A DNA stretch of 64,000 nucleotides from contig CAZVYP010000001.1 of the NCBI GenBank assembly GCA_964631075.1, forward strand, positions 26,647 through 90,646, written 5' to 3'. The stretch is from an uncultured Methanocellales archaeon. Its GTDB lineage: Archaea > Halobacteriota > JAWCLZ01. Under the pieces are notes generated by a model. The model saw only the letters and a list, made by a program, of their open reading frames with translations, searched no databases and was not told the DNA's origin. Within the stretch, counting starts at the first letter, position 1, and each line of letters opens with the position of its first letter. A program made the position numbers and the translations under genes. Of this stretch, positions 1 through 64,000 are shown one piece after another.

Positions 1-32
1 CAACAATAAAAATCTCCGAAAAAGCCAGCGAA

Positions 33-1109
33 ATGAAACGCGCTGGAATCGAGGTTTTAAGCTTCAGCCTCGGGGAACCTGATTTCAGCACACCGGAGCA
101 CATCTCCAAAGCCGCAAAAGAAGCACTGGACAAAGGCCATACCCACTACGTGCCAAGCGCGGGAATACCAGAGCTACGCAAGGCAATTGCCGAGAAGCTG
201 AGAACTGAGAACCGCCTGAAAGTGCAGGCAGGGAACATCATCGTAACACCGGGCACAAAACATGCGATCTACGAAGCAGCCATGGCCCTTCTCGAAGAAG
301 GCGATGAAGCAGTGCTCTTTGACCCGGCTTGGGTATCATACGAAGCCTGCATCAAGCTCAGCGGAGCCAGAGTTGTCTGGGTGTCTTCCTACGGCAACTC
401 ACTCGTAACCGAACTGCTTGAGAAGATAACAAAGAAGACAAAACTGCTGGTAATCAACAGCCCAAACAACCCCAGCGGAGCAGTGCTATCCAAAAAAGAG
501 TTAAAAGCAATTGCGGACATCGCCCGGGAGCACAATATATATGTACTATCCGACGAGGTCTACGAGAAAATCATATACGGCGAAAAACACTACAGCATAG
601 GCTCGTTTGAAGGCTTGGAAGACCGAACCATAACAATAAACGGCTTCTCCAAAACATATGCGATGACCGGCTGGCGACTCGGCTATGCGGCTGTGCCAAA
701 GGAAGTATTTGAGGGCATGCTGAAGATACAGCAGCACTCAGTCAGCAGCGCAACCTCCTTTGCACAGTACGGCGCACTCGCAGCACTGATCTCAAGCCAG
801 AAATGCGTCGAAGAAATGACAGCAGAGTTCAAAGTGAGAAGAGATCTGATAGTAAATCACCTGGAGCAAATGAAGATCCAATACATCAAGCCAGACGGAG
901 CCTTCTACATCTTCGCAGATATAAACCCCTTCGGAAGCTCAGTTGACGTGGCAGAAAAGCTGCTCAACAAAGCCCACATCGCAGTAACACCAGGCAGCTC
1001 CTTCGGACCTGAAAGCGACCGCTATATCAGAATCTCCTACGCAACCTCACAGGCGAACATAAACGAAGGGATGCGCAGGATGAAGGAGGCGATTGAAAAC
1101 TGGACGTGA
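33..1109 (+). CDS. Class I/II pyridoxal-phosphate aminotransferase (aspartate aminotransferase-like)
   Basis: 358-aa ORF with aminotransferase fold motifs (LSFSLGEPDF, NSPNNPSGAV, FSKTYAMTGWRLGY, Lys in SKT). Paralog of 50426..51616. Confidence 0.8.
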   Translation: MKRAGIEVLSFSLGEPDFSTPEHISKAAKEALDKGHTHYVPSAGIPELRKAIAEKLRTENRLKVQAGNIIVTPGTKHAIYEAAMALLEEGDEAVLFDPAWVSYEACIKLSGARVVWVSSYGNSLVTELLEKITKKTKLLVINSPNNPSGAVLSKKELKAIADIAREHNIYVLSDEVYEKIIYGEKHYSIGSFEGLEDRTITINGFSKTYAMTGWRLGYAAVPKEVFEGMLKIQQHSVSSATSFAQYGALAALISSQKCVEEMTAEFKVRRDLIVNHLEQMKIQYIKPDGAFYIFADINPFGSSVDVAEKLLNKAHIAVTPGSSFGPESDRYIRISYATSQANINEGMRRMKEAIENWT

Positions 1110-1791
1110 GGAGAAGAGAGCGAGTGGAATGACTGTATTGGAGTACGAAATGCAGCATGGGCTCTGATAGCTATCATGAATCCATGAACATATCTACCAA
1201 ATTTTTTTGAGAGAAGCAATATGGGCGGAATTCAAAGCTTTTTATGATCCTGTTGGCAAATATGCCCTCCATGCAAACTTTGAAGTATATGCAATAATCG
1301 CTGAAAACACTCCTGCACAGTTCAGGGAGATGACAGCCCAGTATGGCATTATTGCAAAACCTATAGTACCGGCAGCCCCTCATAAAATGAGGCGAAGGTG
1401 CAATCCCGATCATACTTTGTACCTGCAGTAATAAATTTCACTTTGACTTAAATAACCCTATTGGCAAAATTATCACATCTGATTCTCAAAAATGAGAAAC
1501 ACCACGAATCTCTCATCCCAGAACTACTCTCGGTCGAGCAGCTCTTCATCAAGCGTTTTGGAGCCCCCAATCCCAGCCTCTTCCCGGGCTCCCATTCCTT
1601 GGATGATGCAAGGCAAGCAGAAAGAGCGCTGAAGAAAAATTTGACTATCAACTCATAGCGGCTCAAACCGAAGAAATATACGAAAAGCTATTCGAAGAAA
1701 AGTCACAGAATAAGAAGTAATAAATTACAACAGATCTGAAAAAAGCTGCCCAGTAAAGTTAAAGTACTTTTACGATAAATGGTCTCCTGTT

Positions 1792-1866
1792 GGGCCCGTG
1801 GCTTAGTCTGGATATAGCACCGGCCTTCTAAGCCGGTGGTCCGGGGTTCAAATCCCCGCGGGTCCG
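1792..1866 (+). tRNA. tRNA-Arg (anticodon TCT)
   Basis: Cloverleaf read by hand: acceptor GGGCCCG/CGGGUCC (one G-U), anticodon stem CCGGC/GCCGG with loop CUUCUAA, T-arm CGGGG-UUCAAAU-CCCCG, discriminator G, no encoded CCA. Confidence 0.85.
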
Positions 1867-1947
1867 CTTTCTATATCAGTACTTACAGCTGCTTTTATGC
1901 CGCATTTACAAATCATTTTAAGTATGATCAATCCTATTTTATCATCT

Positions 1948-2802
1948 ATGAAGCTTCGTGGAAGGGCAATGGCTTGCGGTGCAGGCACAATAATCAACGC
2001 CATTGCAACGTGGAAGGGAGCTGCTTTTGCAATCGATTTGAAAACCACTGCTGAGGTGGAGATCAGCGATCGATACAGAGGTGTGAAGGGTAAGGTTGCT
2101 GGCGGTGGAGATGCGCGATTGATAGAGCGATGCGTGGAGCTTGTGCTCCGGAGATTTAAAATCAAAAGCGGCGCGAGAGTTAAAACTTGGAGCGAAGTGC
2201 CCATGGCAAGGGGTTTGAAGAGCAGCAGTGCTGCCGCAAATGCCTCGATGCTCGCTGCGCTCAGCGCGCTTGATGAGAAGTTAGAGCCGCTTGAGGCTGT
2301 TAAGCTTGGCGTTAAAGCGGCGAGGGATAGCGGCGTTACCATCACGGGTGCGTTTGATGATGCATGTGCTTCTTTCCTCGGCGGCATTGTGGTTACTGAT
2401 AACAGAGAGCACATTTTGATTAAAAGGATTGAATATGAGGCTGTAGCCGTAATTTATGTGCCCGACAGGCTTGCTTTTACTAAAGATGTTGATGTTAAGA
2501 GGGTTGAGACAATCGCGCCTTTTGTTGATATTGCCTTTGATCTTGCGCTTGAGGGCGAGTTTGAACTGGCGATGACGTTGAATGGCTTGCTGTATTGCAG
2601 TGCTCTGGGCTTTAATCCTGAGCCGATAATCAGCGCCATCGAGAGTGGAGCGAGGGCAGCGAGTTTATCCGGGAAGGGACCTGCAATAATTGCTCTTGCT
2701 GATGAAGATGATGTTAAGGAGATTCGCAGGGACTGGAGAAAACTGCGCGGAAAGATTATAATTTCGAAGGTTAATAACACTGGAGCAGGAGTGCTTGCTT
2801 AG
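1948..2802 (+). CDS. aroK: Archaeal GHMP-type shikimate kinase
   Basis: GTIINAIATWKGAAFAIDL and GAFDDACASFLGG resemble archaeal shikimate kinases (MJ1440 family). Start moved to the internal Met (MKLRGRAMACGAG), because the ORF-track start at 1897 lies 30 nt after the tRNA. Confidence 0.75.
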   Translation: MKLRGRAMACGAGTIINAIATWKGAAFAIDLKTTAEVEISDRYRGVKGKVAGGGDARLIERCVELVLRRFKIKSGARVKTWSEVPMARGLKSSSAAANASMLAALSALDEKLEPLEAVKLGVKAARDSGVTITGAFDDACASFLGGIVVTDNREHILIKRIEYEAVAVIYVPDRLAFTKDVDVKRVETIAPFVDIAFDLALEGEFELAMTLNGLLYCSALGFNPEPIISAIESGARAASLSGKGPAIIALADEDDVKEIRRDWRKLRGKIIISKVNNTGAGVLA

Positions 2803-3099
2803 GTGAGATGCATGCCAACAAGATCTCTGGAGAAAGTTAGAGCCGAGTTGGATAAGATCGATGAGCAAATTATCGAGCTGATCGAAAGAAGGACAAGGCT
2901 TGCGGAGGATATTCTGGCGGCCAAAATGGAGGCTAACGTCGGCATTGACGACCCCGATCGGACCAAAAAAGTTCTGAAGAGGGCGGGCAGCAGAGCAGCG
3001 GAGAAAGGTCTTGACGTCGAAGCTGTGAAGCGGATTTTCGAAATTCTTGTGGAGATGAATACTCTCCGTCAAAAGGAGTTAATGGGCAGGTTTTTTTAA
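2803..3099 (+). CDS. Chorismate mutase (AroQ class)
   Basis: 98-aa all-helical protein with RAELDKIDEQIIELIERRTRLAEDI... typical of AroQ chorismate mutases. Adjacent to shikimate kinase. Confidence 0.7.
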   Translation: MRCMPTRSLEKVRAELDKIDEQIIELIERRTRLAEDILAAKMEANVGIDDPDRTKKVLKRAGSRAAEKGLDVEAVKRIFEILVEMNTLRQKELMGRFF

Positions 3100-3840
3100 A
3101 TTTGCACCGGCGATAAGACCTACAAGCAAGCCTGATAGATGTGCTGCGTGTGCGATTGCATCGCCTGTGCCCATCATCAGAAAATCGATCAGAGCAAAGA
3201 AAATGACTGCCATTCCTATTTTCATTGGAATGAAGTATATGTAAACTGTCATATTTGGCTCGAGCATTGCCAGTGCGCCGAAAACGCCGTAGAGGGCTCC
3301 GCTTGCACCAAGCACGGGGTTTATCGAGGTTAAGCTATGGCCTATTCCTGCGATTATTCCTGATGTGAAAAATATAAGCAGGAACATCTTGCTGCCGATT
3401 TTTTTCTCGAGCGCTGGTGCGAAGAAGATCATGAACAGCACGTTGAAGAAGAAGTGATAAAATCCGCCATGCAGGAAGATATGCGTGATCAGTGTCCAGG
3501 GTCTCTGTTCGATATTCAGAGGCCTTAATATCAGTAGCTCGGTGTAACCAGGAATGAGTTGCAGTATGAATGAGATGGAAATAATGAACAGTAGTAAATA
3601 GGAATAGTTCTTTGAGAAAAGGCTGAGTGGAGCAAGAACTCTACTTGCTATTCCTGGCTGTGCTTTAGTCGGTTTTTCCCTTGATATGATTTTTCCTTCT
3701 CTGAGATCTTTTTTATATTTTTCCAGCCCCACGCACCAGTGGTTTTCCGGCAGGCGGTGCTCCTCGCAAAAGCTGTCGCCACAGAATCTGCATTTGTACG
3801 GTAGATATATCTGCTTTCCGCAGACAGTGCACTGTGCCAT
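3079..3840 (-). CDS. Rhomboid-family intramembrane serine protease with N-terminal AN1-type zinc finger
   Basis: N-terminus CTVCGKQIYLPYKCRFCGDSFCEEHRLPENHWC (zf-AN1 pattern). C-terminal multi-TM region has the rhomboid motifs GASGALYG (catalytic Ser) and AHAAHLSG (catalytic His). Confidence 0.75.
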   Translation of the reverse strand: MAQCTVCGKQIYLPYKCRFCGDSFCEEHRLPENHWCVGLEKYKKDLREGKIISREKPTKAQPGIASRVLAPLSLFSKNYSYLLLFIISISFILQLIPGYTELLILRPLNIEQRPWTLITHIFLHGGFYHFFFNVLFMIFFAPALEKKIGSKMFLLIFFTSGIIAGIGHSLTSINPVLGASGALYGVFGALAMLEPNMTVYIYFIPMKIGMAVIFFALIDFLMMGTGDAIAHAAHLSGLLVGLIAGANLKKPAH

Positions 3841-3943
3841 TTACTGGGAGATGATGATGCCTGCGAAAATAAAACTTTGTATATATCAAAAAGATTATTA
3901 ACCAAAATACTGAATTATTGATACGTTAAAGAGGTATAAGTGT

Positions 3944-4198
3944 ATGGCCAAGATATTTGCAAAGCATCTGTCTGATCGAAAAGTTGTCACCACCGATGGC
4001 GCAGCAATAGGCACGCTCTACAATATTACGATAGACTTAAAAACAGGTCGCCTTGTCGAGCTTGTTGTAAAGCCTGACCCGGCTGCCAATATTTCAGGGT
4101 ATACTGCTGAAGATGGCTTTATCATGTTACCGTTTGAATGTGTTAGAGCTGTTCAGGACTTTATCGCAATAGATAAAAAAGCAGCGGTTGTTCAATAG
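3944..4198 (+). CDS. PRC-barrel domain protein
   Basis: 84-aa protein (VVTTDGAAIGTLYNITIDLKTGRLVELVV) typical of archaeal PRC-barrel proteins. Confidence 0.55.
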   Translation: MAKIFAKHLSDRKVVTTDGAAIGTLYNITIDLKTGRLVELVVKPDPAANISGYTAEDGFIMLPFECVRAVQDFIAIDKKAAVVQ

Positions 4199-4931
4199 CT
4201 GTGTGAGCTGGTTTGCGGTGCGGCGCTTGCTATTTTTTCCCATCGCACTACCTTTGTTCGTCCTGCTGATCATCCTTATTCCAATCGTTTTGGTTTTATT
4301 CATGCTTAATATTGGCTTTACGGTATTCGAGGTACTTGGGTTCACTCCAGCAGTTGCAGTTATAATTTTGACAGGAATAATATTTGGAAGCCTGATAAAC
4401 ATTCCAATTTATGAGTTTTCCACAAGACACGAGCCGCTTATTTCAGAAGCTGATATCGAAACCGGAGTGCCGTATAGAATACAGTGGAGGGAGAGCAGAA
4501 CTGTGCTTGCGATAAATGTTGGAGGAGGGGTAATTCCACTGGCCATTTCAATTTATTTCCTTACAAGTATTCCTTTAGCCGCGTTTCTGTTCACAACATG
4601 CTTTGTTTCTCTGGTTGCATATTTTATATCCAGACCTGTTTCTGGATGGGGGATCACGGTGCCACTTTTGGTTCCTCCCCTCGCTACACTTGCAATTGCC
4701 TACTCCACGCTTTATTTCAGCGGAGGATTGCCTCACTTAGCAAAGCTTGCCTTTGCATCTGGCGTTTGCGGTGTTATAATTGGAGCTGATTTGCTTAATA
4801 TTCCCAAGGTGAAGAAAAATGGTACACATGTTATGAGTATTGGCGGGGCTGGCACTTTTGATGGCATTTTGCTGACTGCGATTTTTGCAACAATCGCCGC
4901 CGCTCTCCTAGCTGCAGGGAGCATATACTGA
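4188..4931 (+). CDS. Polytopic membrane protein (DUF1614-like)
   Basis: 247 aa with multiple hydrophobic spans and an INVGGGVIP motif. Start overlaps the upstream gene stop. Confidence 0.45.
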   Translation: MFNSCVSWFAVRRLLFFPIALPLFVLLIILIPIVLVLFMLNIGFTVFEVLGFTPAVAVIILTGIIFGSLINIPIYEFSTRHEPLISEADIETGVPYRIQWRESRTVLAINVGGGVIPLAISIYFLTSIPLAAFLFTTCFVSLVAYFISRPVSGWGITVPLLVPPLATLAIAYSTLYFSGGLPHLAKLAFASGVCGVIIGADLLNIPKVKKNGTHVMSIGGAGTFDGILLTAIFATIAAALLAAGSIY

Positions 4932-5285
4932 TGGGGCTTGGAGCTGTGAAAAGGAGCCGGTAACAGGCTGAGATTTTGGAGTTGTCCCTCGACACTAACC
5001 CCGGGGGATCATCCGTTGGCGAGCGCCGCTGTCCATCCCGGTAAACCCTGTGTCGAGGAGTGTTTCGCGCTATGGTTGTCTCAAGGTCATTGCCTGGATA
5101 TTCCATTTACTCCCGTGAGGACCTATATAGCACGAGATGTCGCCCTCTTTTTGCTCAGACGCTCATCCGCTCTAGAATAGAGTGTTGCGCCAGTCCTCGT
5201 TGAGGGCTATATAATGTTTCTCTGTTCTTGATATAAATGTATTGAAGAGTTTATTAAATTAAATCAAAATAAATTAAAAAATAAA

Positions 5286-5570
5286 TTAATGGGCTTTGGT
5301 TGCTTCAGCCACAGTTCTCTCTGCCAATTCCTGCATGCGAATTGAGATCCTGCTTGTTCCTGAAGAGTCCCCATCGCTCATAAGCGTTGCAAGTTTGGTG
5401 CCTAAAACAAAGATAGCATGTTTGTGCTCAGCCTTGCTGCGATGGATGTGCAATGGACTTATATGCAAAGAATTGTAGTCCGAAAAATCGCCGCCCATTC
5501 CATTTTGTTCAAAATAGCGTTTTATCTGTACCAACAAAGAATGCAGATGTATCAGTTCCTCCTTATGCAA
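5286..5570 (-). CDS. UPF0058-family small protein
   Basis: 94 aa starting MHKEELIHLHSLLVQIKRYFE, resembling archaeal UPF0058 proteins. Flanked by AT-rich spacers. Confidence 0.45.
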   Translation of the reverse strand: MHKEELIHLHSLLVQIKRYFEQNGMGGDFSDYNSLHISPLHIHRSKAEHKHAIFVLGTKLATLMSDGDSSGTSRISIRMQELAERTVAEATKAH

Positions 5571-5795
5571 AGTTTCAACCCCATTTTGCGTAGCCTTCGC
5601 AATCTAGCGATAAACTAGCTTAAGTTTATGTGTACTAAAAGATTATGTAGGAAAATAGTTTCCTATAATCTTTATAAGTAATTACCTCATTTTTTTTCTA
5701 AAAAAGTGTTTAAAAAATTAAAAATTAAATGTTAAACTATTAACAATTAATTGCCGTTTAGCTTTTTCCAATTTAATCCTGTGACACCATCCATT

Positions 5796-7088
5796 CTATA
5801 TGTTTTCCGCTGTCAAAATCTTGACCGACATAGGCTTCTTAACAATATTGCCCAGCTTAACACCAACCAGGTAATTGAGTTTCTTCTCAGCAGCGATGTC
5901 GATTATCCTCTGGGTAATAACCCCGTCGAAGACCACACTTCGAACGTTGGTATCTGTTTCTTTAAGCGCCCTCGCAAGATCTCTAACTGCCACTTCTTTA
6001 ATCACATTTCTGTTTTCATCAAGCAGCTTCGCACTCAAAGTACCGCTCAGCTCCTCAACAAACCGCTTGAACTCAGTACCCTCTTTCTCGCTCTCTACCC
6101 TCGGCTCAAGCGCTTTGGTGAGCTCTTCCACACGCCCCTCTTCGCTGGTTGGTACAACCCGAATTTCCTCCTTTGGCACCGTTACTGGTTCCTCGCGATG
6201 CATTATTCTCCTCTTCGAAGCCATCTCCCTGCGTCTGAACCTTCGCTCCTTTGCCTGCTGCATATCGATTACCTGCTCAACCGGGAGCTTTCCCCTCAGT
6301 GCCTTAACGATTTCTTTCTGAGTCAGATCTTCAACGCCCTTACCCTCAGGGGCTCTGGCAACGTAGTCCACGTCGGCCACCTGCAGCAGCTCTTTAAGCA
6401 GCAAATCGCCACCTCGATCCCCATCAAGGAAGACCGTAACAGTTTTGTTTTTGCTGAGCTCACCTATCACATGCGGAACATTTGTACCCTCGACAGCGAT
6501 TGCATTTTTGATGCCGCACTTCAGCAAATTGAGCACATCTGCCCTGCCTTCGACAACGAGAATGGCATCAGAACCCACAACATTTGGCCCAGCCGGCAAG
6601 GCATCGTCGCCAAAAAAGGTTATCTCCTCTACCCTCACGGCTTGCTTCACCGCTTCGATGAGCTCCTGACTCTCAGGCATTGTTTCGTCGAGCATGGTTG
6701 TAAGAATCAACCTTGCCCTTTCTATGATCTGCTTCCTCTTACTTACCCTGACATCCTCAATTTTATCCACTTTAATGTTTGCAATACAAGGCCCGACTCT
6801 GTCAACTGTCTCAAGAGCCGCAGCCAGCACAGAAGTCTCGATTTTATCCAGACTTGAAGGTATCAATATTGTTCCGTTCGACTTTCCAAATTTGGATTCA
6901 ATGTTTACCTCTATGCGTCCAATTCTACCGGTCTTCTGAAGATCTCTGAGATCAAGATCACTGCCGAGCAATCCCTCAGTTTGACCGAATATCGCTCCAA
7001 CTACATCGGGGCGCTCAACCACGCCCTCCGCATTAATGTGAGCGTGAATAACATACTTAGTCGTATCCGAAGCTTCCATATTTACCAT
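5796..7088 (-). CDS. dnaG: DNA primase DnaG (archaeal Toprim-domain)
   Basis: 430 aa with archaeal DnaG N-terminus (KYVIHAHINAEGVVERPDVVGAIFGQTEGLLG) and Toprim core (ILVVEGRADVLNLLKCGIKNAIAVEGT ... FLDGDRGGDLL). Confidence 0.9.
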   Translation of the reverse strand: MVNMEASDTTKYVIHAHINAEGVVERPDVVGAIFGQTEGLLGSDLDLRDLQKTGRIGRIEVNIESKFGKSNGTILIPSSLDKIETSVLAAALETVDRVGPCIANIKVDKIEDVRVSKRKQIIERARLILTTMLDETMPESQELIEAVKQAVRVEEITFFGDDALPAGPNVVGSDAILVVEGRADVLNLLKCGIKNAIAVEGTNVPHVIGELSKNKTVTVFLDGDRGGDLLLKELLQVADVDYVARAPEGKGVEDLTQKEIVKALRGKLPVEQVIDMQQAKERRFRRREMASKRRIMHREEPVTVPKEEIRVVPTSEEGRVEELTKALEPRVESEKEGTEFKRFVEELSGTLSAKLLDENRNVIKEVAVRDLARALKETDTNVRSVVFDGVITQRIIDIAAEKKLNYLVGVKLGNIVKKPMSVKILTAENI

Positions 7089-7292
7089 CTCCAGAAAAAT
7101 AGCCAGATAACCGATTAGCCTGAAAGATCAGGCCCCTTTGCCTTCTTACATCCCTTACATATTTCTAACAACGGTAATGAGATGAATGTCATATTACTTT
7201 ATCCAGCCATTTTCCATGATTAAGATTTAATTAACAAAAATAGTATTGACGTTAAAGGTTTAATAATTTGTGGTATAATTGCAAAAACCGGT

Positions 7293-7697
7293 CTACTCCT
7301 CAACCCCGCACTGTACCCGCAATCTGGCGATATAGCCCGCGAGGTTCTCAACTTCTATCACTTCCTTTTTTACAAGAGCACCCAGATTTAATCTGATCCC
7401 CATATTTGGCGTGCACCCGAAAGACGTCAGATAACCGCTTATTTTCCTGGCCAGCATTTCACCTTCCTTATCCCAGTCGGTCATTACAATGATCTCCCTG
7501 CTATTGTCTGCCGCGTTCTCTGAAAACTGGAAAAGAGGAAAACGCGAGGCAAAAATTATCTCACCTTTTATACCGAGATCGCGAAGTGCCCTTCGATCCT
7601 TTCTCCCTTCGACAACAATAGTTGCACCATTACTTGAGAACTCTCCGAGTTCCTTAATAATCAGTTCAATTCGTTTTAAACGTTCCTCGTCACGCAT
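7293..7697 (-). CDS. Small Toprim-domain protein (UPF0292-like)
   Basis: 134 aa with a Toprim signature (TIVVEGRKDRRALRDLGI ... IIVMTDWDKEGE). Lies immediately upstream of dnaG on the same strand. Confidence 0.6.
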   Translation of the reverse strand: MRDEERLKRIELIIKELGEFSSNGATIVVEGRKDRRALRDLGIKGEIIFASRFPLFQFSENAADNSREIIVMTDWDKEGEMLARKISGYLTSFGCTPNMGIRLNLGALVKKEVIEVENLAGYIARLRVQCGVEE

Positions 7698-7736
7698 CTT
7701 TTAAGTGCCCCTTTTTTTTGCACAGCTAAATGCAAC

Positions 7737-8309
7737 CTAGCCATTTCCGCCTTCTGAAAAAATCTGTCCTTCAAACCTGTATATACTGACATCCTCATCC
7801 CACCAGGCATCAGGAGGCAGTCCCGCTTTCATGCAGGTATGGCTTAGAAATTCGTCAGCATCCCAGCCTTGTTCAACCGGCACCTGCGGCAGAAGAAGCC
7901 CGCTTCGCATCCCCTTCTTCACGATCAATCCATGTTTGCCAACAACAATTTCCCTGACCAGATCCTTTGGCTTCGCTTTGATGTGTTCAACTGGCGTTAG
8001 CACTGTGACCTCGATCTCCAGATCTCCCAGCTCCCGAGCTTCAACAGGATAAAAGCGTGGGTCGCCTGTGGCAGCGCATATAGCAGAATCCACCACGGCT
8101 TCTCCGAGTGGCATATCTGGATAAGGATGCCCTATGCAGCCTCTTAAATCGCCGTGCTTGTGGAGTGAGACAAAAATACCGCGCTTTTCCTTTAGAGCTC
8201 CGCTCATAGCTGGTTTGATCCTGCTCCGTGTCTTCAGATACCTCTCAATAGAGTCTCTGGCAAGGCGAAGTAAACTTTCTCCTTCCTCCTGCGTAAGAAG
8301 CTTTAACAT
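7737..8309 (-). CDS. AMMECR1-domain protein
   Basis: 190 aa with the conserved AMMECR1 core (RGIFVSLHKHGDLRGCIGHP ... GLLLPQV). Confidence 0.8.
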   Translation of the reverse strand: MLKLLTQEEGESLLRLARDSIERYLKTRSRIKPAMSGALKEKRGIFVSLHKHGDLRGCIGHPYPDMPLGEAVVDSAICAATGDPRFYPVEARELGDLEIEVTVLTPVEHIKAKPKDLVREIVVGKHGLIVKKGMRSGLLLPQVPVEQGWDADEFLSHTCMKAGLPPDAWWDEDVSIYRFEGQIFSEGGNG

Positions 8310-8365
8310 ATTTATCTATAATTCTAAGCGCAAGTTATAAGCCTTTTCTTAATTTAAATATAAAG

Positions 8366-8735
8366 GGGAGAGTGGAAGGGCAGCCGCCGGTGCTTCAAAG
8401 AAGTGCTGAGGAAAGTCCCCCCACCATCCGGACAGACGAGCGTGCGCAAGCACGCAGGGCGAGAGCTCTGGCTCTGGCACAGCCACGACACGTCCAGGCG
8501 AATGGGATGAGACGGCAAGCGTGAAAACGCAGAAGGAATTCAGCAATGGACTCCGAGCTAACCCGTCGACGACTCGCTTGGGAGCGATGGAACGGCGAAT
8601 CCTCGTCGGTGCAAGCCAGTAAGGGAAAAAGTCCGGATAAACCCTTGGTAGGCGCTAAGCCAAATGCTGCATGGTCCAAATCTCTGCCTGCGCGGAGGGG
8701 CCTAACCGAAGGGGGCTTATTCTCCACACTCCCGA
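8366..8735 (+). ncRNA. rnpB: RNase P RNA (archaeal type)
   Basis: ~370-nt GC-rich gap with no credible CDS. 5' GGGAGAGUGGA (8366-8376) pairs with 3' UCCACACUCCC (8723-8733) as P1. A P3-like hairpin GUGCUUC-AAA-GAAGUGC is followed by the CR-I-like GAGGAAAGUCCCCCC (8409-8422). That strand pairs with GGGGGCUUA (8711-8719) leaving one bulged nucleotide, as in helix P4. The 3' strand is preceded by ACCGAA (CR-V-like ACNRAA...GGCUUA). Confidence 0.6.
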
Positions 8736-8744
8736 TTGATATTA

Positions 8745-8820
<76 letters not shown>

Positions 8821-8830
8821 TGCTAGAAAG

Positions 8831-9052
8831 TTATTTTCCGATTCTCTGAACTGCCAGTGCTATATCCTCTGCCTTTATTGTTTTTCTGCCAGCATGCCTG
8901 GCAAGCACTGCTGCTTCCTGCGAGATCTTCAATGCATAATTTTCAAGCACCTCAGCAAGTGCCACGCATGCTTCGTCACTAACGCGCTCTGCTCCCGCTG
9001 CTTTCATGAGCCTTGCCATCGGTGCGTTGGGCAATTCCAATTCTTTTGGCAC
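8831..9052 (-). CDS. Archaeal histone (HMf family)
   Basis: Histone-fold sequence ELPNAPMARLMKAAGAERVSDEACVALAEVLENYALKISQEAAVLARHAGRKTIKAEDIALAVQ. The ORF-track start (9103) would place a TATA box inside the CDS. An in-frame GTG at 9052 preceded by GGTGA gives a 73-aa protein starting MPKELELPNAP. Confidence 0.75.
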   Translation of the reverse strand: MPKELELPNAPMARLMKAAGAERVSDEACVALAEVLENYALKISQEAAVLARHAGRKTIKAEDIALAVQRIGK

Positions 9053-9080
9053 ATTTCTCACCTTGCTTAAGATTAGAGGG

Positions 9081-9096
9081 CTTTTTATAAATAACT
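9081..9096 (-). promoter_or_regulatory. BRE/TATA-like promoter element for the histone gene
   Basis: Minus-strand reading gaaagttaTTTATAAAaag lies ~25-30 nt upstream of the proposed GTG start. This matches archaeal BRE+TATA spacing with a short leader. Confidence 0.45.
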
Positions 9097-9302
9097 TTCG
9101 CATATTGAGGCATATTTTATTCTGATTTTATGATTTAGCCTTAATCAATGACTGTAATCTTGAAAAATGCTAATTTTTATTTGTTCGATGATAAGCCATC
9201 ATTATATAGTTATTATGATGATTTTTAATTATAAAAATTATTTATTAGTATAAATTAACAAAGAAAAGATATTTATTGGTTGAATTTTAAATAAATAGTA
9301 CG

Positions 9303-10025
9303 ATGAGTGGTATAAAACTCTATGGAGTGATCCTGGCGCTACTGTTCGTCTTTTTAATAGCTGTCTCATCAGATAACTCAGCCAAACTGAACCTGAATAT
9401 ACACAGCGCCCCACCGGAAGGAACTGACATACCCGGAGACAGCCCATCCATTTCAAACCCGTCACTACTGGAGTACAAAGTCAACAAATCAACCGAAATC
9501 TGGAGCGCGGAAGACCCCACCCTGTACATAACACCGCATGCTAGCACAGTACAGCTTCACTCAAAAAAATTGAAGCTCACAGAAATAAATGAGAGTATAT
9601 ATATCTTCCAGTACCAGGATGGAACACCACTCCGCCTGAATTATGTGAGAGACCAGGAACAATTTGGAGCAGAAGATTACTGGGTAAACCCATCCTACTA
9701 CCTCTCACACGCTTACAACGGCAAGACCCTATCAGGAGACTGCGAAGATAGCGCGTTGGCAATGACCTCGATCCTGATCGCCAAAGGCTATAACACAGTA
9801 GCAATCCTGGGACACGTAAAGAAAAACGACGGCACTACTGGCAGACACGCCTGGGCCGAGACCATTATCGACGGAAAAACATACGTTGTAGATGGCAACA
9901 TATTATACGAAAAAAGCAATTTCCAGACGACCCGCGAATGGAGCCCTAGATATATGTGGAACGACGTAATAACCTTCAGGGAATACTCACCGGACTGGAA
10001 CGAAATTCAATTGACCCGTCGCTGA
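9303..10025 (+). CDS. Secreted/membrane-anchored transglutaminase-like cysteine protease-fold protein
   Basis: N-terminal hydrophobic signal/anchor (LYGVILALLFVFLIAV). Cys-His-Asp triad context GDCEDSALAMTSIL ... GRHAWAETII ... YVVDG, typical of the transglutaminase-like superfamily. Confidence 0.6.
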   Translation: MSGIKLYGVILALLFVFLIAVSSDNSAKLNLNIHSAPPEGTDIPGDSPSISNPSLLEYKVNKSTEIWSAEDPTLYITPHASTVQLHSKKLKLTEINESIYIFQYQDGTPLRLNYVRDQEQFGAEDYWVNPSYYLSHAYNGKTLSGDCEDSALAMTSILIAKGYNTVAILGHVKKNDGTTGRHAWAETIIDGKTYVVDGNILYEKSNFQTTREWSPRYMWNDVITFREYSPDWNEIQLTRR

Positions 10026-10194
10026 CCTCAGAGAGCCTCTGATCACCGCAATACGGACAGATCAAATCCTGAATGTTTTTTGACCACGGCACTTCCAGAA
10101 ACTCCACCTTAACCTCAAGTCCACAGCGATCACAGCGAATATCCCTCACATCGCCACTTTGAATATAAGCCATAAAGAACAAATTAATAAACAC
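9976..10194 (-). CDS. Small zinc-ribbon protein (uncertain)
   Basis: 72-aa ORF with CDRCG ... CPYCG pairs. May start at the internal Met (MAYIQSG, 10173). Convergently overlaps the previous gene's 3' end by ~50 nt, so it may be spurious. Confidence 0.3.
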   Translation of the reverse strand: MFINLFFMAYIQSGDVRDIRCDRCGLEVKVEFLEVPWSKNIQDLICPYCGDQRLSEVSDGSIEFRSSPVSIP

Positions 10195-10269
10195 AGAATT
10201 TAAAGCTTATCCATTTACAATAAAATTTAGTAGTTAAAAGAAAAAGCAATACCGGAGGCATTACTTAAA

Positions 10270-11283
10270 ATGGGAGTTGACCTCGGAGACCTGATCGAGC
10301 GCAGAGAAATAGAGCTGAATGAACTCGCGAATCGCATCGTAGCGATTGACGCCTACAATACCCTGTATCAATTCCTTAGCATAATAAGACAGCCAGATGG
10401 CACACCGCTTACAGACTCAAAAGGCAGAATAACTTCCCACCTCTCAGGACTCATATACCGCACCACCAATTTAATCGAAATAGGAGTCAAGCCGGTTTTC
10501 GTATTCGACGGCAGACCACCCCAGTTCAAAGCGACAACCCTCGAAGAGCGCGCCACAACCAGACAGAGAGCCGAAGAAGCCTGGATCGAAGCAAAAGCCA
10601 CAGTAAGCGAAGAAGCCTTCAAATACGCACAGGCCTCGGCAAGGCTGACGCAGGAAATGATCAGCGAAGCCAAAGCACTCATAGGATATATGGGCTTACC
10701 CGCGATACAGGCACCATCCGAAGGCGAGGCACAGGCATCATTCATGGTGCTCAGCGGCGACGCGGATTACGCAGCCTCACAGGACTACGATTCTCTATTA
10801 TTCGGCTCCCCCAAGCTAGTAAGAAACCTGACAATAACGGGAAAAAGAAAGCTACCGTCAAAGAACATATACATCGACGTCAAGCCAGAAACCATCGAGC
10901 TGCGAGAAATCCTGAAAAAGCTCGAAATCACCAGGGAGCAGCTCATAGACATCGGAGTCTTGATCGGCACAGACTACAACCATGGGATAAAAGGCATAGG
11001 GCCAAAGAAAGCCCTGAAGCTGATCAAAAAGCACGGCACAATAGAAGGCGCGCTGAACGAACTCAAACAGAACATAGACAGCTTCAAAGAGATAAAAGAA
11101 TTCTTCCTCAATCCAGACGTAACCAGCGAGTACGAAATAAAATTCAGGTCACCGGAAAACGAAAAAATCAAACAATTTTTATGCCAAGAACACAGCTTCT
11201 CAGAAGAAAGAATAGACAAAGTGCTCGAAAGACTGAGCATATTTAGAAGCACAATGAAGCAGAAGACACTTGACCAGTGGTAA
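10270..11283 (+). CDS. fen: Flap endonuclease 1 (FEN-1)
   Basis: 337 aa with an N-terminal XPG-N region (MGVDLGDLIERREIELNELANRIVAIDAYNTLYQFL), I-domain (DYDSLLFGSP, GTDYN) and helix-hairpin-helix (GIGPKKALKLIKKHG). Confidence 0.9.
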   Translation: MGVDLGDLIERREIELNELANRIVAIDAYNTLYQFLSIIRQPDGTPLTDSKGRITSHLSGLIYRTTNLIEIGVKPVFVFDGRPPQFKATTLEERATTRQRAEEAWIEAKATVSEEAFKYAQASARLTQEMISEAKALIGYMGLPAIQAPSEGEAQASFMVLSGDADYAASQDYDSLLFGSPKLVRNLTITGKRKLPSKNIYIDVKPETIELREILKKLEITREQLIDIGVLIGTDYNHGIKGIGPKKALKLIKKHGTIEGALNELKQNIDSFKEIKEFFLNPDVTSEYEIKFRSPENEKIKQFLCQEHSFSEERIDKVLERLSIFRSTMKQKTLDQW

Positions 11284-11305
11284 ATAAAAATAATATTATA
11301 ATAAA
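11269..11305. repeat. Direct repeat copy 1 (37 nt) overlapping the fen1 3' end
   Basis: cttgaccagtggtaaataaaaataatattataataaa covers the last four codons and stop of fen1 plus 22 nt downstream. It is identical to 12125-12161. Confidence 0.85.
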
Positions 11306-11414
11306 TTCACAAATATCGATTTGCTCCCTGGCAAATCTGAAAGAAACCAAAACCAAACATATATAACAACAGAGGCAGTTGAGGCTAGCTTCGAAGGCTC
11401 ACTTTCCCGAAGCA

Positions 11415-11432
11415 ACAAAATTTATATATACT
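11415..11432 (+). promoter_or_regulatory. TATA-like box upstream of the toxin-antitoxin cassette
   Basis: aaaatTTATATATAc lies ~35-45 nt upstream of ATG 11464, with GGTGAG RBS-like sequence at 11455-11460. A palindrome agCTTCGAAGg sits just upstream and could be an operator. Confidence 0.3.
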
Positions 11433-11463
11433 TTATATACCAAAATATATCTTTGGTGAGCAT

Positions 11464-11706
11464 TTGAACGATCTCCATTCGCTTCCGGTGTACTTCAAGA
11501 AGCACGCCGTTTTGATGCTTGCCGAGCGCTTTGAGCTGGATTCGCAGGATGCCGAGCATCTTGTAAAAACTGCCAAGTTGCTTAAGCCCATCGAGAAGGA
11601 TGGCGAGATTGGCCTTCTGCAAAGCTGCATTGGCGAGTGCGAGATCAGATTTGTATTTACAATTAGAAAGAAAGTCGTCTGGATAATAACCGTGGAGGAA
11701 ATATGA
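11464..11706 (+). CDS. DUF4258-like small protein, putative RelE/ParE-fold toxin
   Basis: 80 aa. HAVLMLAERFELDSQDAEHLVKTA resembles the DUF4258 core (HAxxRMxERGIxxxEIE). The C-terminus IRFVFTIRKKVVWIITVEEI has the alternating hydrophobic beta pattern of RelE-like toxins. It is translationally coupled (ATGA overlap) to the next gene. Confidence 0.45.
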   Translation: MNDLHSLPVYFKKHAVLMLAERFELDSQDAEHLVKTAKLLKPIEKDGEIGLLQSCIGECEIRFVFTIRKKVVWIITVEEI

Positions 11707-12008
11707 AAACGAAAGTAGTTGAGTGTCCAATCTGTGAATCTCCCATGAGCCGGGAGAGAAGGGAGATCAAAAAGGGAATTTACGCTGAGGTCGAGGTCTG
11801 CCCTAAATGCAATGACGAGTGGATTGATGAGAGGGGCTACGACGAAATCTATCAGCAGCTTTTCACACGCCGAGCCTTTAAAATCGGCGGCAGCCTGGCT
11901 ATTCGCATTCCCCGGGAGATTATTAAAGCGCTCAATCTGCACGAAAATAGCGAGCTCAAGGTCAATCTCAGGGATAATAAAATTGTGATCGAGCCTTTGA
12001 AAACGTGA
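11703..12008 (+). CDS. Putative antitoxin: YgiT/MqsA-type zinc finger fused to AbrB/SpoVT swapped-hairpin DNA-binding domain
   Basis: The N-terminus VECPICESPMSRERREIKKGIYAEVEVCPKCNDEWIDE matches the YgiT-type (MqsA N-domain) CxxC...CxxC zinc finger. The C-terminus FKIGGSLAIRIPREIIKALNLHENSELKVNLRDNKIVIEPL is a canonical AbrB/MazE/SpoVT domain. Confidence 0.55.
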   Translation: MKTKVVECPICESPMSRERREIKKGIYAEVEVCPKCNDEWIDERGYDEIYQQLFTRRAFKIGGSLAIRIPREIIKALNLHENSELKVNLRDNKIVIEPLKT

Positions 12009-12124
12009 GAAAAAAATCCCTCCCAGGGTCACTTGAAATCTTCAATCAGCTATAATAGAAAATCTAACAGCTTCTTAAGTTTATCACGATTTATATAACA
12101 ATAGTCTCCTGCTTTTCTCCGCCT

Positions 12125-12161
12125 CTTGACCAGTGGTAAATAAAAATAATATTATAATAAA
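12125..12161. repeat. Direct repeat copy 2 (37 nt)
   Basis: Identical to 11269-11305. Both copies are followed by ~40 nt of degenerate similarity (ttgctccc..aaatctg) containing short hairpins. Confidence 0.85.
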
Positions 12162-12357
12162 ATTATCCAATACGGCTTGCTCCCGAAAAATCTGCATGCA
12201 ATATTATATGTGGTGAGCAAGCCATATCTGAAAAGGATGAGGCCGCCCTGAGGCGGGTGGGACGAAGTAGGGAAGGGATCACTGCTTTTCTTTTCCAGGG
12301 TTTCGCTGACAAAAAGCTATTAATACTTATGTAACTAAAATCTTTTTTAGCGAGATT

Positions 12358-13173
12358 ATGGTTACAAAAAAAATAAGACTTGGTGATATGGAGCTGAAGT
12401 TGCTGTTCACGCTGGAACAAGAAGGAAAAAACGTGTTTCTAGCAAGTGATGCACACAGAATCCTGAAGTCAACGGATGCCTCTGTGAGAAACGTGCTCTA
12501 CAGGTTGAGAAAAAAAGGCAGAATCGAAGAGATAGAGAAGGGGAAGTATCTGCTGGTGCCCGCGAGAGCCGGTTACAAAGCAGAATGGTCGGAGGTTCCT
12601 TTTCTGCTTGTCCCGCACCTGATAGATAACTACTACCTTGCCTTCTGGTCGGCTCTTAACTACTGGGGCATGACAGAGCAGTCTCCTCGCTCGGTGTTCG
12701 TTGCGACAACGAAGAGAAAAAGAGATTTAACCTACGGAGACACAAAATTTGAGTTCGTGACGCTTGCAAAAAAAAAGTTCTTCGGATTCGTGGAGGAAAA
12801 AACTAATGGAGGCAAATTCAACATCTCTTCAAGAGAGAAAACAGTTGTAGATTGCTTGCTGTATCCAAAGTACTCCGGTGGGCTGGACGAAGCGGTAAAA
12901 GGAATATGGAGGGGAAGAAAAGAGCTGGACTTCGAAAAAATGCTGGAGTACTCGAAAAAGATGGGAGTAGAAGTGGTAACCAGAAGGCTGGGATATATAC
13001 TGGAATTGCTGAAAATTGAAAATAAGATAAGTTCAAAGATAGCCTCTGGCAAATTCAAAGGATATATGTGGCTTGACCCATTGGGAACCAAGAAGCCTAT
13101 AGAATATTCAAAGAAGTTCGGGCTTGCGATAAACCGAACAAGCGAAGAGCTAAAAAGCTGGATGGAGCATTAG
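12358..13173 (+). CDS. AbiEi-family (type IV TA) antitoxin / wHTH transcriptional regulator
   Basis: 271 aa. N-terminal wHTH with RLRKKGRIEEIEKGKYLLVP, typical of the AbiEi_4 antitoxin N-domain. The C-terminal domain is consistent with AbiEi. It is followed 2 nt later by an AbiEii fragment. Confidence 0.65.
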   Translation: MVTKKIRLGDMELKLLFTLEQEGKNVFLASDAHRILKSTDASVRNVLYRLRKKGRIEEIEKGKYLLVPARAGYKAEWSEVPFLLVPHLIDNYYLAFWSALNYWGMTEQSPRSVFVATTKRKRDLTYGDTKFEFVTLAKKKFFGFVEEKTNGGKFNISSREKTVVDCLLYPKYSGGLDEAVKGIWRGRKELDFEKMLEYSKKMGVEVVTRRLGYILELLKIENKISSKIASGKFKGYMWLDPLGTKKPIEYSKKFGLAINRTSEELKSWMEH

Positions 13174-13174
13174 G

Positions 13175-13552
13175 ATGAACGCTGACGATTTAAGAAGACT
13201 TGCGAGAAGAACCGGTTTTGACGCTGGAACTCTTGAGAAAGACTATGCTCTAACATGGCTGCTCAGCGGCATTTACTCAGAGGATTCCAAGCTGAGAGAC
13301 ATCCTGATTTTCAAGGGAGGCACTGCGATCAGAAAGGTTTACTTTCCAGAGTGGCGACTCTCAGAAGATCTGGACTTTACCATCACGCAGAAGGTAACGC
13401 CGGAAACTGTGAGACAGAGTTTTGAGCAGGTTTTTCCGCTGCTAAAAGATACCAGCAAAATTGCCTACTCTCTCAGCTCCTTCAATTACAGCAAACACGC
13501 AATTTTCGCGGATGTTCAGTTTCTTGGTCTGGCGGCTGATGAAGGAAAATGA
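13175..13552 (+). pseudogene. AbiEii/AbiGii (DUF1814) nucleotidyltransferase toxin, truncated to the N-terminal 125 aa
   Basis: LEKDYALTWLLSGIYS ... LIFKGGTAIRKVYFPEWRLSEDLDFT matches the conserved N-terminal nucleotidyltransferase region of AbiEii toxins. Full-length proteins are ~250-300 aa. This one stops after 125 aa, and the downstream space is occupied by a convergent gene. Confidence 0.55.
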
Positions 13553-13570
13553 CTTAGTTCTTCATCTTGA

Positions 13571-14608
13571 TTATTTTTCGGTGAGAATTCGCATATCTGC
13601 GTCTTGGAAGTGTCGAAAGGCTTTCTTGGCGTATTTTTTGTCCATTCTCAGCGCATAAATCTGCAGCGCCTTCAGAGCAGCTGATCCGCCAATTTCTTCA
13701 TCGAATGACATCTGGATGGTCCATCCAGTACTTCGCAGATAATCGGTGCCTGTCACCAGGTCTTCCTCCTTCACTCCTTTCTGTGGAATACGCTCGCAAG
13801 AGATTCCGAACTCTGATAAAATCCTGAAAACCGTATCGTTAAGGAAAGACCAGATTGCCAGTGTCTTCTCGCTGCCCCGGTTGGTAAGGAAGGTTCTGGC
13901 ATCAATCATTAGAGGTGAGCTCTTCTCTTTCTCGAATTTGCCGTAGTTTCCGAGTATCCACAGAAACCTCAAAATATGTGTTCTCACTTTCTCAAGTTTA
14001 TGATGTTGACCGAACGTGTCGGCATCTCGAAATCCGAGTGAAGAAAACTGCAAGGTTGACAGCAGCCTGTGAACTGCGCTGAAAGCCTCGGTCTCTTCTT
14101 CGGTGAATTGCAGTTTCTCTGGAAAGTCGACGATCTTCTTCTTGGTTATCAATATTCTTGCTGGTTCTGCAATCTCTTCTGGCTTCAGCGAAGCACGAGT
14201 CGCCTCCAGGCGATTTATTCCCTCAAAAGGTTCTACAAAAGCGTGATAGTCATCTTTAGAAATGGGCGCGCCAAGCTTTTCTTCTATAGTCTTTCGATTC
14301 CAGGCACCGGCCGTTGCTTTCAAAATGTCACATGGAAATCGCGAACAATAAGCACAATTTGCCACTCCACTCCTGTCCACGCATTGCCGTATCAAACATT
14401 TTCGATTAGGCAGCTTAGATCCTTTGGGAATTTTCGAATCTGGAGTCAGGCATGTCACGCACGGCGTCTTAATCGGCATGTATCCTAAAATCGCCTTGGC
14501 GTTGTTTCTGTAATGTTCAAATTCCGAGGCAGTCATGCTCTTCCTTGGATAAGGTCCCCAGGGACATCTACCGCAATCTATGCCGCATTTAGAAACGAGC
14601 TTTGCCAC
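13571..14608 (-). CDS. DUF3795-like Cys-rich (putative Zn-binding) protein with uncharacterized C-terminal domain
   Basis: N-terminus CGIDCGRCPW ... CVTC ... CLIRQC ... CAYCSRFPC fits the DUF3795 cysteine pattern. The remaining ~190 aa have no recognisable motifs. Confidence 0.5.
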   Translation of the reverse strand: MAKLVSKCGIDCGRCPWGPYPRKSMTASEFEHYRNNAKAILGYMPIKTPCVTCLTPDSKIPKGSKLPNRKCLIRQCVDRSGVANCAYCSRFPCDILKATAGAWNRKTIEEKLGAPISKDDYHAFVEPFEGINRLEATRASLKPEEIAEPARILITKKKIVDFPEKLQFTEEETEAFSAVHRLLSTLQFSSLGFRDADTFGQHHKLEKVRTHILRFLWILGNYGKFEKEKSSPLMIDARTFLTNRGSEKTLAIWSFLNDTVFRILSEFGISCERIPQKGVKEEDLVTGTDYLRSTGWTIQMSFDEEIGGSAALKALQIYALRMDKKYAKKAFRHFQDADMRILTEK

Positions 14609-14754
14609 TGGTTAACCTCCAAAATAACAAATGTGGAATGACATAAATAAGGACTTCTCATGACAAATCCTTTACGTGTAATACTAAGATTTGTCCTTTG
14701 GGTAATGATAAATACATTTAAAAAAAGATGCGATACTGAGATAGCCTGAAAAGG

Positions 14755-15117
14755 ATGGTGGAATCGATGAAATTCTATTCAGAACGGGAAATGAAGAGTC
14801 TGAGGCTGGAGCTTGAGAAGAGAGTTTTACAATGGCCTCAGGTTAGCACCAAGAAGATGTTTGGCTGTCCCTGCTATCAGGCAGATCGAAGGATCTTTGT
14901 TTTTCTGGTTACTGATGGTATTGTGATCACTCAAATAAGTCAGGCTGACAGAGAGACGCTATCCCGTCAGCATCAGACCAGTTTTTTCCAGGCGGGCAAA
15001 AAAATTATTCAGAGCTGGTTGAAGGTCTTTATTAAGAACAAGGCAGAGCTTGACCAGATCATGCCATTTATTAGAAAAAGCTATGAGTCAGCACTTATCC
15101 TTACATCAGCAAAATAA
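14755..15117 (+). CDS. Hypothetical protein (TfoX_N/YjbR-like fold?)
   Basis: 120 aa. KKMFGCPCYQADRRIFVFLVTDGIVI loosely resembles the MFGG..y..g..Fa.i..d.L pattern of TfoX-N/YjbR-family proteins. Confidence 0.3.
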   Translation: MVESMKFYSEREMKSLRLELEKRVLQWPQVSTKKMFGCPCYQADRRIFVFLVTDGIVITQISQADRETLSRQHQTSFFQAGKKIIQSWLKVFIKNKAELDQIMPFIRKSYESALILTSAK

Positions 15118-15215
15118 TTCACTTCGAAAGAGAAAAGCCATTTTTCGAGTTTGATTTTGAATAATTTTGCCAGACCACAATTTATATTACTCAGTAAAGT
15201 AAACTATACTTTGTA

Positions 15216-15884
15216 ATGAAAAGAGGTTTGAAGTTGATAGAGCTCACTCCCGAGGGAAGAATCGTGGCAGCATTGATCGGAGGGGCTTTGAGCTATGGCA
15301 AATTAAAAGCTAAAACTAGCTTGAGCGACCGGTGGCTCTCCATCAAGTTAAAAGAACTGACTTCGGTCGGAGTAATAGAATATAGAGGCAATGGTTATCA
15401 GCTTATGAATCCTGCTGATGTTCTTGGAGATCCGGTTTTTGCAAAATATGTGGAGGGAAGCGTTCAGTTAAAGACAAAGGCAAAATTAATTGCCGAGGAG
15501 CTGAGCGTCGACGAGCAGGTTTGCGCTGTGATACTCTTTGGCAGTCTGGCGAAGGGAAAGGCTACTGAGGAAAGCGATGTCGACCTGGTTGTGGTCACGG
15601 AGATGGATGTCGAGGAAAAGTTGAACAGGGTGATTTATAATCTTATGTTCAAGTACGACGTGGCAGTTGAGGCAGTTTTCCTGACAGTTGAAGATCTGAT
15701 AATAAATCTTCAGTCCAGAACTGCCTTTTCTTTCGGGATGCTTGAAGCTTATGAGGTGCTGTATGATAAAATTGGAATAGAGTACCTCCTCCGTGTAAAG
15801 CAAAGAGAACTTCGAGAGAACTGGACTTATGACGAAGAGGCCGCGGCATGGATTCAAAAGAGGCTAATACCTACTTGCAGATAG
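15216..15884 (+). CDS. wHTH + minimal nucleotidyltransferase (MNT) protein, antitoxin-like partner of HEPN
   Basis: N-terminal winged-helix-like segment, then the MNT signature ILFGSLAKGKATEESDVDLVVV (GS...D.D). Overlaps the downstream HEPN gene by 37 nt. Confidence 0.65.
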   Translation: MKRGLKLIELTPEGRIVAALIGGALSYGKLKAKTSLSDRWLSIKLKELTSVGVIEYRGNGYQLMNPADVLGDPVFAKYVEGSVQLKTKAKLIAEELSVDEQVCAVILFGSLAKGKATEESDVDLVVVTEMDVEEKLNRVIYNLMFKYDVAVEAVFLTVEDLIINLQSRTAFSFGMLEAYEVLYDKIGIEYLLRVKQRELRENWTYDEEAAAWIQKRLIPTCR

Positions 15885-16279
15885 CGCTGGATCAGTTGAA
15901 AGATGCTGAACTGGCGTTTAAAAATGAGAGGTATGCTCTCTGTGTGCTCCTGGCGGCTTTATCTGCAGAGAATGCAACTTCTGCCTGGCTTATAGTGCTG
16001 GGAGCCAAACCTAGCAAGAAACATAGAAATTCCCTGGTATTGAAAAGACTGGCGGAGAGCATTAACGAGAAGCTGAAGGAAGGATTGATGGAAGCGATCA
16101 GATCCATGGAAGAGCTTGAACCGCATGTTACTAAAGCCAGATATCCGATTCGCCATGACTTAGAACTTCTCCCACCCAGCAAATTTTACACAAAAGAAAA
16201 AGCAGCAGAAAGCTTAGCTAAAGCAGAATATGTGGTTGAGCTTGTAAAACAGAGAGTTCACACAGATTTTAAAAGCTGA
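15848..16279 (+). CDS. HEPN-domain protein (toxin-like partner of MNT)
   Basis: 143-aa helical protein. The N-terminus YLQIALDQLKDAELAFKNERYALCVLLAALSAENATSA is typical of HEPN. KARYPIRH is a candidate Rx4-6H motif. Confidence 0.6.
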   Translation: MDSKEANTYLQIALDQLKDAELAFKNERYALCVLLAALSAENATSAWLIVLGAKPSKKHRNSLVLKRLAESINEKLKEGLMEAIRSMEELEPHVTKARYPIRHDLELLPPSKFYTKEKAAESLAKAEYVVELVKQRVHTDFKS

Positions 16280-16459
16280 ATTAGAAGCCTCTTCATCCTA
16301 GAAAGATTGAGAAAAATTAATAAATAAGTAAAATATTTCCAATAAATTTAAATATTTATATAGACAATTGTAATATTATGCCAAAAAGACATAATTATTT
16401 GGTAATTATCATAATCATCTTTGTTCTGATAGATTTGTCTAACTTGCCTGGGAGACATT

Positions 16460-17215
16460 ATGGCAAATATGCAAGAACGTGTTAAGTCTGGAATTGAGGG
16501 CTTTGATGAGATCTGCGGTGGTGGTTTGATCAGGAACAGGAGCTACCTTATCGCAAGCGGAAGTGGTGCCGGCAAGACCATATTCGGAGTTCAATTTCTT
16601 TACAACGGTATTGTGCATTATGATGAAAATGGAATTTTTGTTGCCACTGAAGAGCGACCCGAGCAGATCAGAAAAGATATGCTAAACTTCGGCTGGGACC
16701 TAAAAAAGCTTGAAGAAGATAAGAAGTTCGCGATAATAGATGCCTCTGCAACAAAAATCGGAGTACCGTCACAGGAGCGCTATGTCGATGTTCGCCACTC
16801 TGATCTGGGATCGATGCTCGATCAGATAGTAAATGTTCAGGAGGAAACTAATGCAATGCGCATCGTTGTGGATTCAACAACTGCGATCGGGTTTTCCCTG
16901 AATAATGATGCCACGAGTATTCGACTGGGCATGTTGAAGCTTGGTGCAACACTCGGCATGCTGGGTTTGACATCGATCCTGATTTGCGAGGTATTGGATG
17001 AGAGACGTCCAAGCAGATTCGGGGTAGAGCAGTTCGTTACTGAAGGCACCATTGTGATGTATAACCACAGAACTGAAAACGGACGCGTGCGAAGCATTGA
17101 GATATTCAAAATGCGAGGCTCAGACCATAGCAAAAAGGTCCACCCATACGAGATCACATCTCAGGGAATCGTAGTGCACCCGCGCGATGAGAGACATATC
17201 TTAAAGGAGGGTTAA
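16460..17215 (+). CDS. KaiC-like single-domain RecA-superfamily ATPase
   Basis: GIEGFDEICGGGLIRNRSYLIASGSGAGKT (Walker A), Walker B ...IVVDS, typical of archaeal KaiC/RadA-like ATPases. Confidence 0.8.
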   Translation: MANMQERVKSGIEGFDEICGGGLIRNRSYLIASGSGAGKTIFGVQFLYNGIVHYDENGIFVATEERPEQIRKDMLNFGWDLKKLEEDKKFAIIDASATKIGVPSQERYVDVRHSDLGSMLDQIVNVQEETNAMRIVVDSTTAIGFSLNNDATSIRLGMLKLGATLGMLGLTSILICEVLDERRPSRFGVEQFVTEGTIVMYNHRTENGRVRSIEIFKMRGSDHSKKVHPYEITSQGIVVHPRDERHILKEG

Positions 17216-17217
17216 CG

Positions 17218-17895
17218 ATGAATCCTAAGAGTAAGTTAATGATCGTGGATGATGAGCGAGATGTTGTTGACTTATTTGAAGGAATGCTTTGCAATGAGTT
17301 TATAGTTATCACGGCATACAGTGGAAGATTGGCACTTAAGAAACTTATGGTGGAGAGACCTGATTTGATTTTGCTTAATATCCTCATGCCCGAGATGAGC
17401 GGTTGGGAGGTGCTGGATAAAATTAAACAAAGCAGGGAACTAAAGAATATCCCGATTATAATGCTAACGGCAGTGAGACCAGACTTCAACATCCTTGAAA
17501 AGGGTATTGATAACTACCTGATAAAACCAGTTGGTCAAAAGCAGCTCATTGACGCAATTCAGGAGACATTAAATGCTAGAAAAAAAATTGAGAAACTTGG
17601 AGAAGTTGCACTTAGTCAGGGGGTTAAAAGAGAGCTTATCGAAGAATACATGGAAAAGGCTCAACTTCTTGACAATAATGAGCGTCTTCTCTCAGTGCTC
17701 AAGCAGATTTATTTCCAGAATGAACCTTCGAGTGAAAAAAACACGGTTGAGTATGATAAAAATATGCTGAGAGAGAAGGAAAAAACGATTCGAATGCAAA
17801 AAGTGCAAATATATAGGCTCATGACTGAAATCAATAAATATGTCAAACCAGAAGAACTCTATTTATTGATGCGGAGCGAGAAGAAAACAGATTAA
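17218..17895 (+). CDS. Response regulator receiver (CheY-like REC) protein with C-terminal coiled-coil region
   Basis: KLMIVDDERDVVDLFEGML ... DLILLNILMPEMSGWEVL ... IPIIMLTA gives the phospho-acceptor Asp context. The C-terminal ~100 aa are Glu/Lys-rich helical, with no DNA-binding domain. Starts 3 nt after the KaiC stop. Confidence 0.8.
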   Translation: MNPKSKLMIVDDERDVVDLFEGMLCNEFIVITAYSGRLALKKLMVERPDLILLNILMPEMSGWEVLDKIKQSRELKNIPIIMLTAVRPDFNILEKGIDNYLIKPVGQKQLIDAIQETLNARKKIEKLGEVALSQGVKRELIEEYMEKAQLLDNNERLLSVLKQIYFQNEPSSEKNTVEYDKNMLREKEKTIRMQKVQIYRLMTEINKYVKPEELYLLMRSEKKTD

Positions 17896-17996
17896 CAAAA
17901 AAGATAGCACATGAAGAGTCAGACTTTTAAAATCAACCGTTTTTCAGATTTTTGAGTAGTAAATATTTTTAAAAAATAAAAAATAGTGATTGGAGT

Positions 17997-19331
17997 TTAT
18001 CGTCGCCTTCGGAACAATGCTAGGCAGGCAAAGGCAACTGCCAAGCTTAGAGCCTCAAATCCGGGTACGCCGGGGATAACTGGTGCTACTCCTTTAATCG
18101 TTATGGTATGTTCTGAGAATTTCTGCACGTAGACTATTATCTGAGCACCACTTGTTCCGCTTGTTATTATATATTTTGAGGTTTCATTTTTTGCTTTTGC
18201 GTTGATCAGGTCCTGAAGGTTGCCTGCCTGTGGAATTTCTTTGCCGTCTAATAAGATTTTATATCCACCTGCGAGGTCTGTGTAGATCGAAGGGGTTGTT
18301 TCAAGTACTTCTTTGTCTATGTTGAATACTATGAATTTGCCATCTGGAATGCCAGATTTCACTGATACGTTTATTGTCTTGTTTACGGTGTCCATCTTTG
18401 TTATGTTGAGCTCCACCTCTTTATAGATCACGACATCAAAGGATTTCCTGCCCTTGACGTGCAGTTCTCCACCCACGTGTCCTTTTTCAATTTCACTTTC
18501 TAACTTGGCGAGATTGTCGCGATCTCCATAGTTGCCTGCTGGCTTTGCCCTGAACATCAGCTTTCCATGCTCAAGTTTCACCGTGATTATATTGCCGCTT
18601 ACGCCGATGCTGTCGGCACCTTTGCTTGCACCCGCTATCATAAGTATGCCTTCAAATCCGCTGGTATTGAGCTTCACCGTTGTATCGCTTGTTCGATTTA
18701 TGCGAACACCGCCATTTACGGTAAGAGTGAGCGTTGCCTTGGGCGCTTCGATTTTCAGCAAACCGGTTGGATTATCATGGATGTCTATTTTCACATCCTT
18801 TTCTCCCTCTATTTTGACCACGGCGCCTTCGACAAGGCGTTTCTTTACCTCGCTGAAGATGTTTATATCTATTGAAGTAAACACAGTGGTATTGTTGAAA
18901 GAGTATTTGCTTATTTTCATGACAGAGTCATTGAAGGTGAATGAGACAAACATTCCAGTTAAATCATCGCCGGAGGTGCTGAACTTCAAATATTCTTCAT
19001 TTTTTTTCTCAGAACTCACAATGGCACCGGTACTGGCATCGACCAGAATTTCGAGCAAATGAGTTGGGCTCTCCAGTTTTATTTTCCAGACCAGCACTCC
19101 ATGCTCCTGCTTTAATTCGCTCATTTTAACAATGAAGGACTCCTTATATGTTGCCTTGGCATTTTCAATAGCAATCATATTGGCCTTTGTTTGATTAATT
19201 GCCGCAGCTAAGGCTTTGGTAGCACCAGGCTGAGGCGTTTTTTCAGTTTTCTCCGTTTTTTCGGACGCTAATGCAATTCCCATAGATGTTACCAGCATTG
19301 CCAGTATCAAAATTGTTAGTAATTTCTTCAT
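17997..19331 (-). CDS. Secreted cell-surface protein with PGF-CTERM archaeosortase sorting signal
   Basis: N-terminal signal peptide MKKLLTILILAMLVTSMGIALA. The C-terminus ...PGVPGFEALSLAVAFACLALFRRRR has the PGF motif, a TM helix and a basic tail. An (EKT)3 repeat sits near the N-terminus. Confidence 0.7.
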   Translation of the reverse strand: MKKLLTILILAMLVTSMGIALASEKTEKTEKTPQPGATKALAAAINQTKANMIAIENAKATYKESFIVKMSELKQEHGVLVWKIKLESPTHLLEILVDASTGAIVSSEKKNEEYLKFSTSGDDLTGMFVSFTFNDSVMKISKYSFNNTTVFTSIDINIFSEVKKRLVEGAVVKIEGEKDVKIDIHDNPTGLLKIEAPKATLTLTVNGGVRINRTSDTTVKLNTSGFEGILMIAGASKGADSIGVSGNIITVKLEHGKLMFRAKPAGNYGDRDNLAKLESEIEKGHVGGELHVKGRKSFDVVIYKEVELNITKMDTVNKTINVSVKSGIPDGKFIVFNIDKEVLETTPSIYTDLAGGYKILLDGKEIPQAGNLQDLINAKAKNETSKYIITSGTSGAQIIVYVQKFSEHTITIKGVAPVIPGVPGFEALSLAVAFACLALFRRRR

Positions 19332-19504
19332 CGCTTTTTTCCCTCCTCTTCATCACTTGGAAGAGTTTTCAATTTGTTGAAACAGGATAAACAATATCCA
19401 GTTATGCTTTGGGTATCGATGGCTTTCTCAGCTTCTCTTAAATCCTTTTTGATTTTATTCCACATCTCGCCAGTTTTTAGCTCTTCGAATTCCATCCTTT
19501 TGTT

Positions 19505-20479
19505 TCAGAGTTGCCCTGCCCATGCCAGTACATTTGCCAGCCTTAACAGGCTTTTATCCAGAAGCTTTTCATTTTCAGCCGAGCGCCTGAGTTCTATGCT
19601 TGTTACCCTGCCGTTTTGTAATCCAGTTATTCTGTTTCCTTTACCCTGCGAAAGCAGCTCTACAGCTTTGCTGGCGAATAAGCTGGCTAATAGCCTGCTT
19701 CTCGCTGAAGGACTACCTCCTCTCTGGGCATAGCCCAAAATGCTGAGTCGGGCCTCTGTGCCTGTGCTGGCCTCTATCTCAGCCGCGAGTTCGCGAGTAT
19801 CTCCGATTCCTTCCGCGGCAACTATTATGCCCGACTTCTTCCCCCTGGCCTGGATTTTCTTTATAGTTTTGTAGATCTCTGCTTTTTCGTATTTCTCTTC
19901 GGGAACGAGGATTATTTCAGCTCCAACAGTTATACCCACGGTCAGCGCGAGGAAGCCTCTTGTTCGGCCCATGACTTCAACTATGAAGATTCGTTCAAGG
20001 GATATTGCTGTGTCCCGTATCCTGTCAATCTGGCTGACTGCCGTATTCACTGCTGTGTCGAAGCCTATTGTTTCTTCTGTTCCATAAACATCGTTATCGA
20101 TTGTCGCTGGTATTCCTGCAATTAATGTGTCGGTTGCTTTGCTGAGTTCCAGAGCTCCTTTGAAGGCGCCGTCGCCGCCTATTACGATGAGCCCATCGAT
20201 GTCGTTTGAGTCAAGTGTTTCAGCGGCTTTTTCAATTCCCTCTTTCTTTTTAAACTCGGGACATCGACAGGTATGCAGAATTGTGCCGCCAAGCTGTATT
20301 ATTCCCCCAACTGAGCGGGGAGTAAGAGGTCTGAACTTGTTGGTTAGCAGTCCCTCCCAGCCTCTTTCAAATCCTAATACACGGAGCTTTTTTGAATGGG
20401 CAATGCGCACTGCGGCTCGAATGGCAGCGTTCATTCCAGGGGAGTCTCCACCGCTTGTTACTATCCCTATTGTTTTCAA
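19505..20479 (-). CDS. pfkA: 6-phosphofructokinase, PfkA family
   Basis: MKTIGIVTSGGDSPGMNAAIRAAV ... IVIGGDGAFKGA ... GIPATIDNDV are PFK-A family motifs. GGDGA suggests an ATP-type enzyme, but the second specificity position is Ala, so the phosphoryl donor is not certain. Confidence 0.8.
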   Translation of the reverse strand: MKTIGIVTSGGDSPGMNAAIRAAVRIAHSKKLRVLGFERGWEGLLTNKFRPLTPRSVGGIIQLGGTILHTCRCPEFKKKEGIEKAAETLDSNDIDGLIVIGGDGAFKGALELSKATDTLIAGIPATIDNDVYGTEETIGFDTAVNTAVSQIDRIRDTAISLERIFIVEVMGRTRGFLALTVGITVGAEIILVPEEKYEKAEIYKTIKKIQARGKKSGIIVAAEGIGDTRELAAEIEASTGTEARLSILGYAQRGGSPSARSRLLASLFASKAVELLSQGKGNRITGLQNGRVTSIELRRSAENEKLLDKSLLRLANVLAWAGQL

Positions 20480-20552
20480 TTATTACTCCTCACCGTATCA
20501 CGTTTTTTAAAACAAAAGAATATTGCCCTTTCAATTTATATTAATTGTCCCG

Positions 20553-21197
20553 CTACTTCTCAGGTCTCAGCACTGACGATATTGTGGAGAAGGCGCTTTT
20601 CACTACAAGGTATGTGCCTCCAATAACGATCACCGCCGGTGCTGTCAGCCCAAGAGTTGCCGCGCTAATTCCAGCGGAAACCAGAATAGCCGTGTCGTGC
20701 CGGGTCAGAAATGCCGCCAGTTTCTTCATTGTTGAGGGACTGACGTCTATTGCGTCTGTCTCAAGCATAACATTGCCTTTTTGAAAAACCTTTACCCAGC
20801 CGCTTTCCTCCGAGACCAGCACTGCAGTTATATTTTCATTTTGCTCCGTGATGCCCTTTGCTGCTGCATGTCTGGTACCAAACCCATGGAAGGTTGAACT
20901 CTTCAGAATCCTCGCGCCATATGCAATTATTTCTCCACCGGGAGTCAGATAAACGGCGCCATCGATAGAAGCAAGTTTTTCCAGCACAACATCCATGCCT
21001 TTTGTTAGCAGAGAGCCGGCAAGGGTAATTTGTGGATACTGACATTCATATGTGCCCTGCACATTCTCTCTTGGGGCTATTACGAAGAGAGCTCCCTTTT
21101 TGTCTTTAGCAAGCTTCTTGGCAAGGGCGAGAACTCTTTGCATTACCTCTTCTATATCAGTTTCTTCTTGAGTTTTTGCTGCTGCGTTTTGTTCCAT
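20553..21197 (-). CDS. dacZ: Diadenylate cyclase (DAC/DisA_N domain), DacZ-like c-di-AMP synthase
   Basis: DAC signature DGAVYL ... and GTRHAAAKGITE (the DGA and RHR motifs of DisA_N). C-terminal hydrophobic segment. Confidence 0.65.
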   Translation of the reverse strand: MEQNAAAKTQEETDIEEVMQRVLALAKKLAKDKKGALFVIAPRENVQGTYECQYPQITLAGSLLTKGMDVVLEKLASIDGAVYLTPGGEIIAYGARILKSSTFHGFGTRHAAAKGITEQNENITAVLVSEESGWVKVFQKGNVMLETDAIDVSPSTMKKLAAFLTRHDTAILVSAGISAATLGLTAPAVIVIGGTYLVVKSAFSTISSVLRPEK

Positions 21198-21232
21198 TGC
21201 ATTTTATGAATAGCATTTCATCTCATAAAAAT

Positions 21233-22501
21233 TTATTCTATCCAGAACTCATCGCCATTTTTTGGAGCAATTGCTTCAACATCGAAGTTTTCCTCTATCC
21301 ATGAGGCAAAATTCGGTGCGCTATCGCTGTGAACGATGAATATCTTTTCCACTCCTCGCTCAATAAATTTTTTTACCCATCGTTTAAGCTCGGCATCACC
21401 GCAGTGAGATGAGAAATCGAAGTACTCCACCGGCATTTTGAGCTCAACAATGGCACCTTTCAGGTCTATTCTCCCATGCTCGAGCGCTGCCCTGCCATTG
21501 GTGTCTTCCGCCTGGTAGCCTGTTAACAGGAGGCTGTTTTTTTGATTGCCGAAAAGTTTTGAGAGATAGTGAAGCACCGGTCCTCCATTTAGCATTCCTG
21601 CTGTTGTCACGATTATGGCTGGAGAACTCAGTAAATCAGAGCGATTTTCCGGTTTAACTGGAACTGCATTGTCAAATGCAAGCTTAAATTTCTCCGGTTC
21701 TTTCAAGTGTTCCAGATGGTTTAGCAGATATTCGCACACTTCTCTGCCCATTCCATCGAGATATGGGGTTAAGCCGTAGCTATGCAGGAGCATCAAAATT
21801 TCCTGGGTTCTGCCTATTGCAAAGCATGGAACTAATGCGAGGCCGCCTTGTTCTAAAGTTTGCCTTATTCTTTCTATGAACTGTTTTTCAAGCAAATCTC
21901 TAGGCGGGTGATCTCTGCTGAAGTAAGTCCCCTCGATCATCAAAATGTCTGCTTCTGGAATATCTTCGTCGCATCCACTTAGCAGTCTTGTTTCACGGGT
22001 GTTAAAGTCGCTGGTGTAAAAAATTTTCTTCTCCCCCTCCAAAAATATACTTGCACTTCCAGGTATATGTCCGGCGTCGTAAAGCGAGGCTGTAAAGCCG
22101 TTTACTTCAAAAGCATCTCTGTATTTCGTTATTTTTGTTCTCTCTCTAACCTGCTGTATGTCCCTGCTTTCATAAGGCGCCAGAGAGTGCTTTCTCTCGG
22201 TGATTTCAAGCATATCCTGAGCGAGGAGAATGGAAAAATCTCTGGAGAGCGAGGTCATGTATACCGAGGGGTTTAAATCCATGATATTCGGCAGCAAGCC
22301 ACAGTGATCCAGGTGACCGTGGGATATAATAATATCAGTTGGCCTCAAGCCGTTCATTGGATACTGCACTGGCTCGGTTGGCTTTAATCCATAGTCAAGC
22401 AAAACATCGTTTATCAAAATCGCTGATCTCCCGATTTCCATGCACCCTCCTAAAAAGCGAATTTTTAGAGCCATCGAAAGGATTATAACCAATACCTGCA
22501 T
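21233..22501 (-). CDS. Metallo-beta-lactamase-fold beta-CASP ribonuclease (aCPSF2-like)
   Basis: IISHGHLDHCG motif (HxHxDH), ~420 aa, the size of archaeal KH-less beta-CASP RNases. Confidence 0.65.
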   Translation of the reverse strand: MQVLVIILSMALKIRFLGGCMEIGRSAILINDVLLDYGLKPTEPVQYPMNGLRPTDIIISHGHLDHCGLLPNIMDLNPSVYMTSLSRDFSILLAQDMLEITERKHSLAPYESRDIQQVRERTKITKYRDAFEVNGFTASLYDAGHIPGSASIFLEGEKKIFYTSDFNTRETRLLSGCDEDIPEADILMIEGTYFSRDHPPRDLLEKQFIERIRQTLEQGGLALVPCFAIGRTQEILMLLHSYGLTPYLDGMGREVCEYLLNHLEHLKEPEKFKLAFDNAVPVKPENRSDLLSSPAIIVTTAGMLNGGPVLHYLSKLFGNQKNSLLLTGYQAEDTNGRAALEHGRIDLKGAIVELKMPVEYFDFSSHCGDAELKRWVKKFIERGVEKIFIVHSDSAPNFASWIEENFDVEAIAPKNGDEFWIE

Positions 22502-22678
22502 ATAATAATTGCTTTACGAGAGAAAGCTATATATGCGATGAGTGCATTCGGCATGCGATGCCATTGAGAGGTTAACTTCTATTGAAAGGTGAGCCTTTGT
22601 TTGGGGATAAGTACAGTACAAAAAGAGCATTTTGCATCTTAGTTGAGAATCTGCTTGCTGAAATTGTAATCAGAAGGA

Positions 22679-22794
22679 GGGCTCGTAGCTCAGTTAGGCA
22701 GAGCATCTGGCTTTTATTCTCTGGACCATCGCGAGTAGCGAGTGGAAGCCTAGAAGATACCAGGTGGCCGGGGGTTCAAATCCCCCCGAGCCCG
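22679..22794 (+). tRNA. tRNA-Lys (anticodon TTT) with ~42-nt intron
   Basis: Acceptor GGGCUCG/CGAGCCC, D-arm GCUC-AGUUAGGCA-GAGC, anticodon stem UCUGG/CCAGG. Mature loop CUUUUAA is obtained by removing 42 nt after position 37. T-arm GGGGG-UUCAAAU-CCCCC, discriminator G. Confidence 0.6.
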
Positions 22795-22813
22795 TTTTAA
22801 TGGAGGGGAAAAA

Positions 22814-23056
22814 TTGGCCAAGAAGTTTAGCGTGCTCGACCACGAATATGTTCCTAAACATGAAATATTAAGTGAGAAAGAGATTGATGAGATTTTGAAG
22901 AGATATCAATGTGAAAAGGGTCAGCTCCCCCTTATTCGAACGAGTGATCCTGCCGTGAAGGAGATAGGAGCCAAAAGTGGAGATGTGATAAAGATAACAA
23001 GAAAAAGCCTGACTGCAGGCAAAGCGATTGCTTATCGCTATGTGGTTGAGGCATAG
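22814..23056 (+). CDS. rpoH: DNA-directed RNA polymerase subunit H (Rpo5)
   Basis: 80-aa protein with the typical RpoH sequence ([22 protein letters not shown]...) at the head of the rpo operon. Confidence 0.9.
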
Positions 23057-23066
23057 AGGTGTAATA

Positions 23067-26000
23067 ATGCTGAATAGAAGGATTCTGGCAGAATCATACT
23101 TCACCAGAGCTAAGATTTCCCAGCACCACGTTGATTCATTCAATGCCTTCATCGACTATGGCTTGCAGAAGGTAATTGACGAGCAGGAGAAAATTGGCAC
23201 AGATATAGCCGAAGATAATATTGCTGGCATTGATGAGGGAGTACACATAAAGCTTGGCAAAATAAGCGTTGGCAAGCCTGTTGTCAGAGAGGCAGACGGC
23301 TCAGTTGAGCCGCTTTATCCCTCTGAAGCAAGGCTCAGAAACATCACTTATGCTGCGCCGATTTATTTGCAGATGAGCATAGTTCGCGGCAACAGCGAGA
23401 CCGAGCCCCAGGATGTTGAAATTGGAATGCTCCCAATAATGGTCTATTCGAGAGTGTGCAATCTATCTGGTTTATCCGCGCAGGAATTGACAGAGCAGGG
23501 CGAAGACCCCATGGATCCCGGCGGCTATTTTATTATCAACGGCACCGAGCGCGTGGTAATGAGCTTGGAAGACCTCGCGCCCAACAAGATTCTGGTGGAG
23601 TACAACGAGCGCTACGGGGAGAAAATTGAGGTGGCGAAGGTGTTTTCGCAAAGGCGAGGCTATAGAGCGCTTGTAATAGTCGAGCGCGGCAGAAATTCTA
23701 TTCTTGAGGTTTCATTCCCTTCCATTGCAGGCAGAATTAATTTCATCACCCTCGTTCGCGCTCTGGGTCTTGAGAGCGACAAGGACATTGTCGGAGCGGT
23801 CAGCGATGACCCCGAGATAGTGAAGTTCATGCTTGAGAACATAGAAGAAGCTGAAGTCGAAACTGCTGAGGAGGCGCTGGATAAGATCGGGAAGCTCGTG
23901 GCGACCGGTCAGGCAAGGGAGTACCAGAAGAAGCGGGCAAATTATATTCTGGATCGCTATCTGCTACCGCATCTCGGCAATGACGAGTCAAGCCGGCTCG
24001 CAAAAGGCCATTACCTGGGAAGAATGGCTGAAGCGTGCTTCGAGCTTGCACTTGGAAGGAGAGGAGAGGATGACAAGGATCACTATTCCAACAAGCGCAT
24101 CAAACTAGCGGGCGATCTGATGGAGGACCTGTTCAGAGTTTCCTTCAACCGCCTGACACAAGATATTAAGTACCAGCTTGAGAGAGCTAGCATGCGCAAC
24201 AGAGAGCTAAACGTACTCACCGCAGTCAGAGCGGATGTCTTGACCGAGAGGCTTACCCATCCCCTCGCAACCGGCAACTGGGTTGGCGGCAGGACAGGTG
24301 TCTCTCAGCTTCTCGACAGGATAGATCATATGGCCATGCTTTCGCATCTGCGAAGGGTAATTTCACCGCTATCAAGGGCTCAGCCGCATTTCGAGGCACG
24401 AGACCTGCATCCCACTCAGTGGGGCAGAATATGCCCGGCTGAAACTCCTGAAGGTCCCAATTGCGGGCTTGTGAAGAACTTCGCCCAGCTCGTAGAACTC
24501 TCAACAGGGCTTGAGAACCAGGAAGAGATCAAAGCTGTTCTAAATCTGCTTGGAGTGCAGCCTATCGGCAAGGAACACGGAAGTAAGTATAAGGAAGAGG
24601 ATTCAAAAGGAGAGTATTTGTTTAGCTTAAAACTGGATTATGAGCAGCATCTGCAAGACGGTCCCGTCAGCCTTGCCATTAAAACTGCTTTTGAAAGTAA
24701 TAAATCACCCCTGACAGCTAGCGCTCAGATATCTCAAAAAGGTGCAAAGAACTGGATAATAAATGATGGAAATAAAAGATATTTAGTCGAAGATGCTAGC
24801 ACTCAACTAAACATATATGAGATAGGCAAAGCAAGGGTTTTTGTAAATGGCGCGCTTGTTGGCTATCACGACAAGCCCAGAGAGCTAACGAGAGAGCTCA
24901 GGGGCAAGCGGAGGAGCGGAGCTCTGCCTATTCAGGTTAATGTGGCATTCTTTGAGCGGACGAAAGAAGTTGTGATAAACTCTGACAGCGGGAGAGCCAG
25001 AAGACCTCTCATTGTTGTCGAGAACGGCAAGACCAAGGTTATAGACATCGATCTTGAGCGCCTGATGAAAAAAGAAATTACTTTTGAAGATATTGTCAGA
25101 CAGGGGTTAATAGAATATCTTGATCCCGATGAAGAGGAGAATGCCTTTATCGCAGTTAGGGAAGAGGATATAAAGCAGGAGCATACTCATCTTGAGATCG
25201 ACCCCTCGCTGGTGCTTGGCATCTGCGCTGGAATGGTGCCTTATCCCGAGCATAATGCTTCACCCAGAAATACGATGGGTGCCGGAATGATCAAGCAATC
25301 GCTTGGAATGAGCACCGCTAACTGGAGGCTCAGACCTGATACTCGATCGCACATGCTGCACTATCCACAGCTTGCGATTGTGAGAACTCAAACCAATGAT
25401 GCAATAAAGTTTGATTCAAGACCTGCGGGGCAGAATTTCGCAGTTGCTGTGCTATCGTATGAAGGTTATAACATTGAAGATGCCCTGGTGATAAACAGAG
25501 GCTCTATTGAGCGCGGGCTTGGAAGAAGCCACTTCTTCAGGACCTACGAGGGTGAGGAGAGACGCTACCCTGGCGGCCAGGAAGACTTGTTCGAAGTACC
25601 GGACGCAGAAGTCAGAGGCGCCAGGGGCGCGGAGGCTTATGCCTATCTGGATGAAGATGGTCTGGTTAATCCTGAAACAGATGTCGGGCCGAACGATGTG
25701 CTTATCGGCAAGACGAGTCCACCCCGCTTCCTTGAAGAGCCGACTGACCTCGGAGGTATTACACCACAGGGTAGAAGGGAGACCTCGGTTACAATGCGCT
25801 CCAATGAGAAGGGTATCGTTGATACTGTGATTTTGACGGAAGGAGAGAACGGATCGAGACTTGTGAAAGTGCGCACGAGGGATCAGAGAATACCCGAGCT
25901 TGGAGACAAATTTGCCTCCCGTCACGGGCAGAAAGGGGTTGTTGGACTTATCGCATCGCAGGAGGATTTACCGTTCACGGAGCAGGGCATTGTTCCGGAT

Positions 26001-26639
26001 CTTGTGATTAACCCCCATGCAATTCCATCACGCATGACAGTCGGACACGTGCTTGAGATGATAGGTGGCAAGGTTGGCGTATTTGAAGGTAGAAGAATAG
26101 ATGCAACTGCCTTCTCTGCGGAGAAGGAAGAGGATATGAGAAGGGCTCTGATGAAATTTGGCTTCTCTCATACAGGCAGAGAGATAATGTATGACGGTGT
26201 TACCGGTGAGAGAATTGAGGCAGATATTTTCGTTGGAGTGATCTATTATCAGAAGCTGTATCACATGGTCGCAAGTAAACTGCACGCGAGGTCACGAGGA
26301 CCTGTCCAGGTTCTTACCAGACAGCCTACCGAGGGCAGAGCACGTGAAGGTGGTTTGAGATTTGGAGAGATGGAGAGAGATGTGCTTGTCGGGCATGGTG
26401 CAGCTCTGGCTTTAAAGGAAAGATTGCTTGACGAAAGCGATAAGGTGGTGGAGCTTATCTGCAACCACTGCGGCATGGTGGCAACTCACGATAAAAGAAG
26501 GAATTTCACCTACTGCCCGAGCTGTGGCGCAGAAACAGATATATACCCGGTTGAGATGAGCTATGCCTTCAAGCTCCTTCTGGATGAGATGAAGGCACTC
26601 GGAATTGCTCCACGATTAGAACTTACAGATGCGGTGTAG
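23067..26639 (+). CDS. rpoB: DNA-directed RNA polymerase subunit B, unsplit (B''+B' in one ORF)
   Basis: One continuous frame spans B''-type N-terminal motifs through B'-type C-terminal motifs ([27 protein letters not shown]-terminal CxxC...CxxC zinc ribbon). Start placed at ATG 23067 (MLNRRIL) after a GAGGTG RBS, not at the ORF-track start 23028. Confidence 0.9.
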
Positions 26640-26652
26640 GGAGGTTTTTCAA

Positions 26653-29277
26653 ATGACAAGTCCAAAGCGAATTGGCAAAATAAGATTTGGCTTGCTTTCA
26701 CCAAAAGAGATCCGAAAGATGAGCGTCACGAAGATCATAACAGCGGACACATATGATGACGATGGCTACCCGATCGAGATGGGCCTCATGGATCCCAGGC
26801 TCGGGGTAATAGATCCAGGTCTGAGATGCAAAACCTGCGGAGGGAGACCTGGCGAGTGCCCCGGTCACTTTGGACACATTGAGCTTGCTGCTCCGGTGAT
26901 CCACGTTGGCTTTGCTCGATTTATCCGGAAGATTTTGAAGATCACCTGCAGGAAATGCGGACGACTGCTGCTGCCGGAGGATGTTAAAAAGTATTATCTT
27001 AAGAAGATGGATGAGATGGCGAAAATAGGCGAGAGCGTTGACGACGTCATCAGAGATGTTTTCAAAGACGCAAGAAGAGCCAACGTCTGCCCGCACTGCA
27101 ATGAAACACAGCTTGAAATTAAATTCGAAAAGCCAACTGGCTATATAGAAGAGGGACACAAGCTTATGCCTGCCGACGTTCGCGATCGACTTGAAAGAAT
27201 TCCGGATGATGATGTAAGGGTCTTCGGCATGGATCCGAAGAATGCCAGACCTGAATGGATGGTTCTCACCGTGCTGCCGGTGCCGCCTGTAACTACCCGT
27301 CCGTCTATCACTCTTGAGAGCGGTCAGCGATCGGAAGACGACCTCACGCATAAGCTGGTGGATATTATCAGGATAAACCAGAGATTTCAGGAGAACCGCG
27401 AAGTCGGTGCGCCTCAGCTTATTATCGAGGACCTGTGGGAGCTACTGCAGTATCATATAACCACTTTCCTGGATAATGAGGTATCAGGCGTTCCGCCTGC
27501 CAGGCATCGATCCGGTAGACCGCTTAAAACTCTTTCTCAGCGTCTTAAAGGTAAGGAAGGCCGCTTCCGGGGCTCGCTCTCCGGCAAGCGCGTGAACTTC
27601 TCAGCGCGCACGGTAATTTCCCCTGATCCAAACTTAAGCATAAACGAAGTTGGCGTACCCGTTAGAATCGCCAAGGAAATGACGGTTCCAGTTCGAGTCT
27701 CTGCAAGAAATATTGAGGATGCAAAGGAATACGTGCGGAGGGGCCCTGAGAATCATCCAGGTGCAAACTATGTTACCCGCCTTGACGGGAGAAGGGTTAA
27801 GGTGGCAGAGAAAAATTGTGAAGAGCTTTCTCAAAGCCTTGAGATTGGATGGATAGTTGACAGACAGCTCAGAGACGAGGATATAGTGCTCTTCAACCGT
27901 CAACCATCTTTGCACCGAATGAGCATAATGTCGCACAGAGTCAAGGTAATGCCCTATAAGACTTTCCGACTCAATCCCGCGGTTTGCCCGCCATATAACG
28001 CCGATTTCGACGGCGATGAGATGAACATGCACGTGCCGCAAACCGAAGAAGCGCGTGCCGAGGCAAAGATTTTGATGATGGTGGAAGAAAACATCCTTTC
28101 ACCAAGATTCGGAGGACCGATCATAGGCGGGATACACGACCACATCTCAGGCTTATACCTGCTCACAAGAGGAGAGGCGATATTTTATGAGAACAATGCT
28201 CTTGAGCTGCTCAGAAAATCTAAGATAAAGAAGCTTCCAAAACCGGCTGGAATGAAAGATGAGAAGCCTTACTGGACTGGAAAGCAGATCTTCAGCGCAC
28301 TCCTGCCAAAGAATTTGAACCTTAGCTATAAAGCAGAGGTATGTGATGATTGCGAGACCTGTAAAGCAGAAGCCTGCGAGCGAGATGCATACGTGGTAAT
28401 AAAGAACGGACAGCTAAAGCACGGCACTATCGACGAAAAAGCACTTGGAGCTTTTACAGGTCACATTCTTGATAGAATAATAAAAGAATACGGAGCAGAA
28501 GCCGCTAAGGACTTCCTGGACAATGCCACGAGACTGGCGATCAGAAGCATAATGCACTTCGGCTTCAGCTTTGGCATAGACGACGAGGACATTCCCAAGG
28601 AAGCACAGAATCAGATCAGCGAGATCGTTGAGAAAGCCGAGGAAAAAGTTCATGCACTAATCAAGGCATACGAAGCAGGCGAGCTTGATGCATTACCGGG
28701 AAGAACGCTTGACGAGACCCTTGAGATGAAGATCATGCAGGAGCTCGGTAGAGCCAGGGACAACGCCGGTAATATTGCCGGGCGCCACCTTGGACTTGAT
28801 AACTCCGCGGTAATAATGGCGGTCTCAGGTGCCCGGGGATCTATGCTGAACCTCACCCAGATGTCCGCCTGTGTAGGACAGCAATCGGTGCGAGGAGAGC
28901 GAATTTCACGCGGGTATGAATCCAGAACCCTGCCTCACTTCAGAAAGGGCGATAGAGGAGCGGAGGCAAGAGGCTTTGTCAAGTCCAACTATAAGAGCGG
29001 ATTATCTCCAACTGAGTTCTTCTTTCACGCAATGGGCGGCAGAGAGGGCCTTGTTGACACAGCAGTTCGAACCTCGCAGTCGGGTTATTTGCAGCGGCGG
29101 CTGATTAATGCTTTGCAGGACTTGGAAGTCAAATACGACGGCACCGTTAGAGAGACTGGTGGCACAATTGTGCAGTTCACCTATGGTGAAGATGGTATAG
29201 ATCCAAGCAAGAGTGATTATGGAAAATCTGTGAACGTTAAAAGAATAGTTGAAGGCACTTTAGGGGAGAGGACATAA
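26653..29277 (+). CDS. rpoA1: DNA-directed RNA polymerase subunit A' (Rpo1N)
   Basis: N-terminal zinc-binding region ([24 protein letters not shown]) and catalytic [10 protein letters not shown] motif. Start at ATG 26653 (MTSPKRIG) after GGGAGG. Confidence 0.9.
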
Positions 29278-29279
29278 GC

Positions 29280-30473
29280 ATGAACGTCAGCACACTAGAG
29301 AAAAAGCTTGCAAGCGTAAACCTTCCTCAAAACATTAAGGAGGAAGTAGTTGAAGAACTGCGCGATGCTGAGATCAGCAGTGAGCAGCTTGATGAAATTC
29401 TGCAAAAAACAGTTGAGGCTTATGAGAGGGCAAAGGTCGAGCCCTGCGAAGCGGTCGGAACCGTGGCCGCGCAATCAATAGGCGAGCCCGGAACTCAAAT
29501 GACGATGAGAACTTTCCACTACGCCGGCGTGGCTGAAATCGATGTCTGCCTTGGCTTACCAAGACTGATCGAGATACTCGACGCAAGAAAAGAGCCATCA
29601 ACGCCTATGATGAACATCAAGCTAAAAGGCGAGTATGCCAGAGACAGAGACAAAGTCAAAGAAATCGCATGGGAAATAGAGGCAACAAACATCCTTGACT
29701 TGGGCAGCATTGAGACCGAGCTCGATAAAATGAAAGTGACGATAAAGCTCAATGAGCGCATACTCGAGCAGAGAAAAATTGAAGCGGAGTACGTCCGCAA
29801 GAGAATACAGGATGGAATCGATCTTGAGGTAAAGCTCGAAGGTAACACTCTGCATTTTGCTCCGGAGAAATCTTCTTACAGAGGGCTGCTGCAGCTGATT
29901 GAAAAAGTAAAGCGCATCACAATAAAAGGTTTTGACGGAATCAAAAGAGTTGTGATAAGAAAAGAGGGAGAAGAATACACGCTGTATACTGAAGGTTCCT
30001 CTCTTGAATACCTTTTTTATCCAGAAAAAGCAGTTAAGGCAAAAAAAATCACAAGCGAATCAGCGAAGATCATAGCAGATGGTGTAGACCCGAGCAGAAC
30101 AACCTCGAATAACATAAATGAAATAGCAGATGTGCTGGGAATAGAAGCAGCGAGAAGCGCGGTAATTCACGAAGCCACAGAAACACTCAAAGAGCAGGGA
30201 CTGGATGTTGACATTCGCCATATAATGCTTGCCGCAGATATCATGACGGTTGATGGCAAGGTAAAGCAAATCGGCAGACACGGCGTTGCGGGCGAAAAAG
30301 CCAGTGTCTTCTCAAGAGCAGCTTTCGAAGTAACGGTGAACCACCTGCTTGATGCAGCGGTTCGCGGAGACATAGATGAACTTGCAGGTGTAACTGAAAA
30401 TGTAATCGTCGGCCAGCCAATCCAGCTTGGCACAGGAAATGTTACGCTCATAGCAAAGCATATGGAAAAATAG
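29280..30473 (+). CDS. rpoA2: DNA-directed RNA polymerase subunit A'' (Rpo1C)
   Basis: 397 aa with trigger-loop and jaw-region conservation ([17 protein letters not shown]). Follows rpoA1 immediately. Confidence 0.9.
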
Positions 30474-30488
30474 AATGGAGGCGAGAAA

Positions 30489-30779
30489 GTGGACCTAGAG
30501 CGCGCACTACAAAATACAATTAAAACCGGTAAGGTCAAAATAGGAACAAAACAGACAATTAAAGCCGCTAAAAATGGAGCGCCAAAGCTCGTGATAATAG
30601 CTAGAAATTGCCCGCCAGATGTAAGAAAACAGATTGAAGCAACGAAGATACCTGTGTATGATTACTCCGGTCAGAGCATCGATTTAGGAGCGGCATGCGG
30701 CTTGCCGTACACCATCGCAGCGATGGCTATAATCGAGCCTGGAGAATCGGAGATCTTAAGTCTGCTCAGAGGTGCATAG
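30489..30779 (+). CDS. rpl30e: 50S ribosomal protein L30e
   Basis: LERALQNTIKTGKVKIGTKQTIKAAKNGAPKLVIIARNCPPD is the L30e/L7Ae fold. GTG start. Confidence 0.85.
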   Translation: MDLERALQNTIKTGKVKIGTKQTIKAAKNGAPKLVIIARNCPPDVRKQIEATKIPVYDYSGQSIDLGAACGLPYTIAAMAIIEPGESEILSLLRGA

Positions 30780-31211
30780 ATGAGCGAGGTAAAGCTCACA
30801 ATCGAGGGCATAAGATACATCGCATTATTCGAGAGCCTAACTGGAGCTACTGCGAGGGACTGCATCGTTGATGAGGCAAATGACCGCGTGATACTGGTAG
30901 TCAGGAAAGGCGACATGGGACTTGCAATTGGAAAAAAAGGCAGCAATATTAACCGTGTGAAGAAAACACTGGGTAAAGAAGTGGAGATAGTAGAGTATTC
31001 GGAGCGCCCTGAGGAGTTCATCGGCAACGCCCTGCTACCGGTTGTCGTTAAAAAGGTAAACGTGGTAAGCAAGGAAAGCAAGCGATTAGCTTATGTAGAA
31101 GTTCCTACTAAAGATAAAGGCCTTGCTATAGGAAAAAATGGCCGCAATATAAACAAGGCCAAGCTCCTGGCGCAGAGGCACTACAACTTAAGCGATATTA
31201 TCATCCAATAA
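30780..31211 (+). CDS. nusA: Transcription termination/antitermination factor NusA (archaeal two-KH type)
   Basis: 143 aa with two KH motifs (GLAIGKKGSNINRV, GLAIGKNGRNINKA). Confidence 0.85.
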   Translation: MSEVKLTIEGIRYIALFESLTGATARDCIVDEANDRVILVVRKGDMGLAIGKKGSNINRVKKTLGKEVEIVEYSERPEEFIGNALLPVVVKKVNVVSKESKRLAYVEVPTKDKGLAIGKNGRNINKAKLLAQRHYNLSDIIIQ

Positions 31212-31226
31212 ATTGGAGGCATATAA

Positions 31227-31655
31227 TTGGCCAGAGGAATGTTTGCAGCACGAAAGCTCAGTAAGGAGCGACAGAATTACAGGTGGAGCGAGCGCCGCTA
31301 CAAGCGCAGATTGCTCAAATTAGATGAAAAAGCCGACCCGCTGGAGGGCGCACCTCAGGGAAGGGGGATTGTACTCGAAAAAGTCGGAATAGAGGCAAAG
31401 CAGCCCAACTCTGCGATTCGAAAGGCAGTAAGAATACAGCTCATCAAAAACGGCCGGCAGCTGACCGCTTTCTGCCCGGGTGACGGGGCAATTAATTTCA
31501 TAGACGAGCACGACGAGGTGATGGTAGAAGGACTGGGCGGTCGCCTGGGAAGAAGCATGGGGGACATCTCTGGAGTGAGATTTAAGGTTTGCGCGGTTAA
31601 CAACACCTCGCTCGACGAACTCGTGCGCGGTAGAAAAGAGAAACCGGTGAGGTGA
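31227..31655 (+). CDS. rps12: 30S ribosomal protein S12 (uS12)
   Basis: [29 protein letters not shown] is the conserved S12 core. Confidence 0.9.
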
Positions 31656-31659
31656 GCGA

Positions 31660-32265
31660 GTGAGCGAAGAGACAAAAGCTGAGGCAAAAGAGAGCAATGC
31701 CGAACCAAACAGGATATTTGGAAAGTGGGATGTCACTCAAATTCAAATCTCAGATCCGAGCATAAAGAGATATATAAATCTCGGTGCCACGATGGTGCCT
31801 CACTCAAGCGGCAGAATGGCTAGGAAAACCTTTGGAAAAGCAGAGGTACCTATAGTTGAGCGATTGATTAACAAAATGATGAGAGGGGAGGACAACACCG
31901 GGAAGAAGTACAAAGCTTATAACATTGTTAAAGATGCCTTTGAAATCATAAACAAGAAAACGGGTAAAAACCCGGTTGAAATGCTGATAAAAGCAATTGA
32001 GAATGCAGGATCAAGAGAGGAGACCGTAAGACTTAAATATGGTGGCATAAACGTGCCAAAAGCCGTCGACACCGCACCTATGCGCAGAGTGGACCAAGCT
32101 TTAATGTTCATCGCACAGGGCGCACAGCAGGCTTCCTTTAAGAATAAAAGACGGCTGGAAGAATGCCTGGCTTCCGAGATAATCTCCGCGGCTAATTATG
32201 AAGTAAAAAGCTCGGCAATCAGCAGAAAAGATGAGAAAGAGCGAATAGCCAAAGCAGCGCGATAG
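31660..32265 (+). CDS. rps7: 30S ribosomal protein S7 (uS7)
   Basis: 201 aa. [23 protein letters not shown] and the S7 fold. Position in the str-like cluster. Confidence 0.9.
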
Positions 32266-32291
32266 CAAGCGAGCAGAAGAGGGATGAAACA

Positions 32292-34478
32292 ATGGGCAGA
32301 AGAGAAAAAATGGTTGCCTCTGCAAGAAAGCTGATGGATCAACCTGAGAGCATCAGAAACATATGCACCATTGCACATATAGATCACGGCAAAACCACTC
32401 TCTCTGACAACCTGATCGCCGGCGCAGGAATTATATCGATGGATCTCGCTGCTGAGCAGCTTATTATGGACTTCGACGAGATGGAGCAAGCGAGAGGAAT
32501 AACCATAAACGCTGCGAACATCTCCATGGTGCACGAAGTCGAAGGAGAAGAGTATCTTATCAATCTAATCGACACCCCTGGTCACGTTGATTTTGGCGGC
32601 GATGTAACTCGCGCGATGCGCGCGGTGGACGGCGCCATTGTGCTCGTCGATGCAGTGGAGAGCATAATGCCACAGACCGAGACCGTGCTGAGGCAGGCTC
32701 TTAGAGAGGGAGTAAAGCCTGTTTTATTCATCAACAAAGTTGACCGTCTGATAAACGAGCTTAAAGTCAGCCCACAGGAGATGCAGATACGCCTTGGCAA
32801 GATAATAGACGGCGTTAACAAACTGATAAAGGGCATGAGCGAAGAAAAATACAACGCAGGGTGGCGCGTCGATGCCTCCCTCGGAACGGTTGCCTTTGGC
32901 TCGGCCAAATACAAATGGGGAATCTCAGTACCATATATGCAGAAGAGCAAGATCACCTTTAAAGAAATCTATGATTACCTCCGGGGAGGAAAAACAGAAG
33001 AACTCACGAAGATCTGCCCCCTGTACATAGTAGTGCTTGATATGGTGGTAAAGCACCTGCAGAATCCAATTCAGTCGCAGAAAAGCCGTATTCCGATCAT
33101 CTGGAAGGGCGATATCAACAGCCCTGAGGGACAGGCAATGATAAACTGCGACCGCAATGGTCCGGTTGCCTTTATGATCTCTGACATCGTTTACGACCCT
33201 CACGCCGGAGAGGTAGCGGTCGGACGATTGTTCAGTGGCACTCTGAGCAGAGGTGTGCAGCTCCACATTTCTGGCACGCACTTTGTAGAGAGGGTGCAGC
33301 AGGTCTCTCTGTTTATGGGTGGAGATAGAGAAGAGGTTGAGACAATACCAGCAGGCAATATCGCCGCGGTAACAGGCTTAAAGCAGGCGATAGTCGGCAC
33401 AACCGCTTCGACAATTAAAATGACTCCGTTTGAAAGCATCAAGCACTACAGCGAGCCTGTCATGACCGTGGCGGTAGAAGCCAAGAATATGAAAGACCTG
33501 CCAAAGCTCATCGAGGTGCTGAGGCAGCTTTCAAAGGAGGATCCCACTCTTCAGGTACAAATCGACGAAGAAACCGGCGAGCATTTGATGTCGGGTATGG
33601 GCGAGCTGCATCTTGAAATTAAAGCTGCTTTGATCGAGCGTGACTGGAAGGTGCCCATAACCACTTCCACACCCATAGTGGTATATAGAGAGAGCGTGAA
33701 AGGCACTTCGCCTTCAGTTGAGGGCAAATCTCCAAACAGACACAATCGCTTCTACATAATTGTCGAGCCCCTTGGAGACAAAATCGTTGAGATGATAAAG
33801 CTCGGCGAAGTTTCAAACACGATGATGGAGCTTGAGAGGAGAAAAGCGCTGATCGCCGCTGGCATGGATAAAGAAGAGGCAAAAAATGTAGTCGAGATCT
33901 TCGGCACAAATATCTTCCTGAACATGACCAAGGGCATTCAATACCTCACCGAGACGATGGAGCTCGTACTGGAAGGCTATCACGAGTCAATGAGAAATGG
34001 CCCTCTTACCAGAGAGCCCTGCCAGGGCATGAAGGTCAAACTCGTGGATGTAAAGCTGCACGAAGACGCAGTGCATCGAGGACCCGGACAAGTTATACCA
34101 GCAGTCAGACAGGCAATCCATGCAGCAATTTTACTCGCAGATCCCGTGATTCTAGAGCCAGTTCAAAAAGTAACAATATTCGTGCCCGAAAAATATATGG
34201 GCAACTCCACCTCAGAGATCCAAGGTAGAAGAGGGCAGATCTATGAAATCCGGAGCGAAGGCGATACAACCGTGATAGTCGGAAATGCACCGGTAGCAGA
34301 GCTCTTCGGCTTTTCAGGAGACATAAGATCAGCAACGGAAGGAAGGGCGCTCTGGAACACGGAGAATGCTGGCTTTGCTCCTGTGCCTCCAAGCCTGCAG
34401 CTTGAGGTCGTGGGAAAGATAAGGCAGAGGAAAGGCTTGAAAGCAGAGCTACCTAAACCATCTGATTTCGTAGATTGA
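32292..34478 (+). CDS. fusA: Elongation factor 2 (aEF-2)
   Basis: G-domain motifs [21 protein letters not shown], and the diphthamide-region HRGPGQ near the C-terminal domain IV. Confidence 0.95.
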
Positions 34479-34541
34479 TAGAAAACATTAAGTCTAAAAA
34501 TGTAAATAAGAAGATAAATTCGTGAATGAGGAGGAACGAAA

Positions 34542-35816
34542 ATGGCAGAAAAACCACATATGAACCTGTCAACCTTAGGACATGTTGATCATGGTAAATC
34601 AACCATCGTCGGTCGATTACTATTCGAAACTGGAATAGTTCCCGAGCACGTCATCGCAGGATATAAAAAAGAAGCAGAAGCCAAAGGCAAAGCAACTTTC
34701 GAATATGCCTGGGTAATGGACTCACTCAAGGAAGAGCGCGAGAGAGGGCTTACAATAGATATAGCCCATCAAAAATTTGTTACAGATAAATACTACTTCA
34801 CCATTGTCGACTGCCCCGGGCACAGGGACTTCGTTAAGAATATGATAACAGGCGCCTCACAGGCGGATGCAGCGGTGCTTGTCGTAAGCGCTGCTGAAGG
34901 TGAGAGCGTGCAGCCCCAGACAAGAGAGCACGTGTTCCTGGCGAGAACCCTTGGTATCCAGCAGATGATAGTTGCCATCAATAAGATAGACGCGGTCAAC
35001 TACAGCGAGGCAAGATTCAAACAGGTAAAAGAAGACGTTACAAAACTTTTAAAGACAGTTGGCTACAAGACCGAAGATATCCCGTTTATCCCGACGTCGG
35101 GATTGAAGGGCGATAACATATTCAAGCGCAGCGAGAACACCAAGTGGTATAATGGTCCGACTCTGCTCGATACATTCAACGCCTTGAAGCTGCCCGAGAA
35201 ACCGGTGCACCTCCCGCTCCGCGTGCCGGTGCAGGACGTCTACACCATCTCAGGCGTGGGCACAGTGCCGGTTGGCAGAGTGGAGAGCGGCAAGATGAAG
35301 AAGGGCGACAAGATCGTATTCATGCCCTCAAATGCATCCGGGGAAGTCAAGTCAATCGAAATGCACCACGAAGAAATCAATGAAGCCGTGCCTGGAGACA
35401 ACATAGGCTGGAACGTGCGCGGAGTCGGCAAAACAGATATAAGAAGGGGAGACGTCTGCGGACACCCGGATAGGGCACCGACAGTTGCAGAGGAGTTCAC
35501 AGCCCAGATAGTCGTGCTGCAGCATCCAAGCGCAATAACAGCAGGTTACACGCCAGTCTTCCACTGCCACACCGCACAGGTAGCATGCACAATAACCGAA
35601 CTCAAGAAGAAGCTGGATCCAAGAACCGGTGCTACGAAAGAAGAAAACCCGGCGTTCATCAAAACCGGCGATGCAGCAATCATACAGGTAAAGCCAACAA
35701 GACCTGTTGTAATAGAAAAGGTCAAAGATATACCCCCGCTCGGACGATTCGCGATTCGAGATATGGGCTTAACCATTGCAGCAGGCATGTGCATCGACGT
35801 CAAAAAGAAAACATAA
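34542..35816 (+). CDS. tuf: Elongation factor 1-alpha (aEF-1A)
   Basis: [21 protein letters not shown] motifs; 424 aa. Confidence 0.95.
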
Positions 35817-35843
35817 ACAAACAGGGAAAAATTGGTGATAAAA

Positions 35844-36155
35844 ATGGCACAGAGGGCCAGAATTAGACTATCAGGCACAAGTCCAGATAAGCTTGAGGAA
35901 ATATGCAAGCAGGTGAAGCAGATAGCAGAGCGCACAGGCGTCAACATTCATGGTCCAGTGCCACTCCCAACCAAGCGCCTCGTAGTACCCTGCCGCAAGT
36001 CTCCGGATGGCGAAGGCTCGGCAACCTTCGACCACTGGGAGATGCGCGTCCACAAGCGGCTTATAGATATAGACGCAGACGAAAGAGCGCTGAGGCAATT
36101 GATGAGAATACAGGTGCCCAAAGACGTGAACATCGAGATAGTGCTGGAAAGTTAG
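35844..36155 (+). CDS. rps10: 30S ribosomal protein S10 (uS10)
   Basis: [46 protein letters not shown] is typical S10. A GGTGA RBS precedes ATG 35844; the ORF-track start at 35832 is also possible. Confidence 0.9.
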
Positions 36156-36183
36156 TTAAAAGGCATTCTCTGAGATAGTTTCC

Positions 36184-36194
36184 TATTTTTCTTT
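36184..36194 (+). terminator. Oligo-T tract, candidate archaeal terminator of the rpo-EF-S10 operon
   Basis: ctaTTTTTCTTT lies ~30 nt after the S10 stop. Archaeal RNAP terminates at T-tracts. Confidence 0.3.
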
Positions 36195-36274
36195 AGATAA
36201 TATCAGAGCCAGCTGTGTAGCTTAGAGAATCTTTATGTACAGCATAAATTTAATAGACTTTAGATAACGAGATT

Positions 36275-36775
36275 ATGTCTGAGCCAGAGAGATTCGCAGC
36301 TAACAGCTTATTGATCGGTTTATTCCTCATATCAACCATTTTTTTAGGACTTCTATTTTTCAAACAGGATATGACCTGTCTTTGCCTGAGCTGCAATGCC
36401 AGAGACGTTCAGCCTGTAGAGGGAGTTGTGCTGGTTTTCCTCGGAGGTGGAGCCACACTCCTTGCTGCGCGTAATTTACCGCCTCCACAACCGGGAGAGG
36501 CAAGCACCGGCGAGAGAGAGGGTATTTTAAGCACGATCTGGTCAGCCGCCTGGGGCGCTGTGCAGAATTTCCTTCCGGTGACACCTCCCACGGTGGCGGG
36601 TCCGGGAATTGTTGATAGCGCTCTTTACCTCAATAAAATTCGAAGTGCCAAAAGTCCTGAAGAGGCAAATCGCGCTGCGGCAACTGAGATATGGGATATG
36701 CTGCTCCCTGGACTTGGGGATAAAATGAAGCCTGCAACTGAGAGCTTGCTTGATCTGGGGAAAAAAGATGACTGA
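36275..36775 (+). CDS. Small membrane-anchored protein (hypothetical)
   Basis: 166 aa with an N-terminal TM (LLIGLFLISTIFLGLLFF) and a Pro/Ala-rich soluble part. Its 3' end overlaps the start of the PrsW-like gene by 26 nt. Confidence 0.35.
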   Translation: MSEPERFAANSLLIGLFLISTIFLGLLFFKQDMTCLCLSCNARDVQPVEGVVLVFLGGGATLLAARNLPPPQPGEASTGEREGILSTIWSAAWGAVQNFLPVTPPTVAGPGIVDSALYLNKIRSAKSPEEANRAAATEIWDMLLPGLGDKMKPATESLLDLGKKDD

Positions 36776-37967
36776 AACGCGAGATAGTGGAAAAATATCA
36801 GCGAATTTGTTAAACTCAGATTTTTTCAGGCGAAATAGAAATGCAATTATTCTGGCGATTGTTTTTTTTATAGGTCTCTGGTTCACAAGGCTAACACCTG
36901 TCGGAATCCTCTGGGCTGTTTACTGGCCGGGTATCTTCGTGCTGCAACTGGTAATAATCACCACACCCTGGCGGATAGTATCTTTAAGGCAGGTAATGCT
37001 TATGTTTCTCCTGGGTATGAGCATTGTTCTGCTGCTGACATTCATAGTACAGTTTATTATGTTTGCTCTGGTTAATCTGGATGTGATCAGAAATACGCTT
37101 TACTCAGTAATTGGCAGCTATGATTTGATGGCATCTGTGGTTGCACCAGTTACCGAGGAGATATTCAAGATTGCTCCACTTGTTATGCTCCTCTGGGGAG
37201 GCTGGCGGGGATTTAAGTATATTTCCGGTCCGCTGGATACTGCGGTGCTTGCAGGTGCCTGCGGCGCAGGATTCGATTTTTTCGAGAACCTGCTCAGAGT
37301 TGCTAATAATAACTGGTTGGAGCTGGGACCTGATCGCGGCGTGCCGGTTGCAAGTCCTCAGCTCGGACCATTCTATATCTTCCCAGATATGCACGGGAGC
37401 ACCGCTTTCGGCAATCCAATGGTATGGTTCGGGCATGGCGAAATTACCGCATTCATAGGGCTTGCCATCGGGCTGGGCTGGTATTTGCGAAAAAAATCGC
37501 GATTCTGGTGGCTTATTCCAGGCGCAGCGCTTATCTGGGCAACCTGGGATCACTTTCTGGTCAACTACTATGCAACGCCACACGCCTACCGGGGATGGAC
37601 GAATATCCTGCCAGGTCTCGAGCTCTACGGCTGGTTACTGCCCATTGTTTTCCTGCTGGGCTTCTTCTACGCCATATATCTATCGAATAAGACGCAGCAG
37701 TGGTATCTAACGGTTGACAGAAAAGCCACGCTGGACAAAAGCCTGCCAGCATTGCTGCTTTCTTTTACCGCAAGACCGCAGTCGCTATTAAATCGATGTG
37801 CCTCGCTACTGCGTTTCTGGCGACTCCGCATTGCTGTAGCCAATGGTATGCGTAACTTCAGCCAGACTTCTCGTAACAAGCCAGTAAAATATGCTGCATT
37901 GCTTGCCACGCTGAGGGAACAGATGATGGCAGAGAGGGCAAGGCTGATTGGCGATCGAGCGGTGTAA
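36750..37967 (+). CDS. PrsW-family intramembrane metalloprotease (putative)
   Basis: Polytopic membrane protein with the PrsW motifs EEIFK (EExxK), GAGFDFFEN (FxxxEN) and WDHF (His). Confidence 0.55.
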   Translation: MIWGKKMTETRDSGKISANLLNSDFFRRNRNAIILAIVFFIGLWFTRLTPVGILWAVYWPGIFVLQLVIITTPWRIVSLRQVMLMFLLGMSIVLLLTFIVQFIMFALVNLDVIRNTLYSVIGSYDLMASVVAPVTEEIFKIAPLVMLLWGGWRGFKYISGPLDTAVLAGACGAGFDFFENLLRVANNNWLELGPDRGVPVASPQLGPFYIFPDMHGSTAFGNPMVWFGHGEITAFIGLAIGLGWYLRKKSRFWWLIPGAALIWATWDHFLVNYYATPHAYRGWTNILPGLELYGWLLPIVFLLGFFYAIYLSNKTQQWYLTVDRKATLDKSLPALLLSFTARPQSLLNRCASLLRFWRLRIAVANGMRNFSQTSRNKPVKYAALLATLREQMMAERARLIGDRAV

Positions 37968-37972
37968 TTCCA

Positions 37973-38443
37973 ATGCTTTCCCGCAAAATCTACTCCCGCT
38001 GGATGGAGAAGGAGCAGAGAGCAAAGATAGCCAGGATACTTGAAATTGTGCAACCTGAGGGAAAAATCCTCGACATAGGCTCAGGCCCTGGATTTCTGGA
38101 AGAAAAATTACCTCAGGCTATCGCGCTGGATGTAGATCTGGAGAACCTGAAAAAAATTGAGGGCACAAAAATGCTTGCAAGCGGAGATTACCTGCCATTT
38201 AAATCCGGGGCTATTGAAACAGTGTTCTGCATCGACAGCGTGCATTTGTTGAAGAACACCAAGGAAATAGCGCGGGTGCTGCGGGATGGCGGCATTGCAG
38301 TAATAACTGCATTCTGCAATGAATATAACAAGCAGGAAAAGTTAGAATCGCTGCAAAAGCTCTTTTCTGGGTTCGATATTGAGAGAGAAGCCATCGTACG
38401 GGGGGAGAGAGAGCTGGATGCTGTGATAGTTTGCAGGAAATAA
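37973..38443 (+). CDS. Class I SAM-dependent methyltransferase
   Basis: Motif I ILDIGSGPGFL, an acidic residue at the end of beta-2 (ALDVD), and a short 156-aa Rossmann core. Confidence 0.7.
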   Translation: MLSRKIYSRWMEKEQRAKIARILEIVQPEGKILDIGSGPGFLEEKLPQAIALDVDLENLKKIEGTKMLASGDYLPFKSGAIETVFCIDSVHLLKNTKEIARVLRDGGIAVITAFCNEYNKQEKLESLQKLFSGFDIEREAIVRGERELDAVIVCRK

Positions 38444-38514
38444 TAAGCAAAACCAAAAAGTTCTTAATGTTTTATACTGATATCAGTTAACCATTCGGAG
38501 ATCGGAGGTTAACA

Positions 38515-39150
38515 ATGTTTATTCACAGGTACCAGCGCGCAACTTATAATTTCTTCAAATGGAGAAGTGAAACGGATTATATCAATAAACTCGTCCTCGC
38601 GGCTGGCTTCGCAGTCTTCACGGGACTGCTCGCGCAGGTTAGATTGTATCTGCCGTTCACTCCTGTTCCGGTAACCGGGCAGACCTTCGCAGTCTTGCTG
38701 ACAGGAGTGATGCTTGGTTCGCGATACGGCGCTCTGAGCCAGGGGATTTACGCGGCGCTTGGCTTCGCAGGCATACCGTGGTTTGCCGGTTGGAGGGGTG
38801 GTATCGAATTGCTTACAGGAGTAACCGCAGGCTACATAGCTGGGTTTATACTCGCTGCAACAGTAATTGGCTGGTTTACCGATCGCTATGTAAAATCCCG
38901 CAGCTATGGTGGCATGCTGCTGTTGATGCTCCTCGGCTCGGCAATAATCTTAATCTCAGGGGCAACAGTGCTTGCGCTGATAATGCACACAAATCTGGAG
39001 CAAACCCTTGTAATGGGCGTGTTGCCATTCATTCCAGGTGACATTTTTAAAGCCACTTTAGCAGCGGGTATCGCAAGTGCACTTGCACCTAAAGAAGCGT
39101 TTAACAGCGAGGTGGATGCGGGTTATCAACCGAGGAGCTGGCTATTCTAA
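38515..39150 (+). CDS. bioY: Biotin transporter BioY (ECF S-component)
   Basis: LPFTPVPVTGQTFAVLLTGVMLGSRYGALSQGIYAALG is the BioY signature. ~190-aa 5-6 TM protein. Confidence 0.75.
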   Translation: MFIHRYQRATYNFFKWRSETDYINKLVLAAGFAVFTGLLAQVRLYLPFTPVPVTGQTFAVLLTGVMLGSRYGALSQGIYAALGFAGIPWFAGWRGGIELLTGVTAGYIAGFILAATVIGWFTDRYVKSRSYGGMLLLMLLGSAIILISGATVLALIMHTNLEQTLVMGVLPFIPGDIFKATLAAGIASALAPKEAFNSEVDAGYQPRSWLF

Positions 39151-39243
39151 ATTTTAATTTTATTTTTATTTGTTATATAAATATATTATTTTATAAAAGA
39201 TGCTGAACAAGCTATATAGCCAAAGAAATATTACCTTTAGACC

Positions 39244-40488
39244 ATGCGCTTCGAAGACGAAAAAGAGGCACATCCCACCCTTGATATTAAAGCATCGAAA
39301 GCCACCACATTGTCAGGCAAGAAGATCGTTTTAGCTGTAACCGGCAGCATCGCAGCAGTTGAGTGCATTAAGCTTGCCCGCGAATTAATACGCCACGGCG
39401 CAGACGTCTATGCAGTTATGAGCAAAGAGGCAACTCGCATTCTGCATCCAAATGCCCTTGAATATGCCACAGGGCACAGAGTGCTAACAGAGATCTCAGG
39501 TGCCGTCGAGCACGTGGAATACTGCGGGGAGCGCGAGCTCGCAAAACGAGCTGATTTGCTTTTGATTGCTCCCTGTACCGCGAATACCATCGGCAAAATC
39601 GCCTGCGGAATTGACGATACTCCAGTTACCACTTTTGCCACAACAGCACTTGGCTCAAAAATTCCAATCATAATCGTGCCAGCAATGCATGCTTCGATGT
39701 ACTCACATGCAATTATTGCCGAGAACATTGAGAAGCTTAAAAAACTTGATATAAAATTCATCGGCCCGAGATTTGAAGAAAAGATAGCGAAGCTCGCAGG
39801 GGTTGAGGAGATAGTTATAAATGTCGAGCGTACTCTGGGTCCGCACGAGCTCGCTGGAAAAAATATAATAATAACTGGCGGAGCGACTGCAGAATCCATC
39901 GACCCGATTCGCATTCTCACTAATCGCAGCTCAGGTAAAACCGGCATTGAGCTTGCAAATGAAGCATACCGCAGAGGAGCAAACGTCACGCTCATCCAGC
40001 GCTCTCATTTAAGCTGCGCCACTCCCGAGATTAAGTCGATATCCATAGAGAGCGTCGAGGAGATGATCAGTGCAGTCGTGAAAGAGATGGAAAAAGAGCG
40101 GTATGAGGTATTGATAAGCGCGGCGGCAATCTCTGATTTCACTGCCGCCAAGCATTCCACGAAAATCAAGTCCGGCGAGCCGGTGCTGCTTCGCCTCAAG
40201 CCAACTCCGAAGCTGATAAGAAAGGTAAGGGAGAAATATCCGGATTTATTCGTAGTTGGTTTTAAAGCCGAGACTCATGTTTCTGAGGGAGAACTCCTGA
40301 GACGCGCAAAGAGCTTGATGCAGCGCGACCGTCTGAATATGATGATAGCAAATGACGTCGCCGACGGCGGAATTGGAACTGAGAGCAATGATGTTTATAT
40401 CATCACCGGAAGTGGTGTTGAGCGGATATCTGGCCTGAAGCGAGAAATCGCGAGAAAGATCTTGGATAAAGTAGCGGAGCTGCTCTGA
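39244..40488 (+). CDS. coaBC: Bifunctional phosphopantothenoylcysteine decarboxylase / phosphopantothenate-cysteine ligase (CoaBC/Dfp)
   Basis: N-terminal flavoprotein (KKIVLAVTGSIAAVECIKLAREL...PAMHASM) and C-terminal CoaB domain (ITGGATAESIDPIRILTNRSSGKTG). Confidence 0.85.
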   Translation: MRFEDEKEAHPTLDIKASKATTLSGKKIVLAVTGSIAAVECIKLARELIRHGADVYAVMSKEATRILHPNALEYATGHRVLTEISGAVEHVEYCGERELAKRADLLLIAPCTANTIGKIACGIDDTPVTTFATTALGSKIPIIIVPAMHASMYSHAIIAENIEKLKKLDIKFIGPRFEEKIAKLAGVEEIVINVERTLGPHELAGKNIIITGGATAESIDPIRILTNRSSGKTGIELANEAYRRGANVTLIQRSHLSCATPEIKSISIESVEEMISAVVKEMEKERYEVLISAAAISDFTAAKHSTKIKSGEPVLLRLKPTPKLIRKVREKYPDLFVVGFKAETHVSEGELLRRAKSLMQRDRLNMMIANDVADGGIGTESNDVYIITGSGVERISGLKREIARKILDKVAELL

Positions 40489-41336
40489 TGAAGAGCAGAG
40501 CCTTTGCACCAGCCCATATAACCGGTTTTTTTGAAATCTGTGAGGATAGCGAGCCGCTGAGAATGGGCTCAAGGGGCTGCGGCATTGTATTAGACACTGG
40601 AATAACAACCGAGGTCAGAACTGGCGCTGAGACCTTTATCGAGCTAAATGGAAAGAGAGAGCAAGCTGAGACAAGCAGGTGGGTGGTAACCGCACTGGCA
40701 AATCGCGCCCAAGTTGAAGTGTGCTCAAAAGTTGAGATTCCTATAGGCTGTGGACTTGGAGCAAGCGGGGCTGGCGCGCTGAGCACTGCATTTGCTCTGA
40801 ACAGTGCTCTGGCACTTGAGAAAAGCTTTAACGAACTAGCGTCAATAGCGCACGTTGCTGAGGTTGAGAATCGCACAGGTCTTGGAAGTGTTATGGGCCA
40901 GTGTCACGGAGGAGTAGTTATCAGAAAGCAGCCGGGAGCGATTGGATTTGGAGAAGTTGATAGGATTCCAACTGGAAAATTGCAGATTTTTTACATAGCA
41001 ATGGGCGCAATCCCGACGAAAGAGGTAATCACCAGCAGCACTGCTAAAAAGAAGATAAATCTCTCCGGTAGAGGGGCTTTGAAGGCACTGCTAAAAAAGC
41101 CCACTTTTGAAAATTTTATGAAGCTCTCCAGATGGTTTGCTTATAAAACCGAGCTTGTTAGCGGCAGAGCCAGAGATATTATCGAAGCAGTTGAGGCAGA
41201 AGGCGGGGCTGCCAGCATGGCGATGCTCGGCGACACCGTTTTTGCAGCAAATATCAAGGAAAGCGCTTTGAAAAGAGCTGTATCCGGAAAGATCAGAAAA
41301 GCTCGCATCTGCCAGAGTGGCGTGCACCTGCTGTAG
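40488..41336 (+). CDS. GHMP-family kinase, probable pantoate kinase (archaeal CoA pathway)
   Basis: GHMP motif IPIGCGLGASGAGALSTAFAL. N-terminus APAHITGFFE. Overlaps the coaBC stop (ATGA), so context supports the CoA pathway. Confidence 0.6.
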   Translation: MKSRAFAPAHITGFFEICEDSEPLRMGSRGCGIVLDTGITTEVRTGAETFIELNGKREQAETSRWVVTALANRAQVEVCSKVEIPIGCGLGASGAGALSTAFALNSALALEKSFNELASIAHVAEVENRTGLGSVMGQCHGGVVIRKQPGAIGFGEVDRIPTGKLQIFYIAMGAIPTKEVITSSTAKKKINLSGRGALKALLKKPTFENFMKLSRWFAYKTELVSGRARDIIEAVEAEGGAASMAMLGDTVFAANIKESALKRAVSGKIRKARICQSGVHLL

Positions 41337-41348
41337 CCAGAGAAAAGC

Positions 41349-42608
41349 CTACATCTGTTCGCCGAAAGTGGTCTGAGTAAAGCTTCTGAGCATAGTCAGC
41401 GGAAACTTCACTCCATCAAGCGAGCTCAATCGCGGGTCTTCAAGCAAAACGCTCCTGGTACCGTCAAGAGGCACGCTCAGCGTGATTTCTTTAGTCCTGC
41501 CATATCTTCCCTTGCTTACAACAATTGCATTTATAATCCCAAGCATGTCAAGTTCTGATATCAAATCGGTCACCCTTCTCTGGGTGAGCTCGTCTGATCC
41601 GATCTGCTTGCAGAGTCTTCTATAAACATTAAAAACTTCTCCCGTAGTTGCATTTTTTGCTCCTGATTCGTCCAAGATGATCATGCTGTATAACACTAGC
41701 TTGCTTTGAGTCGGCAGAGTTCTTATTACCTCTATGATTCTGTCGACTTCGATTTTCTCCTGCGCCTGCCGCACATGCGCCTCTGCAACCATGGTAGCCT
41801 TTTGCCTCTCTGCCAGCTCTCCAGCAACTCTCAAAAGGTCAAGCGCCCTTCTCGCATCACCGTGCTCCTGGGCAGCTATTGCTGCGCACAGGGGTATTAC
41901 TTCGGTTGAGAGCGCATTTTTCTTGAAAGCTGAGATTGCCCTTTGCTCAAGTATATCCCGGAGCTGATCAGCGTTGTAAGGAGGGAAGATTATTTCTTCT
42001 TCTCCAAGAGAGCTTTTTACTCTCGGGTCGAGTAACTCTGTGAACTTCAAGTCATTGGTTATGCCGATTACGCTGACCTTCGCCTTGTTTAGCTCGGCGT
42101 TTATTCTTGATAGATTATAGAGCGTGTCATCGCCGCTTTTTTTAATCAGCTTATCTACCTCGTCAAGCATGATTATTACTACCTGTTCTTTCGTATCCAG
42201 AGCCTCTTTGAATTCTTTATATACGTGATCTGTAGGCCAACCCGTGAACGGCACCTCTCTGTTGAAGCTGTTGGCTAAATGCGCCAGTACTCGATATTGT
42301 GTATCAATGACCTCGCAATTTATGTAAAGCACAATACAGGGTATTCCTTTAGATTCCCCTGTTACCTCGAGCTGCTTTCCTACATATTTTGCAGTAGCTG
42401 TTTTACCGGTCCCGGTCTTGCCATAAATTAAAACGTTGGATGGAGTCTCATTTCTCAATGCAACTACAAGTATGGTTGCAAGTGCTTCTACCTGTGTCTT
42501 TCTGTGAGGAAGATAATCAGGCGTATAAGATGGTCTGAGGATTTCTTTATTTTCAAAAATCGGCTCAATTTTTAACAGATGTTCGAATATACAGCCTTCC
42601 ACTGTCAC
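41349..42608 (-). CDS. cdc6: Orc1/Cdc6 replication initiator
   Basis: LRPSYTPDYLPHRKTQVEALATIL, Walker A GKTGTGKTATAKYV, Walker B IIMLDEVD, C-terminal winged helix. Confidence 0.9.
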   Translation of the reverse strand: MTVEGCIFEHLLKIEPIFENKEILRPSYTPDYLPHRKTQVEALATILVVALRNETPSNVLIYGKTGTGKTATAKYVGKQLEVTGESKGIPCIVLYINCEVIDTQYRVLAHLANSFNREVPFTGWPTDHVYKEFKEALDTKEQVVIIMLDEVDKLIKKSGDDTLYNLSRINAELNKAKVSVIGITNDLKFTELLDPRVKSSLGEEEIIFPPYNADQLRDILEQRAISAFKKNALSTEVIPLCAAIAAQEHGDARRALDLLRVAGELAERQKATMVAEAHVRQAQEKIEVDRIIEVIRTLPTQSKLVLYSMIILDESGAKNATTGEVFNVYRRLCKQIGSDELTQRRVTDLISELDMLGIINAIVVSKGRYGRTKEITLSVPLDGTRSVLLEDPRLSSLDGVKFPLTMLRSFTQTTFGEQM

Positions 42609-43224
42609 ACCCCCAGCATATTAGAGAGATTTTGCACTCGAAGTAACGGCTTATTCTATAATAAATATTGTGGTTAACGTTTGCTAAGACCTTTGTTTCT
42701 CCTGCAGATATTTTTATTTTAATTTTTAATAAAAATAAATTAAGACTTTCCTTTGAAAAATAAAGCTTTAGAGCTTTTATTCGTATGTTCAATTTTTTCA
42801 ATAATTAAAATAGCTGATCTGCAATACCCCTTAATTTCCACTCGAGTTGTTCTGTTAACTCCAACCCCTATATTTCAAATGGAGATTCTGTTACTTAGAT
42901 TGTCATTCTTCTTTAACTTAAACTTACATAAATATAAGATTGGTGTTTTGTTATACAATTACAAATATATATATGTTTCTATTATTTTGTGATAATAGAT
43001 TAATAATAGATATACATCACATCTATTCCCAACGCTATTAAAAATGTAGACTTGCAAATGAAAAATAGGGGGCGGGTGCGCACGATATAGTTAGAGCAGC
43101 AATCAGAAGTCAATTCAGGGCATCACATTTTTAACACATAAACGGGTTCCCTAAGCGTAAAAATTATATAGAAGTGTTCGTCTATTATTAATTTTGAGAT
43201 CCAAAAATTACTGGAGGTTTTAAA
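42609..43224. promoter_or_regulatory. Putative replication origin (oriC): AT-rich unwinding region with an ORB-like element
   Basis: ~600-bp non-coding, very AT-rich spacer directly upstream of cdc6. At 42835-42846, TTTCCACTCGAG matches the reverse complement of the archaeal mini-ORB core (GTTTCCACTGGAA) at 10/12 positions. A G-string (gggggcgggtg) lies at ~43069. Only one ORB-like copy was recognised. Confidence 0.4.
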
Positions 43225-43461
43225 ATGACTCAACAAGCCATACAGCCAATTCTAATTCTGAAGGAAGGAACTCTGAGAGCAAGAGGAAAAAATGCACAGA
43301 GCGCAAACATTTTTGCAGTTCGAGCAGTTGCAGAGGCCGTGAGAACGACACTGAGTCCAAAAGGAATGATTTTGCGCATCGATGACGTCGTTGCAGCTGG
43401 CAAAGTTGAAAAGGAGAAGCCCCCTTCAAAAGAAAAAGAAGATTTTGACTCCGAGTATTAA
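43225..43461 (+). pseudogene. Thermosome (group II chaperonin) 5' gene fragment
   Basis: The first ~48 aa ([48 protein letters not shown]) match the canonical thermosome N-terminus (GQPIFILKEG...[20 protein letters not shown]). Similarity then ends and the ORF stops at 78 aa, whereas thermosomes are ~540 aa. Confidence 0.45.
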
Positions 43462-43501
43462 TTTTACCAACATTTTTTTATTTATCGCAAGCATCTAACT
43501 G

Positions 43502-44095
43502 GTGAAAGCTATGAACGAAAAGCCCGATGAGAAAGAAAAAAACGAAACAAATGAGACCGCGCAGGGGGAAAGCGCAAAAATTAAAACCGAGCTTGACGAG
43601 AAAATTAAATTGATTGAGGAAAATATAAAGCTCCTTGAAGAAAAAAACAGGATGCTGGAGGAAAAAAATAAGCTTGAAAACGAATATCAAAAACAGCTTC
43701 TATATCTGAGAGCAGACTATGAGAATCTAAAGAAATTAGCGGCAAGAGAAAAGGCAGAGTACATCAAATCCACAAACGAAGATCTGGTTAAAAAGCTGCT
43801 GCCGGTGCTCGACAGCTTCGAATGTGCATTAAAAATTGAAGAAATAAGGGAAAATAAAAAAATTAAAGAAGGAATAGAAATGCTCTACCGCCAGCTTTAT
43901 GAAATACTTGAAAAAGAAGGATTAAAACCTGTAGTAGCGGTTGGAGAGAAGCTCGATCCATTCAAACACGAGGCGCTCACGCAGGTACAGAACAGCGAAG
44001 TTGAGGAAGATATAGTGCTTGAGGAGTTTCAAAAAGGTTATACTTTCAACTCGAAAGTAATTCGCACTTCTAAAGTTAAAGTTTCAAAGAGGTGA
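43502..44095 (+). CDS. grpE: Nucleotide exchange factor GrpE
   Basis: Coiled-coil N-terminus plus the GrpE core ([42 protein letters not shown] ... [16 protein letters not shown]). Confidence 0.85.
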
Positions 44096-44100
44096 TATGT

Positions 44101-45987
44101 ATGGCAAAGATAATTGGAATCGATCTTGGAACAAGCAACTCTGCCGCTGCGGTTATGATGGGCGGCAGACCGACGATAATCCCCAGTGCTGAGGGCATAA
44201 CTCTCGGTGGTAAAGCCTTCCCTTCGTATGTAGCTTTTACAAAGGATGGGCAGATGATTATCGGCGAGCCTGCGAGAAGGCAGGCGGTGAGCAATCCTGA
44301 GGGAACCCTGACCGCTTTCAAGAGAAAGATGGGCCAGGATTACAGGTACAGCATTCACGGTAAGCAATATTCTCCTCAGGAGCTCTCGGCTTTTCTGCTG
44401 AGAAAGATTAAGCAGGATGCAGAGGCTTTTCTTGGAGAAAAAGTCGAAAAAGCTGTTATAACCGTGCCTGCTTATTTCAACGACAATCAGAGGCAGGCGA
44501 CCAAAGATGCGGGCAGGATCGCGGGACTGGATGTTGTTCGAATTATTAATGAGCCTACCGCTGCGAGTCTTGCTTACGGACTTGACAAAGCTGGCAAAGA
44601 TCAGCGGATAATGGTCTTCGATCTGGGCGGTGGGACTCTTGACGTTACAATTCTCGAATTCGGAGGAGGAGTATTTGAGGTTAAAGCCACCTCGGGTGAT
44701 ACGCAGCTCGGTGGCACCGATATGGACAATGCAATAATAGACCATGTTGCCACGCAATTCAAGCGAGATACAGGTATCGATCTCAGAAATGATAAAATGG
44801 CGGTGATGCGTCTTAAAGAAGCTTCTGAAAAGGCAAAGATAGAGCTCTCAACTTCTCTCACAACTGACATCAACCTGCCCTTCATATCCGCGGATCAAAC
44901 AGGTCCAAGACATCTTACAATGAGCCTTACCCGAGCTAGATTAGAGGAGCTCATCGCGCCGATTATCGAGCGCTGCAGGGCACCCATGAGGCAGGCAATT
45001 GTGGATGGAAAGCTTGAACCGACGGCTATAGATAAGGTAATTCTTGTTGGAGGTCCAACGCGCATGCCTGTTGTGCAGCGCTTCGTGGAAGAATATATGG
45101 GCAAAAAAATTGAGAGAGGAGTCGATCCGATGGAGTGCGTCGCTATGGGCGCGGCGATTCAGGGCGGTGTGCTTGCAGGTGAAGTAAAGGACCTTGTGCT
45201 GTTGGACGTCACTCCACTGTCCCTGGGAATTGAAACCCTCGGCGGGGTGTTTACAAAGCTGATAGAGAGAAATACCACTATACCGACTAGGAAGAGCCAG
45301 CTCTTTACCACTGCTGCAGACAATCAAACCAGCGTTGAGATACACGTATTGCAGGGAGAGAGACCCATGGCAATGGATAACACCACTCTGGGGAGATTCC
45401 ATTTAATCGGCATTCCACCTGCGCCTAGGGGTATCCCGCAGATAGAGGTTACATATGATATAGATGCAAATGGAATTATGAACGTCTCAGCGAAAGACCT
45501 TGCAACCGGGAAGGAGCAAAGGATTACCATAACCGCGCCGCACAAGCTCTCGGAAGAAGAGATACAGCGCAAGGTTAAGGAAGCCGAGAAATACGCAGAG
45601 GAAGACAAAAAGCGAAAGGAAAAAGTGGAGATTAAGAATCAGGCAGAGTCCTTAATCTACACATCCGAAAAAACATTGAAAGACGCGGGAGATAAGATTA
45701 GCAGTGAACTGAAGGACAGGGCAACTAAGGCAATTGAAAACCTCAGGGAAGCTGTGAAGAGCGATGATTTAGCGAAGATAAAAGCGGAGATTGAAACCGC
45801 TACGAAGGTGCTCCACGAAATCGCGAGCATAATGTATCAGCAAGCAGCCTCGCAACAACAGCAGACAGAACAGCAGCAGGCAGGAGGTCAGGCACATGCA
45901 GAGGGTTCTGGTGCTGACAGCGGAAAGAAAACTGTTGACGCCGATTATAAAGTTGTGGATGAGGAAGAAGATAAGGAGAAGAAGTAA
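44101..45987 (+). CDS. dnaK: Molecular chaperone DnaK (Hsp70)
   Basis: [30 protein letters not shown] signatures. Start at ATG 44101 after GAGGTGAT; ATGA-type coupling with grpE. Confidence 0.95.
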
Positions 45988-46068
45988 AAGGCGAACCTGC
46001 ATTGCTCTTTTTAACCCCCCTCATTTAATATACAATAAGAGTAATGTATCAAAAGACGAAACAGAGCG

Positions 46069-47247
46069 GTGTTCTCATTGGAAAAGCGGGATTACTATGA
46101 AGTGCTGGGTGTAGGCAAAAATGCCTCAAAGGATGAGATCAAGCAGGCATATCGCAAGCTCGCCATGCAGTATCACCCGGATGTGAGCAAGGCAAAGGAC
46201 GCTGAGGAGAAGTTCAAACAGCTCTCCGAGGCATATGCGGTGCTGAGCGATGAGCAGAAGCGCGCGCAGTACGATCGCTTTGGCCATGCAGGTATGTCTG
46301 GGTATACTCAGCAGGATTTATTCAGAGACTTTGACTTCGATGTTTTCAGAGACCTTGGCCATGGAAGCTTTGACTCGATCTTCGATATTTTTTTCAGAAA
46401 CAGCGGCTTTGGAACTGGGTTCAGTCAGGCATACGAGCGGTCAGCTCGTTCAAGGCACGGAAGCGACATTTTATATGCACTGGAGATTACCCTGAAAGAA
46501 GCTGCCTTCGGCACTGAAAAAGAAATCGAAATCCCCAGGCGCGTTACTTGTCCAAACTGCAATGGCAGCGGCGCCAAACCTGGCACAAGTCCAAAGAAAT
46601 GTCCGGCGTGCAACGGTACCGGACAAATAAGGCATGCGCAGGCCAGAGGTTTTGCTCAGTTCATAAGCATCACAACCTGCAGCAAATGCCAGGGAAGAGG
46701 TACCTTTATCGAATCGCCCTGCAGCGAATGCAGAGGACGTGGAATCGTTCAGAGAACTCGAAAAATTCTGGTCAAAGTTCCAAAGGGTGTTGATAATGGA
46801 CACCGCCTGCGAATCGCGGGAGAGGGCGAAGCGGGAGAAAGAGGAGCACCACCAGGGGATTTGTATGTTGAAATGCGGGTGAAGCCCCATGAGTTCTTCG
46901 AGAGGGATGAAGACGATTTGATCTGTAGAGTGCCCCTGAGTTTCTCTCAGGCAGCTCTCGGGAGCGAGATCGAGGTTGCCACTATAGATGGAAAAGTAAA
47001 GCTGAAAATACCTTCCGGTACGCAAACCGATACAGTGTTTCGAATCAAAGGTAAAGGAATGCCCCGGCTGAATGGAATGGGAAGAGGGAATCAGCTCGTA
47101 CGAGTATTCATTGTAACTCCTGCAAGGTTGAGCAAGCGGCAGAGAGAGCTCCTGGACGAGTACTCGAAGCTCGAGGAACAGCAGGTGCAAGGTCAGGAAA
47201 AAAGTTTCTTCTCAAGACTTAAGCGAGAGGTATTCGATGCGGAGTGA
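46069..47247 (+). CDS. dnaJ: Co-chaperone DnaJ
   Basis: J-domain (DYYEVLGV...HPD), G/F region, four CxxCxGxG zinc-finger repeats ([32 protein letters not shown]). Confidence 0.9.
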
Positions 47248-47270
47248 GAAGCTGAAAATGGAGGCAGTAT

Positions 47271-47822
47271 ATGATCCTTAGCGGGAAGGAGATTGAAAAA
47301 GAAGCGGTGCTTACGGCTGCGAAGCTCATGCTGAACTCGATTCGCACTGCACCCAAAGCCCTTGGAAAGGACACGATATACTCTGCAATACTGCTGGATG
47401 AAGATCTGAAAAAACTTGCCGGTGAAATGCGCAGCTTGACTCGAGGCGCTGGTTGGGGGAGGGACGCCTCAAATGTCGAGCAATCAAGTGCTCTGCTGCT
47501 GGTTGGCGTGAAGAGCGAGGTCTCAAATCTGGACTGCGGTGCCTGCGGCTTTAAAACCTGTGATGGATACAAAAAAGCTGAGAGAAAGAGAGGTCTGGAT
47601 TTCGAGGGGCCGACGTGCATTATTAAGGCTCTCGATCTTGGCATTGCCATCGGTTCTGCGGTGAAAACCGCTTCCCTGCATAATGTGGATAACCGCGTCT
47701 TCTACCGCGCAGGTGCAGCGGCAAAGAAGCTGGGATATTTGAAGGAAGCTGACGTGGTAATCGCTGTGCCGCTCTCGGCAAGTGGCAAGAGTCCGTATTT
47801 CGATCGACCTGCAAAGCAATAG
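47271..47822 (+). CDS. DUF2148-like ferredoxin-domain protein
   Basis: 183 aa with the CGACGFKTCDGY motif and overall pattern of archaeal DUF2148 (COG4887-like) proteins. Confidence 0.5.
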   Translation: MILSGKEIEKEAVLTAAKLMLNSIRTAPKALGKDTIYSAILLDEDLKKLAGEMRSLTRGAGWGRDASNVEQSSALLLVGVKSEVSNLDCGACGFKTCDGYKKAERKRGLDFEGPTCIIKALDLGIAIGSAVKTASLHNVDNRVFYRAGAAAKKLGYLKEADVVIAVPLSASGKSPYFDRPAKQ

Positions 47823-47863
47823 GCAGGAGTAAGTATTAAGATTAAGACATTAATCTATCTTCG

Positions 47864-48532
47864 ATGCAATTGGAATCCCTGATACAGTGGCTTTTCGCTC
47901 TCACTAACACTTACGGCTATTTTGGCGTTTTCATAGCCAGCTTTTTAGGCAATTTGCTGCTCTTTATACCACTCCCGTATCTGATAATCGTCTTCGGACT
48001 CAGCACACCCGCTCTGGGTTTTGATCCAACTGTGCTGGCAGTTGTGAGCGCATTTGGAGCTGCAGTCGCCAAGCTGCTAACATATGGAATCGGTTATGAA
48101 AGCAGGCATCTGCTCAGCGAGGAAAGGCGCAGAAAGCTCGAGTTTGCGCGTTTTATAATAACCCGCCATGGCATGCTGATAGTTTTTTTATTCGCAGCTA
48201 CGCCGTTGCCGGACGACATACTCTATATTCCAATGGGAATTATGGGCTACTCGTTTATCAAGTTCTTCCTTTCGGTGCTTGCCGGCAAAATAATTTTGAC
48301 CCTGATAGTGAGCTGGGGCGGGCACTACTCAATAGAGTGGCTGATGTTCTTCTTCGATGGTGGAGGCTGGATGGGTGTAATTGCTACGCTTATTTTCATC
48401 GCTCTCTCAATATACGTGACTCTGAAGCTCGACTGGGAAAAGCTCTGCCTCCGCTTTTTCAGCGATAAATTCGAGGGCTTGAAACACCTGGTTGATGAGC
48501 ATGAAAGAGAAGAAAGAGAAAAGAAAAAATAA
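47864..48532 (+). CDS. DedA/VTT-family membrane protein
   Basis: YGYFGVFIASFLGNLLLFIPLPYLIIVFG matches the DedA/TVP38 (SNARE-associated) re-entrant loop region. Multi-TM, 222 aa. Confidence 0.65.
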   Translation: MQLESLIQWLFALTNTYGYFGVFIASFLGNLLLFIPLPYLIIVFGLSTPALGFDPTVLAVVSAFGAAVAKLLTYGIGYESRHLLSEERRRKLEFARFIITRHGMLIVFLFAATPLPDDILYIPMGIMGYSFIKFFLSVLAGKIILTLIVSWGGHYSIEWLMFFFDGGGWMGVIATLIFIALSIYVTLKLDWEKLCLRFFSDKFEGLKHLVDEHEREEREKKK

Positions 48533-48533
48533 G

Positions 48534-49766
48534 CTAGCGGCAGCGCTTCGCAGCCTCTATCAATGCAATAATCCCTGGCATCTTTTCGCCTGCGAGGTAA
48601 TCCATGCAGGCTCCGCCGCCCGTGCTGACGTGGGAGATCTTGTGCTCTATGCCGAGTTTCTCGACAGCCGCTGAGGTGTGTCCGCCGCCCATAACCGCGA
48701 ATTTGGCTCTTGTGCATGCCATTAGCAGCTCATTTGTTGCCAGAGCAAAATCAGGGATCTCATTAACACCCGCGGGTCCGTTAAATACTACGGCGCTTGC
48801 GCTCTCAATTTCTGCTTTAAATTTAGCTATGGTTTCAAATCCTATATCAGAAATCTGGCTATCAGCAGGGATCTTATTGATCGGAACTTCAGCACGGGTA
48901 TTGTTGTTCTTAGGAATAGCAACGTCAACCGGCAGTGCAATTTTTTTGCCGTATCTGGCAAGCAATTGCCCTGCCCTCTCAATCTCTCCCTCATACCCTT
49001 CATCTTTGATGAACTTCTGATTCTTCTCTCCAATTTTTACTCCATTTGCAGCGAGGAACACGTTTGCCACCACTCCCGTAACAAGAATTTTCTCTGCGCT
49101 CCCTCTTTCAAGCACGTTTTTCATAACCCTGATTGAATCATCAACCTTCGCTCCGCCTAGGACAAAAACTGCGCCCTCTCCCTCGGCTCGATTTAAAGCT
49201 TTGTTCAGACTGTCGATCTCTTTTTCCATTAATCTACCGGCGCCGGATGGCAGAACTGGCGTGAAGCCAACAATTGAGGCGTTGGAGCGGTGAGAAGTTC
49301 CGAATGCGTCGTTAAGGTAAATTTCAACTACACTTGCGAGTTTTTTTACAAGCTGTGTCTTCGCGTGCTCCTGAGGACCCTGATCGATTTGTTCTTCCGA
49401 GCAGAAGCGCACGTTTTCGAGCAGGAGGATATCGCCATTTTTCATTGCCCTGATCGAGTTCCTCGCCAGGGAGCCAAAAACGTCGTCCACGTACCTTACT
49501 TCTTTTTTTAAAAGCTGGCTCATTTTTTTGGCGTGCTCCTCCATGGTTGTAAAATCTTTCTTGCCGGGTCGGGATTGATGTGATAGCAGCACAGCTTTTG
49601 AATTCTCAAGCTCTTTAATGGTTTTAATATGACTCCTCATCCGCTTATCGTCGAGAATCGCACCGGTTTTTGGGTCAATAGGTGAGTTGATATCAATTCT
49701 TAATAGCACAGTTTTGTCTTTGAGGTCAAAGTCATCCATAGTGAGATAATCCCTTTTGGCCTCCAT
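48534..49766 (-). CDS. pgk: Phosphoglycerate kinase
   Basis: VLLRIDINSPID N-terminus, hinge and C-terminal nucleotide-binding domain (GGGHTSAAV... not GGGA, but consistent with archaeal PGK). 410 aa. Confidence 0.9.
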   Translation of the reverse strand: MEAKRDYLTMDDFDLKDKTVLLRIDINSPIDPKTGAILDDKRMRSHIKTIKELENSKAVLLSHQSRPGKKDFTTMEEHAKKMSQLLKKEVRYVDDVFGSLARNSIRAMKNGDILLLENVRFCSEEQIDQGPQEHAKTQLVKKLASVVEIYLNDAFGTSHRSNASIVGFTPVLPSGAGRLMEKEIDSLNKALNRAEGEGAVFVLGGAKVDDSIRVMKNVLERGSAEKILVTGVVANVFLAANGVKIGEKNQKFIKDEGYEGEIERAGQLLARYGKKIALPVDVAIPKNNNTRAEVPINKIPADSQISDIGFETIAKFKAEIESASAVVFNGPAGVNEIPDFALATNELLMACTRAKFAVMGGGHTSAAVEKLGIEHKISHVSTGGGACMDYLAGEKMPGIIALIEAAKRCR

Positions 49767-49931
49767 TTCGATAACTCCTTCATTTTCTAATTAGCGCAAC
49801 AGATATATAATCGATTTTGTTTTATTGAGCACTAGCGTGTACGCTTTGATAATCAGAGCAATCTCGATCCGCCACAAAGAATTTATAGAGAACTGGAATA
49901 AAGTATATGCCACAAGTGAGGCAGCATAATC

Positions 49932-50429
49932 ATGAACCCCAATGAAAAAGATAAAGAAATTTTGAGCATACTGGAAAATGATGCAAGAGTACCTCTCTCC
50001 GAAATTGCCACTATGTCAGCTATGTCAGAAGATGATGTTAAAAAAAGGCTGAAGGAACTTGAGAAAAACGGCGTAATAAAGAAATATAAGACAGTCATAG
50101 ACTGGGAAAAGGCAGGTGAGGAAAAAGTTACGGCAGTAATAGAGGTCAAGGTTACGCCAGAGAGGGGCAAGGGATATGACAGCGTTGCTGAGCGCATAGC
50201 GAATTTTCCAGAAGTAAGAACGGTTTATTTAGTCTCTGGAGAATACGATCTCTCGGTGGTTGTTGAGGGCAAAACGATGAAAGACGTTGCTCTCTTTGTC
50301 TCAGAAAAACTTGCGCCGATTGAGCGGGTGCATGGCACAAACTCGCATTTTATGCTCAAGAAATACAAGGAAGAGGGTATTGTTGCCTTTGAGAAGGAGG
50401 AGAATAAGCGATTGGGGATCTCGCCATGA
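49932..50429 (+). CDS. Lrp/AsnC-family transcriptional regulator
   Basis: HTH (DKEILSILENDARVPLSEIA...) plus a C-terminal RAM/AsnC_trans domain (VIEVKV... VYLVSGEYDLSVVV). Confidence 0.85.
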   Translation: MNPNEKDKEILSILENDARVPLSEIATMSAMSEDDVKKRLKELEKNGVIKKYKTVIDWEKAGEEKVTAVIEVKVTPERGKGYDSVAERIANFPEVRTVYLVSGEYDLSVVVEGKTMKDVALFVSEKLAPIERVHGTNSHFMLKKYKEEGIVAFEKEENKRLGISP

Positions 50430-51616
50430 GGTTCATTGCAGATAGCGTGAAAAGTGTTCCTCCGTCAGGGATAAGAAAGTTCTTCGACATGGTACTGGGA
50501 ATGAAGGACGTGGTATCTCTTGGAGTGGGAGAGCCTGACTTCGTGACTCCCTGGAAGGTGCGGGAGGCATGCATATACGCTCTTGAAAAAGGATACACCT
50601 CATATACCTCAAATATGGGAATGATAGAGCTAAGAGAAGCGATAGCCGGGCACATCAGAAAGGATCAGGCGCTGCACTTTGATCCGAAAACCGAGGTTCT
50701 GATCACAACTGGCGTGAGCGAGGGACTGGACTTAGCCATAAGGGCAACCACCAATCCTGGTGATGAGGTACTCGTGGTCGAGCCATGCTATGTTTCCTAC
50801 AAGCCGAACGTGGTTTTTGCGGGAGGTTTACCAGTGGTGGTGCCGACCAGCATCGAAAACGACTTCAAGGTAACTCCGGAGGCAATAGTTGAAAGGATAA
50901 GTGAGAAGACGAAGTCGCTGCTGATAAGCTATCCAAATAATCCTACCGGAGCAATAATGACCAAAAAAGAGCTGGAGAAAATAGCTGACATCGCAAACGA
51001 GTACGATCTGATAGTGATCTCTGACGAGGTCTATGATAAGCTGACATATGAGGGCAAGCACTGCTGCTTCTCAACGCTCAACGGGATGCAGGAAAGAACA
51101 ATATTACTTAACGGATTCTCCAAGGCATACGCGATGACCGGCTGGCGCTTGGGTTATGCCTGTGGAGACGGAGAGATAATCGATGCGATGAACAAGGTCC
51201 ATCAATACACCATGCTCTGCGCACCGATTACCGCTCAGATGGCAGCGATTGAGGCGCTTAAAAGCGCTGAAGAAGATATGCGCGCAATGGTCCGCGAATA
51301 TGATCGCAGAAGGCGGCTAATCGTCGACGGCTTTAACAAGCTCGGGCTTACCTGCTTCGAGCCAAAAGGTGCCTTCTACGCCTTCCCTTCGATCAAAAGC
51401 ACAGGCATGAGCGACGAGGAGTTCGCGGAAAAGCTGCTGTTCGAGCAGAAAGTGGCAATCGTACCCGGAAGTGTGTTCGGCGAAAGTGGCACGGGACACG
51501 TGAGATGCGCCTATGCGGCTTCGAGAGAGAAAATCAAAATAGCTCTGGAGAGAATAGAAACATTTCTGGAATCAAAGAGCATCAAAATACCTCGCGAGAA
51601 GGTCAAAAATAAATGA
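50426..51616 (+). CDS. Class I/II pyridoxal-phosphate aminotransferase (aspartate/aromatic aminotransferase-like)
   Basis: LGVGEPDF, YPNNPTGA, FSKAYAMTGWRLGY motifs. Paralog of 33..1109. Overlaps the lrp stop. Confidence 0.85.
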   Translation: MRFIADSVKSVPPSGIRKFFDMVLGMKDVVSLGVGEPDFVTPWKVREACIYALEKGYTSYTSNMGMIELREAIAGHIRKDQALHFDPKTEVLITTGVSEGLDLAIRATTNPGDEVLVVEPCYVSYKPNVVFAGGLPVVVPTSIENDFKVTPEAIVERISEKTKSLLISYPNNPTGAIMTKKELEKIADIANEYDLIVISDEVYDKLTYEGKHCCFSTLNGMQERTILLNGFSKAYAMTGWRLGYACGDGEIIDAMNKVHQYTMLCAPITAQMAAIEALKSAEEDMRAMVREYDRRRRLIVDGFNKLGLTCFEPKGAFYAFPSIKSTGMSDEEFAEKLLFEQKVAIVPGSVFGESGTGHVRCAYAASREKIKIALERIETFLESKSIKIPREKVKNK

Positions 51617-52431
51617 TGCTAGGGGTAAAAGTCTCGCCTTGCGACTACAGGCAAATGCTCGAAGTGAAGCCGGAGGCAGTGGAGTTCTCCCTTCAGGAAA
51701 AGGATTTGAAAGGCTACTGGGTAGAGGGACTGGATCTCGACTATTTTTTTCCCAACCTGATTGTCCATGCTCCAATTCTATTTGAGAATGGCTCTCTCGT
51801 TGATATAGCTGCAGAAGATAAAGAACTCAGGAAAAAGAGCCTCTTAATAATCTTAAAAACGTTCGAACTCGCATGCAAGCTTTGCGAGTCCGGTTGTTTT
51901 AAGAATAACCCAGTAGTGGTGCTGCATCCGGGCGGAATAGCAAAGCAGGAAATAGAAATACCAGAGCAGCGCCTGAAAGAATCAATCGAAAAAATTCTGT
52001 CTCAGGTAGACTCGACCCGCTATGTCTCCACCATTGAAAACATGCCCCAGTTTTACAGGTATAAAAATGAACTGTATACTGCAAATATATTCAAGAAAAA
52101 GGATGAGATAACCAGATTACTGGAGCACTTACAGATAAAGCTCTGCCTAGATCTATCGCACGCGAAGCTATATTGCAACCATGCCAGCCTCGATTTCTAC
52201 GATTACATACGAAGCCTCTCACCGTACACAGTACACATTCACGCTTCTGATGCCCGAGGAGTGAGCGGCGAGGGCGTGCAGATTGGGGAAGGTGAGATAG
52301 ACTTCAAAAAAACTCTGGCAATTTTCAAGAATAGAGATGTTACGATAGTGCCGGAGGTAAAAGGCGGTCACGATAACAGAGGAGAAGGATTTAAAACTGC
52401 TCTCGAAAGGCTTCGAAGCATAGACTGCTAA
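51613..52431 (+). CDS. Xylose isomerase-like TIM-barrel protein (sugar phosphate isomerase/epimerase family)
   Basis: 272 aa. VVLHPGG and CLDLSHA resemble AP-endonuclease-2/xylose-isomerase-like barrels. Start overlaps the aminotransferase stop. Assignment is weak. Confidence 0.4.
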   Translation: MMLGVKVSPCDYRQMLEVKPEAVEFSLQEKDLKGYWVEGLDLDYFFPNLIVHAPILFENGSLVDIAAEDKELRKKSLLIILKTFELACKLCESGCFKNNPVVVLHPGGIAKQEIEIPEQRLKESIEKILSQVDSTRYVSTIENMPQFYRYKNELYTANIFKKKDEITRLLEHLQIKLCLDLSHAKLYCNHASLDFYDYIRSLSPYTVHIHASDARGVSGEGVQIGEGEIDFKKTLAIFKNRDVTIVPEVKGGHDNRGEGFKTALERLRSIDC

Positions 52432-52434
52432 AAA

Positions 52435-52656
52435 TCACTTCAGCCAGAGCTCGCATCTTTTGTCAGCGGAATCAAAATGAAAATTAATCTTGTCCTCACG
52501 CGCCAGCCATCCGATTGCCATGTAAATAGTGTTTTTCTCAACTTTAGCTTCATAGCTGACATCTGAGACCAGCTTTGTGACTGAAGTTCTCCCGTGCTTT
52601 TGCAGATAGTGCCACACGATACCTGCGGTCTCACCAACTTTCTTTTTCATCTCCAT
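52435..52656 (-). CDS. Small winged-helix protein (DUF2582-like)
   Basis: 73 aa. KKVGETAGIVWHYLQKHGRTSVTKL ... AIGWLAREDKI follows the DUF2582 wHTH pattern. Confidence 0.5.
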   Translation of the reverse strand: MEMKKKVGETAGIVWHYLQKHGRTSVTKLVSDVSYEAKVEKNTIYMAIGWLAREDKINFHFDSADKRCELWLK

Positions 52657-52680
52657 TTAGCTCAACCATCATTAATAAGC

Positions 52681-53916
52681 TCAATTAAACATATAATTTT
52701 TGATAGCTCTCTGCTCTCTGAATACAATCGAAGCCAAAAACGCTATCAGCATGCTCACAAAGCAAAATTTGAAAATCAAACCATAGCCTCCCGATAGATG
52801 ATAGCCAATTGCAGATTGATAGCTCGCAGCACCCAGAAAGAAAAAAATATTGACGCTGCCAAGTGCTGTGCCAACTATTTCCCCGGAAAACATCTCCTTC
52901 GCTATGGTCATCATTATAAAGAAAACTCCGAAGGACAGTCCAAGGCTGAAGCATACAATTGATAGAGAAGCGAAGTTCAATTTATCAGTGAAAAAAGCAA
53001 GGGGAACCCAGGCAAGTGTGTATATCCCGAGTCCGGCCACAAAAACCGGTTTTCTCCTTGCGAGTAATCGGTCGGATATAAATCCACCGAGAGGACAGCC
53101 GATTATCATTCCTATTCCAATGAACATCAGCACACTGCCTGCAGTTGCTTTATCAAAGCCATAAATCTCAATCAAAAACGGACCGCCCCAGAGGCCCTGA
53201 AAGCTCATCAGCGTGCCATAGGATAGAAACGCCACGATTGCAAGCATCCAAAAATCCTTATTCCTGAATATAATTGAAATCGCCCTACGCATCTCATAGT
53301 TTTCTTTACACCCTCTCTCAATTTCCATATCTAAGGGAGAATCACGCACGACAGACCAGGCGATTACTGTCAAAATGAGGGTAATAATGGCGATCAATGC
53401 GAATGAATTGCGCCAGCCAATTAAGACGGTGAGCAGCGCAAGTGGCGCTGAGGCAACGAGCCCGCCAAAATTTCCAACCGCAACGAGCATGCCGTTTAAA
53501 GTTGCAAACTCATTGGCATGGAACCACTCCGCTATTATTTTCAAAGCCGGAATAAAAACGCCGCCAACTCCAAAGCCGATCAGCGCTCTGCCAGTTGAAA
53601 GCATCACAACGTCCTGAGCGAATGCGAATAAAATTGTGCCGAAAAATGCTATTAGGCTGAAAAGAGCAACGGTTTTTCTGGGACCGAAAGAATCAGAGAG
53701 CACGCCGATTGGAATCTGAACTAATGCATAGGAATAAAAATAGGCGGCGCTCATCAGCCCGAGAACTGCTCCACCCGCTTCGAAGTCTCGCATAAGGTCA
53801 AAGGCGATAACCGCAGGCGACACCCTTTGGAAATAAACCAGAAAGTACAGGCAGGCGAGTGATGTAAAGATGTACCAGCGATAGCGACCTGCGCTCGTAT
53901 TCATACCTTCTGCCAC
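52681..53916 (-). CDS. MFS transporter
   Basis: 411 aa, 12 predicted TM spans, MFS loop motif GxLSDRLLARRK between TM2 and TM3. Confidence 0.8.
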   Translation of the reverse strand: MAEGMNTSAGRYRWYIFTSLACLYFLVYFQRVSPAVIAFDLMRDFEAGGAVLGLMSAAYFYSYALVQIPIGVLSDSFGPRKTVALFSLIAFFGTILFAFAQDVVMLSTGRALIGFGVGGVFIPALKIIAEWFHANEFATLNGMLVAVGNFGGLVASAPLALLTVLIGWRNSFALIAIITLILTVIAWSVVRDSPLDMEIERGCKENYEMRRAISIIFRNKDFWMLAIVAFLSYGTLMSFQGLWGGPFLIEIYGFDKATAGSVLMFIGIGMIIGCPLGGFISDRLLARRKPVFVAGLGIYTLAWVPLAFFTDKLNFASLSIVCFSLGLSFGVFFIMMTIAKEMFSGEIVGTALGSVNIFFFLGAASYQSAIGYHLSGGYGLIFKFCFVSMLIAFLASIVFREQRAIKNYMFN

Positions 53917-53988
53917 AAATACTCTTAACCTTAAATAACTATTTGTACCAGCAAAATACCAATATGCACAGGGAAGCAGAGGAGCGCT

Positions 53989-54354
53989 ATGAAGCTAGGC
54001 GTAGAATTACATTTCGATGCATCACACAGCATTCCGGCACATGAGGGGAGATGCAAAAATATTCACGGCCACACCTATACCGTTGAAGTGGTAATCGAAG
54101 GAAAAGTTGAGAAGAAGTCTCACATGATCATCGACTATTTCATCCTGAAAAAGATTGTGGCAGAGGTGCTGGAAAAACTTGACCACGAGTATCTCAATGA
54201 TATTATAGGCTATGCAACCAGCGAGAGAATAGCCCAGCATATCTATAAAGAAGTGAAAAAAAAACTCAAAAGCTACAATGCAGAGCTGATATCAGTGCAG
54301 CTCTGGGAAGGACTTGGCAAATGGGTTAAAGTTGAAAAGGGGGATGAGTATTAA
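53989..54354 (+). CDS. queD: 6-carboxy-5,6,7,8-tetrahydropterin synthase QueD (PTPS family)
   Basis: DASHSIP..EGRCKNIHGHTY gives the Cys and His zinc ligands of the QueD/PTPS family. 121 aa. Confidence 0.8.
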   Translation: MKLGVELHFDASHSIPAHEGRCKNIHGHTYTVEVVIEGKVEKKSHMIIDYFILKKIVAEVLEKLDHEYLNDIIGYATSERIAQHIYKEVKKKLKSYNAELISVQLWEGLGKWVKVEKGDEY

Positions 54355-54355
54355 G

Positions 54356-54928
54356 ATGACATTGAAGCTCAAAGTATTGAACAAGCGCCTGAATTACGAT
54401 GGAACGCAACTTAGACCCCTCTGGGCGTTTGAGGTATTCGGAGTGCATGGCAGCTCAATCGTTGTTTTCCGCGGGGGAATGAATGTTTCAAGAGAGCAAA
54501 TTCGAGATTTGAAAGATAAGAGAGAGGGAAAAGAGATCAAAGGCGAAGACCTCATACACTTCATCATAGAGGTCATCGCTCCCCCGGGCGATTTGAAGCA
54601 TGCCTATTATGCACAGCGATTGCTGCTCTGCATTGCAAAGGATGCTCTGACAAGGCTTGGTGTTAATGCGAGTCGAGATGGGGGCGATCTTTACTGCGAT
54701 GGAAAAAAGCTGAGCGTAAGCATCGCAAGCTCCAGCCTGAATGGCTACAAAATCCATCTGGGGATAAACATTACATCCCGAAAAACACCGAAAGAAGCCA
54801 GTGCTATTGGTTTGAAGGAAATCGACAGAAAGCTAAAGCCAGTCGAATTTGCTAAAACGGTGGCGAAGCAGTTCGCAACGGAGTTTGAGGATATTGAACT
54901 GGATACTGCAAAGACCAGAGCATTTTAG
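54356..54928 (+). CDS. DUF366-family protein (7-deazaguanine pathway-associated)
   Basis: ~190-aa protein immediately after queD and before queC, resembling archaeal DUF366 proteins. Start taken at MTLKLKVLNK just after the queD stop (ORF-track start 54314 overlaps queD). Confidence 0.5.
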   Translation: MTLKLKVLNKRLNYDGTQLRPLWAFEVFGVHGSSIVVFRGGMNVSREQIRDLKDKREGKEIKGEDLIHFIIEVIAPPGDLKHAYYAQRLLLCIAKDALTRLGVNASRDGGDLYCDGKKLSVSIASSSLNGYKIHLGINITSRKTPKEASAIGLKEIDRKLKPVEFAKTVAKQFATEFEDIELDTAKTRAF

Positions 54929-54936
54929 GTATTTTT

Positions 54937-55623
54937 ATGAAGGCGTTTGTGCTGCTCTCATCCGGGCTTGATTCTGCAGTTGCATTTAAAAAAGCATACG
55001 ATGAGTTTGAAGAAGTGAGATGTCTCACCTTTGATTACGGTCAAAGAGCAAGACTAAGAGAGCTCCAGTATTCCAGAAAAATTTGCGCGCTATACAGGGT
55101 CAAGCAATACATTGTCCGGCTTCCGTGGTATGAAAAATTCGGCAGTGCTCTTACGCAGAAAAGAAAAAAGATGCCTGTTTTGAGCGAGCAGGATCTGGGT
55201 GATGCCTCGAAGGCAAGAATCTCAGCATCTGAGGTGTGGGTTCCGGCCAGGAATACCGTTTTTCTCGGCGTTGCAGCCAGCTACTGTGAAAATTTCGGAT
55301 TTGAAGCAATTGTAGCTGGCTTTGATGCAGAAGAAGCAGCAACCTTTCCGGATAACTCCTCGCGGTTCGTTTCAAGCTTTAACGCCATGCTGAGATATGG
55401 TGCGATGAGACAAATAAAAGTGCTTGCCCCGTTGGTTAAAATGAATAAAGCAGAGATCGTAGCTCTCGGGATAAAGATCAAGGCGCCGCTTGAGTGGTCA
55501 TGGTCATGCTACACCTCTCATAAGAAGCCCTGCTGCAAATGTGAATCGTGTGCCAGGAGAAGACGTGCCTTTAAATTAACCGGAGAAAAGGATCCCCTGC
55601 TTGTAAGAATAGGGATGGAATGA
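54937..55623 (+). CDS. queC: 7-cyano-7-deazaguanine synthase QueC
   Basis: PP-loop LLSSGLDS and C-terminal zinc cluster (CYTSH...CCKCESC), as in QueC. Confidence 0.85.
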   Translation: MKAFVLLSSGLDSAVAFKKAYDEFEEVRCLTFDYGQRARLRELQYSRKICALYRVKQYIVRLPWYEKFGSALTQKRKKMPVLSEQDLGDASKARISASEVWVPARNTVFLGVAASYCENFGFEAIVAGFDAEEAATFPDNSSRFVSSFNAMLRYGAMRQIKVLAPLVKMNKAEIVALGIKIKAPLEWSWSCYTSHKKPCCKCESCARRRRAFKLTGEKDPLLVRIGME

Positions 55624-55688
55624 GCTTTTCGCGGGATTAATTTTTCCAAGCAAATTTAAATAGCTCCATAGCCAAATTAAATTCATAT

Positions 55689-56207
55689 ATGCAAAAAGAC
55701 AGGGCTGACACCTACAGGGTCTATGACTTGCTGAATAGCTCGGGATTGAGATGCGTGTTAAAGAGCTATGTAAACTGGTATGTTGTCAGCATACTGTACT
55801 ATCAACCTCAGGGAATGACCTCCACGATGATTTACGAAAATTACAGAAAATGTCCGGTCGAGCCAAGCATGGCAAGAGAGCTGAGGGAGTCACGCTCCTG
55901 CGTGATTGTGCATCTCAATGAGCTGGAAGCAGAAGGCGTTGTTCAAAAAGGGCTTTTCAAGCAATATGTGCTCACTGAGAAGGGTAAAAGGATATATGAA
56001 AATATCTCGAAGCTTAACCGAGAGGTAAAGGCAGAGATGAAGACTCAGGTAAAGCCAGCAATTGTTCCAGCAATACCAGCGCCAGCACAGCCGATTAAGT
56101 TACAAGAAAAAGAACCGGAAAAGGAGATAAAAATAAAATCAAAAGAAATCGAGATTAAAGAAATTCAAGAAATAAAAAAAGCCAGGATCGGGCGCAAGCG
56201 CACTTAG
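55689..56207 (+). CDS. Hypothetical protein with possible wHTH and Lys/Glu-rich tail
   Basis: 172 aa. The central segment VIVHLNELEAEGVVQKGLFKQYVLTEKGKRIY is wHTH-like. C-terminal EKEIKIKSKEIEIKEIQEIKK is low-complexity. Confidence 0.3.
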   Translation: MQKDRADTYRVYDLLNSSGLRCVLKSYVNWYVVSILYYQPQGMTSTMIYENYRKCPVEPSMARELRESRSCVIVHLNELEAEGVVQKGLFKQYVLTEKGKRIYENISKLNREVKAEMKTQVKPAIVPAIPAPAQPIKLQEKEPEKEIKIKSKEIEIKEIQEIKKARIGRKRT

Positions 56208-56872
56208 GCATATTTCTTGGTAGCTTCAAAGAGCGACTCCACTTCTTTATCCATCGTCTCAATATCACTCGTCTCAACCTTTATTGTGCCCTTGCAGACC
56301 TTCTCCCCCACCTGTATAACCGGCTCGCAGGACTGCAGACTGCCGCGGAAAATTACATTTTCAAGCACGCTCAACCGCAGGCAATCCACAAACATCTTCT
56401 TTTTGACCAGATCGAGACACAGCGGGCGATAGAAGCAGCGGTTTATCTCCACTTTTATGAGCTCGTCGCTGCCGCTAACGCTATCCTTTTCATGAACATA
56501 TCCAGCGGTCTTGCAGTCTTCAACATACTTTTTTGCAACCTCAAATGGACTGTTAACTTCTATCTCGATGCCAGAGCGCTTCTTCTGAAAGGTCAGCCAG
56601 AAAGACCCGGCCCAGGAGAGCAATTGAGTCCTCGCTACACGGTCATCGCGCATCCCGTAGTATAATCCGTATGCCCAGGCAAGCGCTGCATTCGCAAGCA
56701 TCTCTATCTCTTCGGGCTTGACCGGCTTAATTTTTTTCTTCTTAGTTTTAAGGACAGCTTCGGTGGCTGATATTGATATTCCCCCGCTAAGCCTATGCTG
56801 GGAGCTATAATAAAACTTATCCCCAAAGGAGAAATCCAGGTTTACTCCTGTTGACTGCTCTTCCTTATGCAA
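56204..56872 (-). CDS. Hypothetical protein
   Basis: 222-aa ORF with good length, no recognised motifs. Convergent with the previous gene. Confidence 0.3.
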   Translation of the reverse strand: MHKEEQSTGVNLDFSFGDKFYYSSQHRLSGGISISATEAVLKTKKKKIKPVKPEEIEMLANAALAWAYGLYYGMRDDRVARTQLLSWAGSFWLTFQKKRSGIEIEVNSPFEVAKKYVEDCKTAGYVHEKDSVSGSDELIKVEINRCFYRPLCLDLVKKKMFVDCLRLSVLENVIFRGSLQSCEPVIQVGEKVCKGTIKVETSDIETMDKEVESLFEATKKYA

Positions 56873-56899
56873 AGCAAGGCTGGCTAACCAAGTCCTCCT

Positions 56900-57448
56900 C
56901 TATTGCTTTAGCCTTAGATATCTGTCCTTGATCCCGGCTTTCTCTAGCTCTTTCAGTCTCTCTGTTTTGCTTTTTTCTTTGACTATGCTTCTGATGGTCT
57001 CAAGAACCTCCCAGGGAAAGACTACCCATGCGCTGGTCTCAACTACGAACAAATCAGGGGTTACTTTTGTGCGGGGTTTTTTTACCAGTGTAACCGTAAA
57101 AATATCTGTAGCACCCTTTTCTTTTAAATGGTGCATCGCGAGTTCAAGGCTCTCGCCTGTATCGGCTATGTCATCCACGAGCAGGACTCTTTTGCCCTCT
57201 AGGCTTACCGGAACTGGATAAACGATTGCTGGTTTCCTAGCTCTCTTATCTATGGAGGTATAGAATTTTATCCTCATCGTAAATAGCTCATCGATATTAA
57301 GCATATCCGAAAGGATTCGTGCGGGTGTCCAGCCCCCTCTTGCAATGCCTACTATAATCTCAGGCTTGAACCCGCTTCTCTCTATCTTATTGCACAGTAC
57401 CTCGCAGTGTTTTTCTATCTCATCCCAGGTTAGCCTCAGGTATTCCAT
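56900..57448 (-). CDS. Purine phosphoribosyltransferase (HGPRT-like, type I PRTase)
   Basis: PRPP-binding motif VLLVDDIADTGESL and 182-aa size, typical of archaeal hypoxanthine/guanine PRTases. Confidence 0.7.
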   Translation of the reverse strand: MEYLRLTWDEIEKHCEVLCNKIERSGFKPEIIVGIARGGWTPARILSDMLNIDELFTMRIKFYTSIDKRARKPAIVYPVPVSLEGKRVLLVDDIADTGESLELAMHHLKEKGATDIFTVTLVKKPRTKVTPDLFVVETSAWVVFPWEVLETIRSIVKEKSKTERLKELEKAGIKDRYLRLKQ

Positions 57449-57525
57449 TGCGAGTTCAATTAGAAAACAAACTACTTTATATTATCGCTTTATATTAGAG
57501 ATGGGAAATAATAGCAGGGATTAAA

Positions 57526-58281
57526 ATGCAGGAAGCAATAGTTAGAGAGCTTTTTAACAGCGTTCAGGGGGAGGGGTTATATGTAGGTACAAGACAGGTA
57601 TTTGTGCGCTTTCAGGGCTGCCCTCTGCGCTGCAGCTACTGCGATTCCAGCGAGACTTGGAGTTATAAGCTTGAGCGCTGCCGGGTTGAAAAAACGCCGG
57701 GAGAAAGGGATTTCTACAGCATTAAAAATCCGCTTAATACAGACTCGCTTTTAAAAATCCTTGAAAAGCTCTGGCTGCCTTCAACGAAGCACGTAAGTTT
57801 AACTGGCGGAGAACCCCTGCTCTTCGCCAGCTACATAGAAGAGCTTGCTTCCAGGACTGACAGAGAGCTGTATCTGGAAACAAATTCTGCGCTCCCTGCA
57901 AATGCCGAGCAGATCAAGCACTGCATAAGCATCGCTTCATGCGACGTTAAGCTGCCTGAGCATGACAATTTTGCAGACTACAACCAGCTTTTGAAAGACG
58001 AGCTTGAGACAATAAAAATCTTCCATAATGCAAAGGTAGATGTTTTTGCGAAGATCGTGGTGCTGGAGGAAACAACTCCTGCCAGTTTATCTCCCGCTTT
58101 AGAAGGTATAGCCAGAGTTTCAAAGAAAATTCCTCTTGTGCTTCAGCCTGTTACTCCAGCCGCGAAAGTAAAAGTCTCTCCCAGTGCAAGAAAGCTGCTG
58201 GAATTGATGGAGTTCGCAGGTAAGAAGCTATCGTGGGTTAGAGCGATTCCTCAGGTGCATAAGATCATGGGGCAGCTTTAG
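57526..58281 (+). CDS. queE: 7-carboxy-7-deazaguanine synthase QueE (radical SAM)
   Basis: FNSVQGEGLYVGTRQVFVRFQGCPLRCSYCDS gives the QueE N-terminus with a Cx3Cx2C-type cluster. Confidence 0.8.
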   Translation: MQEAIVRELFNSVQGEGLYVGTRQVFVRFQGCPLRCSYCDSSETWSYKLERCRVEKTPGERDFYSIKNPLNTDSLLKILEKLWLPSTKHVSLTGGEPLLFASYIEELASRTDRELYLETNSALPANAEQIKHCISIASCDVKLPEHDNFADYNQLLKDELETIKIFHNAKVDVFAKIVVLEETTPASLSPALEGIARVSKKIPLVLQPVTPAAKVKVSPSARKLLELMEFAGKKLSWVRAIPQVHKIMGQL

Positions 58282-59734
58282 ATCTGGAAACCACCTTTAC
58301 CAACTTTGTATTTATCTCCAGATTGGCATTTTTCAGAAACCAGCTGGTCAGTTCTTCATTCGGGTCAACGTAATCTATATCATAGTCCACCACATACCAG
58401 GTTTTATTGCAGCCTGAGCTCAGCTTTTCCATCTCAGCAGGGGTATGATTCGCAGGCGAGATAAGCACTGTTCCATCAGAGGAGTTGTTGTAGTAATGGC
58501 CAAAAACGCCGTTATGGTATCCGGGAAGAATAACCACACAGTCGCCCTCTGAGGTCTCGTTTTTCAAAAGAGCTGCAATGCCGCGCCAGTCCTCCTTGTA
58601 AAGGCTCAGCTCGTAAACCAGCAATGTCGGGAGAGAGCTGGCGAATATTATCAGCAGTACCGCAAGAATGGTAGCGTGAAACATCTTTGGAGATTGCTTT
58701 ATATGCTGAGCGCGCTTTCTCCTCCCCCTGCCCTTCTCATCCTTCTGCTTTGTGAATGCTCTGCAGGTTTCCACTATGCCCTTTGAAATGATGAGTAGGT
58801 AAACAGGTAGCAGGAATATAATATATCTCCAGGAAAAGTCGATCAGATAGGCCGCCAGCAGGCTAAGCATGGTTGGAACCAGGAGATACAGTAACAAGAG
58901 CGTGATCTCATCCTGATTTTTTTTCTTTGAAAACCAAATGCCGAGTGCAAACAGCAGTATAAAAATCGGGAAGATAAGAAAGCCCGCGCTGAAGTTCTTG
59001 TAAATCATCGGAATGAACGTGAGCGAAGGAGACTCGCCCCATTTAACAGATGGAGATGTTTTATGGGATATTGTCAGCACAAAGCCCCAGGTCAGTGGAA
59101 TGCTCAGAATTGCAATGGCTATTAAGCTGAAAAAGAATCTGCGCCAGTCAATAGCACTTTGCTTTTTCCAGAGCACAAGGTAGATGCTCAGGTATGATAA
59201 AACTGCAAGTGCCGTAAAATAGTGGGAGTATATTCCGAGGCTCGTTGAGAGAATAAAACCAAGCCACAGAAAAATTTTATTCTCCTTTATTGCACGCGCA
59301 AAGAAATAGAGCGATAGCACGGCGAAGAAGCAGAGCATTGTATAGGCTCTTGCTTCCTGCGAGTATTTTATGTGCATGTAAGATATTGAGAGCAGAAATG
59401 CGCCCGCTAATCCCTCCAGCTCCCCGAAGTAATATCTGCCAATCAAATAAGCGAGTGGAATTGTTGCTATACCAAAAATCGCAGATGGCAAGCGCAGCAT
59501 CGCCTCGCTCTCTCCCATAAAATGAATAAGCAGATAATGCAGGGGAGGGTTGTTATCTTGCATGGCAGAGCTGTATACATCGATCAAACTTTCCTTGCTG
59601 GCAATATGGAAGCTGACGTATTCATCCAGCCACAGGCTGTCTTTTCCAATGCCGTACAGCCTCAAAAAGCTTCCAAGCAGAATTATGGCAATAAGCAGGG
59701 CTAAAATAATTTTGCTGAAATCAGCTCTCTCCAA
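58265..59734 (-). CDS. GT39/GT83-like (PMT/ArnT-type) membrane glycosyltransferase
   Basis: Multi-TM N-terminal half with a PLHYLLIH...LPSAIFGIATIPLAYLIGR...EARAYT pattern typical of dolichyl-phosphate-sugar dependent GT-C transferases. Soluble C-terminal domain. Confidence 0.65.
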   Translation of the reverse strand: MERADFSKIILALLIAIILLGSFLRLYGIGKDSLWLDEYVSFHIASKESLIDVYSSAMQDNNPPLHYLLIHFMGESEAMLRLPSAIFGIATIPLAYLIGRYYFGELEGLAGAFLLSISYMHIKYSQEARAYTMLCFFAVLSLYFFARAIKENKIFLWLGFILSTSLGIYSHYFTALAVLSYLSIYLVLWKKQSAIDWRRFFFSLIAIAILSIPLTWGFVLTISHKTSPSVKWGESPSLTFIPMIYKNFSAGFLIFPIFILLFALGIWFSKKKNQDEITLLLLYLLVPTMLSLLAAYLIDFSWRYIIFLLPVYLLIISKGIVETCRAFTKQKDEKGRGRRKRAQHIKQSPKMFHATILAVLLIIFASSLPTLLVYELSLYKEDWRGIAALLKNETSEGDCVVILPGYHNGVFGHYYNNSSDGTVLISPANHTPAEMEKLSSGCNKTWYVVDYDIDYVDPNEELTSWFLKNANLEINTKLVKVVSRSKAAP

Positions 59735-60131
59735 CGATGCTCACCCTTATCGTTCTCTCTCTCGGGCCGTCGAGCTCCACAAAGAAAATGCTCTGCCAGG
59801 ATCCAAGTGTAAGCAGGCTGTTTTCAACTGGAATTGTAAGGCTCGCGCCCAGGAAGATCGCTCTGAGGTGGCTATCTGCATTTTTATCGATGCGATCGTG
59901 CATGTAGCCTTCTCCCTCCGGAATGAGTGCTTGAAGCAGCTCTTCGATATCCCGGAGCAGGCCTTTTTCACCCTCATTTACGATAATTGCAGTGGTTGTG
60001 TGGGTTGTAAAAATGTTTACGAGGCCATTTTTGATCCTCGCTTTTTCAACGATCCTCTCAACTTCTCCGGTGATATTTTTAAGCTCCACTCTTCTACTTG
60101 TTTCAAGCAGGAGTTTATCCTGAAATTGCAA
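59721..60131 (-). CDS. YjbQ/UPF0047-family protein
   Basis: 136 aa. FTTHTTTAIIVNE ... HLRAIFLGASLTIPV matches the UPF0047 (secondary thiamine-phosphate synthase-like) family. Confidence 0.7.
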   Translation of the reverse strand: MQFQDKLLLETSRRVELKNITGEVERIVEKARIKNGLVNIFTTHTTTAIIVNEGEKGLLRDIEELLQALIPEGEGYMHDRIDKNADSHLRAIFLGASLTIPVENSLLTLGSWQSIFFVELDGPRERTIRVSIVGES

Positions 60132-60137
60132 GCGTGC

Positions 60138-60722
60138 TCACCTCAGTTTTCTCCACCAGAATTTCTCCGGTACAGGAAACGGGAGCACTGCCTCGCCGTA
60201 TTTTTTAAGCACCTCTCCGGCGTTAGCCTTTAAAGTGCCATCATTTTCTTCGAGGCGTTTTTCGAGCATGGAGATGTCTCTTTTGCCTTTTATTTCGTCC
60301 AGCTCAAACTGAATCCTGTCTCTGATTTCAAGCAGATGCAAATGAGTTTCAGGCTCGTTTTTGAGAAGGTATTTCATCAGCGTCTCATATTTATTTACCA
60401 GTCTGATGAGGTCGTGCTCAAGAGCGTTCAGATATCCCTCGCTATCCCTGCTCACTATTTTGATGAACTGCGAGTCAAGCTTTTTAACACTCTCTTTCAG
60501 GTTTTTAAGGCGAAGGTCGTGCTGGTAAGGAAATTTGATGAGGTAGTTAAGCATCAGCCTGAGCTCTTTGAATTTTAAAATCACAGTACCGAGTGCTTCG
60601 CAGTCAAATTGGACTGAAATCTCACCAAGTGCTTCTTCATAGCTATTCACATAGTCGTCAACTATCCACATTAATTCTTCATAGGTTGCGGTCATTTTAC
60701 GATCCCTTTGTTGAACTGCCAT
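60138..60722 (-). CDS. Hypothetical helical protein
   Basis: 194-aa ORF, predicted all-helical, no recognised motifs. Overlaps neighbours by a few nt. Confidence 0.3.
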   Translation of the reverse strand: MAVQQRDRKMTATYEELMWIVDDYVNSYEEALGEISVQFDCEALGTVILKFKELRLMLNYLIKFPYQHDLRLKNLKESVKKLDSQFIKIVSRDSEGYLNALEHDLIRLVNKYETLMKYLLKNEPETHLHLLEIRDRIQFELDEIKGKRDISMLEKRLEENDGTLKANAGEVLKKYGEAVLPFPVPEKFWWRKLR

Positions 60723-61869
60723 ATTTTGGATTCAATATATTTTTATTGACAACCGCGCCTGCTTTGATGATTACTTCTGGCCAGATCGACACTGAGTGCA
60801 CTGTGACCCCCCTCTCAATTATAACTCTTGGCCCGATTACGGTTCCATTCTCAAGAGTTGTGTTCTCCTCAACAGCAGTGTTATCGTCGATGATTGTGCC
60901 GGAAATTGCGGCACCGCTGCCAATCTTAACTCCAGTATAGAAATATGATGAGAGAATCTGAGTGTTATCTCCGATTTCACAGTTTGAGCCAATTGAGGTA
61001 TAAGGTCCTATAAGCACATTTTTGCCTATTTTTGTATCATTGCCTACCACTACCGGACCTACAACTTCCGACTCTTTTCCAATCGAAATATTGTGACCGA
61101 GCTGCAATGGCCCTTTGATTCTGGCATTTTCGATATCTACAGTTCCGCTTATCTCGGTAGCAGCGAGGTGCTCCAGCATCCATCTGCATGCCTCCCGATA
61201 CGAAGCCGCGCTGCCGATATCTGTCCAGTGTCCACGGGCAAGCCAGCCGGTAATTTTCTCGCCTTTTTTTATCAGCTTCGGGAACAGCTCGCGGGCGAAG
61301 TCAAACCTGCCCTCTGGAATTAAGTCTAGCACCTCGGGGTTGCATGCATAAATGCCTGTGCTGGCAAGATTGCTGAATATCTGCCCGATCTCAGGTTTCT
61401 CGGTGAATCTTCTGATCTCATATTTGACATTTAAATCAACAATACCGTAGTGGCGTGGGTCGTCTATGCAGACCAGGGCTATTGAAATTAAATTACCTTT
61501 CTCCTTATGGAAGTCCATGAACTCACGCAGGTTTAAGTCCAGCACGTGGTCTCCACCAACGACGAGAAAAGGTCCATCATCGAGATAGCGACTGGCATTT
61601 TTGACGCTTCCAGCGGTGCCTAGTTTCTCTTTTTCATAAGAATAATTTGTGCTCACCCCGAAGAGAGACCCATCGCCGAGATATGCCTCGATTTGCTCCC
61701 CCTGATAGCCAAGTGTGGCTACAATTTCATCGAAGCCTTTCACGGATAAATGCTCAACCAGATGCACAATAGATGGCTTGTTCAAAATTGGTATGGCTGG
61801 TTTAGGTCTCTCAAACGTCAGAGGTCTGAGGCGAGTTCCCACACCGCCGCACATAATGCACGCCTTCAT
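60697..61869 (-). CDS. Sugar-1-phosphate nucleotidyltransferase with C-terminal left-handed beta-helix (NDP-sugar synthase)
   Basis: N-terminus ACIMCGGVGTRLRPLTFERPKPAIPILNKP (NTP_transferase G-rich loop). C-terminal hexapeptide repeats (IGKNVLIGPYTSIGSNCEIGDNT...). Confidence 0.8.
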   Translation of the reverse strand: MKACIMCGGVGTRLRPLTFERPKPAIPILNKPSIVHLVEHLSVKGFDEIVATLGYQGEQIEAYLGDGSLFGVSTNYSYEKEKLGTAGSVKNASRYLDDGPFLVVGGDHVLDLNLREFMDFHKEKGNLISIALVCIDDPRHYGIVDLNVKYEIRRFTEKPEIGQIFSNLASTGIYACNPEVLDLIPEGRFDFARELFPKLIKKGEKITGWLARGHWTDIGSAASYREACRWMLEHLAATEISGTVDIENARIKGPLQLGHNISIGKESEVVGPVVVGNDTKIGKNVLIGPYTSIGSNCEIGDNTQILSSYFYTGVKIGSGAAISGTIIDDNTAVEENTTLENGTVIGPRVIIERGVTVHSVSIWPEVIIKAGAVVNKNILNPKYGSSTKGS

Positions 61870-61884
61870 TTTTATTTCTGCCTC

Positions 61885-63993
61885 CTAAAGTATCTCCTGA
61901 AAGTTAATATATGGATCGCACCATTGCGACCACCACTGCACTGGATTTTTCATAGGTATAAGGTCGTTTTCTGAGCTGAAGAGCTCGCTATTATATAAAA
62001 TGGCACTCTCGCTCATCTGATGCTCCAGGTTTGAAATCAATATTTGCTTTATCGTTTCAAATTCTCCAGTCTTTTGAAGCAGATGAGTTAAATAGGGTGT
62101 ATCCCTTGGCCACACTACTGCTTCGTGATACTGATCATCGTCGAAGTAAACCCTTTTGCCGGAGTTTTTAACGATGACTCCGAAGGGTCTCTCGTTTCTA
62201 TTAGCAAGTAGCTCAAGTTTAACATTTTTCATAAAAGCATTAATTTCCGCTTCGGAAAATACGTTTAAATCAGATAGCAATGCCATAGCAACCAGAGATG
62301 GCGAGCCCATAACCGGATCTTTTTTTCCATCAATTGTGACAGCATTAAAGAGTCTATCGTCTCTCCAGAATGTTTCCCTGTAACTTTGAACTGCTCTCAC
62401 CAGCAACTCCAAGCAGCCCTCTCTCAACGCTTCATTCCTAGCAGGTGCAAGCTTTGAGATCTCGAGCATCGCTGCCAGCGTTCTAATCCACTGCGCATTT
62501 ATCTCGGGAAGGAAAAATTTTGGCTTTGAAGCTTCTTGCTCAGCATTTTTGCCAGTCTCGCGTATAAGCTTTACAGCGAATTCATCCGAAAGCCGGGCTG
62601 GCATTAACGCAGATGTCCCATCAACGTTATGCCATCTTCTGCTATCTGTCCATGAATGCCATGCCGAGGCTGAAAGTAAACCATTTTGATTCAAAACCGG
62701 TGCTCCATTTACCATATCGAGCTCTGCATTCAAATAGCCCTTAAAAGTGTGTCTCGCGGCTTTTAAAATCAGGCCAGCAAGTTCTTTGTCTCCCGTTATC
62801 TTCAGGTGCTCTCCAGCGACAATGTACATCAAAAGGGTTGAATCTGCGCTGTTGTAGTCCACCTCACCGTATGGGGAAATTCTATTGGGCAGCTGACCCT
62901 GTGCATTCAGAGTGTTAAGGGAGTAAAGGAGGATATTTTTAATATCATTATGTTTTTTCAGAATATGCAGTGTTTTGAGATTTCCAAGCAAGCCTTCATA
63001 GACATCCCTGAACCAGATATTGCGGAACCAGAAGTCTCCCGCTTCCGGTATCTTCACCTGCTCAGAGTACATACCGAAGCCCAGCATAGCCAGTGCCCTA
63101 AGAATGACGTCTCGCGATGTCTCTTTTGAGTTGATTTTCAAATCAAGCTTTTTCATCACTTCTTCAGCTATGTTTTGCTCGGCTTTTTCGTTAGCTTCAT
63201 ATTCACGGCTTGCTTTTTCATATAAATTAATCGCATTCTCTCTCGAGCTGCTGCACGTAATTATCAAAAGTGTTGCTTTGTTGTCTTTAAAAGAAAACTC
63301 TAGTTCACCAAGGGAAACGATCTCTCTCCCCTCACCTCTGAACCGTATCTCGCCATCTCTGTGCTCTCTGAATCCGGATCCAAGCTTGTAATACCACCAG
63401 CTGCTCTCATTCCACTCCCTGATTTTAGGAGTCGAATTGCTCGCTCCGATCAAAATGCACTTCTCATCCCTCAAGATTCTCAATCTATTATCATCCACAG
63501 CTCCCTGATGAGCTCCTGGATTCGAGGGCTCGTACATATGGCGTATATCAGCATACGGCTCAACATCTATGGAAAGGTCTTCTACAGGCTGAGAAGTCTC
63601 AAGAGTAACCAGAATTCTTGCAGCAGTGCCATTTGCCTCTTCAAAGCGCAGCAAATAATAGTCCACTTTGAGATCGAATCCATCTCCTTCGTAGCGATAA
63701 ACTGCCTTCCAGGGATAAAGTAATACAGAGCCACTTCTCAAGGGTAGATACTTACCAGCCTTTTTTATCCCGATTGCAATTCCATCAAGGAACTTCCAGT
63801 TCTGCCCGTCAACGAGCATGTGAAGTCCCTGATAAGGATAATCTCGATTGGGAATTACCTTATCCTCAAAAGTGCAGGAAAAAATTGACTGCGACCAGGT
63901 AGCCTGCGGGCGCTTCAGCACAGCTTGCTTCAAGCGCGCGCCGCCATAGCTCATGTCTTCAAAAGGCTGTAATTCTATTCCCAGGTCTTCCAC
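61885..63993 (-). CDS. Glycogen debranching enzyme-like protein (GDE_N + amylo-alpha-1,6-glucosidase six-hairpin domain)
   Basis: 702 aa. N-terminal region similar to GDE_N, C-terminal (alpha/alpha)6-barrel-like region (WFRDVYEGLLG..., WHSWTDSRRWH...). The start Met lies 7 nt from the window edge. Confidence 0.55.
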   Translation of the reverse strand: MEDLGIELQPFEDMSYGGARLKQAVLKRPQATWSQSIFSCTFEDKVIPNRDYPYQGLHMLVDGQNWKFLDGIAIGIKKAGKYLPLRSGSVLLYPWKAVYRYEGDGFDLKVDYYLLRFEEANGTAARILVTLETSQPVEDLSIDVEPYADIRHMYEPSNPGAHQGAVDDNRLRILRDEKCILIGASNSTPKIREWNESSWWYYKLGSGFREHRDGEIRFRGEGREIVSLGELEFSFKDNKATLLIITCSSSRENAINLYEKASREYEANEKAEQNIAEEVMKKLDLKINSKETSRDVILRALAMLGFGMYSEQVKIPEAGDFWFRNIWFRDVYEGLLGNLKTLHILKKHNDIKNILLYSLNTLNAQGQLPNRISPYGEVDYNSADSTLLMYIVAGEHLKITGDKELAGLILKAARHTFKGYLNAELDMVNGAPVLNQNGLLSASAWHSWTDSRRWHNVDGTSALMPARLSDEFAVKLIRETGKNAEQEASKPKFFLPEINAQWIRTLAAMLEISKLAPARNEALREGCLELLVRAVQSYRETFWRDDRLFNAVTIDGKKDPVMGSPSLVAMALLSDLNVFSEAEINAFMKNVKLELLANRNERPFGVIVKNSGKRVYFDDDQYHEAVVWPRDTPYLTHLLQKTGEFETIKQILISNLEHQMSESAILYNSELFSSENDLIPMKNPVQWWSQWCDPYINFQEIL

Positions 63994-64000
63994 AGAAGCA

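Follow-up and report, generated by a model that had tools for sequence, protein, structure and literature searches.

The window, by which we mean the whole 64-kb stretch of DNA that was analyzed, contains at positions 10270 to 11283 the gene fen1, which encodes a FEN-1/XPG-family flap endonuclease of 337 amino acids (Pfam XPG_I, 1.7e-26, and XPG_N, 2.9e-20). Like all of the features described below, as far as AbiEii, this ORF is on the + strand. The FEN-1 protein is 79% identical to that of the nearest other genome, a Methanocellales MAG (L002). The synteny upstream of the gene is conserved between the two, and the genes located 3' of FEN-1 in L002 are unrelated to those in the window. In the window, fen1 is followed by a direct repeat, 819 bp of DNA (11306 to 12124) that consists of a promoter and two toxin-antitoxin (TA) ORFs, and a second copy of the repeat. 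As the target gene of the insertion proposed here, fen1 contributes its last 15 nt to the first of these copies.

The repeat is an exact 37-mer (CTTGACCAGTGGTAAATAAAAATAATATTATAATAAA) that was found by exact matching at only two positions in the window, 11269 to 11305 (copy 1, the attL-like or left target-duplication copy) and 12125 to 12161 (copy 2, the attR-like or right target-duplication copy), both on the + strand. Copy 1 is composed of CTT GAC CAG TGG TAA, which is the L-D-Q-W-stop of FEN-1 (15 nt), followed by 22 nt of AT-rich spacer, while copy 2 is a displaced, nonfunctional duplicate of the fen1 end. These results bear out the sequence-only reading that preceded this analysis, which had placed the 37-mer at both positions and had recognized in copy 1 the last four sense codons and the stop codon of FEN-1, as we also read them in the 337-amino-acid ORF. 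That reading had described, in addition, ~40 nt of weaker similarity with a short hairpin after both copies. The similarity holds, since the alignment of copy 1 with copy 2 extends to about 71 to 72 nt at 86% identity, but the hairpin is intact only after copy 1 and is degenerate after copy 2. All 13 of the differences in the 71-nt alignment are located beyond the first 37 nt (P = 1.6e-5 under uniform decay). The layout is thus 37 perfect nt, 15 essentially unrelated nt, and then TTGCTCCC and AAATCTG in register. In the diverged continuation of copy 2 (12162 to 12194), the 15-nt unrelated spacer is followed by TTGCTCCC-GAAAAATCTG, which aligns in register with positions 11321 to 11339.

It is highly improbable that the 37-mer is merely a functional intergenic signal (terminator- or promoter-like) or that the duplication is an assembly artifact, and we regard this explanation as largely refuted. 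The 22 noncoding bases are AT rich and TATA-like and are flagged by a sigma-70-type scan, which is irrelevant for archaea, and short-read assemblies do break at the repeat. However, the repeat spans 15 nt of fen1 coding sequence, and no further copy is present in the 64 kb of the window even when up to 3 mismatches are allowed, nor is any copy present in 136 other loci or in public collections. The 37-mer matched nowhere in 100 shuffles, and the number of matches expected by chance is 0. The AT-rich noncoding part by itself occurs twice in the window at ≤3 mismatches and, among 139 loci, solely in contigs from the same species, and the 22-nt core has no match in metagenome and viral contig collections. 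The concern that the 37-mer might be a common intergenic motif is therefore answered: it is not common. The window also has no third, degenerate copy that would delimit an older element.

The junctions themselves were examined in independent assemblies. Logan contig L134 (ERR12264628), which was assembled from a different sample, runs from the antitoxin end through copy 2 into AbiEi at 99.75% identity and so includes the flanking DNA on either side of this copy. This confirms the distal junction and rules out an assembly artifact there. The contigs of SRR8539650 break exactly at the repeat; one of them (L001) stops at its last base (11305), and another (L133) begins k-1 = 30 nt before the repeat end. 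These breaks are compatible with an excised circle, without being diagnostic of one. The backing for the proximal junction (fen1 to copy 1 to cassette) consists of the source assembly and the branch at the repeat end. On the left side, the junction reads from fen1 AGAAGACA through copy 1 of the 37-mer into TTCACAAATATC (TTCACAA). On the right side, the cassette tail TTCTCCGCCT is followed by copy 2 and then by ATTATCCAATAC (ATTATCC).

The two TA genes are the only ORFs between the repeat copies. They are preceded by an upstream region (11306 to 11463) that comprises a 15-nt spacer, the hairpin GATTTGC-TCCCTG-GCAAATC (11318 to 11337; single-stranded DNA fold z = -3.05), a AAACCAAAACCAAACATATATA block (11344 to 11365), a TATA-like box (11420 to 11439), and the SD sequence GGTGAG (11455 to 11460). 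The order of TATA box, SD sequence, and TTG start is conserved in L082, L083, L086, and L087, and L113, L115, L120, and L123 have blocks of the region in their own upstream DNA (p = 0.002 to 0.009). Because the DNA to the right of copy 1 is similar to the upstream regions of distant family cassettes in unrelated contexts, we conclude that it is cassette borne. The first gene (11464 to 11706) has a TTG start and encodes a putative toxin of 80 amino acids of the DUF4258 family (RelE/ParE superfamily). Its Pfam DUF4258 score of 17.6 bits (E = 0.005) is under the cutoff for this protein alone, and the same family is matched by all 21 of the aligned family members (best E = 4.6e-7). An AF2 model of the toxin (pLDDT 84) has a helix-helix-4-strand layout; the matches from fold searches with it were unspecific, and RelE/ParE structures were not recovered. 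The second gene (11703 to 12008) encodes an antitoxin of 101 amino acids, with an N-terminal CxxC...CxxC zinc ribbon and a C-terminal MazE/AbrB/SpoVT DNA-binding domain (Pfam MazE_antitoxin, 1.8e-12, 47.4 bits versus a cutoff of 24.7; NCBIfam AbrB domain, 28.4 bits versus 28.3, and NCBIfam MazE). It has 51 homologs, mostly of 93 to 96 amino acids. The toxin stop and the antitoxin start overlap as ATGA. The TATA-like box, ribosome-binding site, and two-gene coupled operon that had been read from the DNA are all present. The antitoxin stop is separated from copy 2 by a noncoding tail of 116 nt (12009 to 12124) that is unlike the tails in other members of the family.

Based on the adjacent, co-oriented, overlapping small genes in an operon, the recognized DNA-binding fold of the antitoxin, and the conservation of the gene pair in most family loci, positions 11464 to 12008 appear to be a type II TA module in which the toxin gene comes first. 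Type II TA modules that combine a MazE/AbrB antitoxin with a toxin of the RelE/ParE superfamily (DUF4258) have been described (PMC11980606). The predicted module resembles these in its two small overlapping genes, AbrB-fold DNA-binding antitoxin, and DUF4258-type toxin, but differs from them in that the toxin gene is first in the cassette and the antitoxin has an extra N-terminal zinc ribbon.

Distal of copy 2 lie a DUF3800-X RNA motif (12211 to 12284; Rfam RF02984, 58.6 bits versus a gathering score of 38.2, full length, 1 to 73 of 73), an AbiEi antitoxin gene (12358 to 13173; Pfam; PADLOC AbiEi, 7.4e-81), and a truncated AbiEii toxin gene (13175 to 13552; Pfam) that covers only positions 4 to 117 of the 260-position profile. 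The AbiEi gene and the truncated AbiEii gene (12358 to 13552) are an older accessory module. The RNA motif is part of this downstream neighbor and not of the cassette, and it is absent as a cassette companion from 20 other loci.

The same TA cassette family was surveyed at 41 loci in distant archaea, including Methanocellales-like organisms, Hydrothermarchaeota, and others. Locus-specific direct repeats bracket the cassette at 14 of the 41 loci and inverted repeats at none, while random positions in related archaeal loci have direct repeats in 7 of 168 cases (~4%) and inverted repeats in 8 of 168. The enrichment of direct repeats is ~8-fold above background (Fisher p = 7e-7, or 9e-5 with redundancy removed). 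Seven loci have perfect direct cores of 15 to 37 nt within ±400 nt, and inverted matches do not exceed 11 nt. The repeats differ from locus to locus and range in length from 32 to ~190 nt, and the cassette ends vary too; neither terminal inverted repeats nor conserved cassette ends were found across the loci. The spacing between repeat copies is mostly 650 to 890 nt, and the unit is therefore essentially the operon, with margins, at many independent loci, of 39 to 177 nt before the toxin start and 3 to 117 nt after the antitoxin stop.

At no fewer than four loci, one copy of the repeat is formed by the intact 3' end of a neighboring gene, namely fen1 in the window, TctA in L103, MAST in L087, and FG-GAP in L115, and the other copy is a displaced remnant. 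When the loci are oriented by their cassettes, the perfect part of the repeat and its sharp boundary fall on one and the same side at all five assessable loci, whatever the orientation of the target gene. About two-thirds of the family loci have no flanking repeat. Some of the repeat sequence moves together with the cassette in the subfamily of L113, L120, and L123, and thus not all repeats are simple target copies. At L093, L095, and L123, what is repeated is a duplicated segment of a cassette or gene and not the end of a neighboring gene.

An empty site is available for one of these loci. The genomes represented by L135 to L137, which are a sister of L103, have the arrangement TctA-21 nt-DUF2100 with a single copy of a 53-nt segment, and in L103, L138, and L139 this segment is present twice, around a 611-nt insert of promoter, toxin gene, and antitoxin gene. 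The right copy of the segment retains the original stop codon and RBS context. Within the species, no polymorphism of the L103 insertion was seen in the two assemblies, both of which are occupied. Remnants can also be serial: L114 and L115 contain 3 to 4 copies of the 3' end of one gene, each in frame through YTASFTV and each with a different short tail, and an ATPase block, the TA cassette, and an NB-ARC gene are set apart from one another by these copies. One remnant in L115 (c1) is cut on both sides. The same footprint across the cassette family, including the empty-site case and the serial remnants, shows that this is a recurrent mode of spread and not a chance event peculiar to this genome.

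We consider it reasonably probable that positions 11306 to 12124, together with one copy of the 37-bp repeat, are a minimal, nonautonomous integrated TA cassette that entered the 3' end of fen1 through recombination. The proposal that an insertion into the 3' end of a gene left this geometry as its footprint is supported by the 14 bracketed loci, the four neighbor-gene ends, and the L103 empty site. Recombination at the extreme 3' end of fen1 would have produced identical 37-bp flanks, with the left copy keeping fen1 intact and the right copy displaced beside the older module of DUF3800-X RNA and AbiEi-AbiEii'. The most likely route would be one crossover that joined the chromosomal fen1 end to a free, for instance circular, cassette carrying the 37-bp segment, with a crossover point presumably inside the 37 identical bases. 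On this proposal, identity is perfect within the 37 nt and collapses to their right because copy 1 is followed by cassette DNA and copy 2 by resident DNA. The catalyst would be encoded outside both the cassette and the window and could be a trans-acting recombinase or host short-homology recombination. Once inserted, the TA pair may stabilize itself by addiction, by analogy with TA modules in general. The variability of repeat sequences, repeat lengths, and cassette ends is hard to reconcile with one sequence-specific integrase.

These variable, locus-specific lengths, together with the lack of conserved ends and of a recombinase, also fit an explanation that needs no mobile intermediate or dedicated enzyme. 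Template switching, MMBIR, or an unequal illegitimate crossover between fen1-cassette and fen1-AbiE copies of the chromosome in a polyploid cell could have stacked the modules and duplicated the fen1 end. A perfect segment followed by a diverged homologous one would be expected from the out-of-register joining of two alleles, and the serial stacking in L114 and L115 fits repeated unequal exchange. Nevertheless, we think such an accident unlikely to be the origin of the arrangement. The association is specific to this TA family and strictly direct, the boundary side is constant relative to cassette orientation, and the other TA modules in the window (AbiE and MNT/HEPN) do not have such repeats. 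A single unequal crossover cannot yield a remnant that, like c1 of L115, is cut on both sides.

A second alternative to the integrated cassette is that the TA pair and its att sites were spared by deletions from a larger integrase-bearing provirus or plasmid at the fen1 3' end. Of all the parts of such an element, a TA module would be expected to persist longest. Two observations favor this scenario, the truncation of the neighboring AbiEii, which shows deletional decay in the region, and the loci L084 and L085, where the same TA family adjoins a tyrosine recombinase that abuts a tRNA gene. L084/L085 are the exception, as most cassette loci have no integrase, and we found no second tRNA-fragment repeat delimiting the L084 element. 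Neither integrase, transposase, nor Cas1 is present in the cassette or among the 52 ORFs of ≥150 amino acids in the 64-kb window, no integrase fragments lie between the repeats, and tblastn with the L084 integrase was negative. The sequence-only reading was thus right that the cassette has no integrase or transposase inside. Its suggestion of comparing the cassette with archaeal plasmids and viruses led to no related match: the cassette is on no known viral contig or plasmid, the sole matches being unrelated Staphylococcus AbrB genes, and no autonomous element cognate to it is present in the window or in the viral and plasmid collections. Finally, random deletions would not trim so precisely as to leave repeats tight around the operon at many independent loci, and the whole L103 insert relative to its empty site is only 611 nt. 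A decayed remnant is therefore quite unlikely, and of the two terms that had been offered, a minimal or decayed element, "minimal" stands and "decayed" fits less well.

Known systems share some features with the integrated cassette. The insert is not a DDE/IS transposon or MITE, as its ends have no inverted repeats and its duplications are variable. Cis-mobilizable elements (CIMEs) are att-flanked elements without recombination genes, an example being the one at the fda 3' end in Streptococcus thermophilus; they are kilobases long and derive from ICEs or IMEs, with a cognate integrase-bearing element of the same att. CIMEs are cataloged in ICEberg 2.0 (PMC6323972). The fen1 cassette is likewise flanked by att-like direct repeats, one of which overlaps the 3' end of an intact housekeeping gene, carries no recombination or transfer genes, and belongs to a family with tandem accretion (L114/L115). 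It differs from CIMEs in that it is a single 0.6- to 0.85-kb TA operon whose repeats are unlike at every locus. Integration at a gene 3' end is also known from archaeal integrase-mediated "gene capture" and from prophages such as e14 and phage 21 in icd, by which the 3' end of the gene is replaced; these elements have an integrase gene of their own or are split around one, and their targets are tRNA genes or a fixed att. As in these cases, a new gene end comes with the inserted DNA at several loci (L103 and L115), and displaced pieces of the former end build up as direct repeats, but no integrase or fragment of one lies within the cassette, and the insertions are at protein genes of diverse kinds (fen1, TctA, MAST, and FG-GAP).

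Casposons are Cas1-dependent, self-synthesizing archaeal transposons of 8 to 20 kb with TIRs, Cas1, PolB, and a fixed 14- to 15-bp duplication. Their insertion sites are the 3' ends of conserved genes (tRNA and aEF-2); they duplicate the target, can be tandem, and occur in methanogens. The cassette shares with them only the preference for gene 3' ends, as TIRs, Cas1, PolB, and the 14- to 15-bp duplication are all missing. TA cassettes are common in chromosomal integrons, and a compact promoter-bearing TA operon bounded by repeats, in arrays with different cargo, resembles an integron cassette. In contrast to cassette-borne attC sites, however, the repeats are copies of neighboring gene ends. 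Single-stranded DNA folding does not support an attC-like fold for either repeat region (z = -1.96 to +1.08), and the window lacks IntI.

In literature searches, no earlier account of cassettes of this kind was found. It is possible, albeit doubtful, that the operon is both the cargo and practically the entire body of an unrecognized class of miniature archaeal mobile cassettes that have no recombinase, terminal repeats, or fixed target, enter various genes at their 3' ends, and leave duplications of 32 to ~190 bp. The mechanism would then be one undescribed for mobile DNA of prokaryotes, such as a long-stagger integrase that acts in trans or host recombination via a captured copy of the target. 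If so, serial use of one gene end would build small defense and TA islets. That TA modules pass from genome to genome is known, but the relocation of a bare two-gene operon is rarely visible. Here, the insertion footprint is kept at base resolution beside the essential replication gene fen1, and the family includes an occupied/empty pair. The cassettes are thus a concrete system for how accessory and defense genes join the ends of core genes in archaea without disruption, in which host recombination alone can be weighed against a trans-acting enzyme. They also offer an explanation for the stepwise buildup of small TA/defense islets such as the one 3' of fen1, which consists of the cassette, AbiE, and MNT/HEPN.

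Several minor sequence matches were also considered. A 13-mer of the cassette hairpin occurs again at 61688, where it is inside a coding gene, and we attribute it to chance. TGGTGAGCA is common to the SD region of the toxin gene and the 5' end of the DUF3800-X RNA; the match is weak (6 of 500 shuffles) and is a coincidence, because the SD sequence explains one occurrence and the RNA family consensus explains the other. Comparison of the flank after copy 2 with other family upstream regions (p = 0.23 to 0.93) does not support its being the remnant of an earlier cassette. The one trace in the window that links this flank to the cassette is the in-register TTGCTCCC/AAATCTG match.

A compact, predicted toxin-antitoxin (TA) operon is bracketed by two identical copies of the fen1 3' end in the window, the same footprint recurs in the family of TA pairs to which it belongs, and one member of this family has an empty-site counterpart. 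The exact 37-mer CTTGACCAGTGGTAAATAAAAATAATATTATAATAAA occurs on the plus strand at 11269 to 11305 (copy 1) and 12125 to 12161 (copy 2), as the sequence-only reading had stated; allowing up to 3 mismatches reveals no third copy in the window, and shuffled sequence is expected to yield none. Copy 1 was also correctly identified as a gene end, since it contains L-D-Q-W-stop, the final four sense codons and stop codon of a 337-amino-acid ORF (10270 to 11283) that encodes an XPG/FEN-1 flap endonuclease. The 819 bp separating the two 37-mers hold, all on the plus strand, a TATA-like box (11420 to 11439), a Shine-Dalgarno sequence (11455 to 11460), an 80-amino-acid ORF with a TTG start (11464 to 11706; the putative DUF4258-type toxin), and a 101-amino-acid ORF (11703 to 12008; the antitoxin) that overlaps the first in ATGA, which agrees with the earlier description of a coupled two-gene operon with its own promoter and ribosome-binding site. 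In the 101-amino-acid protein, a CxxC...CxxC zinc ribbon precedes a MazE/AbrB/SpoVT domain (Pfam, 1.8e-12; NCBIfam AbrB/MazE matches).

The alignment of copy 1 with copy 2 extends past the 37-mer to ~71 to 72 nt, with 86% identity overall. It is a mosaic in which 37 perfect bases are followed by ~15 essentially unrelated bases and then by TTGCTCCC and AAATCTG in register. None of the 13 differences falls within the first 37 positions (P = 1.6e-5 under a model of uniform decay). Identity drops sharply from 37/37 to that of unrelated sequence, a pattern consistent with a crossover inside a shared 37-bp segment; a duplicated segment that later decayed is a much poorer fit. Weaker similarity with a short hairpin had been described after both copies; the similarity is there, but the hairpin is significant only after copy 1 (11318 to 11337; z = -3.05), and its counterpart after copy 2 is degenerate. 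The DNA after copy 1 carries the hairpin TTGCTCCC..GCAAAT and the block AAACCAAAA..ACATATATA, and shares homology with the regions upstream of four other cassettes (L113, L115, L120, and L123; p = 0.002 to 0.009), the proteins of which are only ~50% identical to those of the window cassette. Because this DNA belongs with the upstream regions of such distant cassettes, the left junction of the insert lies at or directly after the 37-mer. The flank of copy 2 has no significant similarity to the same four regions (p = 0.23 to 0.93), and its interpretation as the stump of an earlier cassette is unsupported beyond an octamer and a heptamer in register with the copy 1 flank.

With up to 3 mismatches allowed, the window has just two copies of the AT-rich noncoding part of the repeat. 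Among 139 fetched loci, this part occurs only in three same-species Logan contigs, and a 22-nt core has no match in metagenome or viral contig collections; the repeat is not a frequent intergenic motif. Independent assemblies support the repeat-cassette structure. Contig L134 (ERR12264628) corresponds to window positions 11939 to 13529 at 99.75% identity and spans the antitoxin end, copy 2, and AbiEi. From SRR8539650, contig L001 (window 9682 to 11305) ends at the final base of copy 1, and contig L133 (window 12132 to 16663) begins inside copy 2, 30 nt (k-1) short of its end. With two copies only in the window, no collection matches, and an independent contig across copy 2, there is very little chance that the 37-mer is a common motif or an artifact. 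Proteins identical to FEN-1 and AbiEi are on record from Logan assemblies, and both cassette proteins from the NCBI record only, which is compatible with a mixed population of occupied and empty sites and equally with a simple repeat-induced break; we draw no inference from it.

The window is core chromosome, with RNA polymerase subunits, EF-2, EF-1alpha, ribosomal protein S7, Orc1/Cdc6, DnaJ/GrpE, primase, RNase P RNA, and tRNAs. The collections searched contain no genome near enough to reveal an unoccupied fen1 site: at 90% identity, the FEN-1 cluster consists of one protein. The closest available genome is a Methanocellales metagenome-assembled genome (L002) with a FEN-1 that is 79% identical. 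Both have histone, transglutaminase-like, and zinc-ribbon genes upstream of fen1. On the 3' side, L002 has an ABC transporter instead, and collinearity returns at ~20560; thus, the fen1 3' flank is a variable region. In the window, copy 2 is followed by a DUF3800-X RNA, AbiEi, a truncated AbiEii, a convergent DUF3795 gene, an MntA-like/HEPN pair, KaiC, a response regulator, and others. The AbiEi gene (12358 to 13173, plus strand) looks intact (PADLOC, 7.4e-81); AbiEii (13175 to 13552, plus strand) covers approximately the N-terminal 117 of 260 profile positions and abuts the DUF3795 gene (13571 to 14608). The RNA motif is full length (12211 to 12284, plus strand; Rfam RF02984, 58.6 bits versus a gathering score of 38.2) and lies between copy 2 and the AbiEi gene with no DUF3800 protein gene nearby; its class has no known function (PMC5737381), and none was seen in 20 other cassette loci. 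The MntA-like nucleotidyltransferase (15216 to 15884) overlaps the HEPN protein (15848 to 16279; both plus strand), making a third TA-type module in this variable block, and no direct repeats flank it. The absence of an integrase or transposase from the cassette, noted earlier, extends to the window: none of its 52 ORFs of at least 150 amino acids is an integrase, a transposase, or Cas1, and tblastn gave no match in the window to the tyrosine recombinase of a related locus. We consider it improbable that the cassette is a decayed larger element.

Homologs of the antitoxin (51 proteins) and of the toxin form the same overlapping pair in unrelated neighborhoods. We compared the 2 kb upstream with the 2 kb downstream of the pair at 41 loci and took 168 randomly chosen positions across 56 related archaeal loci as the control. 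Significant direct repeats bracket the cassette at 14 of the 41 loci and inverted repeats at none, compared with 7 (direct) and 8 (inverted) of the 168 control positions (Fisher p = 7e-7; 9e-5 with redundant loci collapsed). Within 400 nt on either side, seven loci have perfect direct cores of 15 to 37 nt, and inverted matches are at most 11 nt. The repeat sequence is different at each locus, the copy spacing is mostly 650 to 890 nt, and no conserved sequence or inverted repeat was found at the cassette ends across loci. At four or more loci, one of the two copies forms the intact 3' end of a neighboring gene, and the other is a displaced remnant. The target is upstream and codirectional for fen1 in the window and TctA in L103, and downstream and convergent for a MAST-domain gene in L087 (its remnant translates to the diverged last ~60 residues) and an FG-GAP gene in L112, L115, and L129. 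In all five assessable loci, the repeat is best conserved, and its boundary sharp, on the promoter-distal side in cassette orientation.

An empty site was sought for L103, a Hydrothermarchaeota metagenome-assembled genome, through homologs of its downstream DUF2100 protein. A sister lineage (L135 to L137; 79% identity) has TctA, 21 nt, and DUF2100 without the cassette. Its single copy of the segment TCAAGGATACACTGCATGGG...CTTTTTG aligns with two copies in L103 around a 611-nt insert, which consists of promoter, toxin, antitoxin, and 12 nt and is present in two assemblies of the species. At the left copy, the TctA frame runs into a new stop from the insert; the right copy retains the original stop, the spacer, and the ribosome-binding site ahead of DUF2100 and has gained a 2-nt indel. 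L103 is therefore a bona fide insertion of a cassette-family member with duplication of a gene 3' end. The empty site proposed as a check thus exists for a family member, at the TctA locus. Together with the family-wide excess of direct repeats, it bears out the earlier view of this geometry as an insertion footprint at a gene 3' end.

L114 and L115 carry four and three repeat cores, respectively (42, 4410, 5160, and ~6791; 210, 4578, and 5328), each a version of the 3' end of an FG-GAP surface-protein gene. The copies are in frame through ...YTASFTV and then have different short tails (SDV*, QVPP*, and TAG*), and they divide different accessory or defense-like segments: a 4.4-kb AAA/DUF4143 ATPase block, the TA cassette, and an NB-ARC ATPase gene that is confined to L114. 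The two loci are 99.4% identical up to the cassette-adjoining repeat and different beyond it, so segments bounded by gene-end copies have been gained or lost between near-identical genomes, resembling tandem accretion at an att site.

We favor, as the probable reading, a minimal nonautonomous integrated cassette that recombination placed at the fen1 end. It would have arrived in one recombination event, with the crossover inside the 37-bp segment common to the chromosome and the incoming, probably circular, cassette. The repeats vary in sequence and length from one locus to the next, which is difficult to reconcile with a sequence-specific integrase working in trans. Short-homology recombination by the host, acting on a cassette with a copy of its target, accounts for spread between related genomes but leaves the first arrival at a new gene unaccounted for. 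De novo duplications would be explained by a long-stagger cut-and-fill mechanism, for which there is no known enzyme here. A serious rival to the integrated cassette, which we nevertheless judge unlikely, dispenses with a mobile intermediate and invokes accidents of replication or repair, or an unequal exchange involving divergent copies of the chromosome.

Archaeal integrase-mediated gene capture and e14/icd-type prophages, which replace a gene 3' end, have a comparable geometry. The cassette is also like CIMEs, which are att-flanked elements without a recombinase (PMC6323972). In contrast, it lacks the Cas1, PolB, terminal inverted repeats (TIR), and 14- to 15-bp duplication of casposons, the TIR and short fixed duplication of IS elements and MITEs, and the attC fold and IntI of integron cassettes, and is a member of none of these. 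In the literature covered, which is incomplete, we found no published account of bare archaeal TA operons bracketed by long duplications of a neighboring gene end. Beyond the single case first described, there is now a recurrent family-wide footprint, an empty-site example, and a unit that is essentially a TA operon alone.

Several other features were observed. In L086, the cassette is flanked on either side by a CTTTGCG-type triple heptamer motif (4669 to 4697 and 6233 to 6261) and also holds an acylphosphatase gene together with part of a second antitoxin copy (5823 to 6018; 84 to 87% identity); the motif also precedes the L087 cassette. In L084, a TA cassette with a 5'-truncated toxin adjoins a 298-amino-acid tyrosine recombinase (5014 to 5910, minus strand) that abuts a tRNA gene (6071 to 6145, minus strand), a layout like that of an integrated element, with no second tRNA-fragment repeat found in the 9.5 kb available. 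L083 has a 109-nt direct repeat (3 to 111 and 259 to 367; 77% identity) upstream of its cassette. Within the window, a 116-nt tRNA found by Rfam (22679 to 22794, plus strand; 58.4 bits) and absent from ARAGORN output probably contains an intron. AT-rich inverted repeats (39149 to 39183 and 42715 to 42749; 35 nt, 71% complementary) flank the Orc1/Cdc6 gene (41349 to 42608, minus strand) and may mark a replication origin with ORB-like elements. A ~7.5-kb block with the CoaBC-like, pantoate kinase-like, Cdc6, GrpE, DnaK, and DnaJ region (39262 to 46773 versus L002 1 to 8515) is inverted and translocated relative to L002, and the breakpoint in the window lies near 8368 to 8820, adjoining the RNase P RNA (8368 to 8731) and tRNA-Val (8747 to 8820).

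Follow-up and report, generated by a model that had tools for sequence, protein, structure and literature searches.

A patchwork of small accessory pieces, probably acquired separately, 3' of fen1 in an archaeal genome

Introduction

In the type II toxin-antitoxin (TA) system MqsR/MqsA of E. coli (PDB 3hi2), it is the N-terminal, Zn-binding domain of MqsA that contacts MqsR. In the MntA/HepT family, neutralisation is by AMPylation. To our knowledge, no activity is known for the DUF4258 family. A survey of BECR-fold TA toxins includes DUF4258 and reports fusions of it to MqsA-type antitoxins (Gerdes 2025, PMC11980606). AbiE is a type IV toxin-antitoxin and abortive infection system (Dy et al. 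2014, PMC3985639). The DUF3800-X RNA motif (RF02984) was described by Weinberg et al. 2017 (PMC5737381), and the literature gives no function for it.

Relatives of these systems lie within about 5 kb 3' of fen1 (11284-16400) in the window, the whole 64,000-nt stretch of archaeal DNA analysed here. We believe, with a probability of about 0.7, that this stretch is a patchwork of small accessory pieces acquired separately, and neither one island nor a new defence system. Its inventory is three small TA modules, of which one is dead and two are intact (one of these visibly inserted), two unrelated widespread genes and one small RNA.

Results and Discussion

Gene content and composition

The ORF check recovered all eight genes at the coordinates of the original prediction, and its domain calls hold. 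Domain evidence was found for each of the three TA/abortive-infection-type modules it had named, and the spacers are AT-rich as it had said (GC 0.24-0.375, compared with 0.46 for the window). The repeated switching of gene orientation was not borne out, as just one of the eight genes (13571-14608) lies on the minus strand. The stretch had also been read as a coherent island, and this reading did not survive. A Pfam domain search found no integrase or other recombinase among the eight genes, no distal repeat bounding the 5-kb stretch was found, kaiC is not a conserved neighbour, and composition and codon usage are window-like. Gene GC, GC3 and codon scores fell inside the range of the whole window, and the tetranucleotide distance of the stretch was exceeded by 14% of equal-sized windows, so that the stretch is indistinguishable from the rest. 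The absent compositional signal is consistent with amelioration or with transfer between similar genomes. The distribution of the genes is of the accessory type: AbiEi and the DUF3795 protein are close to those of distant lineages, whereas FEN1 identity is at most 68% outside one MAG.

The toxin-antitoxin cassette next to fen1

11421-11440, plus strand: putative promoter/operator, TATA-like and partly palindromic, TTTATATATACTTTATATAC, read from the sequence
11464-11706, plus strand: toxin, 80 aa, DUF4258-like, BECR (RelE/MqsR) fold, TTG start (Pfam and AF2 model)
11703-12008, plus strand: antitoxin, Zn ribbon and AbrB/MazE (MazE_antitoxin 1.8e-12; PDB MazE 2.5e-6)

Module 1 spans 11306-12124 (819 bp), with the toxin gene first and the antitoxin gene overlapping it by 4 nt. 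It appears to be a toxin-first type II TA pair whose DUF4258-like toxin has the RelE/MqsR (BECR) ribonuclease fold, with predicted activities. Alone, the toxin matches Pfam DUF4258 weakly (E 0.005, 17.6 bits, below the cut-off of 25); 9 of the 16 members of its family match DUF4258 and no other family. Its AF2 model (pLDDT 92.6) has the RelE/MqsR fold and is closest to MqsR, whereas a 2026 preprint placed DUF4258 in the colicin-like BECR branch. The title of the matching PDB entry names the MqsR/MqsA complex. The antitoxin carries an N-terminal Zn ribbon (C8xxC11...C33xxC36) and a C-terminal AbrB/MazE DNA-binding domain. Only two further contexts could be obtained, L304 and L305, and both have the toxin-then-AbrB-antitoxin pair; the Zn ribbon was the same in L304, where it was checked. 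A similar palindrome, ATATACTTTGTATATAC, occupies the corresponding position in front of the homologous L304 cassette, and 11421-11440 may be the promoter/operator of the cassette.

The RNA, the AbiE module and the MNT/HEPN module

12211-12284, plus strand: DUF3800-X RNA (Rfam RF02984), structured, stand-alone (58.6 bits against a gathering score of 38.2, full-length)
12318-12335, plus strand: conserved abiE promoter/operator-like sequence, TATTAATACTTATGTAAC, the same motif upstream of abiEi in L292 and L302
12358-13173, plus strand: abiEi, AbiE antitoxin/transcriptional regulator, full length (PADLOC AbiEi 7.4e-81; Pfam AbiEi_4 and AbiEi_1)
13175-13552, plus strand: abiEii remnant, the first 118 of the 260 codons of a nucleotidyltransferase toxin gene, followed by 7 unrelated codons and a stop
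15216-15884, plus strand: MNT antitoxin, nucleotidyltransferase (NTP_transf_2 and Polbeta; PADLOC PDC-M05A and PDC-S09)
15848-16279, plus strand: HEPN toxin (Pfam HEPN 6.4e-16; Rx4H motif R98-YPIR-H103 by regex)

The RNA at 12211-12284, absent from the original prediction, has a T-rich stretch directly 3' of it. Compared with five other copies on IMG/VR contigs, it showed compensatory changes in 14 of 19 pairs. In the alignment 92.5% of cells were paired (slid controls, at most 57%), and the covariation supports three helices. It would be a stand-alone RNA gene following the TA cassette, of a kind otherwise seen on viral contigs. Pfam and tblastn searches found no DUF3800 gene near the RNA or elsewhere in the window, and such a gene adjoins only one (L259) of the four distinct IMG/VR copies examined. 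The abiE cassette does not include the RNA: L292 and L302 have the operator-like motif upstream of abiEi and lack the RNA there. This motif, TATTAATACTTATGTAAC, appears to mark the left edge of the abiE cassette.

More than 400 homologues of abiEi were found, mostly of 271 aa; proteins named from Methanoperedens, Methanolobus and Nitrososphaeria/Thaumarchaeota share 60-87% identity with AbiEi. AbiEii was matched by PADLOC in its N-terminal part only (profile positions 4-117 of 260). Over residues 1-118, the remnant agrees with the full-length AbiEii of L302 (260 aa) at 68% (MAFFT) or 72% (tblastn). The C-terminal half, including QRGKARDYYD, is missing in the alignment to L302, and tblastn found residues 119-260 nowhere in the window. 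The truncation noted in the original prediction is thus real. With its toxin truncated, the AbiE module is dead and amounts to an orphan antitoxin/regulator with a pseudogene. The regulator gene survives, but with the toxin gene cut after codon 118 of 260 the module can no longer work as a toxin or in abortive infection.

The MNT/HEPN pair is intact. Both catalytic motifs are present, the nucleotidyltransferase motif of MNT being G109S-x10-D-V-D (regex). Its genes overlap by 37 nt and both domains were matched, in agreement with the overlapping pair first described. MNT matched NCBIfam MntA at 2.7e-9 (36.9 bits, below the equivalog cut-off of 60), and its N-terminal extension of about 90 aa is a candidate wHTH. 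By analogy with MntA/HepT, the HEPN RNase would be kept inactive by the nucleotidyltransferase. The modules may have a role in phage defence or in stabilising the locus.

Insertion at the 3' end of fen1

10270-11283, plus strand: fen1, flap endonuclease (XPG_N and XPG_I domains), core gene, its last 15 nt the left part of the repeat
11269-11305, plus strand: direct repeat copy 1 (attL-like), CTTGACCAGTGGTAAATAAAAATAATATTATAATAAA, 37/37 identical to 12125-12161
12125-12161, plus strand: second direct repeat (attR-like), where the five final fen1 codons, stop included (LDQW-stop), recur detached from the gene
16460-17215, plus strand: single-domain KaiC-like ATPase (Pfam KaiC 5.6e-71)

Module 1 is bounded by direct repeats, as had been proposed. 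Each 37-nt copy includes the last 15 nt of fen1, no such match arose in 100 shuffles, none is expected by chance, and no third copy exists in the window with up to 3 mismatches allowed. The left edge is sharp, and on the right similarity of about 63% runs on for another ~41 nt, as would be expected of attL/attR. The fen1 of the nearest genome (L001, FEN1 79% identical) has the same ending, CTTGACCAGTGGTAAATA, which shows this terminus to be native. The repeats are direct evidence that module 1 (11306-12124) was inserted, through recombination at the 3' end of fen1, and fen1 was presumably the recombination target. The cassette would have entered on a circular DNA that bore a copy of the fen1 3' end and recombined once with the chromosomal site, giving identical 37-nt repeats on both sides and regenerating the fen1 stop codon. 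Because an 856-bp circle is too small for a replicon, we only infer this route. The cassette may be all that remains of a larger integrated element, retained since TA pairs are hard to lose, or else a small unit mobilised by a recombinase encoded elsewhere. Neither an empty site (fen1 with a single repeat) nor an excised circle was seen, and all three samples with this organism have the same arrangement.

Core genes had been expected on both sides. This holds on the fen1 side, where a DnaG-like Toprim, AMMECR1, RNase P RNA, tRNA-Val and histone genes upstream are core as well, and the order histone-p240-zr72-fen1 is common to the window and L001. It does not hold for the KaiC-like gene, which is not shown to be core, is missing there in L001 and adjoins fen1 in 0 of 160 related loci. 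A response regulator with a MetOD2 domain (Response_reg and MetOD2) lies 3' of it. Between fen1 and the DAC-domain gene, L001 has different genes, metabolic ones among them, without kaiC, response regulator, PepSY protein or PFK; synteny does not pick up again before the DAC-domain gene (window 20553). None of the collections searched contained a genome above 79% FEN1 identity, and all proteins are singleton 90% clusters. Synteny cannot tell which pieces are recent, because the nearest genome stands at 79% FEN1 identity and is itself rearranged.

The wholly different L001 segment, the att-like repeat at fen1, the RNA family otherwise found on IMG/VR viral contigs, and TA and Abi modules, typical cargo of proviruses and integrative plasmids, would also suit the decayed remnant of one large element of this kind. 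It would have entered at the fen1 3' end and cover 11284-16400, or 11284 to ~20500, with the second repeat as an internal or secondary site. We consider this unlikely: a third repeat is lacking, no integrase and no viral or plasmid gene was found in 11284-16400, composition is host-like, and ordinary genes lie inside (DUF3795, TfoX_N-like; rightward kaiC, response regulator and PFK). The metabolic genes of L001 indicate general rearrangement, not an empty site.

Slightly less credible still is that the repeat is no integration scar: capture of the TA pair, or its relocation inside the chromosome, would have duplicated the sequence locally through replication slippage or illegitimate recombination. 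In favour of this, no recombinase gene lies nearby, the unit is very small, and the repeat has low complexity in its AT-rich part. However, transposition or slippage normally yields target duplications much shorter than 37 nt, and the repeat starts precisely within the end of the gene, a usual feature of target-restoring elements. A fresh duplication would be identical throughout, whereas the one-sided ~63% homology past the core fits two diverged partner sites better. Insertion by recombination at fen1 remains our reading of the TA cassette. Separate acquisition of the other pieces is suggested by their differing distributions and by the truncation junction, rather than by flanking repeats.

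The DUF3795 and TfoX_N-like proteins

13571-14608, minus strand: Cys-rich DUF3795 protein (Pfam DUF3795 over residues 5-97)
14755-15117, plus strand: TfoX_N / MmcQ-YjbR-like small protein (Pfam TfoX_N 1.3e-4, below cut-off)

The uncharacterised C-terminal part of the DUF3795 protein measures about 250 aa (98-345), not 190 aa as first given, and is helical and winged-helix-like; the protein may bind DNA and have a link to metals or redox. Its full-length homologues form more than 120 clusters at 64-76% identity, Bathyarchaeota included (67-68%). The TfoX_N-like protein has about 60 clusters, most with PF04993/PF04237; its gene probably starts at 14767, giving 116 aa, and NCBI/Logan records call it as 116 aa. 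In every context inspected for both proteins, the homologues stand alone among housekeeping or metabolic genes (five independent contexts: aconitase/POR, ThrRS, B12-radical SAM enzyme, LeuA/diphthamide synthase and OsmC). PADLOC models matched AbiEi, AbiEii and MNT in the stretch and neither of these two proteins. The original prediction had considered them the likeliest place for a defence function. Their many close homologues, single in such neighbourhoods, and the lack of a PADLOC match make them poor defence candidates, and they would be bystanders, widespread single genes. A coherent defence/mobile island between two core genes, with the DUF3795 C-terminal domain and the TfoX_N-like protein as parts of an uncharacterised defence function, is very improbable: both lie between TA/Abi modules and are highly identical across distant lineages, which suggests horizontal transfer, but neither has a model match or defence-like contexts, the conservation of DUF3795 is unlike that of fast-evolving defence genes, the two genes were not found adjoining each other elsewhere, and kaiC is not a conserved flank.

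Comparison with known systems

Like integrative elements at gene 3' ends, the cassette has 37-nt direct repeats that include the end of the target gene and leave that gene intact. Here there is no integrase, the cargo is just 819 bp with a single TA pair, and the target is the protein-coding gene fen1, not a tRNA gene.

As in MqsR/MqsA, the toxin gene comes first, and the antitoxin has a four-cysteine Zn ribbon at its start and a DNA-binding domain at its end. That domain is AbrB/MazE (swapped-hairpin) here, not XRE-HTH, the toxin is DUF4258 by sequence and not of the MqsR family, the host is an archaeon, and Pfam, NCBIfam and PDB searches gave no sequence match of the antitoxin to MqsA. DUF4258 (PF14076) is the only Pfam family matched by the toxin and its relatives, although the window protein itself scores under the family cut-off. 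The reported MqsA-type fusions fit the Zn-ribbon partner; the same survey lists the antitoxin-first order (PMC11980606), whereas the window, L304 and L305 are toxin-first.

The RNA matches the DUF3800-X motif in full length, well over the gathering score and with three covarying helices, but has no accompanying DUF3800 gene. As in the AbiE type IV system, AbiEii directly follows AbiEi, with one base between stop and start, and both have strong PADLOC matches. The upstream operator-like sequence is conserved too. The difference is that the toxin here ends at residue 118 of 260, before the C-terminal conserved motifs. The MNT of the third module differs from MntA in its ~90-aa N-terminal extension. 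The pair otherwise resembles the MntA/HepT (MNT-HEPN) type VII TA system in its upstream nucleotidyltransferase gene and overlapping HEPN gene, in the GSx10DxD and Rx4H motifs, and in its matches to NCBIfam MntA (under the cut-off) and Pfam HEPN.

Direct repeats at the 3' end of fen1

The results showed two identical 37-nt direct repeats at the 3' end of fen1, and the 819 bp between them carry a toxin-like and an antitoxin-like gene. The features of the stretch are as follows (window positions; strand where it bears on the text).

11269-11305: first direct repeat
11464-11706: toxin-like gene
11703-12008: antitoxin-like gene
12125-12161: second direct repeat
12211-12284, + strand: DUF3800-X RNA (RF02984), a full-length Rfam match located after the second direct repeat and before abiEi, with a T-rich stretch downstream
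12358-13173: abiEi
13175-13552: abiEii remnant
13571-14608, - strand: DUF3795 gene
14755-15117: TfoX_N/YjbR-like gene
15216-15884: nucleotidyltransferase (MNT) gene
15848-16279: HEPN gene

Both repeat copies open with the final 15 nt of fen1 (CTTGACCAGTGGTAA); the second therefore bears a detached 'LDQW*'. The fen1 end in the window is native, because the fen1 of L001, the nearest relative (a Methanocellales MAG), terminates in the same CTTGACCAGTGGTAAATA. No match like the 37-nt repeat arose in 100 shuffles, and the repeat has no exact match in IMG/VR. Its left edge is sharp; on the right, a similarity of about 63% runs on for about 41 nt. An identical core with one diverged arm is the trace of recombination between two related partner sites. 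A fresh duplication, by contrast, would be expected to be identical along its entire length.

Logan contigs from three samples have the identical arrangement. The short-read contigs of the same organism break precisely at the ends of the 37-nt repeat, as expected for an assembly with k=31: contig L081 (SRR8539650) stops 22 nt past the fen1 stop, and L282 begins within repeat copy 2. These breaks independently confirm the 37-nt repeat in the raw data of SRR8539650.

The original prediction regarded the whole stretch as a defence or mobile hotspot. Of this, the mark of an insertion was seen at the first module, with att-like flanking repeats at a gene end found for 11269-12161 only. For the remainder of the stretch no bounding repeat was found, and no integrase or other recombinase gene is present among the eight genes or their immediate flanks. 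A distal border marked by a further repeat was rejected, because the window holds no third copy with up to three mismatches allowed.

Entry of the cassette

How the toxin–antitoxin (TA) cassette entered is a matter that we infer here. With no recombinase nearby and a unit of 856 bp, below the size of a replicon, it would be either the piece of a larger integrated element that the TA pair stabilised when the rest was lost, or a cassette mobilised in trans by a recombinase encoded elsewhere.

One such reading is that the 856-bp unit (the 819-bp TA cassette plus one 37-nt repeat) is a self-contained mobile cassette, a small circle that would target the 3' end of fen1 via a recombinase encoded elsewhere and would be an archaeal counterpart of integron-type cassettes. 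We consider it improbable, at roughly one chance in ten. What speaks for it is that the closest homologous TA pair (L304 2504-5380; CP070751.1, at about 2.38 Mb of a 5.16-Mb genome) sits within a run of small same-strand genes separated by repeats. The spacers there are repeated units of about 230-380 nt, bounded by inverted ends CCGCCTCC...GGAGGCGG. These units could be MITE-like elements or the recombination sites of a cassette array; they match no family in Rfam. The DNA of the window cassette gave no match against plasmids. By whichever route the cassette came, the scar is an unusually clean case of a TA pair caught at the 3' terminus of an essential gene of replication, and the archaeon that carries it, a relative of methanogens, is poorly sampled.

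Composition and gene order

The stretch appears to be an ordinary TA-rich variable region. Three details are worth keeping: the clean scar that the MqsRA-like cassette has at the fen1 3' end, an AbiE that is dead but would still be called by annotation tools, and the orphan DUF3800-X RNA. The ORFs listed in the original prediction exist, and their domain assignments hold. The comparison of composition and codon usage with the flanks that it proposed gave nothing foreign: the eight genes fall inside the spread of the window in GC, GC3 and codon-usage score, the GC of the stretch is 0.428 (window, 0.460), and 14% of windows of equal size have a larger tetranucleotide distance. A foreign composition was therefore rejected.

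The source archaeon is related to Methanocellales/Methanosarcinales. Among GTDB genomes, the FEN1 scan left one usable relative, L001, at 79% identity; all others were at or below 68% and had no neighbours in common, and JGI metagenomes yielded no FEN1 above 68%. Ten proteins were looked up: each was a singleton at 90% clustering, shared its cluster with nothing but a shorter call of that gene or, for the TfoX_N-like protein, was absent as an exact sequence.

Core genes precede the stretch (aminotransferase, GHMP kinase, rhomboid, DUF1614, DnaG-like Toprim, AMMECR1, RNase P RNA, tRNA-Val, histone and fen1). The window and L001 have in common the upstream order histone-p240-zr72-fen1 and, some 8.8 kb further down, the DAC-domain and beta-CASP genes. 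In the interval L001 has liv-type ABC transporter genes, AlaX, radical SAM genes and DUF1614; this interval has none of the genes of the stretch and no kaiC, response regulator, PepSY protein or PFK. The variable interval may extend to about 20500, a tentative limit because L001 is rearranged at other places too. A block of L001 (1-8503) that is homologous to 39.2-47.2 kb of the window (39241-47244, with a GrpE gene) directly adjoins its histone gene. This indicates a rearrangement of at least 30 kb between the two genomes, which limits any argument from synteny.

Outside the stretch, an archaeal RNase P RNA (177 bits) was found at 8368-8731 (+). It fills its interval, so the opposite-strand ORF of 135 aa at 8395-8799 (-), whose GC (0.578) is unusual and whose codon score is the lowest of the window, is almost certainly spurious. 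At 22679-22794 (+), a tRNA match extends over 116 nt; since ARAGORN did not report it, an intron-containing tRNA gene is suggested.

The AbiE module

The abiEi gene is full length. Its product carries AbiEi_4 and AbiEi_1, thus an N-terminal winged HTH with a C-terminal AbiEi domain, and was matched by PADLOC at 7.4e-81 over residues 8-269. More than 400 homologues have 60-87% identity, and those named come from Methanoperedens, Methanolobus and Nitrososphaeria, which indicates a widely exchanged module. No close relative was found in IMG/VR.

Its partner is broken. Full-length AbiEii has 260 aa in L302, an abiEi-homologue locus; in the window only residues 1-118 were matched (68-72% identity), followed by seven unrelated codons and a stop, so one of the three TA or abortive-infection modules originally counted is incomplete. 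The remnant retains the GG...DLD motif without the C-terminal conserved block, and tblastn found the missing half nowhere in the window. On sequence grounds, we take abiEii to be a pseudogene and the AbiE module of the window to have lost its abortive-infection function. Automatic defence tools would call AbiE here despite the truncated toxin. The convergent DUF3795 gene has its stop codon 19 nt from the break, which points to a deletion or replacement that fused two unrelated neighbourhoods.

In Candidatus Methanoperedens nitroreducens (L292 4819-6486; GCA_030069165.1), a DDE_Tnp_1 insertion sequence interrupts the homologous abiEii at about codon 125. This site lies near the truncation in the window (codon 118), and this may hint at a recurrent route of inactivation of the AbiEii toxin.

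The DUF3800-X RNA

The RF02984 match scored 58.6 bits (gathering score, 38.2) over model positions 1-73 of 73, with all three helices present. A pattern scan recovered further copies on IMG/VR viral contigs, at the following positions.

L208, 8804-8883, - strand: viral RNA copy
L208, 9461-9566, - strand: viral RNA copy
L164/L242, at 2767-2846 of L164: viral RNA copy
L213, 1155-1233: viral RNA copy
L259, 4344-4423, - strand: viral RNA copy

Across six copies, compensatory changes were found at 14 of the 19 pairs and 92.5% of cells were paired (slid controls, at most 57%), in an alignment that was fitted to the model and so favours the structure. L208 belongs to a virus with a Mu-like portal, and its two copies (94.6 and 39.7 bits) flank a QueD/PTPS-like gene.

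DUF3800 proteins have been described as having an RNase H fold and a link to ncRNAs, and the literature on the DUF3800-X RNA assigns it no function. The domain search found no DUF3800 (PF12686) among the proteins of the stretch. A leftover DUF3800 gene elsewhere in the window was also rejected, since tblastn with a DUF3800 protein found none; the RNA thus has no such neighbour here. Among the viral copies examined, only that of L259 has a DUF3800 gene beside it, in convergent orientation. The orphan RNA beside the cassette may act without a DUF3800 protein. The lack of the gene here and near most viral copies examined is a small usable clue that the role of the RNA may be independent of DUF3800.

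A role as the abiE leader was rejected, because the RNA is absent upstream of the close abiEi homologues in L292, L302 and L303. What these three loci have in common is an 18-nt operator-like motif beginning some 40 nt upstream of the start codon, at 12318-12335 in the window. The DUF3800-X RNA is thus not part of the conserved abiE cassette.

The MNT-HEPN pair and two bystander genes

The MNT and HEPN genes overlap by 37 nt, with the nucleotidyltransferase gene upstream, and this module stood as predicted. The nucleotidyltransferase motif G109S-x10-DVD is intact (pattern GSx9-13DxD), as is the HEPN motif R98-YPIR-H103 (R98-x4-H103, within Rx4-6H). The MNT protein matched NCBIfam MntA at 2.7e-9, under the equivalog cut-off, and its partner matched Pfam HEPN at 6.4e-16.

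For the DUF3795 protein (345 aa), more than 120 clusters of full-length homologues were found at 64-76% identity, and some carry the name Bathyarchaeota. This identity is far above the FEN1 expectation at such a distance, so the gene is both well conserved and horizontally exchanged. The neighbours of its homologues vary by location and include a B12-radical SAM enzyme, aconitase/POR and ThrRS. The protein model is confident only for residues ~160 to 345, and for the C-terminal region the search for a known fold gave weak winged-helix matches and nothing stronger. Homologues of the TfoX_N/YjbR-like protein, of about 113 aa, form about 60 clusters and likewise lie in housekeeping contexts. The two genes are not adjacent elsewhere.

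These unknown-domain proteins had been proposed as defence candidates, and a reader could be tempted to call them 'novel defence genes'. Neither was matched by PADLOC, and the homologues examined lie in housekeeping or metabolic contexts. A defence role has no support; both are widespread single genes and bystanders.

Comparison of the TA cassette with MqsRA systems

The DNA between the repeats (11306-12124) consists of a TATA-like palindromic sequence and two genes with a 4-nt overlap. The first gene has a TTG start and encodes 80 aa. Its product matched PF14076 (DUF4258) at 17.6 bits (E 0.005), below the curated cut-off of 25; among its relatives, DUF4258 was matched in 9 of the 16 aligned (best, 3.6e-7) and no other family was. 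Among 1.84 billion representatives, an exhaustive HMMER search with the toxin turned up only 22 that are related. With a pLDDT of 92.6, the AlphaFold model is confident; it has the compact fold of two helices then an antiparallel sheet, in common with RelE/MqsR toxins.

The product of the adjacent, co-oriented second gene has a CxxC...CxxC ribbon and, after it, an AbrB/MazE DNA-binding domain. The toxin-first pair with an AbrB antitoxin was found again in both other contexts obtainable (L304 and L305); the Zn ribbon is also present in the L304 antitoxin, and a similar palindrome lies upstream of the L304 cassette. The DUF4258/ZnF-AbrB module was thus retained, as a predicted toxin with its cognate antitoxin.

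DUF4258 has been placed among the BECR-fold TA toxins of unknown activity, and DUF4258-MqsA fusions have been reported (Gerdes 2025, PMC11980606). The window antitoxin gave no match to the MqsA family. Since the window pair combines a Zn ribbon with AbrB/MazE and places the toxin first, and since DUF4258-MqsA fusions exist, the pair at 11464-12008 is predicted to be MqsRA-like with an exchanged DNA-binding domain. Like MqsRA proper, its antitoxin has a Zn ribbon, but the C-terminal domain is AbrB/MazE; with the window, a toxin-first DUF4258/Zn-ribbon-AbrB pair joins the MqsRA-like systems.

Follow-up and report, generated by a model that had tools for sequence, protein, structure and literature searches.

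We found that the archaeal chromosome under study, that of an uncultured Methanocellales archaeon, carries an AbiE module with an intact antitoxin gene, abiEi, and a toxin gene, abiEii, from which the back 55% is gone. AbiE is an abortive-infection toxin-antitoxin (TA) system, once classed as Type IV, for which Type VII has now been proposed. Very probably the locus is a decayed module: an acquired cassette in which toxin codons 119-262 have been lost, leaving a non-toxic fragment next to an intact antitoxin. An earlier note on the same stretch of DNA (64,000 nucleotides, hereafter the window) had described an orphan antitoxin, and an intact AbiEi beside an apparently inactive toxin stub is what the locus holds.

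The features of the locus are collected in Table 1. abiEi lies directly upstream of the abiEii gene, an arrangement common to all related loci. In Pfam, AbiEi (COG5340) matched PF13338 (AbiEi_4, the wHTH; residues 15-67, 31.7 bits, curated cut-off 25, E 1.7e-7) and PF09407 (AbiEi_1, the C-domain; residues 86-216, 30.2 bits, curated cut-off 22.2, E 6e-7). It also spanned the PADLOC AbiEi profile PDLC02267 end to end (2-251/252, E 7e-81). The ORF map, both Pfam domains and this end-to-end match thus agree that AbiEi is complete at 271 aa, as had been proposed. The toxin stub is an ORF of 125 aa (13175-13552, + strand), with its ATG at 13175, 1 nt past the abiEi TAG (13171-13173). It matched the Pfam AbiEii family (PF08843, DUF1814; E 1.1e-11) and covered the PADLOC AbiEii profile PDLC02304 at positions 4-117/260 only (E 5e-33). 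The motif quoted in the earlier note, KGGTAIRKVYFPEWRLSEDLDFT, was found at stub residues 47-69.

Table 1. Features of the AbiE locus and its 3' neighbour, in window coordinates.
Feature	Position	Strand	Description
abiE promoter/operator region (predicted)	12308-12357	+	TATTAATA, TGTAAC, inverted repeat up to the start codon
abiEi	12358-13173	+	271 aa, antitoxin/autorepressor: N-terminal wHTH and C-terminal antitoxicity domain
abiEii 5' remnant	13175-13528	+	codons 1-118; motif I G48 G49, motif II R61, S63, D65, D67
LAADEGK tail	13529-13552	+	7 codons and TGA stop; sequence joined to the abiEii break, non-AbiEii
Junction interval	13529-13570	.	42 nt, last AbiEii-derived base to DUF3795 stop codon; holds the right-hand end of the deletion/replacement
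DUF3795 gene	13571-14608	-	345 aa, convergent, intact, outside AbiE; sits where the toxin 3' half would be

A convergent DUF3795 gene had been said to occupy the space of the missing toxin 3' half, and it does so at full length, with its stop 18 nt from that of the stub on the opposite strand. It matched PF12675, a Cys-rich domain (residues 5-97, 42.2 bits, cut-off 22.6, E 1.2e-10). We found 442 homologues; among the matches listed, most were 343-348 aa long and 65-76% identical. Coverage against the 343-348-aa homologues was 100%, so the gene is complete, C-terminus included.

Alignment with close relatives showed that AbiEii homology runs through ...ADVQFLG and ends at Gly118 (nt 13526-13528). 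After Gly118 the relatives read PLxFKNRIAHDISLKEK, whereas the window reads LAADEGK and a stop, and no similarity is left. Mapped against full-length relatives, the truncation point therefore falls after Gly118, at nt 13528/13529. The claim that AbiEii keeps about 125 aa of its N-terminus holds for the length of the ORF but not for its origin, as only codons 1-118 are AbiEii-derived and the last 7 are unrelated. The LAADEGK tail would be the 3' flank of DUF3795 read in antisense, since the short T-run that follows DUF3795 falls within the tail codons on the opposite strand.

The missing half was then sought in the window by two techniques. No abiEii C-terminal half was detected by tblastn, whether the queries were seven relatives (E limit 10) or the full-length protein rebuilt from an IS-split gene of Methanoperedens (L002, see below). 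A profile HMM of residues 119-262, run in six frames over the whole 64-kb window, gave nothing above noise (best E 4.3); for comparison, the N-half HMM scored E 3e-41 on the stub. The search for remnants in other frames, which the earlier note had named as a check, thus came back empty both ways. Since all six frames of the 64 kb lack a C-half, neither a frameshift nor a sequencing error can account for the short AbiEii.

We compared toxin lengths across related loci. With one genome per species, the toxin had 263-284 codons in 67 of the 79 evaluable loci. Among close metagenomic relatives it had 257-270 codons in 46 of 57 unique evaluable loci and was shortened or interrupted in 11 of the 57. 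Overall, 80-85% of relatives are full length and about one in five has a disrupted toxin, the typical locus consisting of a 257-270-aa toxin directly 3' of a 271-aa AbiEi. An index-free search returned best representatives of 262 and 244 aa (70% identity). The best representative, P0121, is full length (262 aa) and 75% identical to the stub over residues 1-118. A first word-indexed search had returned only proteins of <220 aa, and the hint of a short family which it gave was a length bias of that search.

In a tree of the first 118 residues the stubs were polyphyletic and did not form a clade. The nearest neighbours were full-length genes: L087 for the window stub (75%), L090 and L092 for L088 (84%), and L124 for L005 (68%). 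The short forms break at codons 66, ~78, 94, 102, 118, 118, 119 and ~215, and their tails, of 7-62 residues, are unrelated. A conserved family of short AbiEii proteins is ruled out by the full-length norm, the polyphyly, the varied breaks and the unrelated tails. The earlier note had set two findings against its own reading, and neither was made: full-length toxin is the norm among related loci and the 125-aa forms are no conserved family, and there is no in-frame remainder of AbiEii.

The stub retains the first two of the family's motifs. Motif I (hG[GS]) is present as F46 K47 G48 G49 T50 and motif II (the family-specific Arg and DhD) as R61, S63, D65, D67 and F68, all invariant in family alignments. 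The equivalents of motif III (E168 K169 ... R176 in relatives) and of motif IV (+DxxD; R180 D181 Y183 D184) occur neither in the stub nor anywhere else in the window. Aligned to S. agalactiae, the motif III/IV residues correspond to ~169-184 in this subfamily, beyond the break. In S. agalactiae AbiEii, K173A or R180A in motif III and D192A in motif IV each abolish toxicity, and D192A abolishes GTP binding as well (PMC3985639).

An AlphaFold model of P0121 (pLDDT 97) places Gly118/Pro119 in a turn between strands 109-117 and 123-131. By this model the stub is without strands 123-131, 141-144 and 156-159 of the central sheet and without helices 162-261, which form the helical C-domain; it has 118 homologous residues, against ~260-290 aa for the complete two-domain fold. 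The model matched MenT3/TglT and MenT4 (TM 0.67-0.75, E ~1e-10), which, at the level of predicted structure, confirms the DUF1814 fold family for P0121. With motifs III/IV, three strands and the C-domain gone, the stub should be inactive, and we predict it to be catalytically dead. Since the break lies inside the central beta-sheet, off any domain boundary, the fragment is unlikely to fold and is probably unstable. The stub is a gene fragment derived from an AbiEii family member and is no functional member itself, and the locus should no longer work as a toxin-antitoxin or abortive-infection system. Toxin inactivation by deletion or replacement, as suggested earlier, is consistent with the break at 13528/13529, the loss of the essential motifs III/IV and the missing C-half.

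The antitoxin gene shows no such damage. Its 271 aa are the length found in 25 of 30 relatives, and relatives at 59-73% identity share it. AbiEi deviates at 2 of 110 near-invariant columns, where copies beside intact toxins range from 0 to 5, and the stub deviates at 0 of 51. abiEi was an intact ORF of 267-274 codons in 30/30 translated loci, a sample that is not unbiased, as the related loci were found via the toxin N-terminus. Together with the disrupted toxin in about one relative in five, this agrees with the description of an orphan antitoxin as a common fate of such modules.

The promoter is conserved too. About 48 nt upstream of the abiEi ATG align gap-free in 25 loci, the window included, with 13 invariant columns. 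They hold, in order, the TATA-like TATTAATA, TGTAAC and an inverted repeat running up to the start codon (AAAATCT..AGATTAT). Of the cells of this repeat, 83.5% were paired, compared with 29-61% when the partners were slid. Its covariation was not above the shuffle control (65/500), and we therefore claim only conservation for it. AbiEi of S. agalactiae represses its own promoter via inverted repeats (PMC3985639), and the inverted repeat found here is probably the AbiEi operator. Upstream of the ~48 nt the similarity between loci is lost, which puts the left edge of the mobile AbiE cassette ~50 nt before abiEi. Because abiEi, the promoter with its inverted repeat and the stub show no decay at near-invariant positions, either the truncation would be recent or the remaining parts would still be constrained. 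A recent, not-yet-decayed remnant fits the data equally well as an AbiEi kept by selection.

Several related loci have lost their toxin in other ways. In Ca. Methanoperedens nitroreducens (L002, GCA_030069165.1) an IS with terminal inverted repeats at both ends is inserted after toxin codon 125; the C-half is still present, and the two halves are separate ORFs of 143 and 159 aa. L005, L008, L127 and L167 have an intact 271-aa AbiEi followed by a stub and unrelated downstream DNA (a MazE-PIN pair in L005, a gene block with an integrase in L008, other genes in L167). These four loci and L002 belong to the same AbiE subfamily as the window (AbiEi 60-69%, toxin N-part 50-70% identical) and likewise combine a complete AbiEi of 271 aa with a toxin whose lesion lies in the first half. 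The lesions differ, the window stub being fused to the 3' flank of DUF3795. Several other toxins carry a frameshift, a nonsense mutation or an internal deletion, and every translated AbiEi is intact. The pattern fits a known asymmetry: loss of a toxin is safe, loss of an antitoxin is not.

We considered whether the junction might be an assembly chimera, the real genome having a full-length abiEii and the contig jumping at 13528/13529. Metagenome assemblies do make such joins. L007, a Methanoperedens contig and a candidate for a further stub, was set aside as probably chimeric because its stub runs straight into high-GC, bacterial-looking genes. In the window, however, GC is even across the junction (44-47%), with no shift in composition, and archaeal core genes lie on both sides. 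Moreover, the Logan assembly of SRR8539650, made with a different assembler, reproduced window positions 12132-16663, junction included, at 99.98% with one mismatch; its contig ends at a 37-nt repeat (12125-12161), away from the junction. This support is strong but not fully independent, as both assemblies may share reads. A chimera is accordingly very improbable. Less probable still, and close to negligible, is a split toxin, its C-half coming from a gene at another place in the genome and reassembling with the N-half into an active enzyme. The separate ORFs of 143 and 159 aa around the IS of L002 give it a precedent of a kind, but that split is a plain IS insertion with terminal inverted repeats. 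A split at the window position would also cut a beta-sheet, no C-half lies within the 64-kb window, and no split AbiEii is described in the cited AbiE literature.

The ~118-residue N-fragment might instead be a selected functional product, one that binds the AbiEi C-domain and so tunes the availability of AbiEi or its repression, or one that acts as a decoy. The 0/51 deviations are in keeping with this, lack of decay being equally expected under selection, and the fragments of the window, L088 and L005 stop within ~2 nt of one codon boundary, although each is nearest to a different full-length gene. In S. agalactiae, AbiEi contacts the toxin N-domain (helix alpha2) and R63 and T65, the equivalents of which are kept in the stub; but the stub is without the AbiEi contacts N126, K128 and Q129 and without any of those in the C-domain. 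By the P0121 model the cut inside the central beta-sheet, with three strands gone, makes folding unlikely. The polyphyly of the short forms, with breaks spread from codon 66 to ~215 and unrelated tails, also speaks against selection for a defined fragment, as does the full length of 80-85% of relatives. We regard such a product as distinctly unlikely, somewhat more credible than a chimera, and keep to the decayed module as our reading.

The window, L088 and L005, which are of separate ancestry, break within ~2 nt of the Gly118/Pro119 codon boundary. Their sequences after the break have nothing in common. That this junction is a real hot spot for breakage or rearrangement in the AbiEii subfamily is an unlikely, though not idle, proposition; with three cases, the recurrent break is a lead, short of a result. 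A mechanical cause is conceivable, namely a restriction-type cut at GGNCC followed by end-joining, and the GGNCC at codon 118/119 is the sole such site conserved across the AbiEii family. None of the five other breakpoints examined falls at a GGNCC site, so the restriction-site idea stays speculative. The cause could instead be selective, a fragment that ends after strand 109-117 being tolerated or useful. Random simple deletion does not predict three independent lineages breaking at Gly118/Pro119. Near the same site lie a frameshift in L150 (codon ~121), the ends of two contigs (codons 122-123) and the IS of L002 (after codon 125).

The genomic context was also analysed. Downstream of fen1 the window has an islet of 5.2 kb of TA cassettes, which is followed by kaiC and core genes. 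The islet comprises a DUF4258 and MazE-like pair, abiEi and the stub, DUF3795, a TfoX_N-like gene and an MNT-HEPN pair. The DUF4258 and MazE-like pair is flanked by a perfect 37-nt direct repeat, one copy of which is the repeat at 12125-12161 where the Logan contig ends. The best named FEN1 matches were Methanocellales MAGs (76%), the nearest genome had 82% FEN1 identity, and the four window proteins tested were all singleton 90% clusters. The ancestral site could not be read from close relatives: in the nearest fen1 loci (76-82% identical) fen1 is followed directly by an ABC-transporter operon, with no AbiE or DUF3795 there, and DUF3795 homologues elsewhere occupy ordinary, unrelated chromosomal contexts. 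The closest AbiE relatives were found in Ca. Methanoperedens and sediment metagenomes, and the cassette is therefore horizontally mobile.

According to the decayed-module reading, a ~1.65-kb cassette (promoter with inverted repeat, abiEi and abiEii) would have been acquired horizontally into the TA islet downstream of fen1. A deletion or replacement would have removed abiEii codons 119-262, so that codon 118 came to adjoin the 3' flank of DUF3795, a convergent gene already resident there. To judge from the intact gene and the conserved promoter and inverted repeat, expression and self-repression of abiEi probably continue. With its start 1 nt past the abiEi stop, the stub is probably co-transcribed with abiEi and translated as a 125-aa fragment. 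Of the nucleotidyltransferase site, this fragment would keep motifs I and II, the half that binds metal. From the S. agalactiae mutagenesis, we infer that it would be unable to bind or transfer nucleotide, would be non-toxic and would not mediate abortive infection. An orphan antitoxin kept after toxin loss could neutralise related toxins on mobile elements ('anti-addiction'). AbiEi in the window may act in this manner on incoming AbiE toxins, or it may simply not have decayed yet; the data decide neither.

Among characterised systems the locus is closest in plan to the AbiE of S. agalactiae and Lactococcus (PMC3985639, 10.64898/2026.01.19.700257, PDB 9HLO). Both are antitoxin-first two-gene operons with adjoining stop and start codons and a promoter inverted repeat. 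Both have an AbiEi with a wHTH and a C-terminal antitoxicity domain, and a toxin of the DUF1814 family, a pol-beta-type nucleotidyltransferase that has motifs I (GG) and II (R..S/T.D.D). P0121 aligned to 9HLO chain B over residues 8-200 (E 4e-8); for AbiEi, sequence search gave no PDB relative. The window differs in its archaeal host, in the toxin cut after residue 118 and in the low identity to the bacterial proteins. The MenAT/TglT-TakA systems of M. tuberculosis (MenT3 Rv1045, MenT4 Rv2826c) have the DUF1814 fold in common with the P0121 model (6J7x, 7C46, 6Y56, 6Y5U), and the Ser/Thr phospho-acceptor position of motif II in common with the window stub (S63). Their toxins, however, are complete tRNA-modifying enzymes, at 13-17% identity, whereas the window copy is a fragment.

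For annotation, the locus is abiEi plus an abiEii pseudogene fragment and is not to be counted as active AbiE defence in this organism. It is an ordinary case of module decay with little import beyond annotation, and wider interest lies only in the recurrent Gly118/Pro119 break. By a general rule, toxin-antitoxin and abortive-infection modules lose the toxin first and the antitoxin persists; the locus is one clean case of this in an archaeon, and Methanoperedens and sediment metagenomes supply parallels. In these archaea AbiE is mobile as a compact cassette, with its left edge ~50 nt upstream of abiEi.

We found that independent lineages of this AbiEii toxin subfamily are disrupted at nearly one place, codons 118-126. 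Three truncations, those of the window, L088 and L005 (the latter two being related loci), fall at most about 2 nt from the Gly118/Pro119 codon boundary, where homology of the window abiEii remnant ends. The motif GGNCC is kept at this break region and is conserved nowhere else in the gene.

Disruptions of AbiEii in related loci and genes of the toxin-antitoxin islet downstream of fen1
Feature	Locus	Position	Remark
Truncation at Gly118/Pro119	window	13526-13531	
Truncation at Gly118/Pro119	L088	1285-1290	
Truncation at Gly118/Pro119	L005	6352-6357	
Frameshift	L150		AbiEii codon ~121
IS insertion	L002 (Methanoperedens)	6375	3' of AbiEii codon 125
Contig end	L121, L156		AbiEii codons 122-123
DUF4258-like ORF	window	11464-11706	repeat-flanked mini-cassette; overlaps next ORF
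Zn-ribbon + MazE/AbrB antitoxin-like ORF	window	11703-12008	repeat-flanked mini-cassette; overlaps previous ORF
TfoX_N-like ORF, 120 aa	window	14755-15117	score under Pfam cut-off
Minimal nucleotidyltransferase with N-terminal extension	window	15216-15884	overlaps HEPN gene
HEPN protein	window	15848-16279	overlaps nucleotidyltransferase gene

Two further Methanoperedens contigs carry AbiEii stubs. In L008 (JAPMTR010000093.1, 3250-5750), from another MAG of this group, the toxin gene is broken at about codon 78; the stub is followed first by a 203-aa HExxH-type protein and then, after another ~0.7 kb, by a 395-aa tyrosine-recombinase-like integrase, suggesting that a mobile element inserted into the toxin gene. 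In L007 (JAPZAO010000125.1, 4300-6459) the stub is joined directly to genes of high GC content and bacterial appearance, which are rhodanese-like and glutathione-S-transferase-like. As this contig is probably a chimeric assembly, L007 was not counted as a natural truncation.

On the fen1 side of the islet, a perfect 37-nt direct repeat was found at window 11269-11305 and 12125-12161, with none expected by chance; at 83% identity, similarity between the copies extends over ~60 nt. The first copy takes in the fen1 stop codon and the four codons before it. What lies between the copies, a mini-cassette of ~0.85 kb (11306-12124), looks like a tiny toxin-antitoxin cassette that underwent site-specific integration into the fen1 3' end; no integrase is present near it.

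The abiE upstream region (window 12308-12357) is strongly conserved: 24 related loci have a corresponding 50-nt stretch, sharing TATTAATA, TGTAAC and a 7-8-bp inverted repeat that abuts the ATG. It is likely an archaeal promoter with a putative AbiEi operator. Further upstream, similarity among the loci ends abruptly, which marks one end of a mobile AbiE cassette of ~1.65 kb. A GC-rich hairpin (GGCCGCC CTGA GGCGGG, 12238-12262) separates this promoter from the second repeat copy and may be a terminator or a structure at the end of a cassette. Sharing the islet with abiEi and the abiEii stub is an overlapping nucleotidyltransferase and HEPN pair (15216-16279), which looks like an intact toxin-antitoxin system of the MNT-HEPN type.

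Beyond the islet, RNA polymerase subunit B is encoded by one ORF (23028-26639; 1203 aa) spanning Rpb2 domains 1-7; many methanogens and haloarchaea have it in two pieces, B' and B''.

The nearest fen1 relatives (L172-L175; 76-78% identity) were compared with window 11284-16279. All keep the pair formed by a 240-aa gene and fen1, but there a convergent branched-chain-type ABC-transporter operon lies 4-38 nt past fen1, its place being taken in the window by the toxin-antitoxin islet. Judged from this gene order, the site past fen1 is a synteny break or an insertion hot spot.

Follow-up and report, generated by a model that had tools for sequence, protein, structure and literature searches.

The rpoB gene of this uncultured Methanocellales archaeon encodes an unsplit RNA polymerase (RNAP) B subunit carrying an extra domain, apparently of foreign origin, in the loop where split relatives divide the protein into B'' and B'. 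The explanation favored here, with a probability of about 0.68, is that a functional unsplit subunit acquired this domain in a single recent in-frame insertion and tolerates it as a passenger in a permissive loop. To our knowledge, domain insertions in the catalytic subunits of archaeal RNAP are hardly documented, and the literature consulted makes no mention of unsplit RpoB in Methanocellales-like archaea, of inserts in archaeal RpoB or of the YLFSL...LNIY module described below. Coordinates refer to the window, the whole 64-kb stretch of DNA analyzed, and all features lie on its forward (+) strand.

An Unsplit B Subunit in the RNA Polymerase Operon

The gene (Rpo2; 23067..26639) stands in the order rpoH-rpoB-rpoA'-rpoA'', the operon context of an archaeal RNAP B subunit. 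The first gene of the operon, rpoH (Rpo5; 22814..23056), is an 80-aa ORF 10 nt upstream of rpoB; rpoA' (N-terminal part of Rpo1; 26629..29277, 882 aa) shares its first 11 nt with the end of rpoB and is followed by rpoA'' (C-terminal part of Rpo1; 29280..30473, 397 aa). On the counterpart locus L081 (window 16644-30519) these three genes were called with PF01191 (RNA_pol_Rpb5_C), Rpb1 domains 1-5 and PF04998, respectively. Translation of rpoB is uninterrupted over 1190 aa plus stop, in a stop-to-stop frame spanning 23013-26636, and Pfam places Rpb2 domains 1-7 in order along this single ORF (E 7.5e-133 to 5.8e-07). The B''-equivalent part (aa 1-504; 23067..24578) comprises the protrusion, lobe and fork (Rpb2_1, Rpb2_2 and Rpb2_3, the last at aa 414-476), and the B'-equivalent part (aa 587-1190; 24825..26639) comprises external 1 and 2, hybrid-binding/wall and anchor/clamp (Rpb2_4 to Rpb2_7, with Rpb2_4 at aa 591-652). 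The translation shows the catalytic motif as well as CxxC...CxxC at the C-terminus, and in a phmmer search of PDB chains Thermococcus RNAP subunit B (4qiw_B) scores 1415 bits with both halves covered. A stop after the fork and a new start before ARVFxNG, the mark of a B''/B' split, do not occur in the rpoB of the window. The protein is an unsplit archaeal RNAP B subunit (Rpo2), as the first-pass annotation had proposed from its single frame; the peptide quoted there and its coordinates are also accurate. In the RpoB tree its branch is of normal length (0.048, vs 0.037 for its sister), and the enzyme probably remains working with the insert in place.

A Compositionally Foreign Segment Between Fork and External-1

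The extra segment occupies aa 505-586 (24579..24824), ending LNIY-EI, and lies between the fork (Rpb2 domain 3) and external-1 (Rpb2 domain 4). It shows as an 82-codon gap in a codon alignment with its two closest relatives, L086 and L006, and a MAFFT alignment that includes 38 further unsplit RpoBs puts the gap at the same residues. Its edges are uncertain by ~2 codons: the GK that follows (24825-24830) stands for an ancestral AR, and the insert-less junction would read ...CAC/GC(N)AGGGCAAGG.... In phmmer comparisons, query residues 7-502 and 587-1189 match 4qiw_B at 20-512 and 518-1122, and the B subunits of Pyrococcus and Sulfolobus give the same two-stretch pattern. Because the match breaks there, aa 503-586 are without counterpart in the solved unsplit B subunits, and the ~80 residues held to be extra relative to Thermococcales and crenarchaeal proteins are borne out by both phmmer and MAFFT. 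Nor are they a common property of unsplit RpoBs, since only one of 120 proteins has the insert and the 119 others retrieved do not. In 117 of these 120 the fork/external-1 loop measures 27-45 aa; the three outliers are independent of one another, namely P0021 (64 aa), the protein described here (113 aa) and P0018 (130 aa).

The composition of the segment differs sharply from its surroundings. Its GC content is 37.6% vs 50.5% for the rest of rpoB, and its GC3 is 0.318, whereas the 42 long ORFs of the window have 0.50±0.04 and none falls below 0.41; a GC3 as low as that of the insert occurs in only 0.3% of 83-codon windows. A GC3 of 0.32 against 0.50±0.04 therefore indicates a recent foreign origin. 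The low-GC stretch at 42.7-43.0 kb was considered as a related foreign island and proved to be the intergenic region upstream of grpE-dnaK.

Could an assembler or binning step have spliced a fragment of another organism into rpoB? The insert comes from a single MAG and one sample, and its composition is unlike that of its flanks, as such an artefact would predict. However, the Logan assembly of run SRR8539650 contains a 13,876-bp contig with 0 mismatches to window 16644-30519 and an identical 1190-aa protein, so that the continuity of the frame holds in two different assemblies identical over 13.9 kb, both apparently from the same sample. The junctions are exactly in frame, with rpoB resuming on both sides at a cost of ~2 codons, and the inserted stretch covers a whole domain, beginning with the linker and finishing with the last strand. 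The candidate junction repeat, ATCGGCAAGG/ATAGGCAAAG, is weak, with a match at 8/10 nt only, and a string of that length would not lead a k-mer assembler astray. An artefact is very improbable.

The Insert and the Split of RpoB

Many Euryarchaeota have a split Rpo2, among them Methanosarcina acetivorans (PMC5300874). At the 24 split loci retrieved, a set that does not include Halobacteria, B'' ORFs align to query aa 1-~500/505 and B' ORFs begin at ~583-589. Because these ORF ends flank the insert, it lies exactly in the split junction of these loci, as had been claimed. B'' ends and B' starts fall in this loop in Methanosarcina, Methanoperedens, Methanothrix and Methanoflorens-like relatives, and related lineages bear acidic B'' tails of 0-60 aa there. 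The two ORFs of a split gene usually overlap, and contrasting loci are L033, with a ATGAGTGA overlap, and L014, with a TTG..TAG overlap.

A position at the split site, together with B'' tails that reach ~60 aa in Methanosarcina, would suit a fusion scar, i.e., a B'' tail and intergenic spacer left in the chain after re-fusion. The closest orthologues argue against this. All four (P0002-P0005 and L006; 89-90% identical) are unsplit and insert-free, with the short junction QPIGKAH-ARARVFVNG, and the unsplit state is therefore older than the insert. Moreover, the insert resembles neither B'' tails nor any DNA of the loci, and its homologues form an independent domain family. The interpretation in the first-pass annotation accordingly stands as regards the unsplit chain, the extra segment and its position at the junction, and fails where it tied the segment, as a linker, to the fused state.

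A self-removing element fares no better. The last residues of the insert are ...NIYEI(GK), with Ala next; there is no C-terminal His-Asn, this Ala is not a nucleophile, splicing residues are not conserved in the family alignment and a segment of 82 aa falls short of a Hint fold (at least ~130 aa), so an intein was rejected. A bulge-helix-bulge intron was likewise rejected, with 2 weak pairings vs a background of 1.5±1.7 (200 control positions) in a segment that is open, conserved coding sequence. Scar and self-removing element are together barely credible, and the insert is probably retained in the mature enzyme.

The "split rpoB" character is often regarded as one ancient event. In the RpoB tree of 66 relatives, split and unsplit states change at least five times, including between sister clades at 99-100% bootstrap. 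The unsplit state of the present protein may be ancestral or may result from re-fusion, and either course would need several events. The split differs between Methanocellales-like and Methanosarcinales-like sister clades, and its uncritical use in phylogeny is unwise. The idea that this rpoB offers a useful phylogenetic marker is correspondingly weak: with the split state so changeable and the extra segment confined to one genome, the insert would not, on the sequences compared, be a lineage marker.

An Uncharacterized Domain Family

The inserted sequence belongs to a ~75-aa module, YLFSL...W.I.DG..Y.IE....LNIY, of which it is an intact copy; its core (aa 509-586; 24591..24824) matches the family profile over its full length. 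Used alone as a phmmer query, it retrieves 210 homologues at E<1e-3, 23 of them at E<1e-10 (best 8e-22); conversely, a profile built from foreign hits only finds the insert at E 1.6e-29 over profile positions 2-79 of 80 (hmmsearch). In the numbering of the 83-aa insert query (window 24582-24830), the near-invariant family residues L13, F14, L24, F37, L44, W58, D62, Y67, L76 and Y79 are all present. AlphaFold2 with the family alignment predicts a beta-alpha-alpha-beta4 topology (pLDDT 91.7, pTM 0.80), with strands at 11-17, 49-54, 57-62, 65-71 and 75-82 and helices at 18-23 and 31-39, and the module is thus confidently predicted to be an independent compact fold. The AlphaFold model of full-length RpoB made with RpoB-only rows is poor (pLDDT 63), the insert scoring <50 without family rows.

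The module is without counterpart in Pfam, NCBIfam or the PDB, and the insert itself has no Pfam match at E<=1. By eye it is PepSY-like, and a neighboring 444-aa gene gives a faint PepSY match; the identity was rejected for want of a Pfam match to the insert. Word-indexed protein searches returned 0 matches for the insert and 1 for the module alignment, which is too variable for pattern scanning.

Module copies number 1-7 per protein in 149 of 150 hits, and their hosts are diverse, with 68 Pfam families in 95 proteins and no family in more than three. The module interrupts the ABC ATPase OppD twice, at two separate sites and in a normal opp operon, and an SDR once. The best database match of the insert is the TBP of another archaeon, which bears two tandem N-terminal copies and is found on two independent contigs. 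The four named hosts, obtained from cluster look-ups, span Altiarchaeales, Halobacteriota and the bacterial phylum Poribacteria. Copies are 25-50% identical to one another, with ~52% the best identity to the insert, and elsewhere the GC3 of a copy is in line with that of its host gene. No second copy or donor of the insert was found in the 64-kb window or in 88 loci (blastn, tblastn and HMM), no second module copy on five other module-bearing contigs, and no close relative of the insert in metagenome or viral contigs. One module-bearing contig also carries an intein-bearing MCM.

Passenger, Accessory Domain or Mobile Element?

In an otherwise ordinary RpoB, what is the role of such a domain? 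It might have been recruited as a docking or regulatory surface for a factor, ligand or cellular structure and kept by selection. Lineage-specific inserts of bacterial RNAP often acquire functions, the module is conserved and predicted to be well folded, and two basal transcription proteins, RpoB and TBP, carry it. Two transcription hosts are, however, expected by chance, because at least 68 unrelated Pfam families are found alongside the module. The RpoB insert is further restricted to one genome and missing from its four nearest relatives, its unameliorated GC3 implies a very recent arrival, and the operon shows no obvious partner gene. An adaptive accessory domain is on balance an unlikely explanation, if one to be taken seriously.

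Alternatively, the module family could be a selfish in-frame cassette that inserts into surface loops of arbitrary genes, rpoB being one target. The extreme host diversity, the insertions inside RpoB and inside the catalytic domains of OppD and SDR, the spread of named hosts over archaea and bacteria, the presence/absence polymorphism among close RpoB orthologues and the foreign composition of the rpoB copy all fit this proposal, and Rickettsia palindromic elements (RPEs) provide a precedent for in-frame mobile inserts (PMC10969869). At the DNA level the expected signature is lacking. A MITE- or RPE-like palindrome was rejected, since the insert DNA folds with z +1.53 and is less structured than its shuffles (186 of 200 fold at least as well). 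No terminal inverted repeat was found at the insert; an 11-nt inverted match, in which the YLFS and LNIY codons are complementary at 10/11 positions, is at chance level for 250 nt and absent from the L082, L084 and L085 copies, and the junction repeat is the weak one noted above. The lack of a second copy in the searches of the window and of the five other contigs, the mutual divergence expected of an old domain family and GC3 values that elsewhere match the host gene also count against mobility, making a selfish cassette decidedly unlikely. A related and itself doubtful reading is that the module might be a previously unrecognized kind of passenger domain, a self-folding cassette spreading horizontally and in frame to colonize surface loops of unrelated archaeal and bacterial proteins, essential ones included (RpoB, an OppD ATPase, an SDR and the N-terminus of TBP), with the rpoB copy a very recent, pre-amelioration example.

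Under the favored explanation, that of a tolerated domain insertion, the terminal branch leading to this genome would have seen one in-frame gain of ~246 nt of compositionally foreign DNA, encoding one complete and autonomously folding ~75-aa domain of an uncharacterized family. The landing site is the solvent-exposed fork/external-1 linker. A domain-coding fragment probably arrived there by illegitimate recombination, after which selection would have favored events that kept the frame and did not disrupt the protein. This linker is the most permissive place of the subunit, because relatives cut the chain there, carry acidic B'' tails there or hold other, unrelated inserts. The module would stand out from the outer face of the enzyme, like a bead carried by a loop, and is most likely a passenger, neutral or mildly modulatory.

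The B''/B' junction loop can thus accommodate not only a break in the chain but also an entire foreign domain, and it therefore lends itself naturally to the tagging or engineering of archaeal RNAP. Beyond RNAP, the insert reveals an uncharacterized domain family with a confidently predicted fold inside ordinary enzymes of archaea and bacteria, a distribution that invites the question by what route these modules move.

Comparison With Known Systems

Inteins in archaeal replication and transcription proteins are likewise extra in-frame segments of essential information-processing proteins. The insert differs from them in having no splicing residues, in being one third of the minimal intein size and in occupying a variable loop instead of a conserved active-site motif. 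RPEs and in-frame intragenic MITEs (PMC10969869) share with it a length of ~150-250 bp and an in-frame location, at fold-compatible positions, in unrelated and even essential genes. RPEs are palindromic DNA repeats with many similar copies per genome, whereas the insert has no palindromic structure, is the only copy found in the window and is conserved at the level of the protein fold and not of the DNA.

Split Rpo2, as in M. acetivorans (PMC5300874), involves the same loop, and its B'' C-terminus and B' N-terminus flank the insert position. Here, in contrast, the chain is continuous, with neither stop nor start, as it is in the nearest relatives. The final comparison is with the i4 and i9 inserts of bacterial beta and the Si3 insert of beta', which are built from SBHM/BBM2 modules. 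The insert shows no fold similarity to SBHM/BBM2 domains, but the architecture is alike: a folded domain occupies a surface loop, the conserved core is undisturbed, and the insertion is restricted to a lineage.

The rpoB Gene and Its Insert

The rpoB gene (23067-26639, + strand) is translated without interruption into 1190 residues. Its stop-to-stop frame begins at 23013 and the ATG at 23067 lies 10 nt 3' of an 80-aa rpoH ORF, while rpoA' (26629-29277) and rpoA'' (29280-30473) follow downstream on the same strand. Window 16644-30519 recurs with 0 mismatches in a 13,876 bp contig assembled by Logan from run SRR8539650, which encodes an identical RpoB protein. Several RNA features lie 5' of this operon: a tRNA-Lys(UUU) adjoining rpoH (22679-22794, +; Rfam 58.4 bits), whose anticodon loop holds a 42-nt intron in the canonical place, and which ARAGORN missed by default and found in intron mode; a match to the Rfam family DUF3800-X RNA, a small RNA motif of unknown function (12211-12284, +; 58.6 bits, gathering score 38.2); and an archaeal RNase P RNA (8368-8731, +; 177 bits) directly followed by a convergent tRNA-Val(UAC) (8746-8820, -).

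Pfam finds Rpb2 domains 1 to 7 in canonical order, and the protein scores 1415 bits against the Thermococcus B subunit (4qiw_B). Its catalytic and zinc motifs are intact and its evolutionary rate in a neighbor-joining (NJ) tree is normal; judged by sequence, the enzyme is most likely an ordinary archaeal RNAP. All PDB matches come in two pieces (residues 7-502 with Thermococcus 20-512, and 587-1189 with 518-1122; Pyrococcus and Sulfolobus B subunits behave likewise), which places about 82 extra residues between Rpb2_3 (fork; aa 414-476) and Rpb2_4 (external 1; aa 591-652). Codon alignment with L006 and L086, the latter being the locus of orthologue P0002, gives a single clean gap of 82 codons (nt 24579-24824), 3' of which two codons (GK) stand in place of ancestral AR. 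The junction reads QPIGKAH-ARARVFVNG in the closest orthologues and QPIGKEH[GSKYK...NIYEI]GKARVFVNG in the window.

Many Euryarchaeota have a split Rpo2 (PMC5300874). Eighty related loci from GTDB species representatives were translated and scanned for rpoB stops; those found to be split belong to Methanosarcina, Methanohalobium, ANME-2, GoM-Arc1, Methanoperedens, Methanothrix, Methanoflorens-like (bog_38, fen_29) and Methanocellaceae-labelled genomes. Their B'' ORF corresponds to residues 1-~500/505 of the window protein, ending shortly past ...GV.P(I/L); in some loci an acidic tail, at most ~60 aa long, extends it. The B' ORF starts at ~583-589, immediately 5' of (A/T)R(V/I)F(V/L)NG. Since the insert (505-586) falls between these ends, it lies exactly in the B''/B' junction loop, as the first-pass annotation had proposed; Halobacteria being outside the retrieved loci, the halophile part of that proposal has only the general literature statement on Euryarchaeota behind it.

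A Probable Recent Gain

In a collection of 5.8 billion sequences the closest proteins are P0002-P0005 (89-90% identical, 1107-1108 aa), one of them labelled 'Methanocellales archaeon'. All four are unsplit and 82-83 aa shorter than the window RpoB, so the suggestion that the insert might be a linker left by re-fusion of B'' and B' is not borne out. At the nucleotide level the window is 82% identical to L086, a figure that drops to 56% for third codon positions, and the codon alignment dates the insertion after this genus-scale divergence. The stretch between flanking anchors measures 27-45 aa in 117 of 120 unsplit RpoBs, and only three exceed this range: P0021 with 64 aa, the window protein with 113 aa and P0018 with 130 aa. 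P0018 (1352 aa, JGI metagenome) carries several large inserts unrelated to the window's: one of ~99 aa past residue 262 of the window RpoB, one of ~29 aa past residue 269, and one of ~100 aa within the junction loop.

The insert has 37.6% GC against 50.5% in the remainder of rpoB and is the gene's lowest-GC 255-nt stretch. Its GC3 is 0.318 (mean 0.50±0.04 and lowest value 0.41 among 42 long window ORFs), and only 0.3% of 83-codon windows are as low. This composition looks like that of a recent, unameliorated gain from an AT-richer source. Elsewhere, the very AT-rich intergenic stretch 42700-43000 (24% GC), 5' of grpE (43502-44095), dnaK (44092-45987) and a dnaJ-like gene (from about 46045), looks like an ordinary promoter region and not foreign DNA.

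How was the segment acquired? The intein test was negative, as terminal splicing residues are absent and the segment is too small. So was that for a BHB intron, where 2 weak candidates lie within the background of 1.5±1.7. Nor does the insert look like a MITE or RPE: shuffled versions of its DNA fold better (z +1.53), it has no terminal inverted repeats, and no further copy occurs in the window or on the other module-bearing contigs. A single hint comes from an 8/10-nt repeat at the junctions (ATCGGCAAGG / ATAGGCAAAG, each coding IGK), which is compatible with microhomology and not significant.

A Promiscuous Domain Family

Searched alone (83 residues) by phmmer against 1.84 billion cluster representatives, the insert matches 210 proteins at E<1e-3, of which 23 lie below 1e-10; the best E-value is 8e-22. 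A profile built from these hits defines a unit, or module, of ~75 aa, and 149 of the 150 top-scoring proteins carry it in 1-7 copies. Its consensus is YLFSL..YKqyLK.G.vs.eLRkaFe.N...LS..AkISK.d...WeI.DG.k.Y.Ie.tGt.LNIY. The profile matches the window RpoB end-to-end (E 1.6e-29; positions 2-79 of 80) and no other of the 120 unsplit RpoBs, and the insert retains the near-invariant positions of the family alignment. AlphaFold2 with this alignment predicts a strand followed by two helices and a meander of four strands (mean pLDDT 91.7, pTM 0.80); the full-length RpoB model was of poor quality.

Across 95 module proteins there are 68 Pfam families (E<1e-5), with a maximum of three proteins per family. 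They include HEAT and pentapeptide repeats, CARDB and PEGA surface domains, HAMP/dCache sensors, SpoIIE, ABC permeases and ATPases, an Hsp70-type ATPase, TIR, AAA, SDR and TBP. Named hosts are two Altiarchaeales, one Halobacteriota archaeon, in which a 3459-aa CARDB protein bears the module, and one Poribacteria bacterium. One archaeal contig, L087, encodes a module-bearing 661-aa protein and an MCM helicase with an intein (538-4263; Intein_splicing between two MCM halves).

Enzymes are interrupted elsewhere too. The OppD ABC ATPase P0153 (L084 6001-7398; 465 aa) sits in an ordinary opp operon beside a 319-aa OppF, which aligns to its residues 7-75, 163-190 and 278-462. As this alignment is interrupted, the in-frame modules at 72-148 and 198-272 are separate insertions within the part of the ABC domain that runs from Walker A to LSGGQ. 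In the SDR P0210 the module breaks the profile match (residues 1-207 with positions 8-192; 275-323 with 211-260). The RpoB copy could on this pattern be a single landing of a truly mobile in-frame cassette, a reading we regard as improbable. In three other hosts module GC3 is near that of the host gene, by which measure those copies are older, and they are conserved at the protein level.

The insert's best match, P0121, is a TBP with two tandem modules fused N-terminally, found on two contigs from different metagenomes (L082 4450-5463; L083 137-1150) near a DNA polymerase D small-subunit-like gene. In the window RNAP the module, carried on the linker from fork to external 1, would most likely project from the outside of the enzyme, because the B'' and B' ends of split enzymes would have to be exposed there. 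An adaptive docking domain at such a site is an unlikely reading, if less so than the cassette. We favor a tolerated passenger, at a probability of roughly two in three.

Split and Unsplit rpoB Among Relatives

In an NJ tree of 66 RpoBs (1084 columns, 100 bootstraps), the window protein groups with P0002, then L006, P0003 and P0005 (100% bootstrap), all unsplit. The sister of this clade (63%) is a 100%-supported clade mixing unsplit (L016, L013, P0014, L021) and split (bog_38, L060, L037, L058, L029) subclades. Unsplit P0018 groups with split L014 and L017 (99%), and unsplit P0020 with split Methanosarcinaceae (99%); Syntropharchaeia and ANME-1 are unsplit. Sister clades at 99-100% bootstrap differ in state for L016, L013 and L021 versus L033, L060 and L058, and for P0020 versus L053 and L057. 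In L017, a Methanocellaceae-labelled MAG, the B'' part occupies two overlapping ORFs (551-3940), either an assembly frameshift error or a pseudogene.

Fitch parsimony requires at least 5 split/unsplit changes, which, taken from this gene's tree, contradict a single ancient split. Stop and start codons overlap in split forms (ATGAGTGA in L033, TTG...TAG in L014), and therefore a one-base indel interconverts the two states. Fusion and fission cannot be polarised on a single-gene NJ tree whose sampling omits Halobacteria, Methanomicrobiales, Archaeoglobi and class I methanogens.

Comparison with Known Systems

Unsplit rpoB is already known. New here are the insert's undescribed, promiscuous domain family, which interrupts other enzymes as well, and the combination of a host that is an archaeal B subunit, a site at the split junction and a probable very recent foreign origin. 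Lineage-specific inserts are known in the RNAP subunits of bacteria, whereas this one lies in an archaeal B subunit, at the junction where relatives divide the gene.
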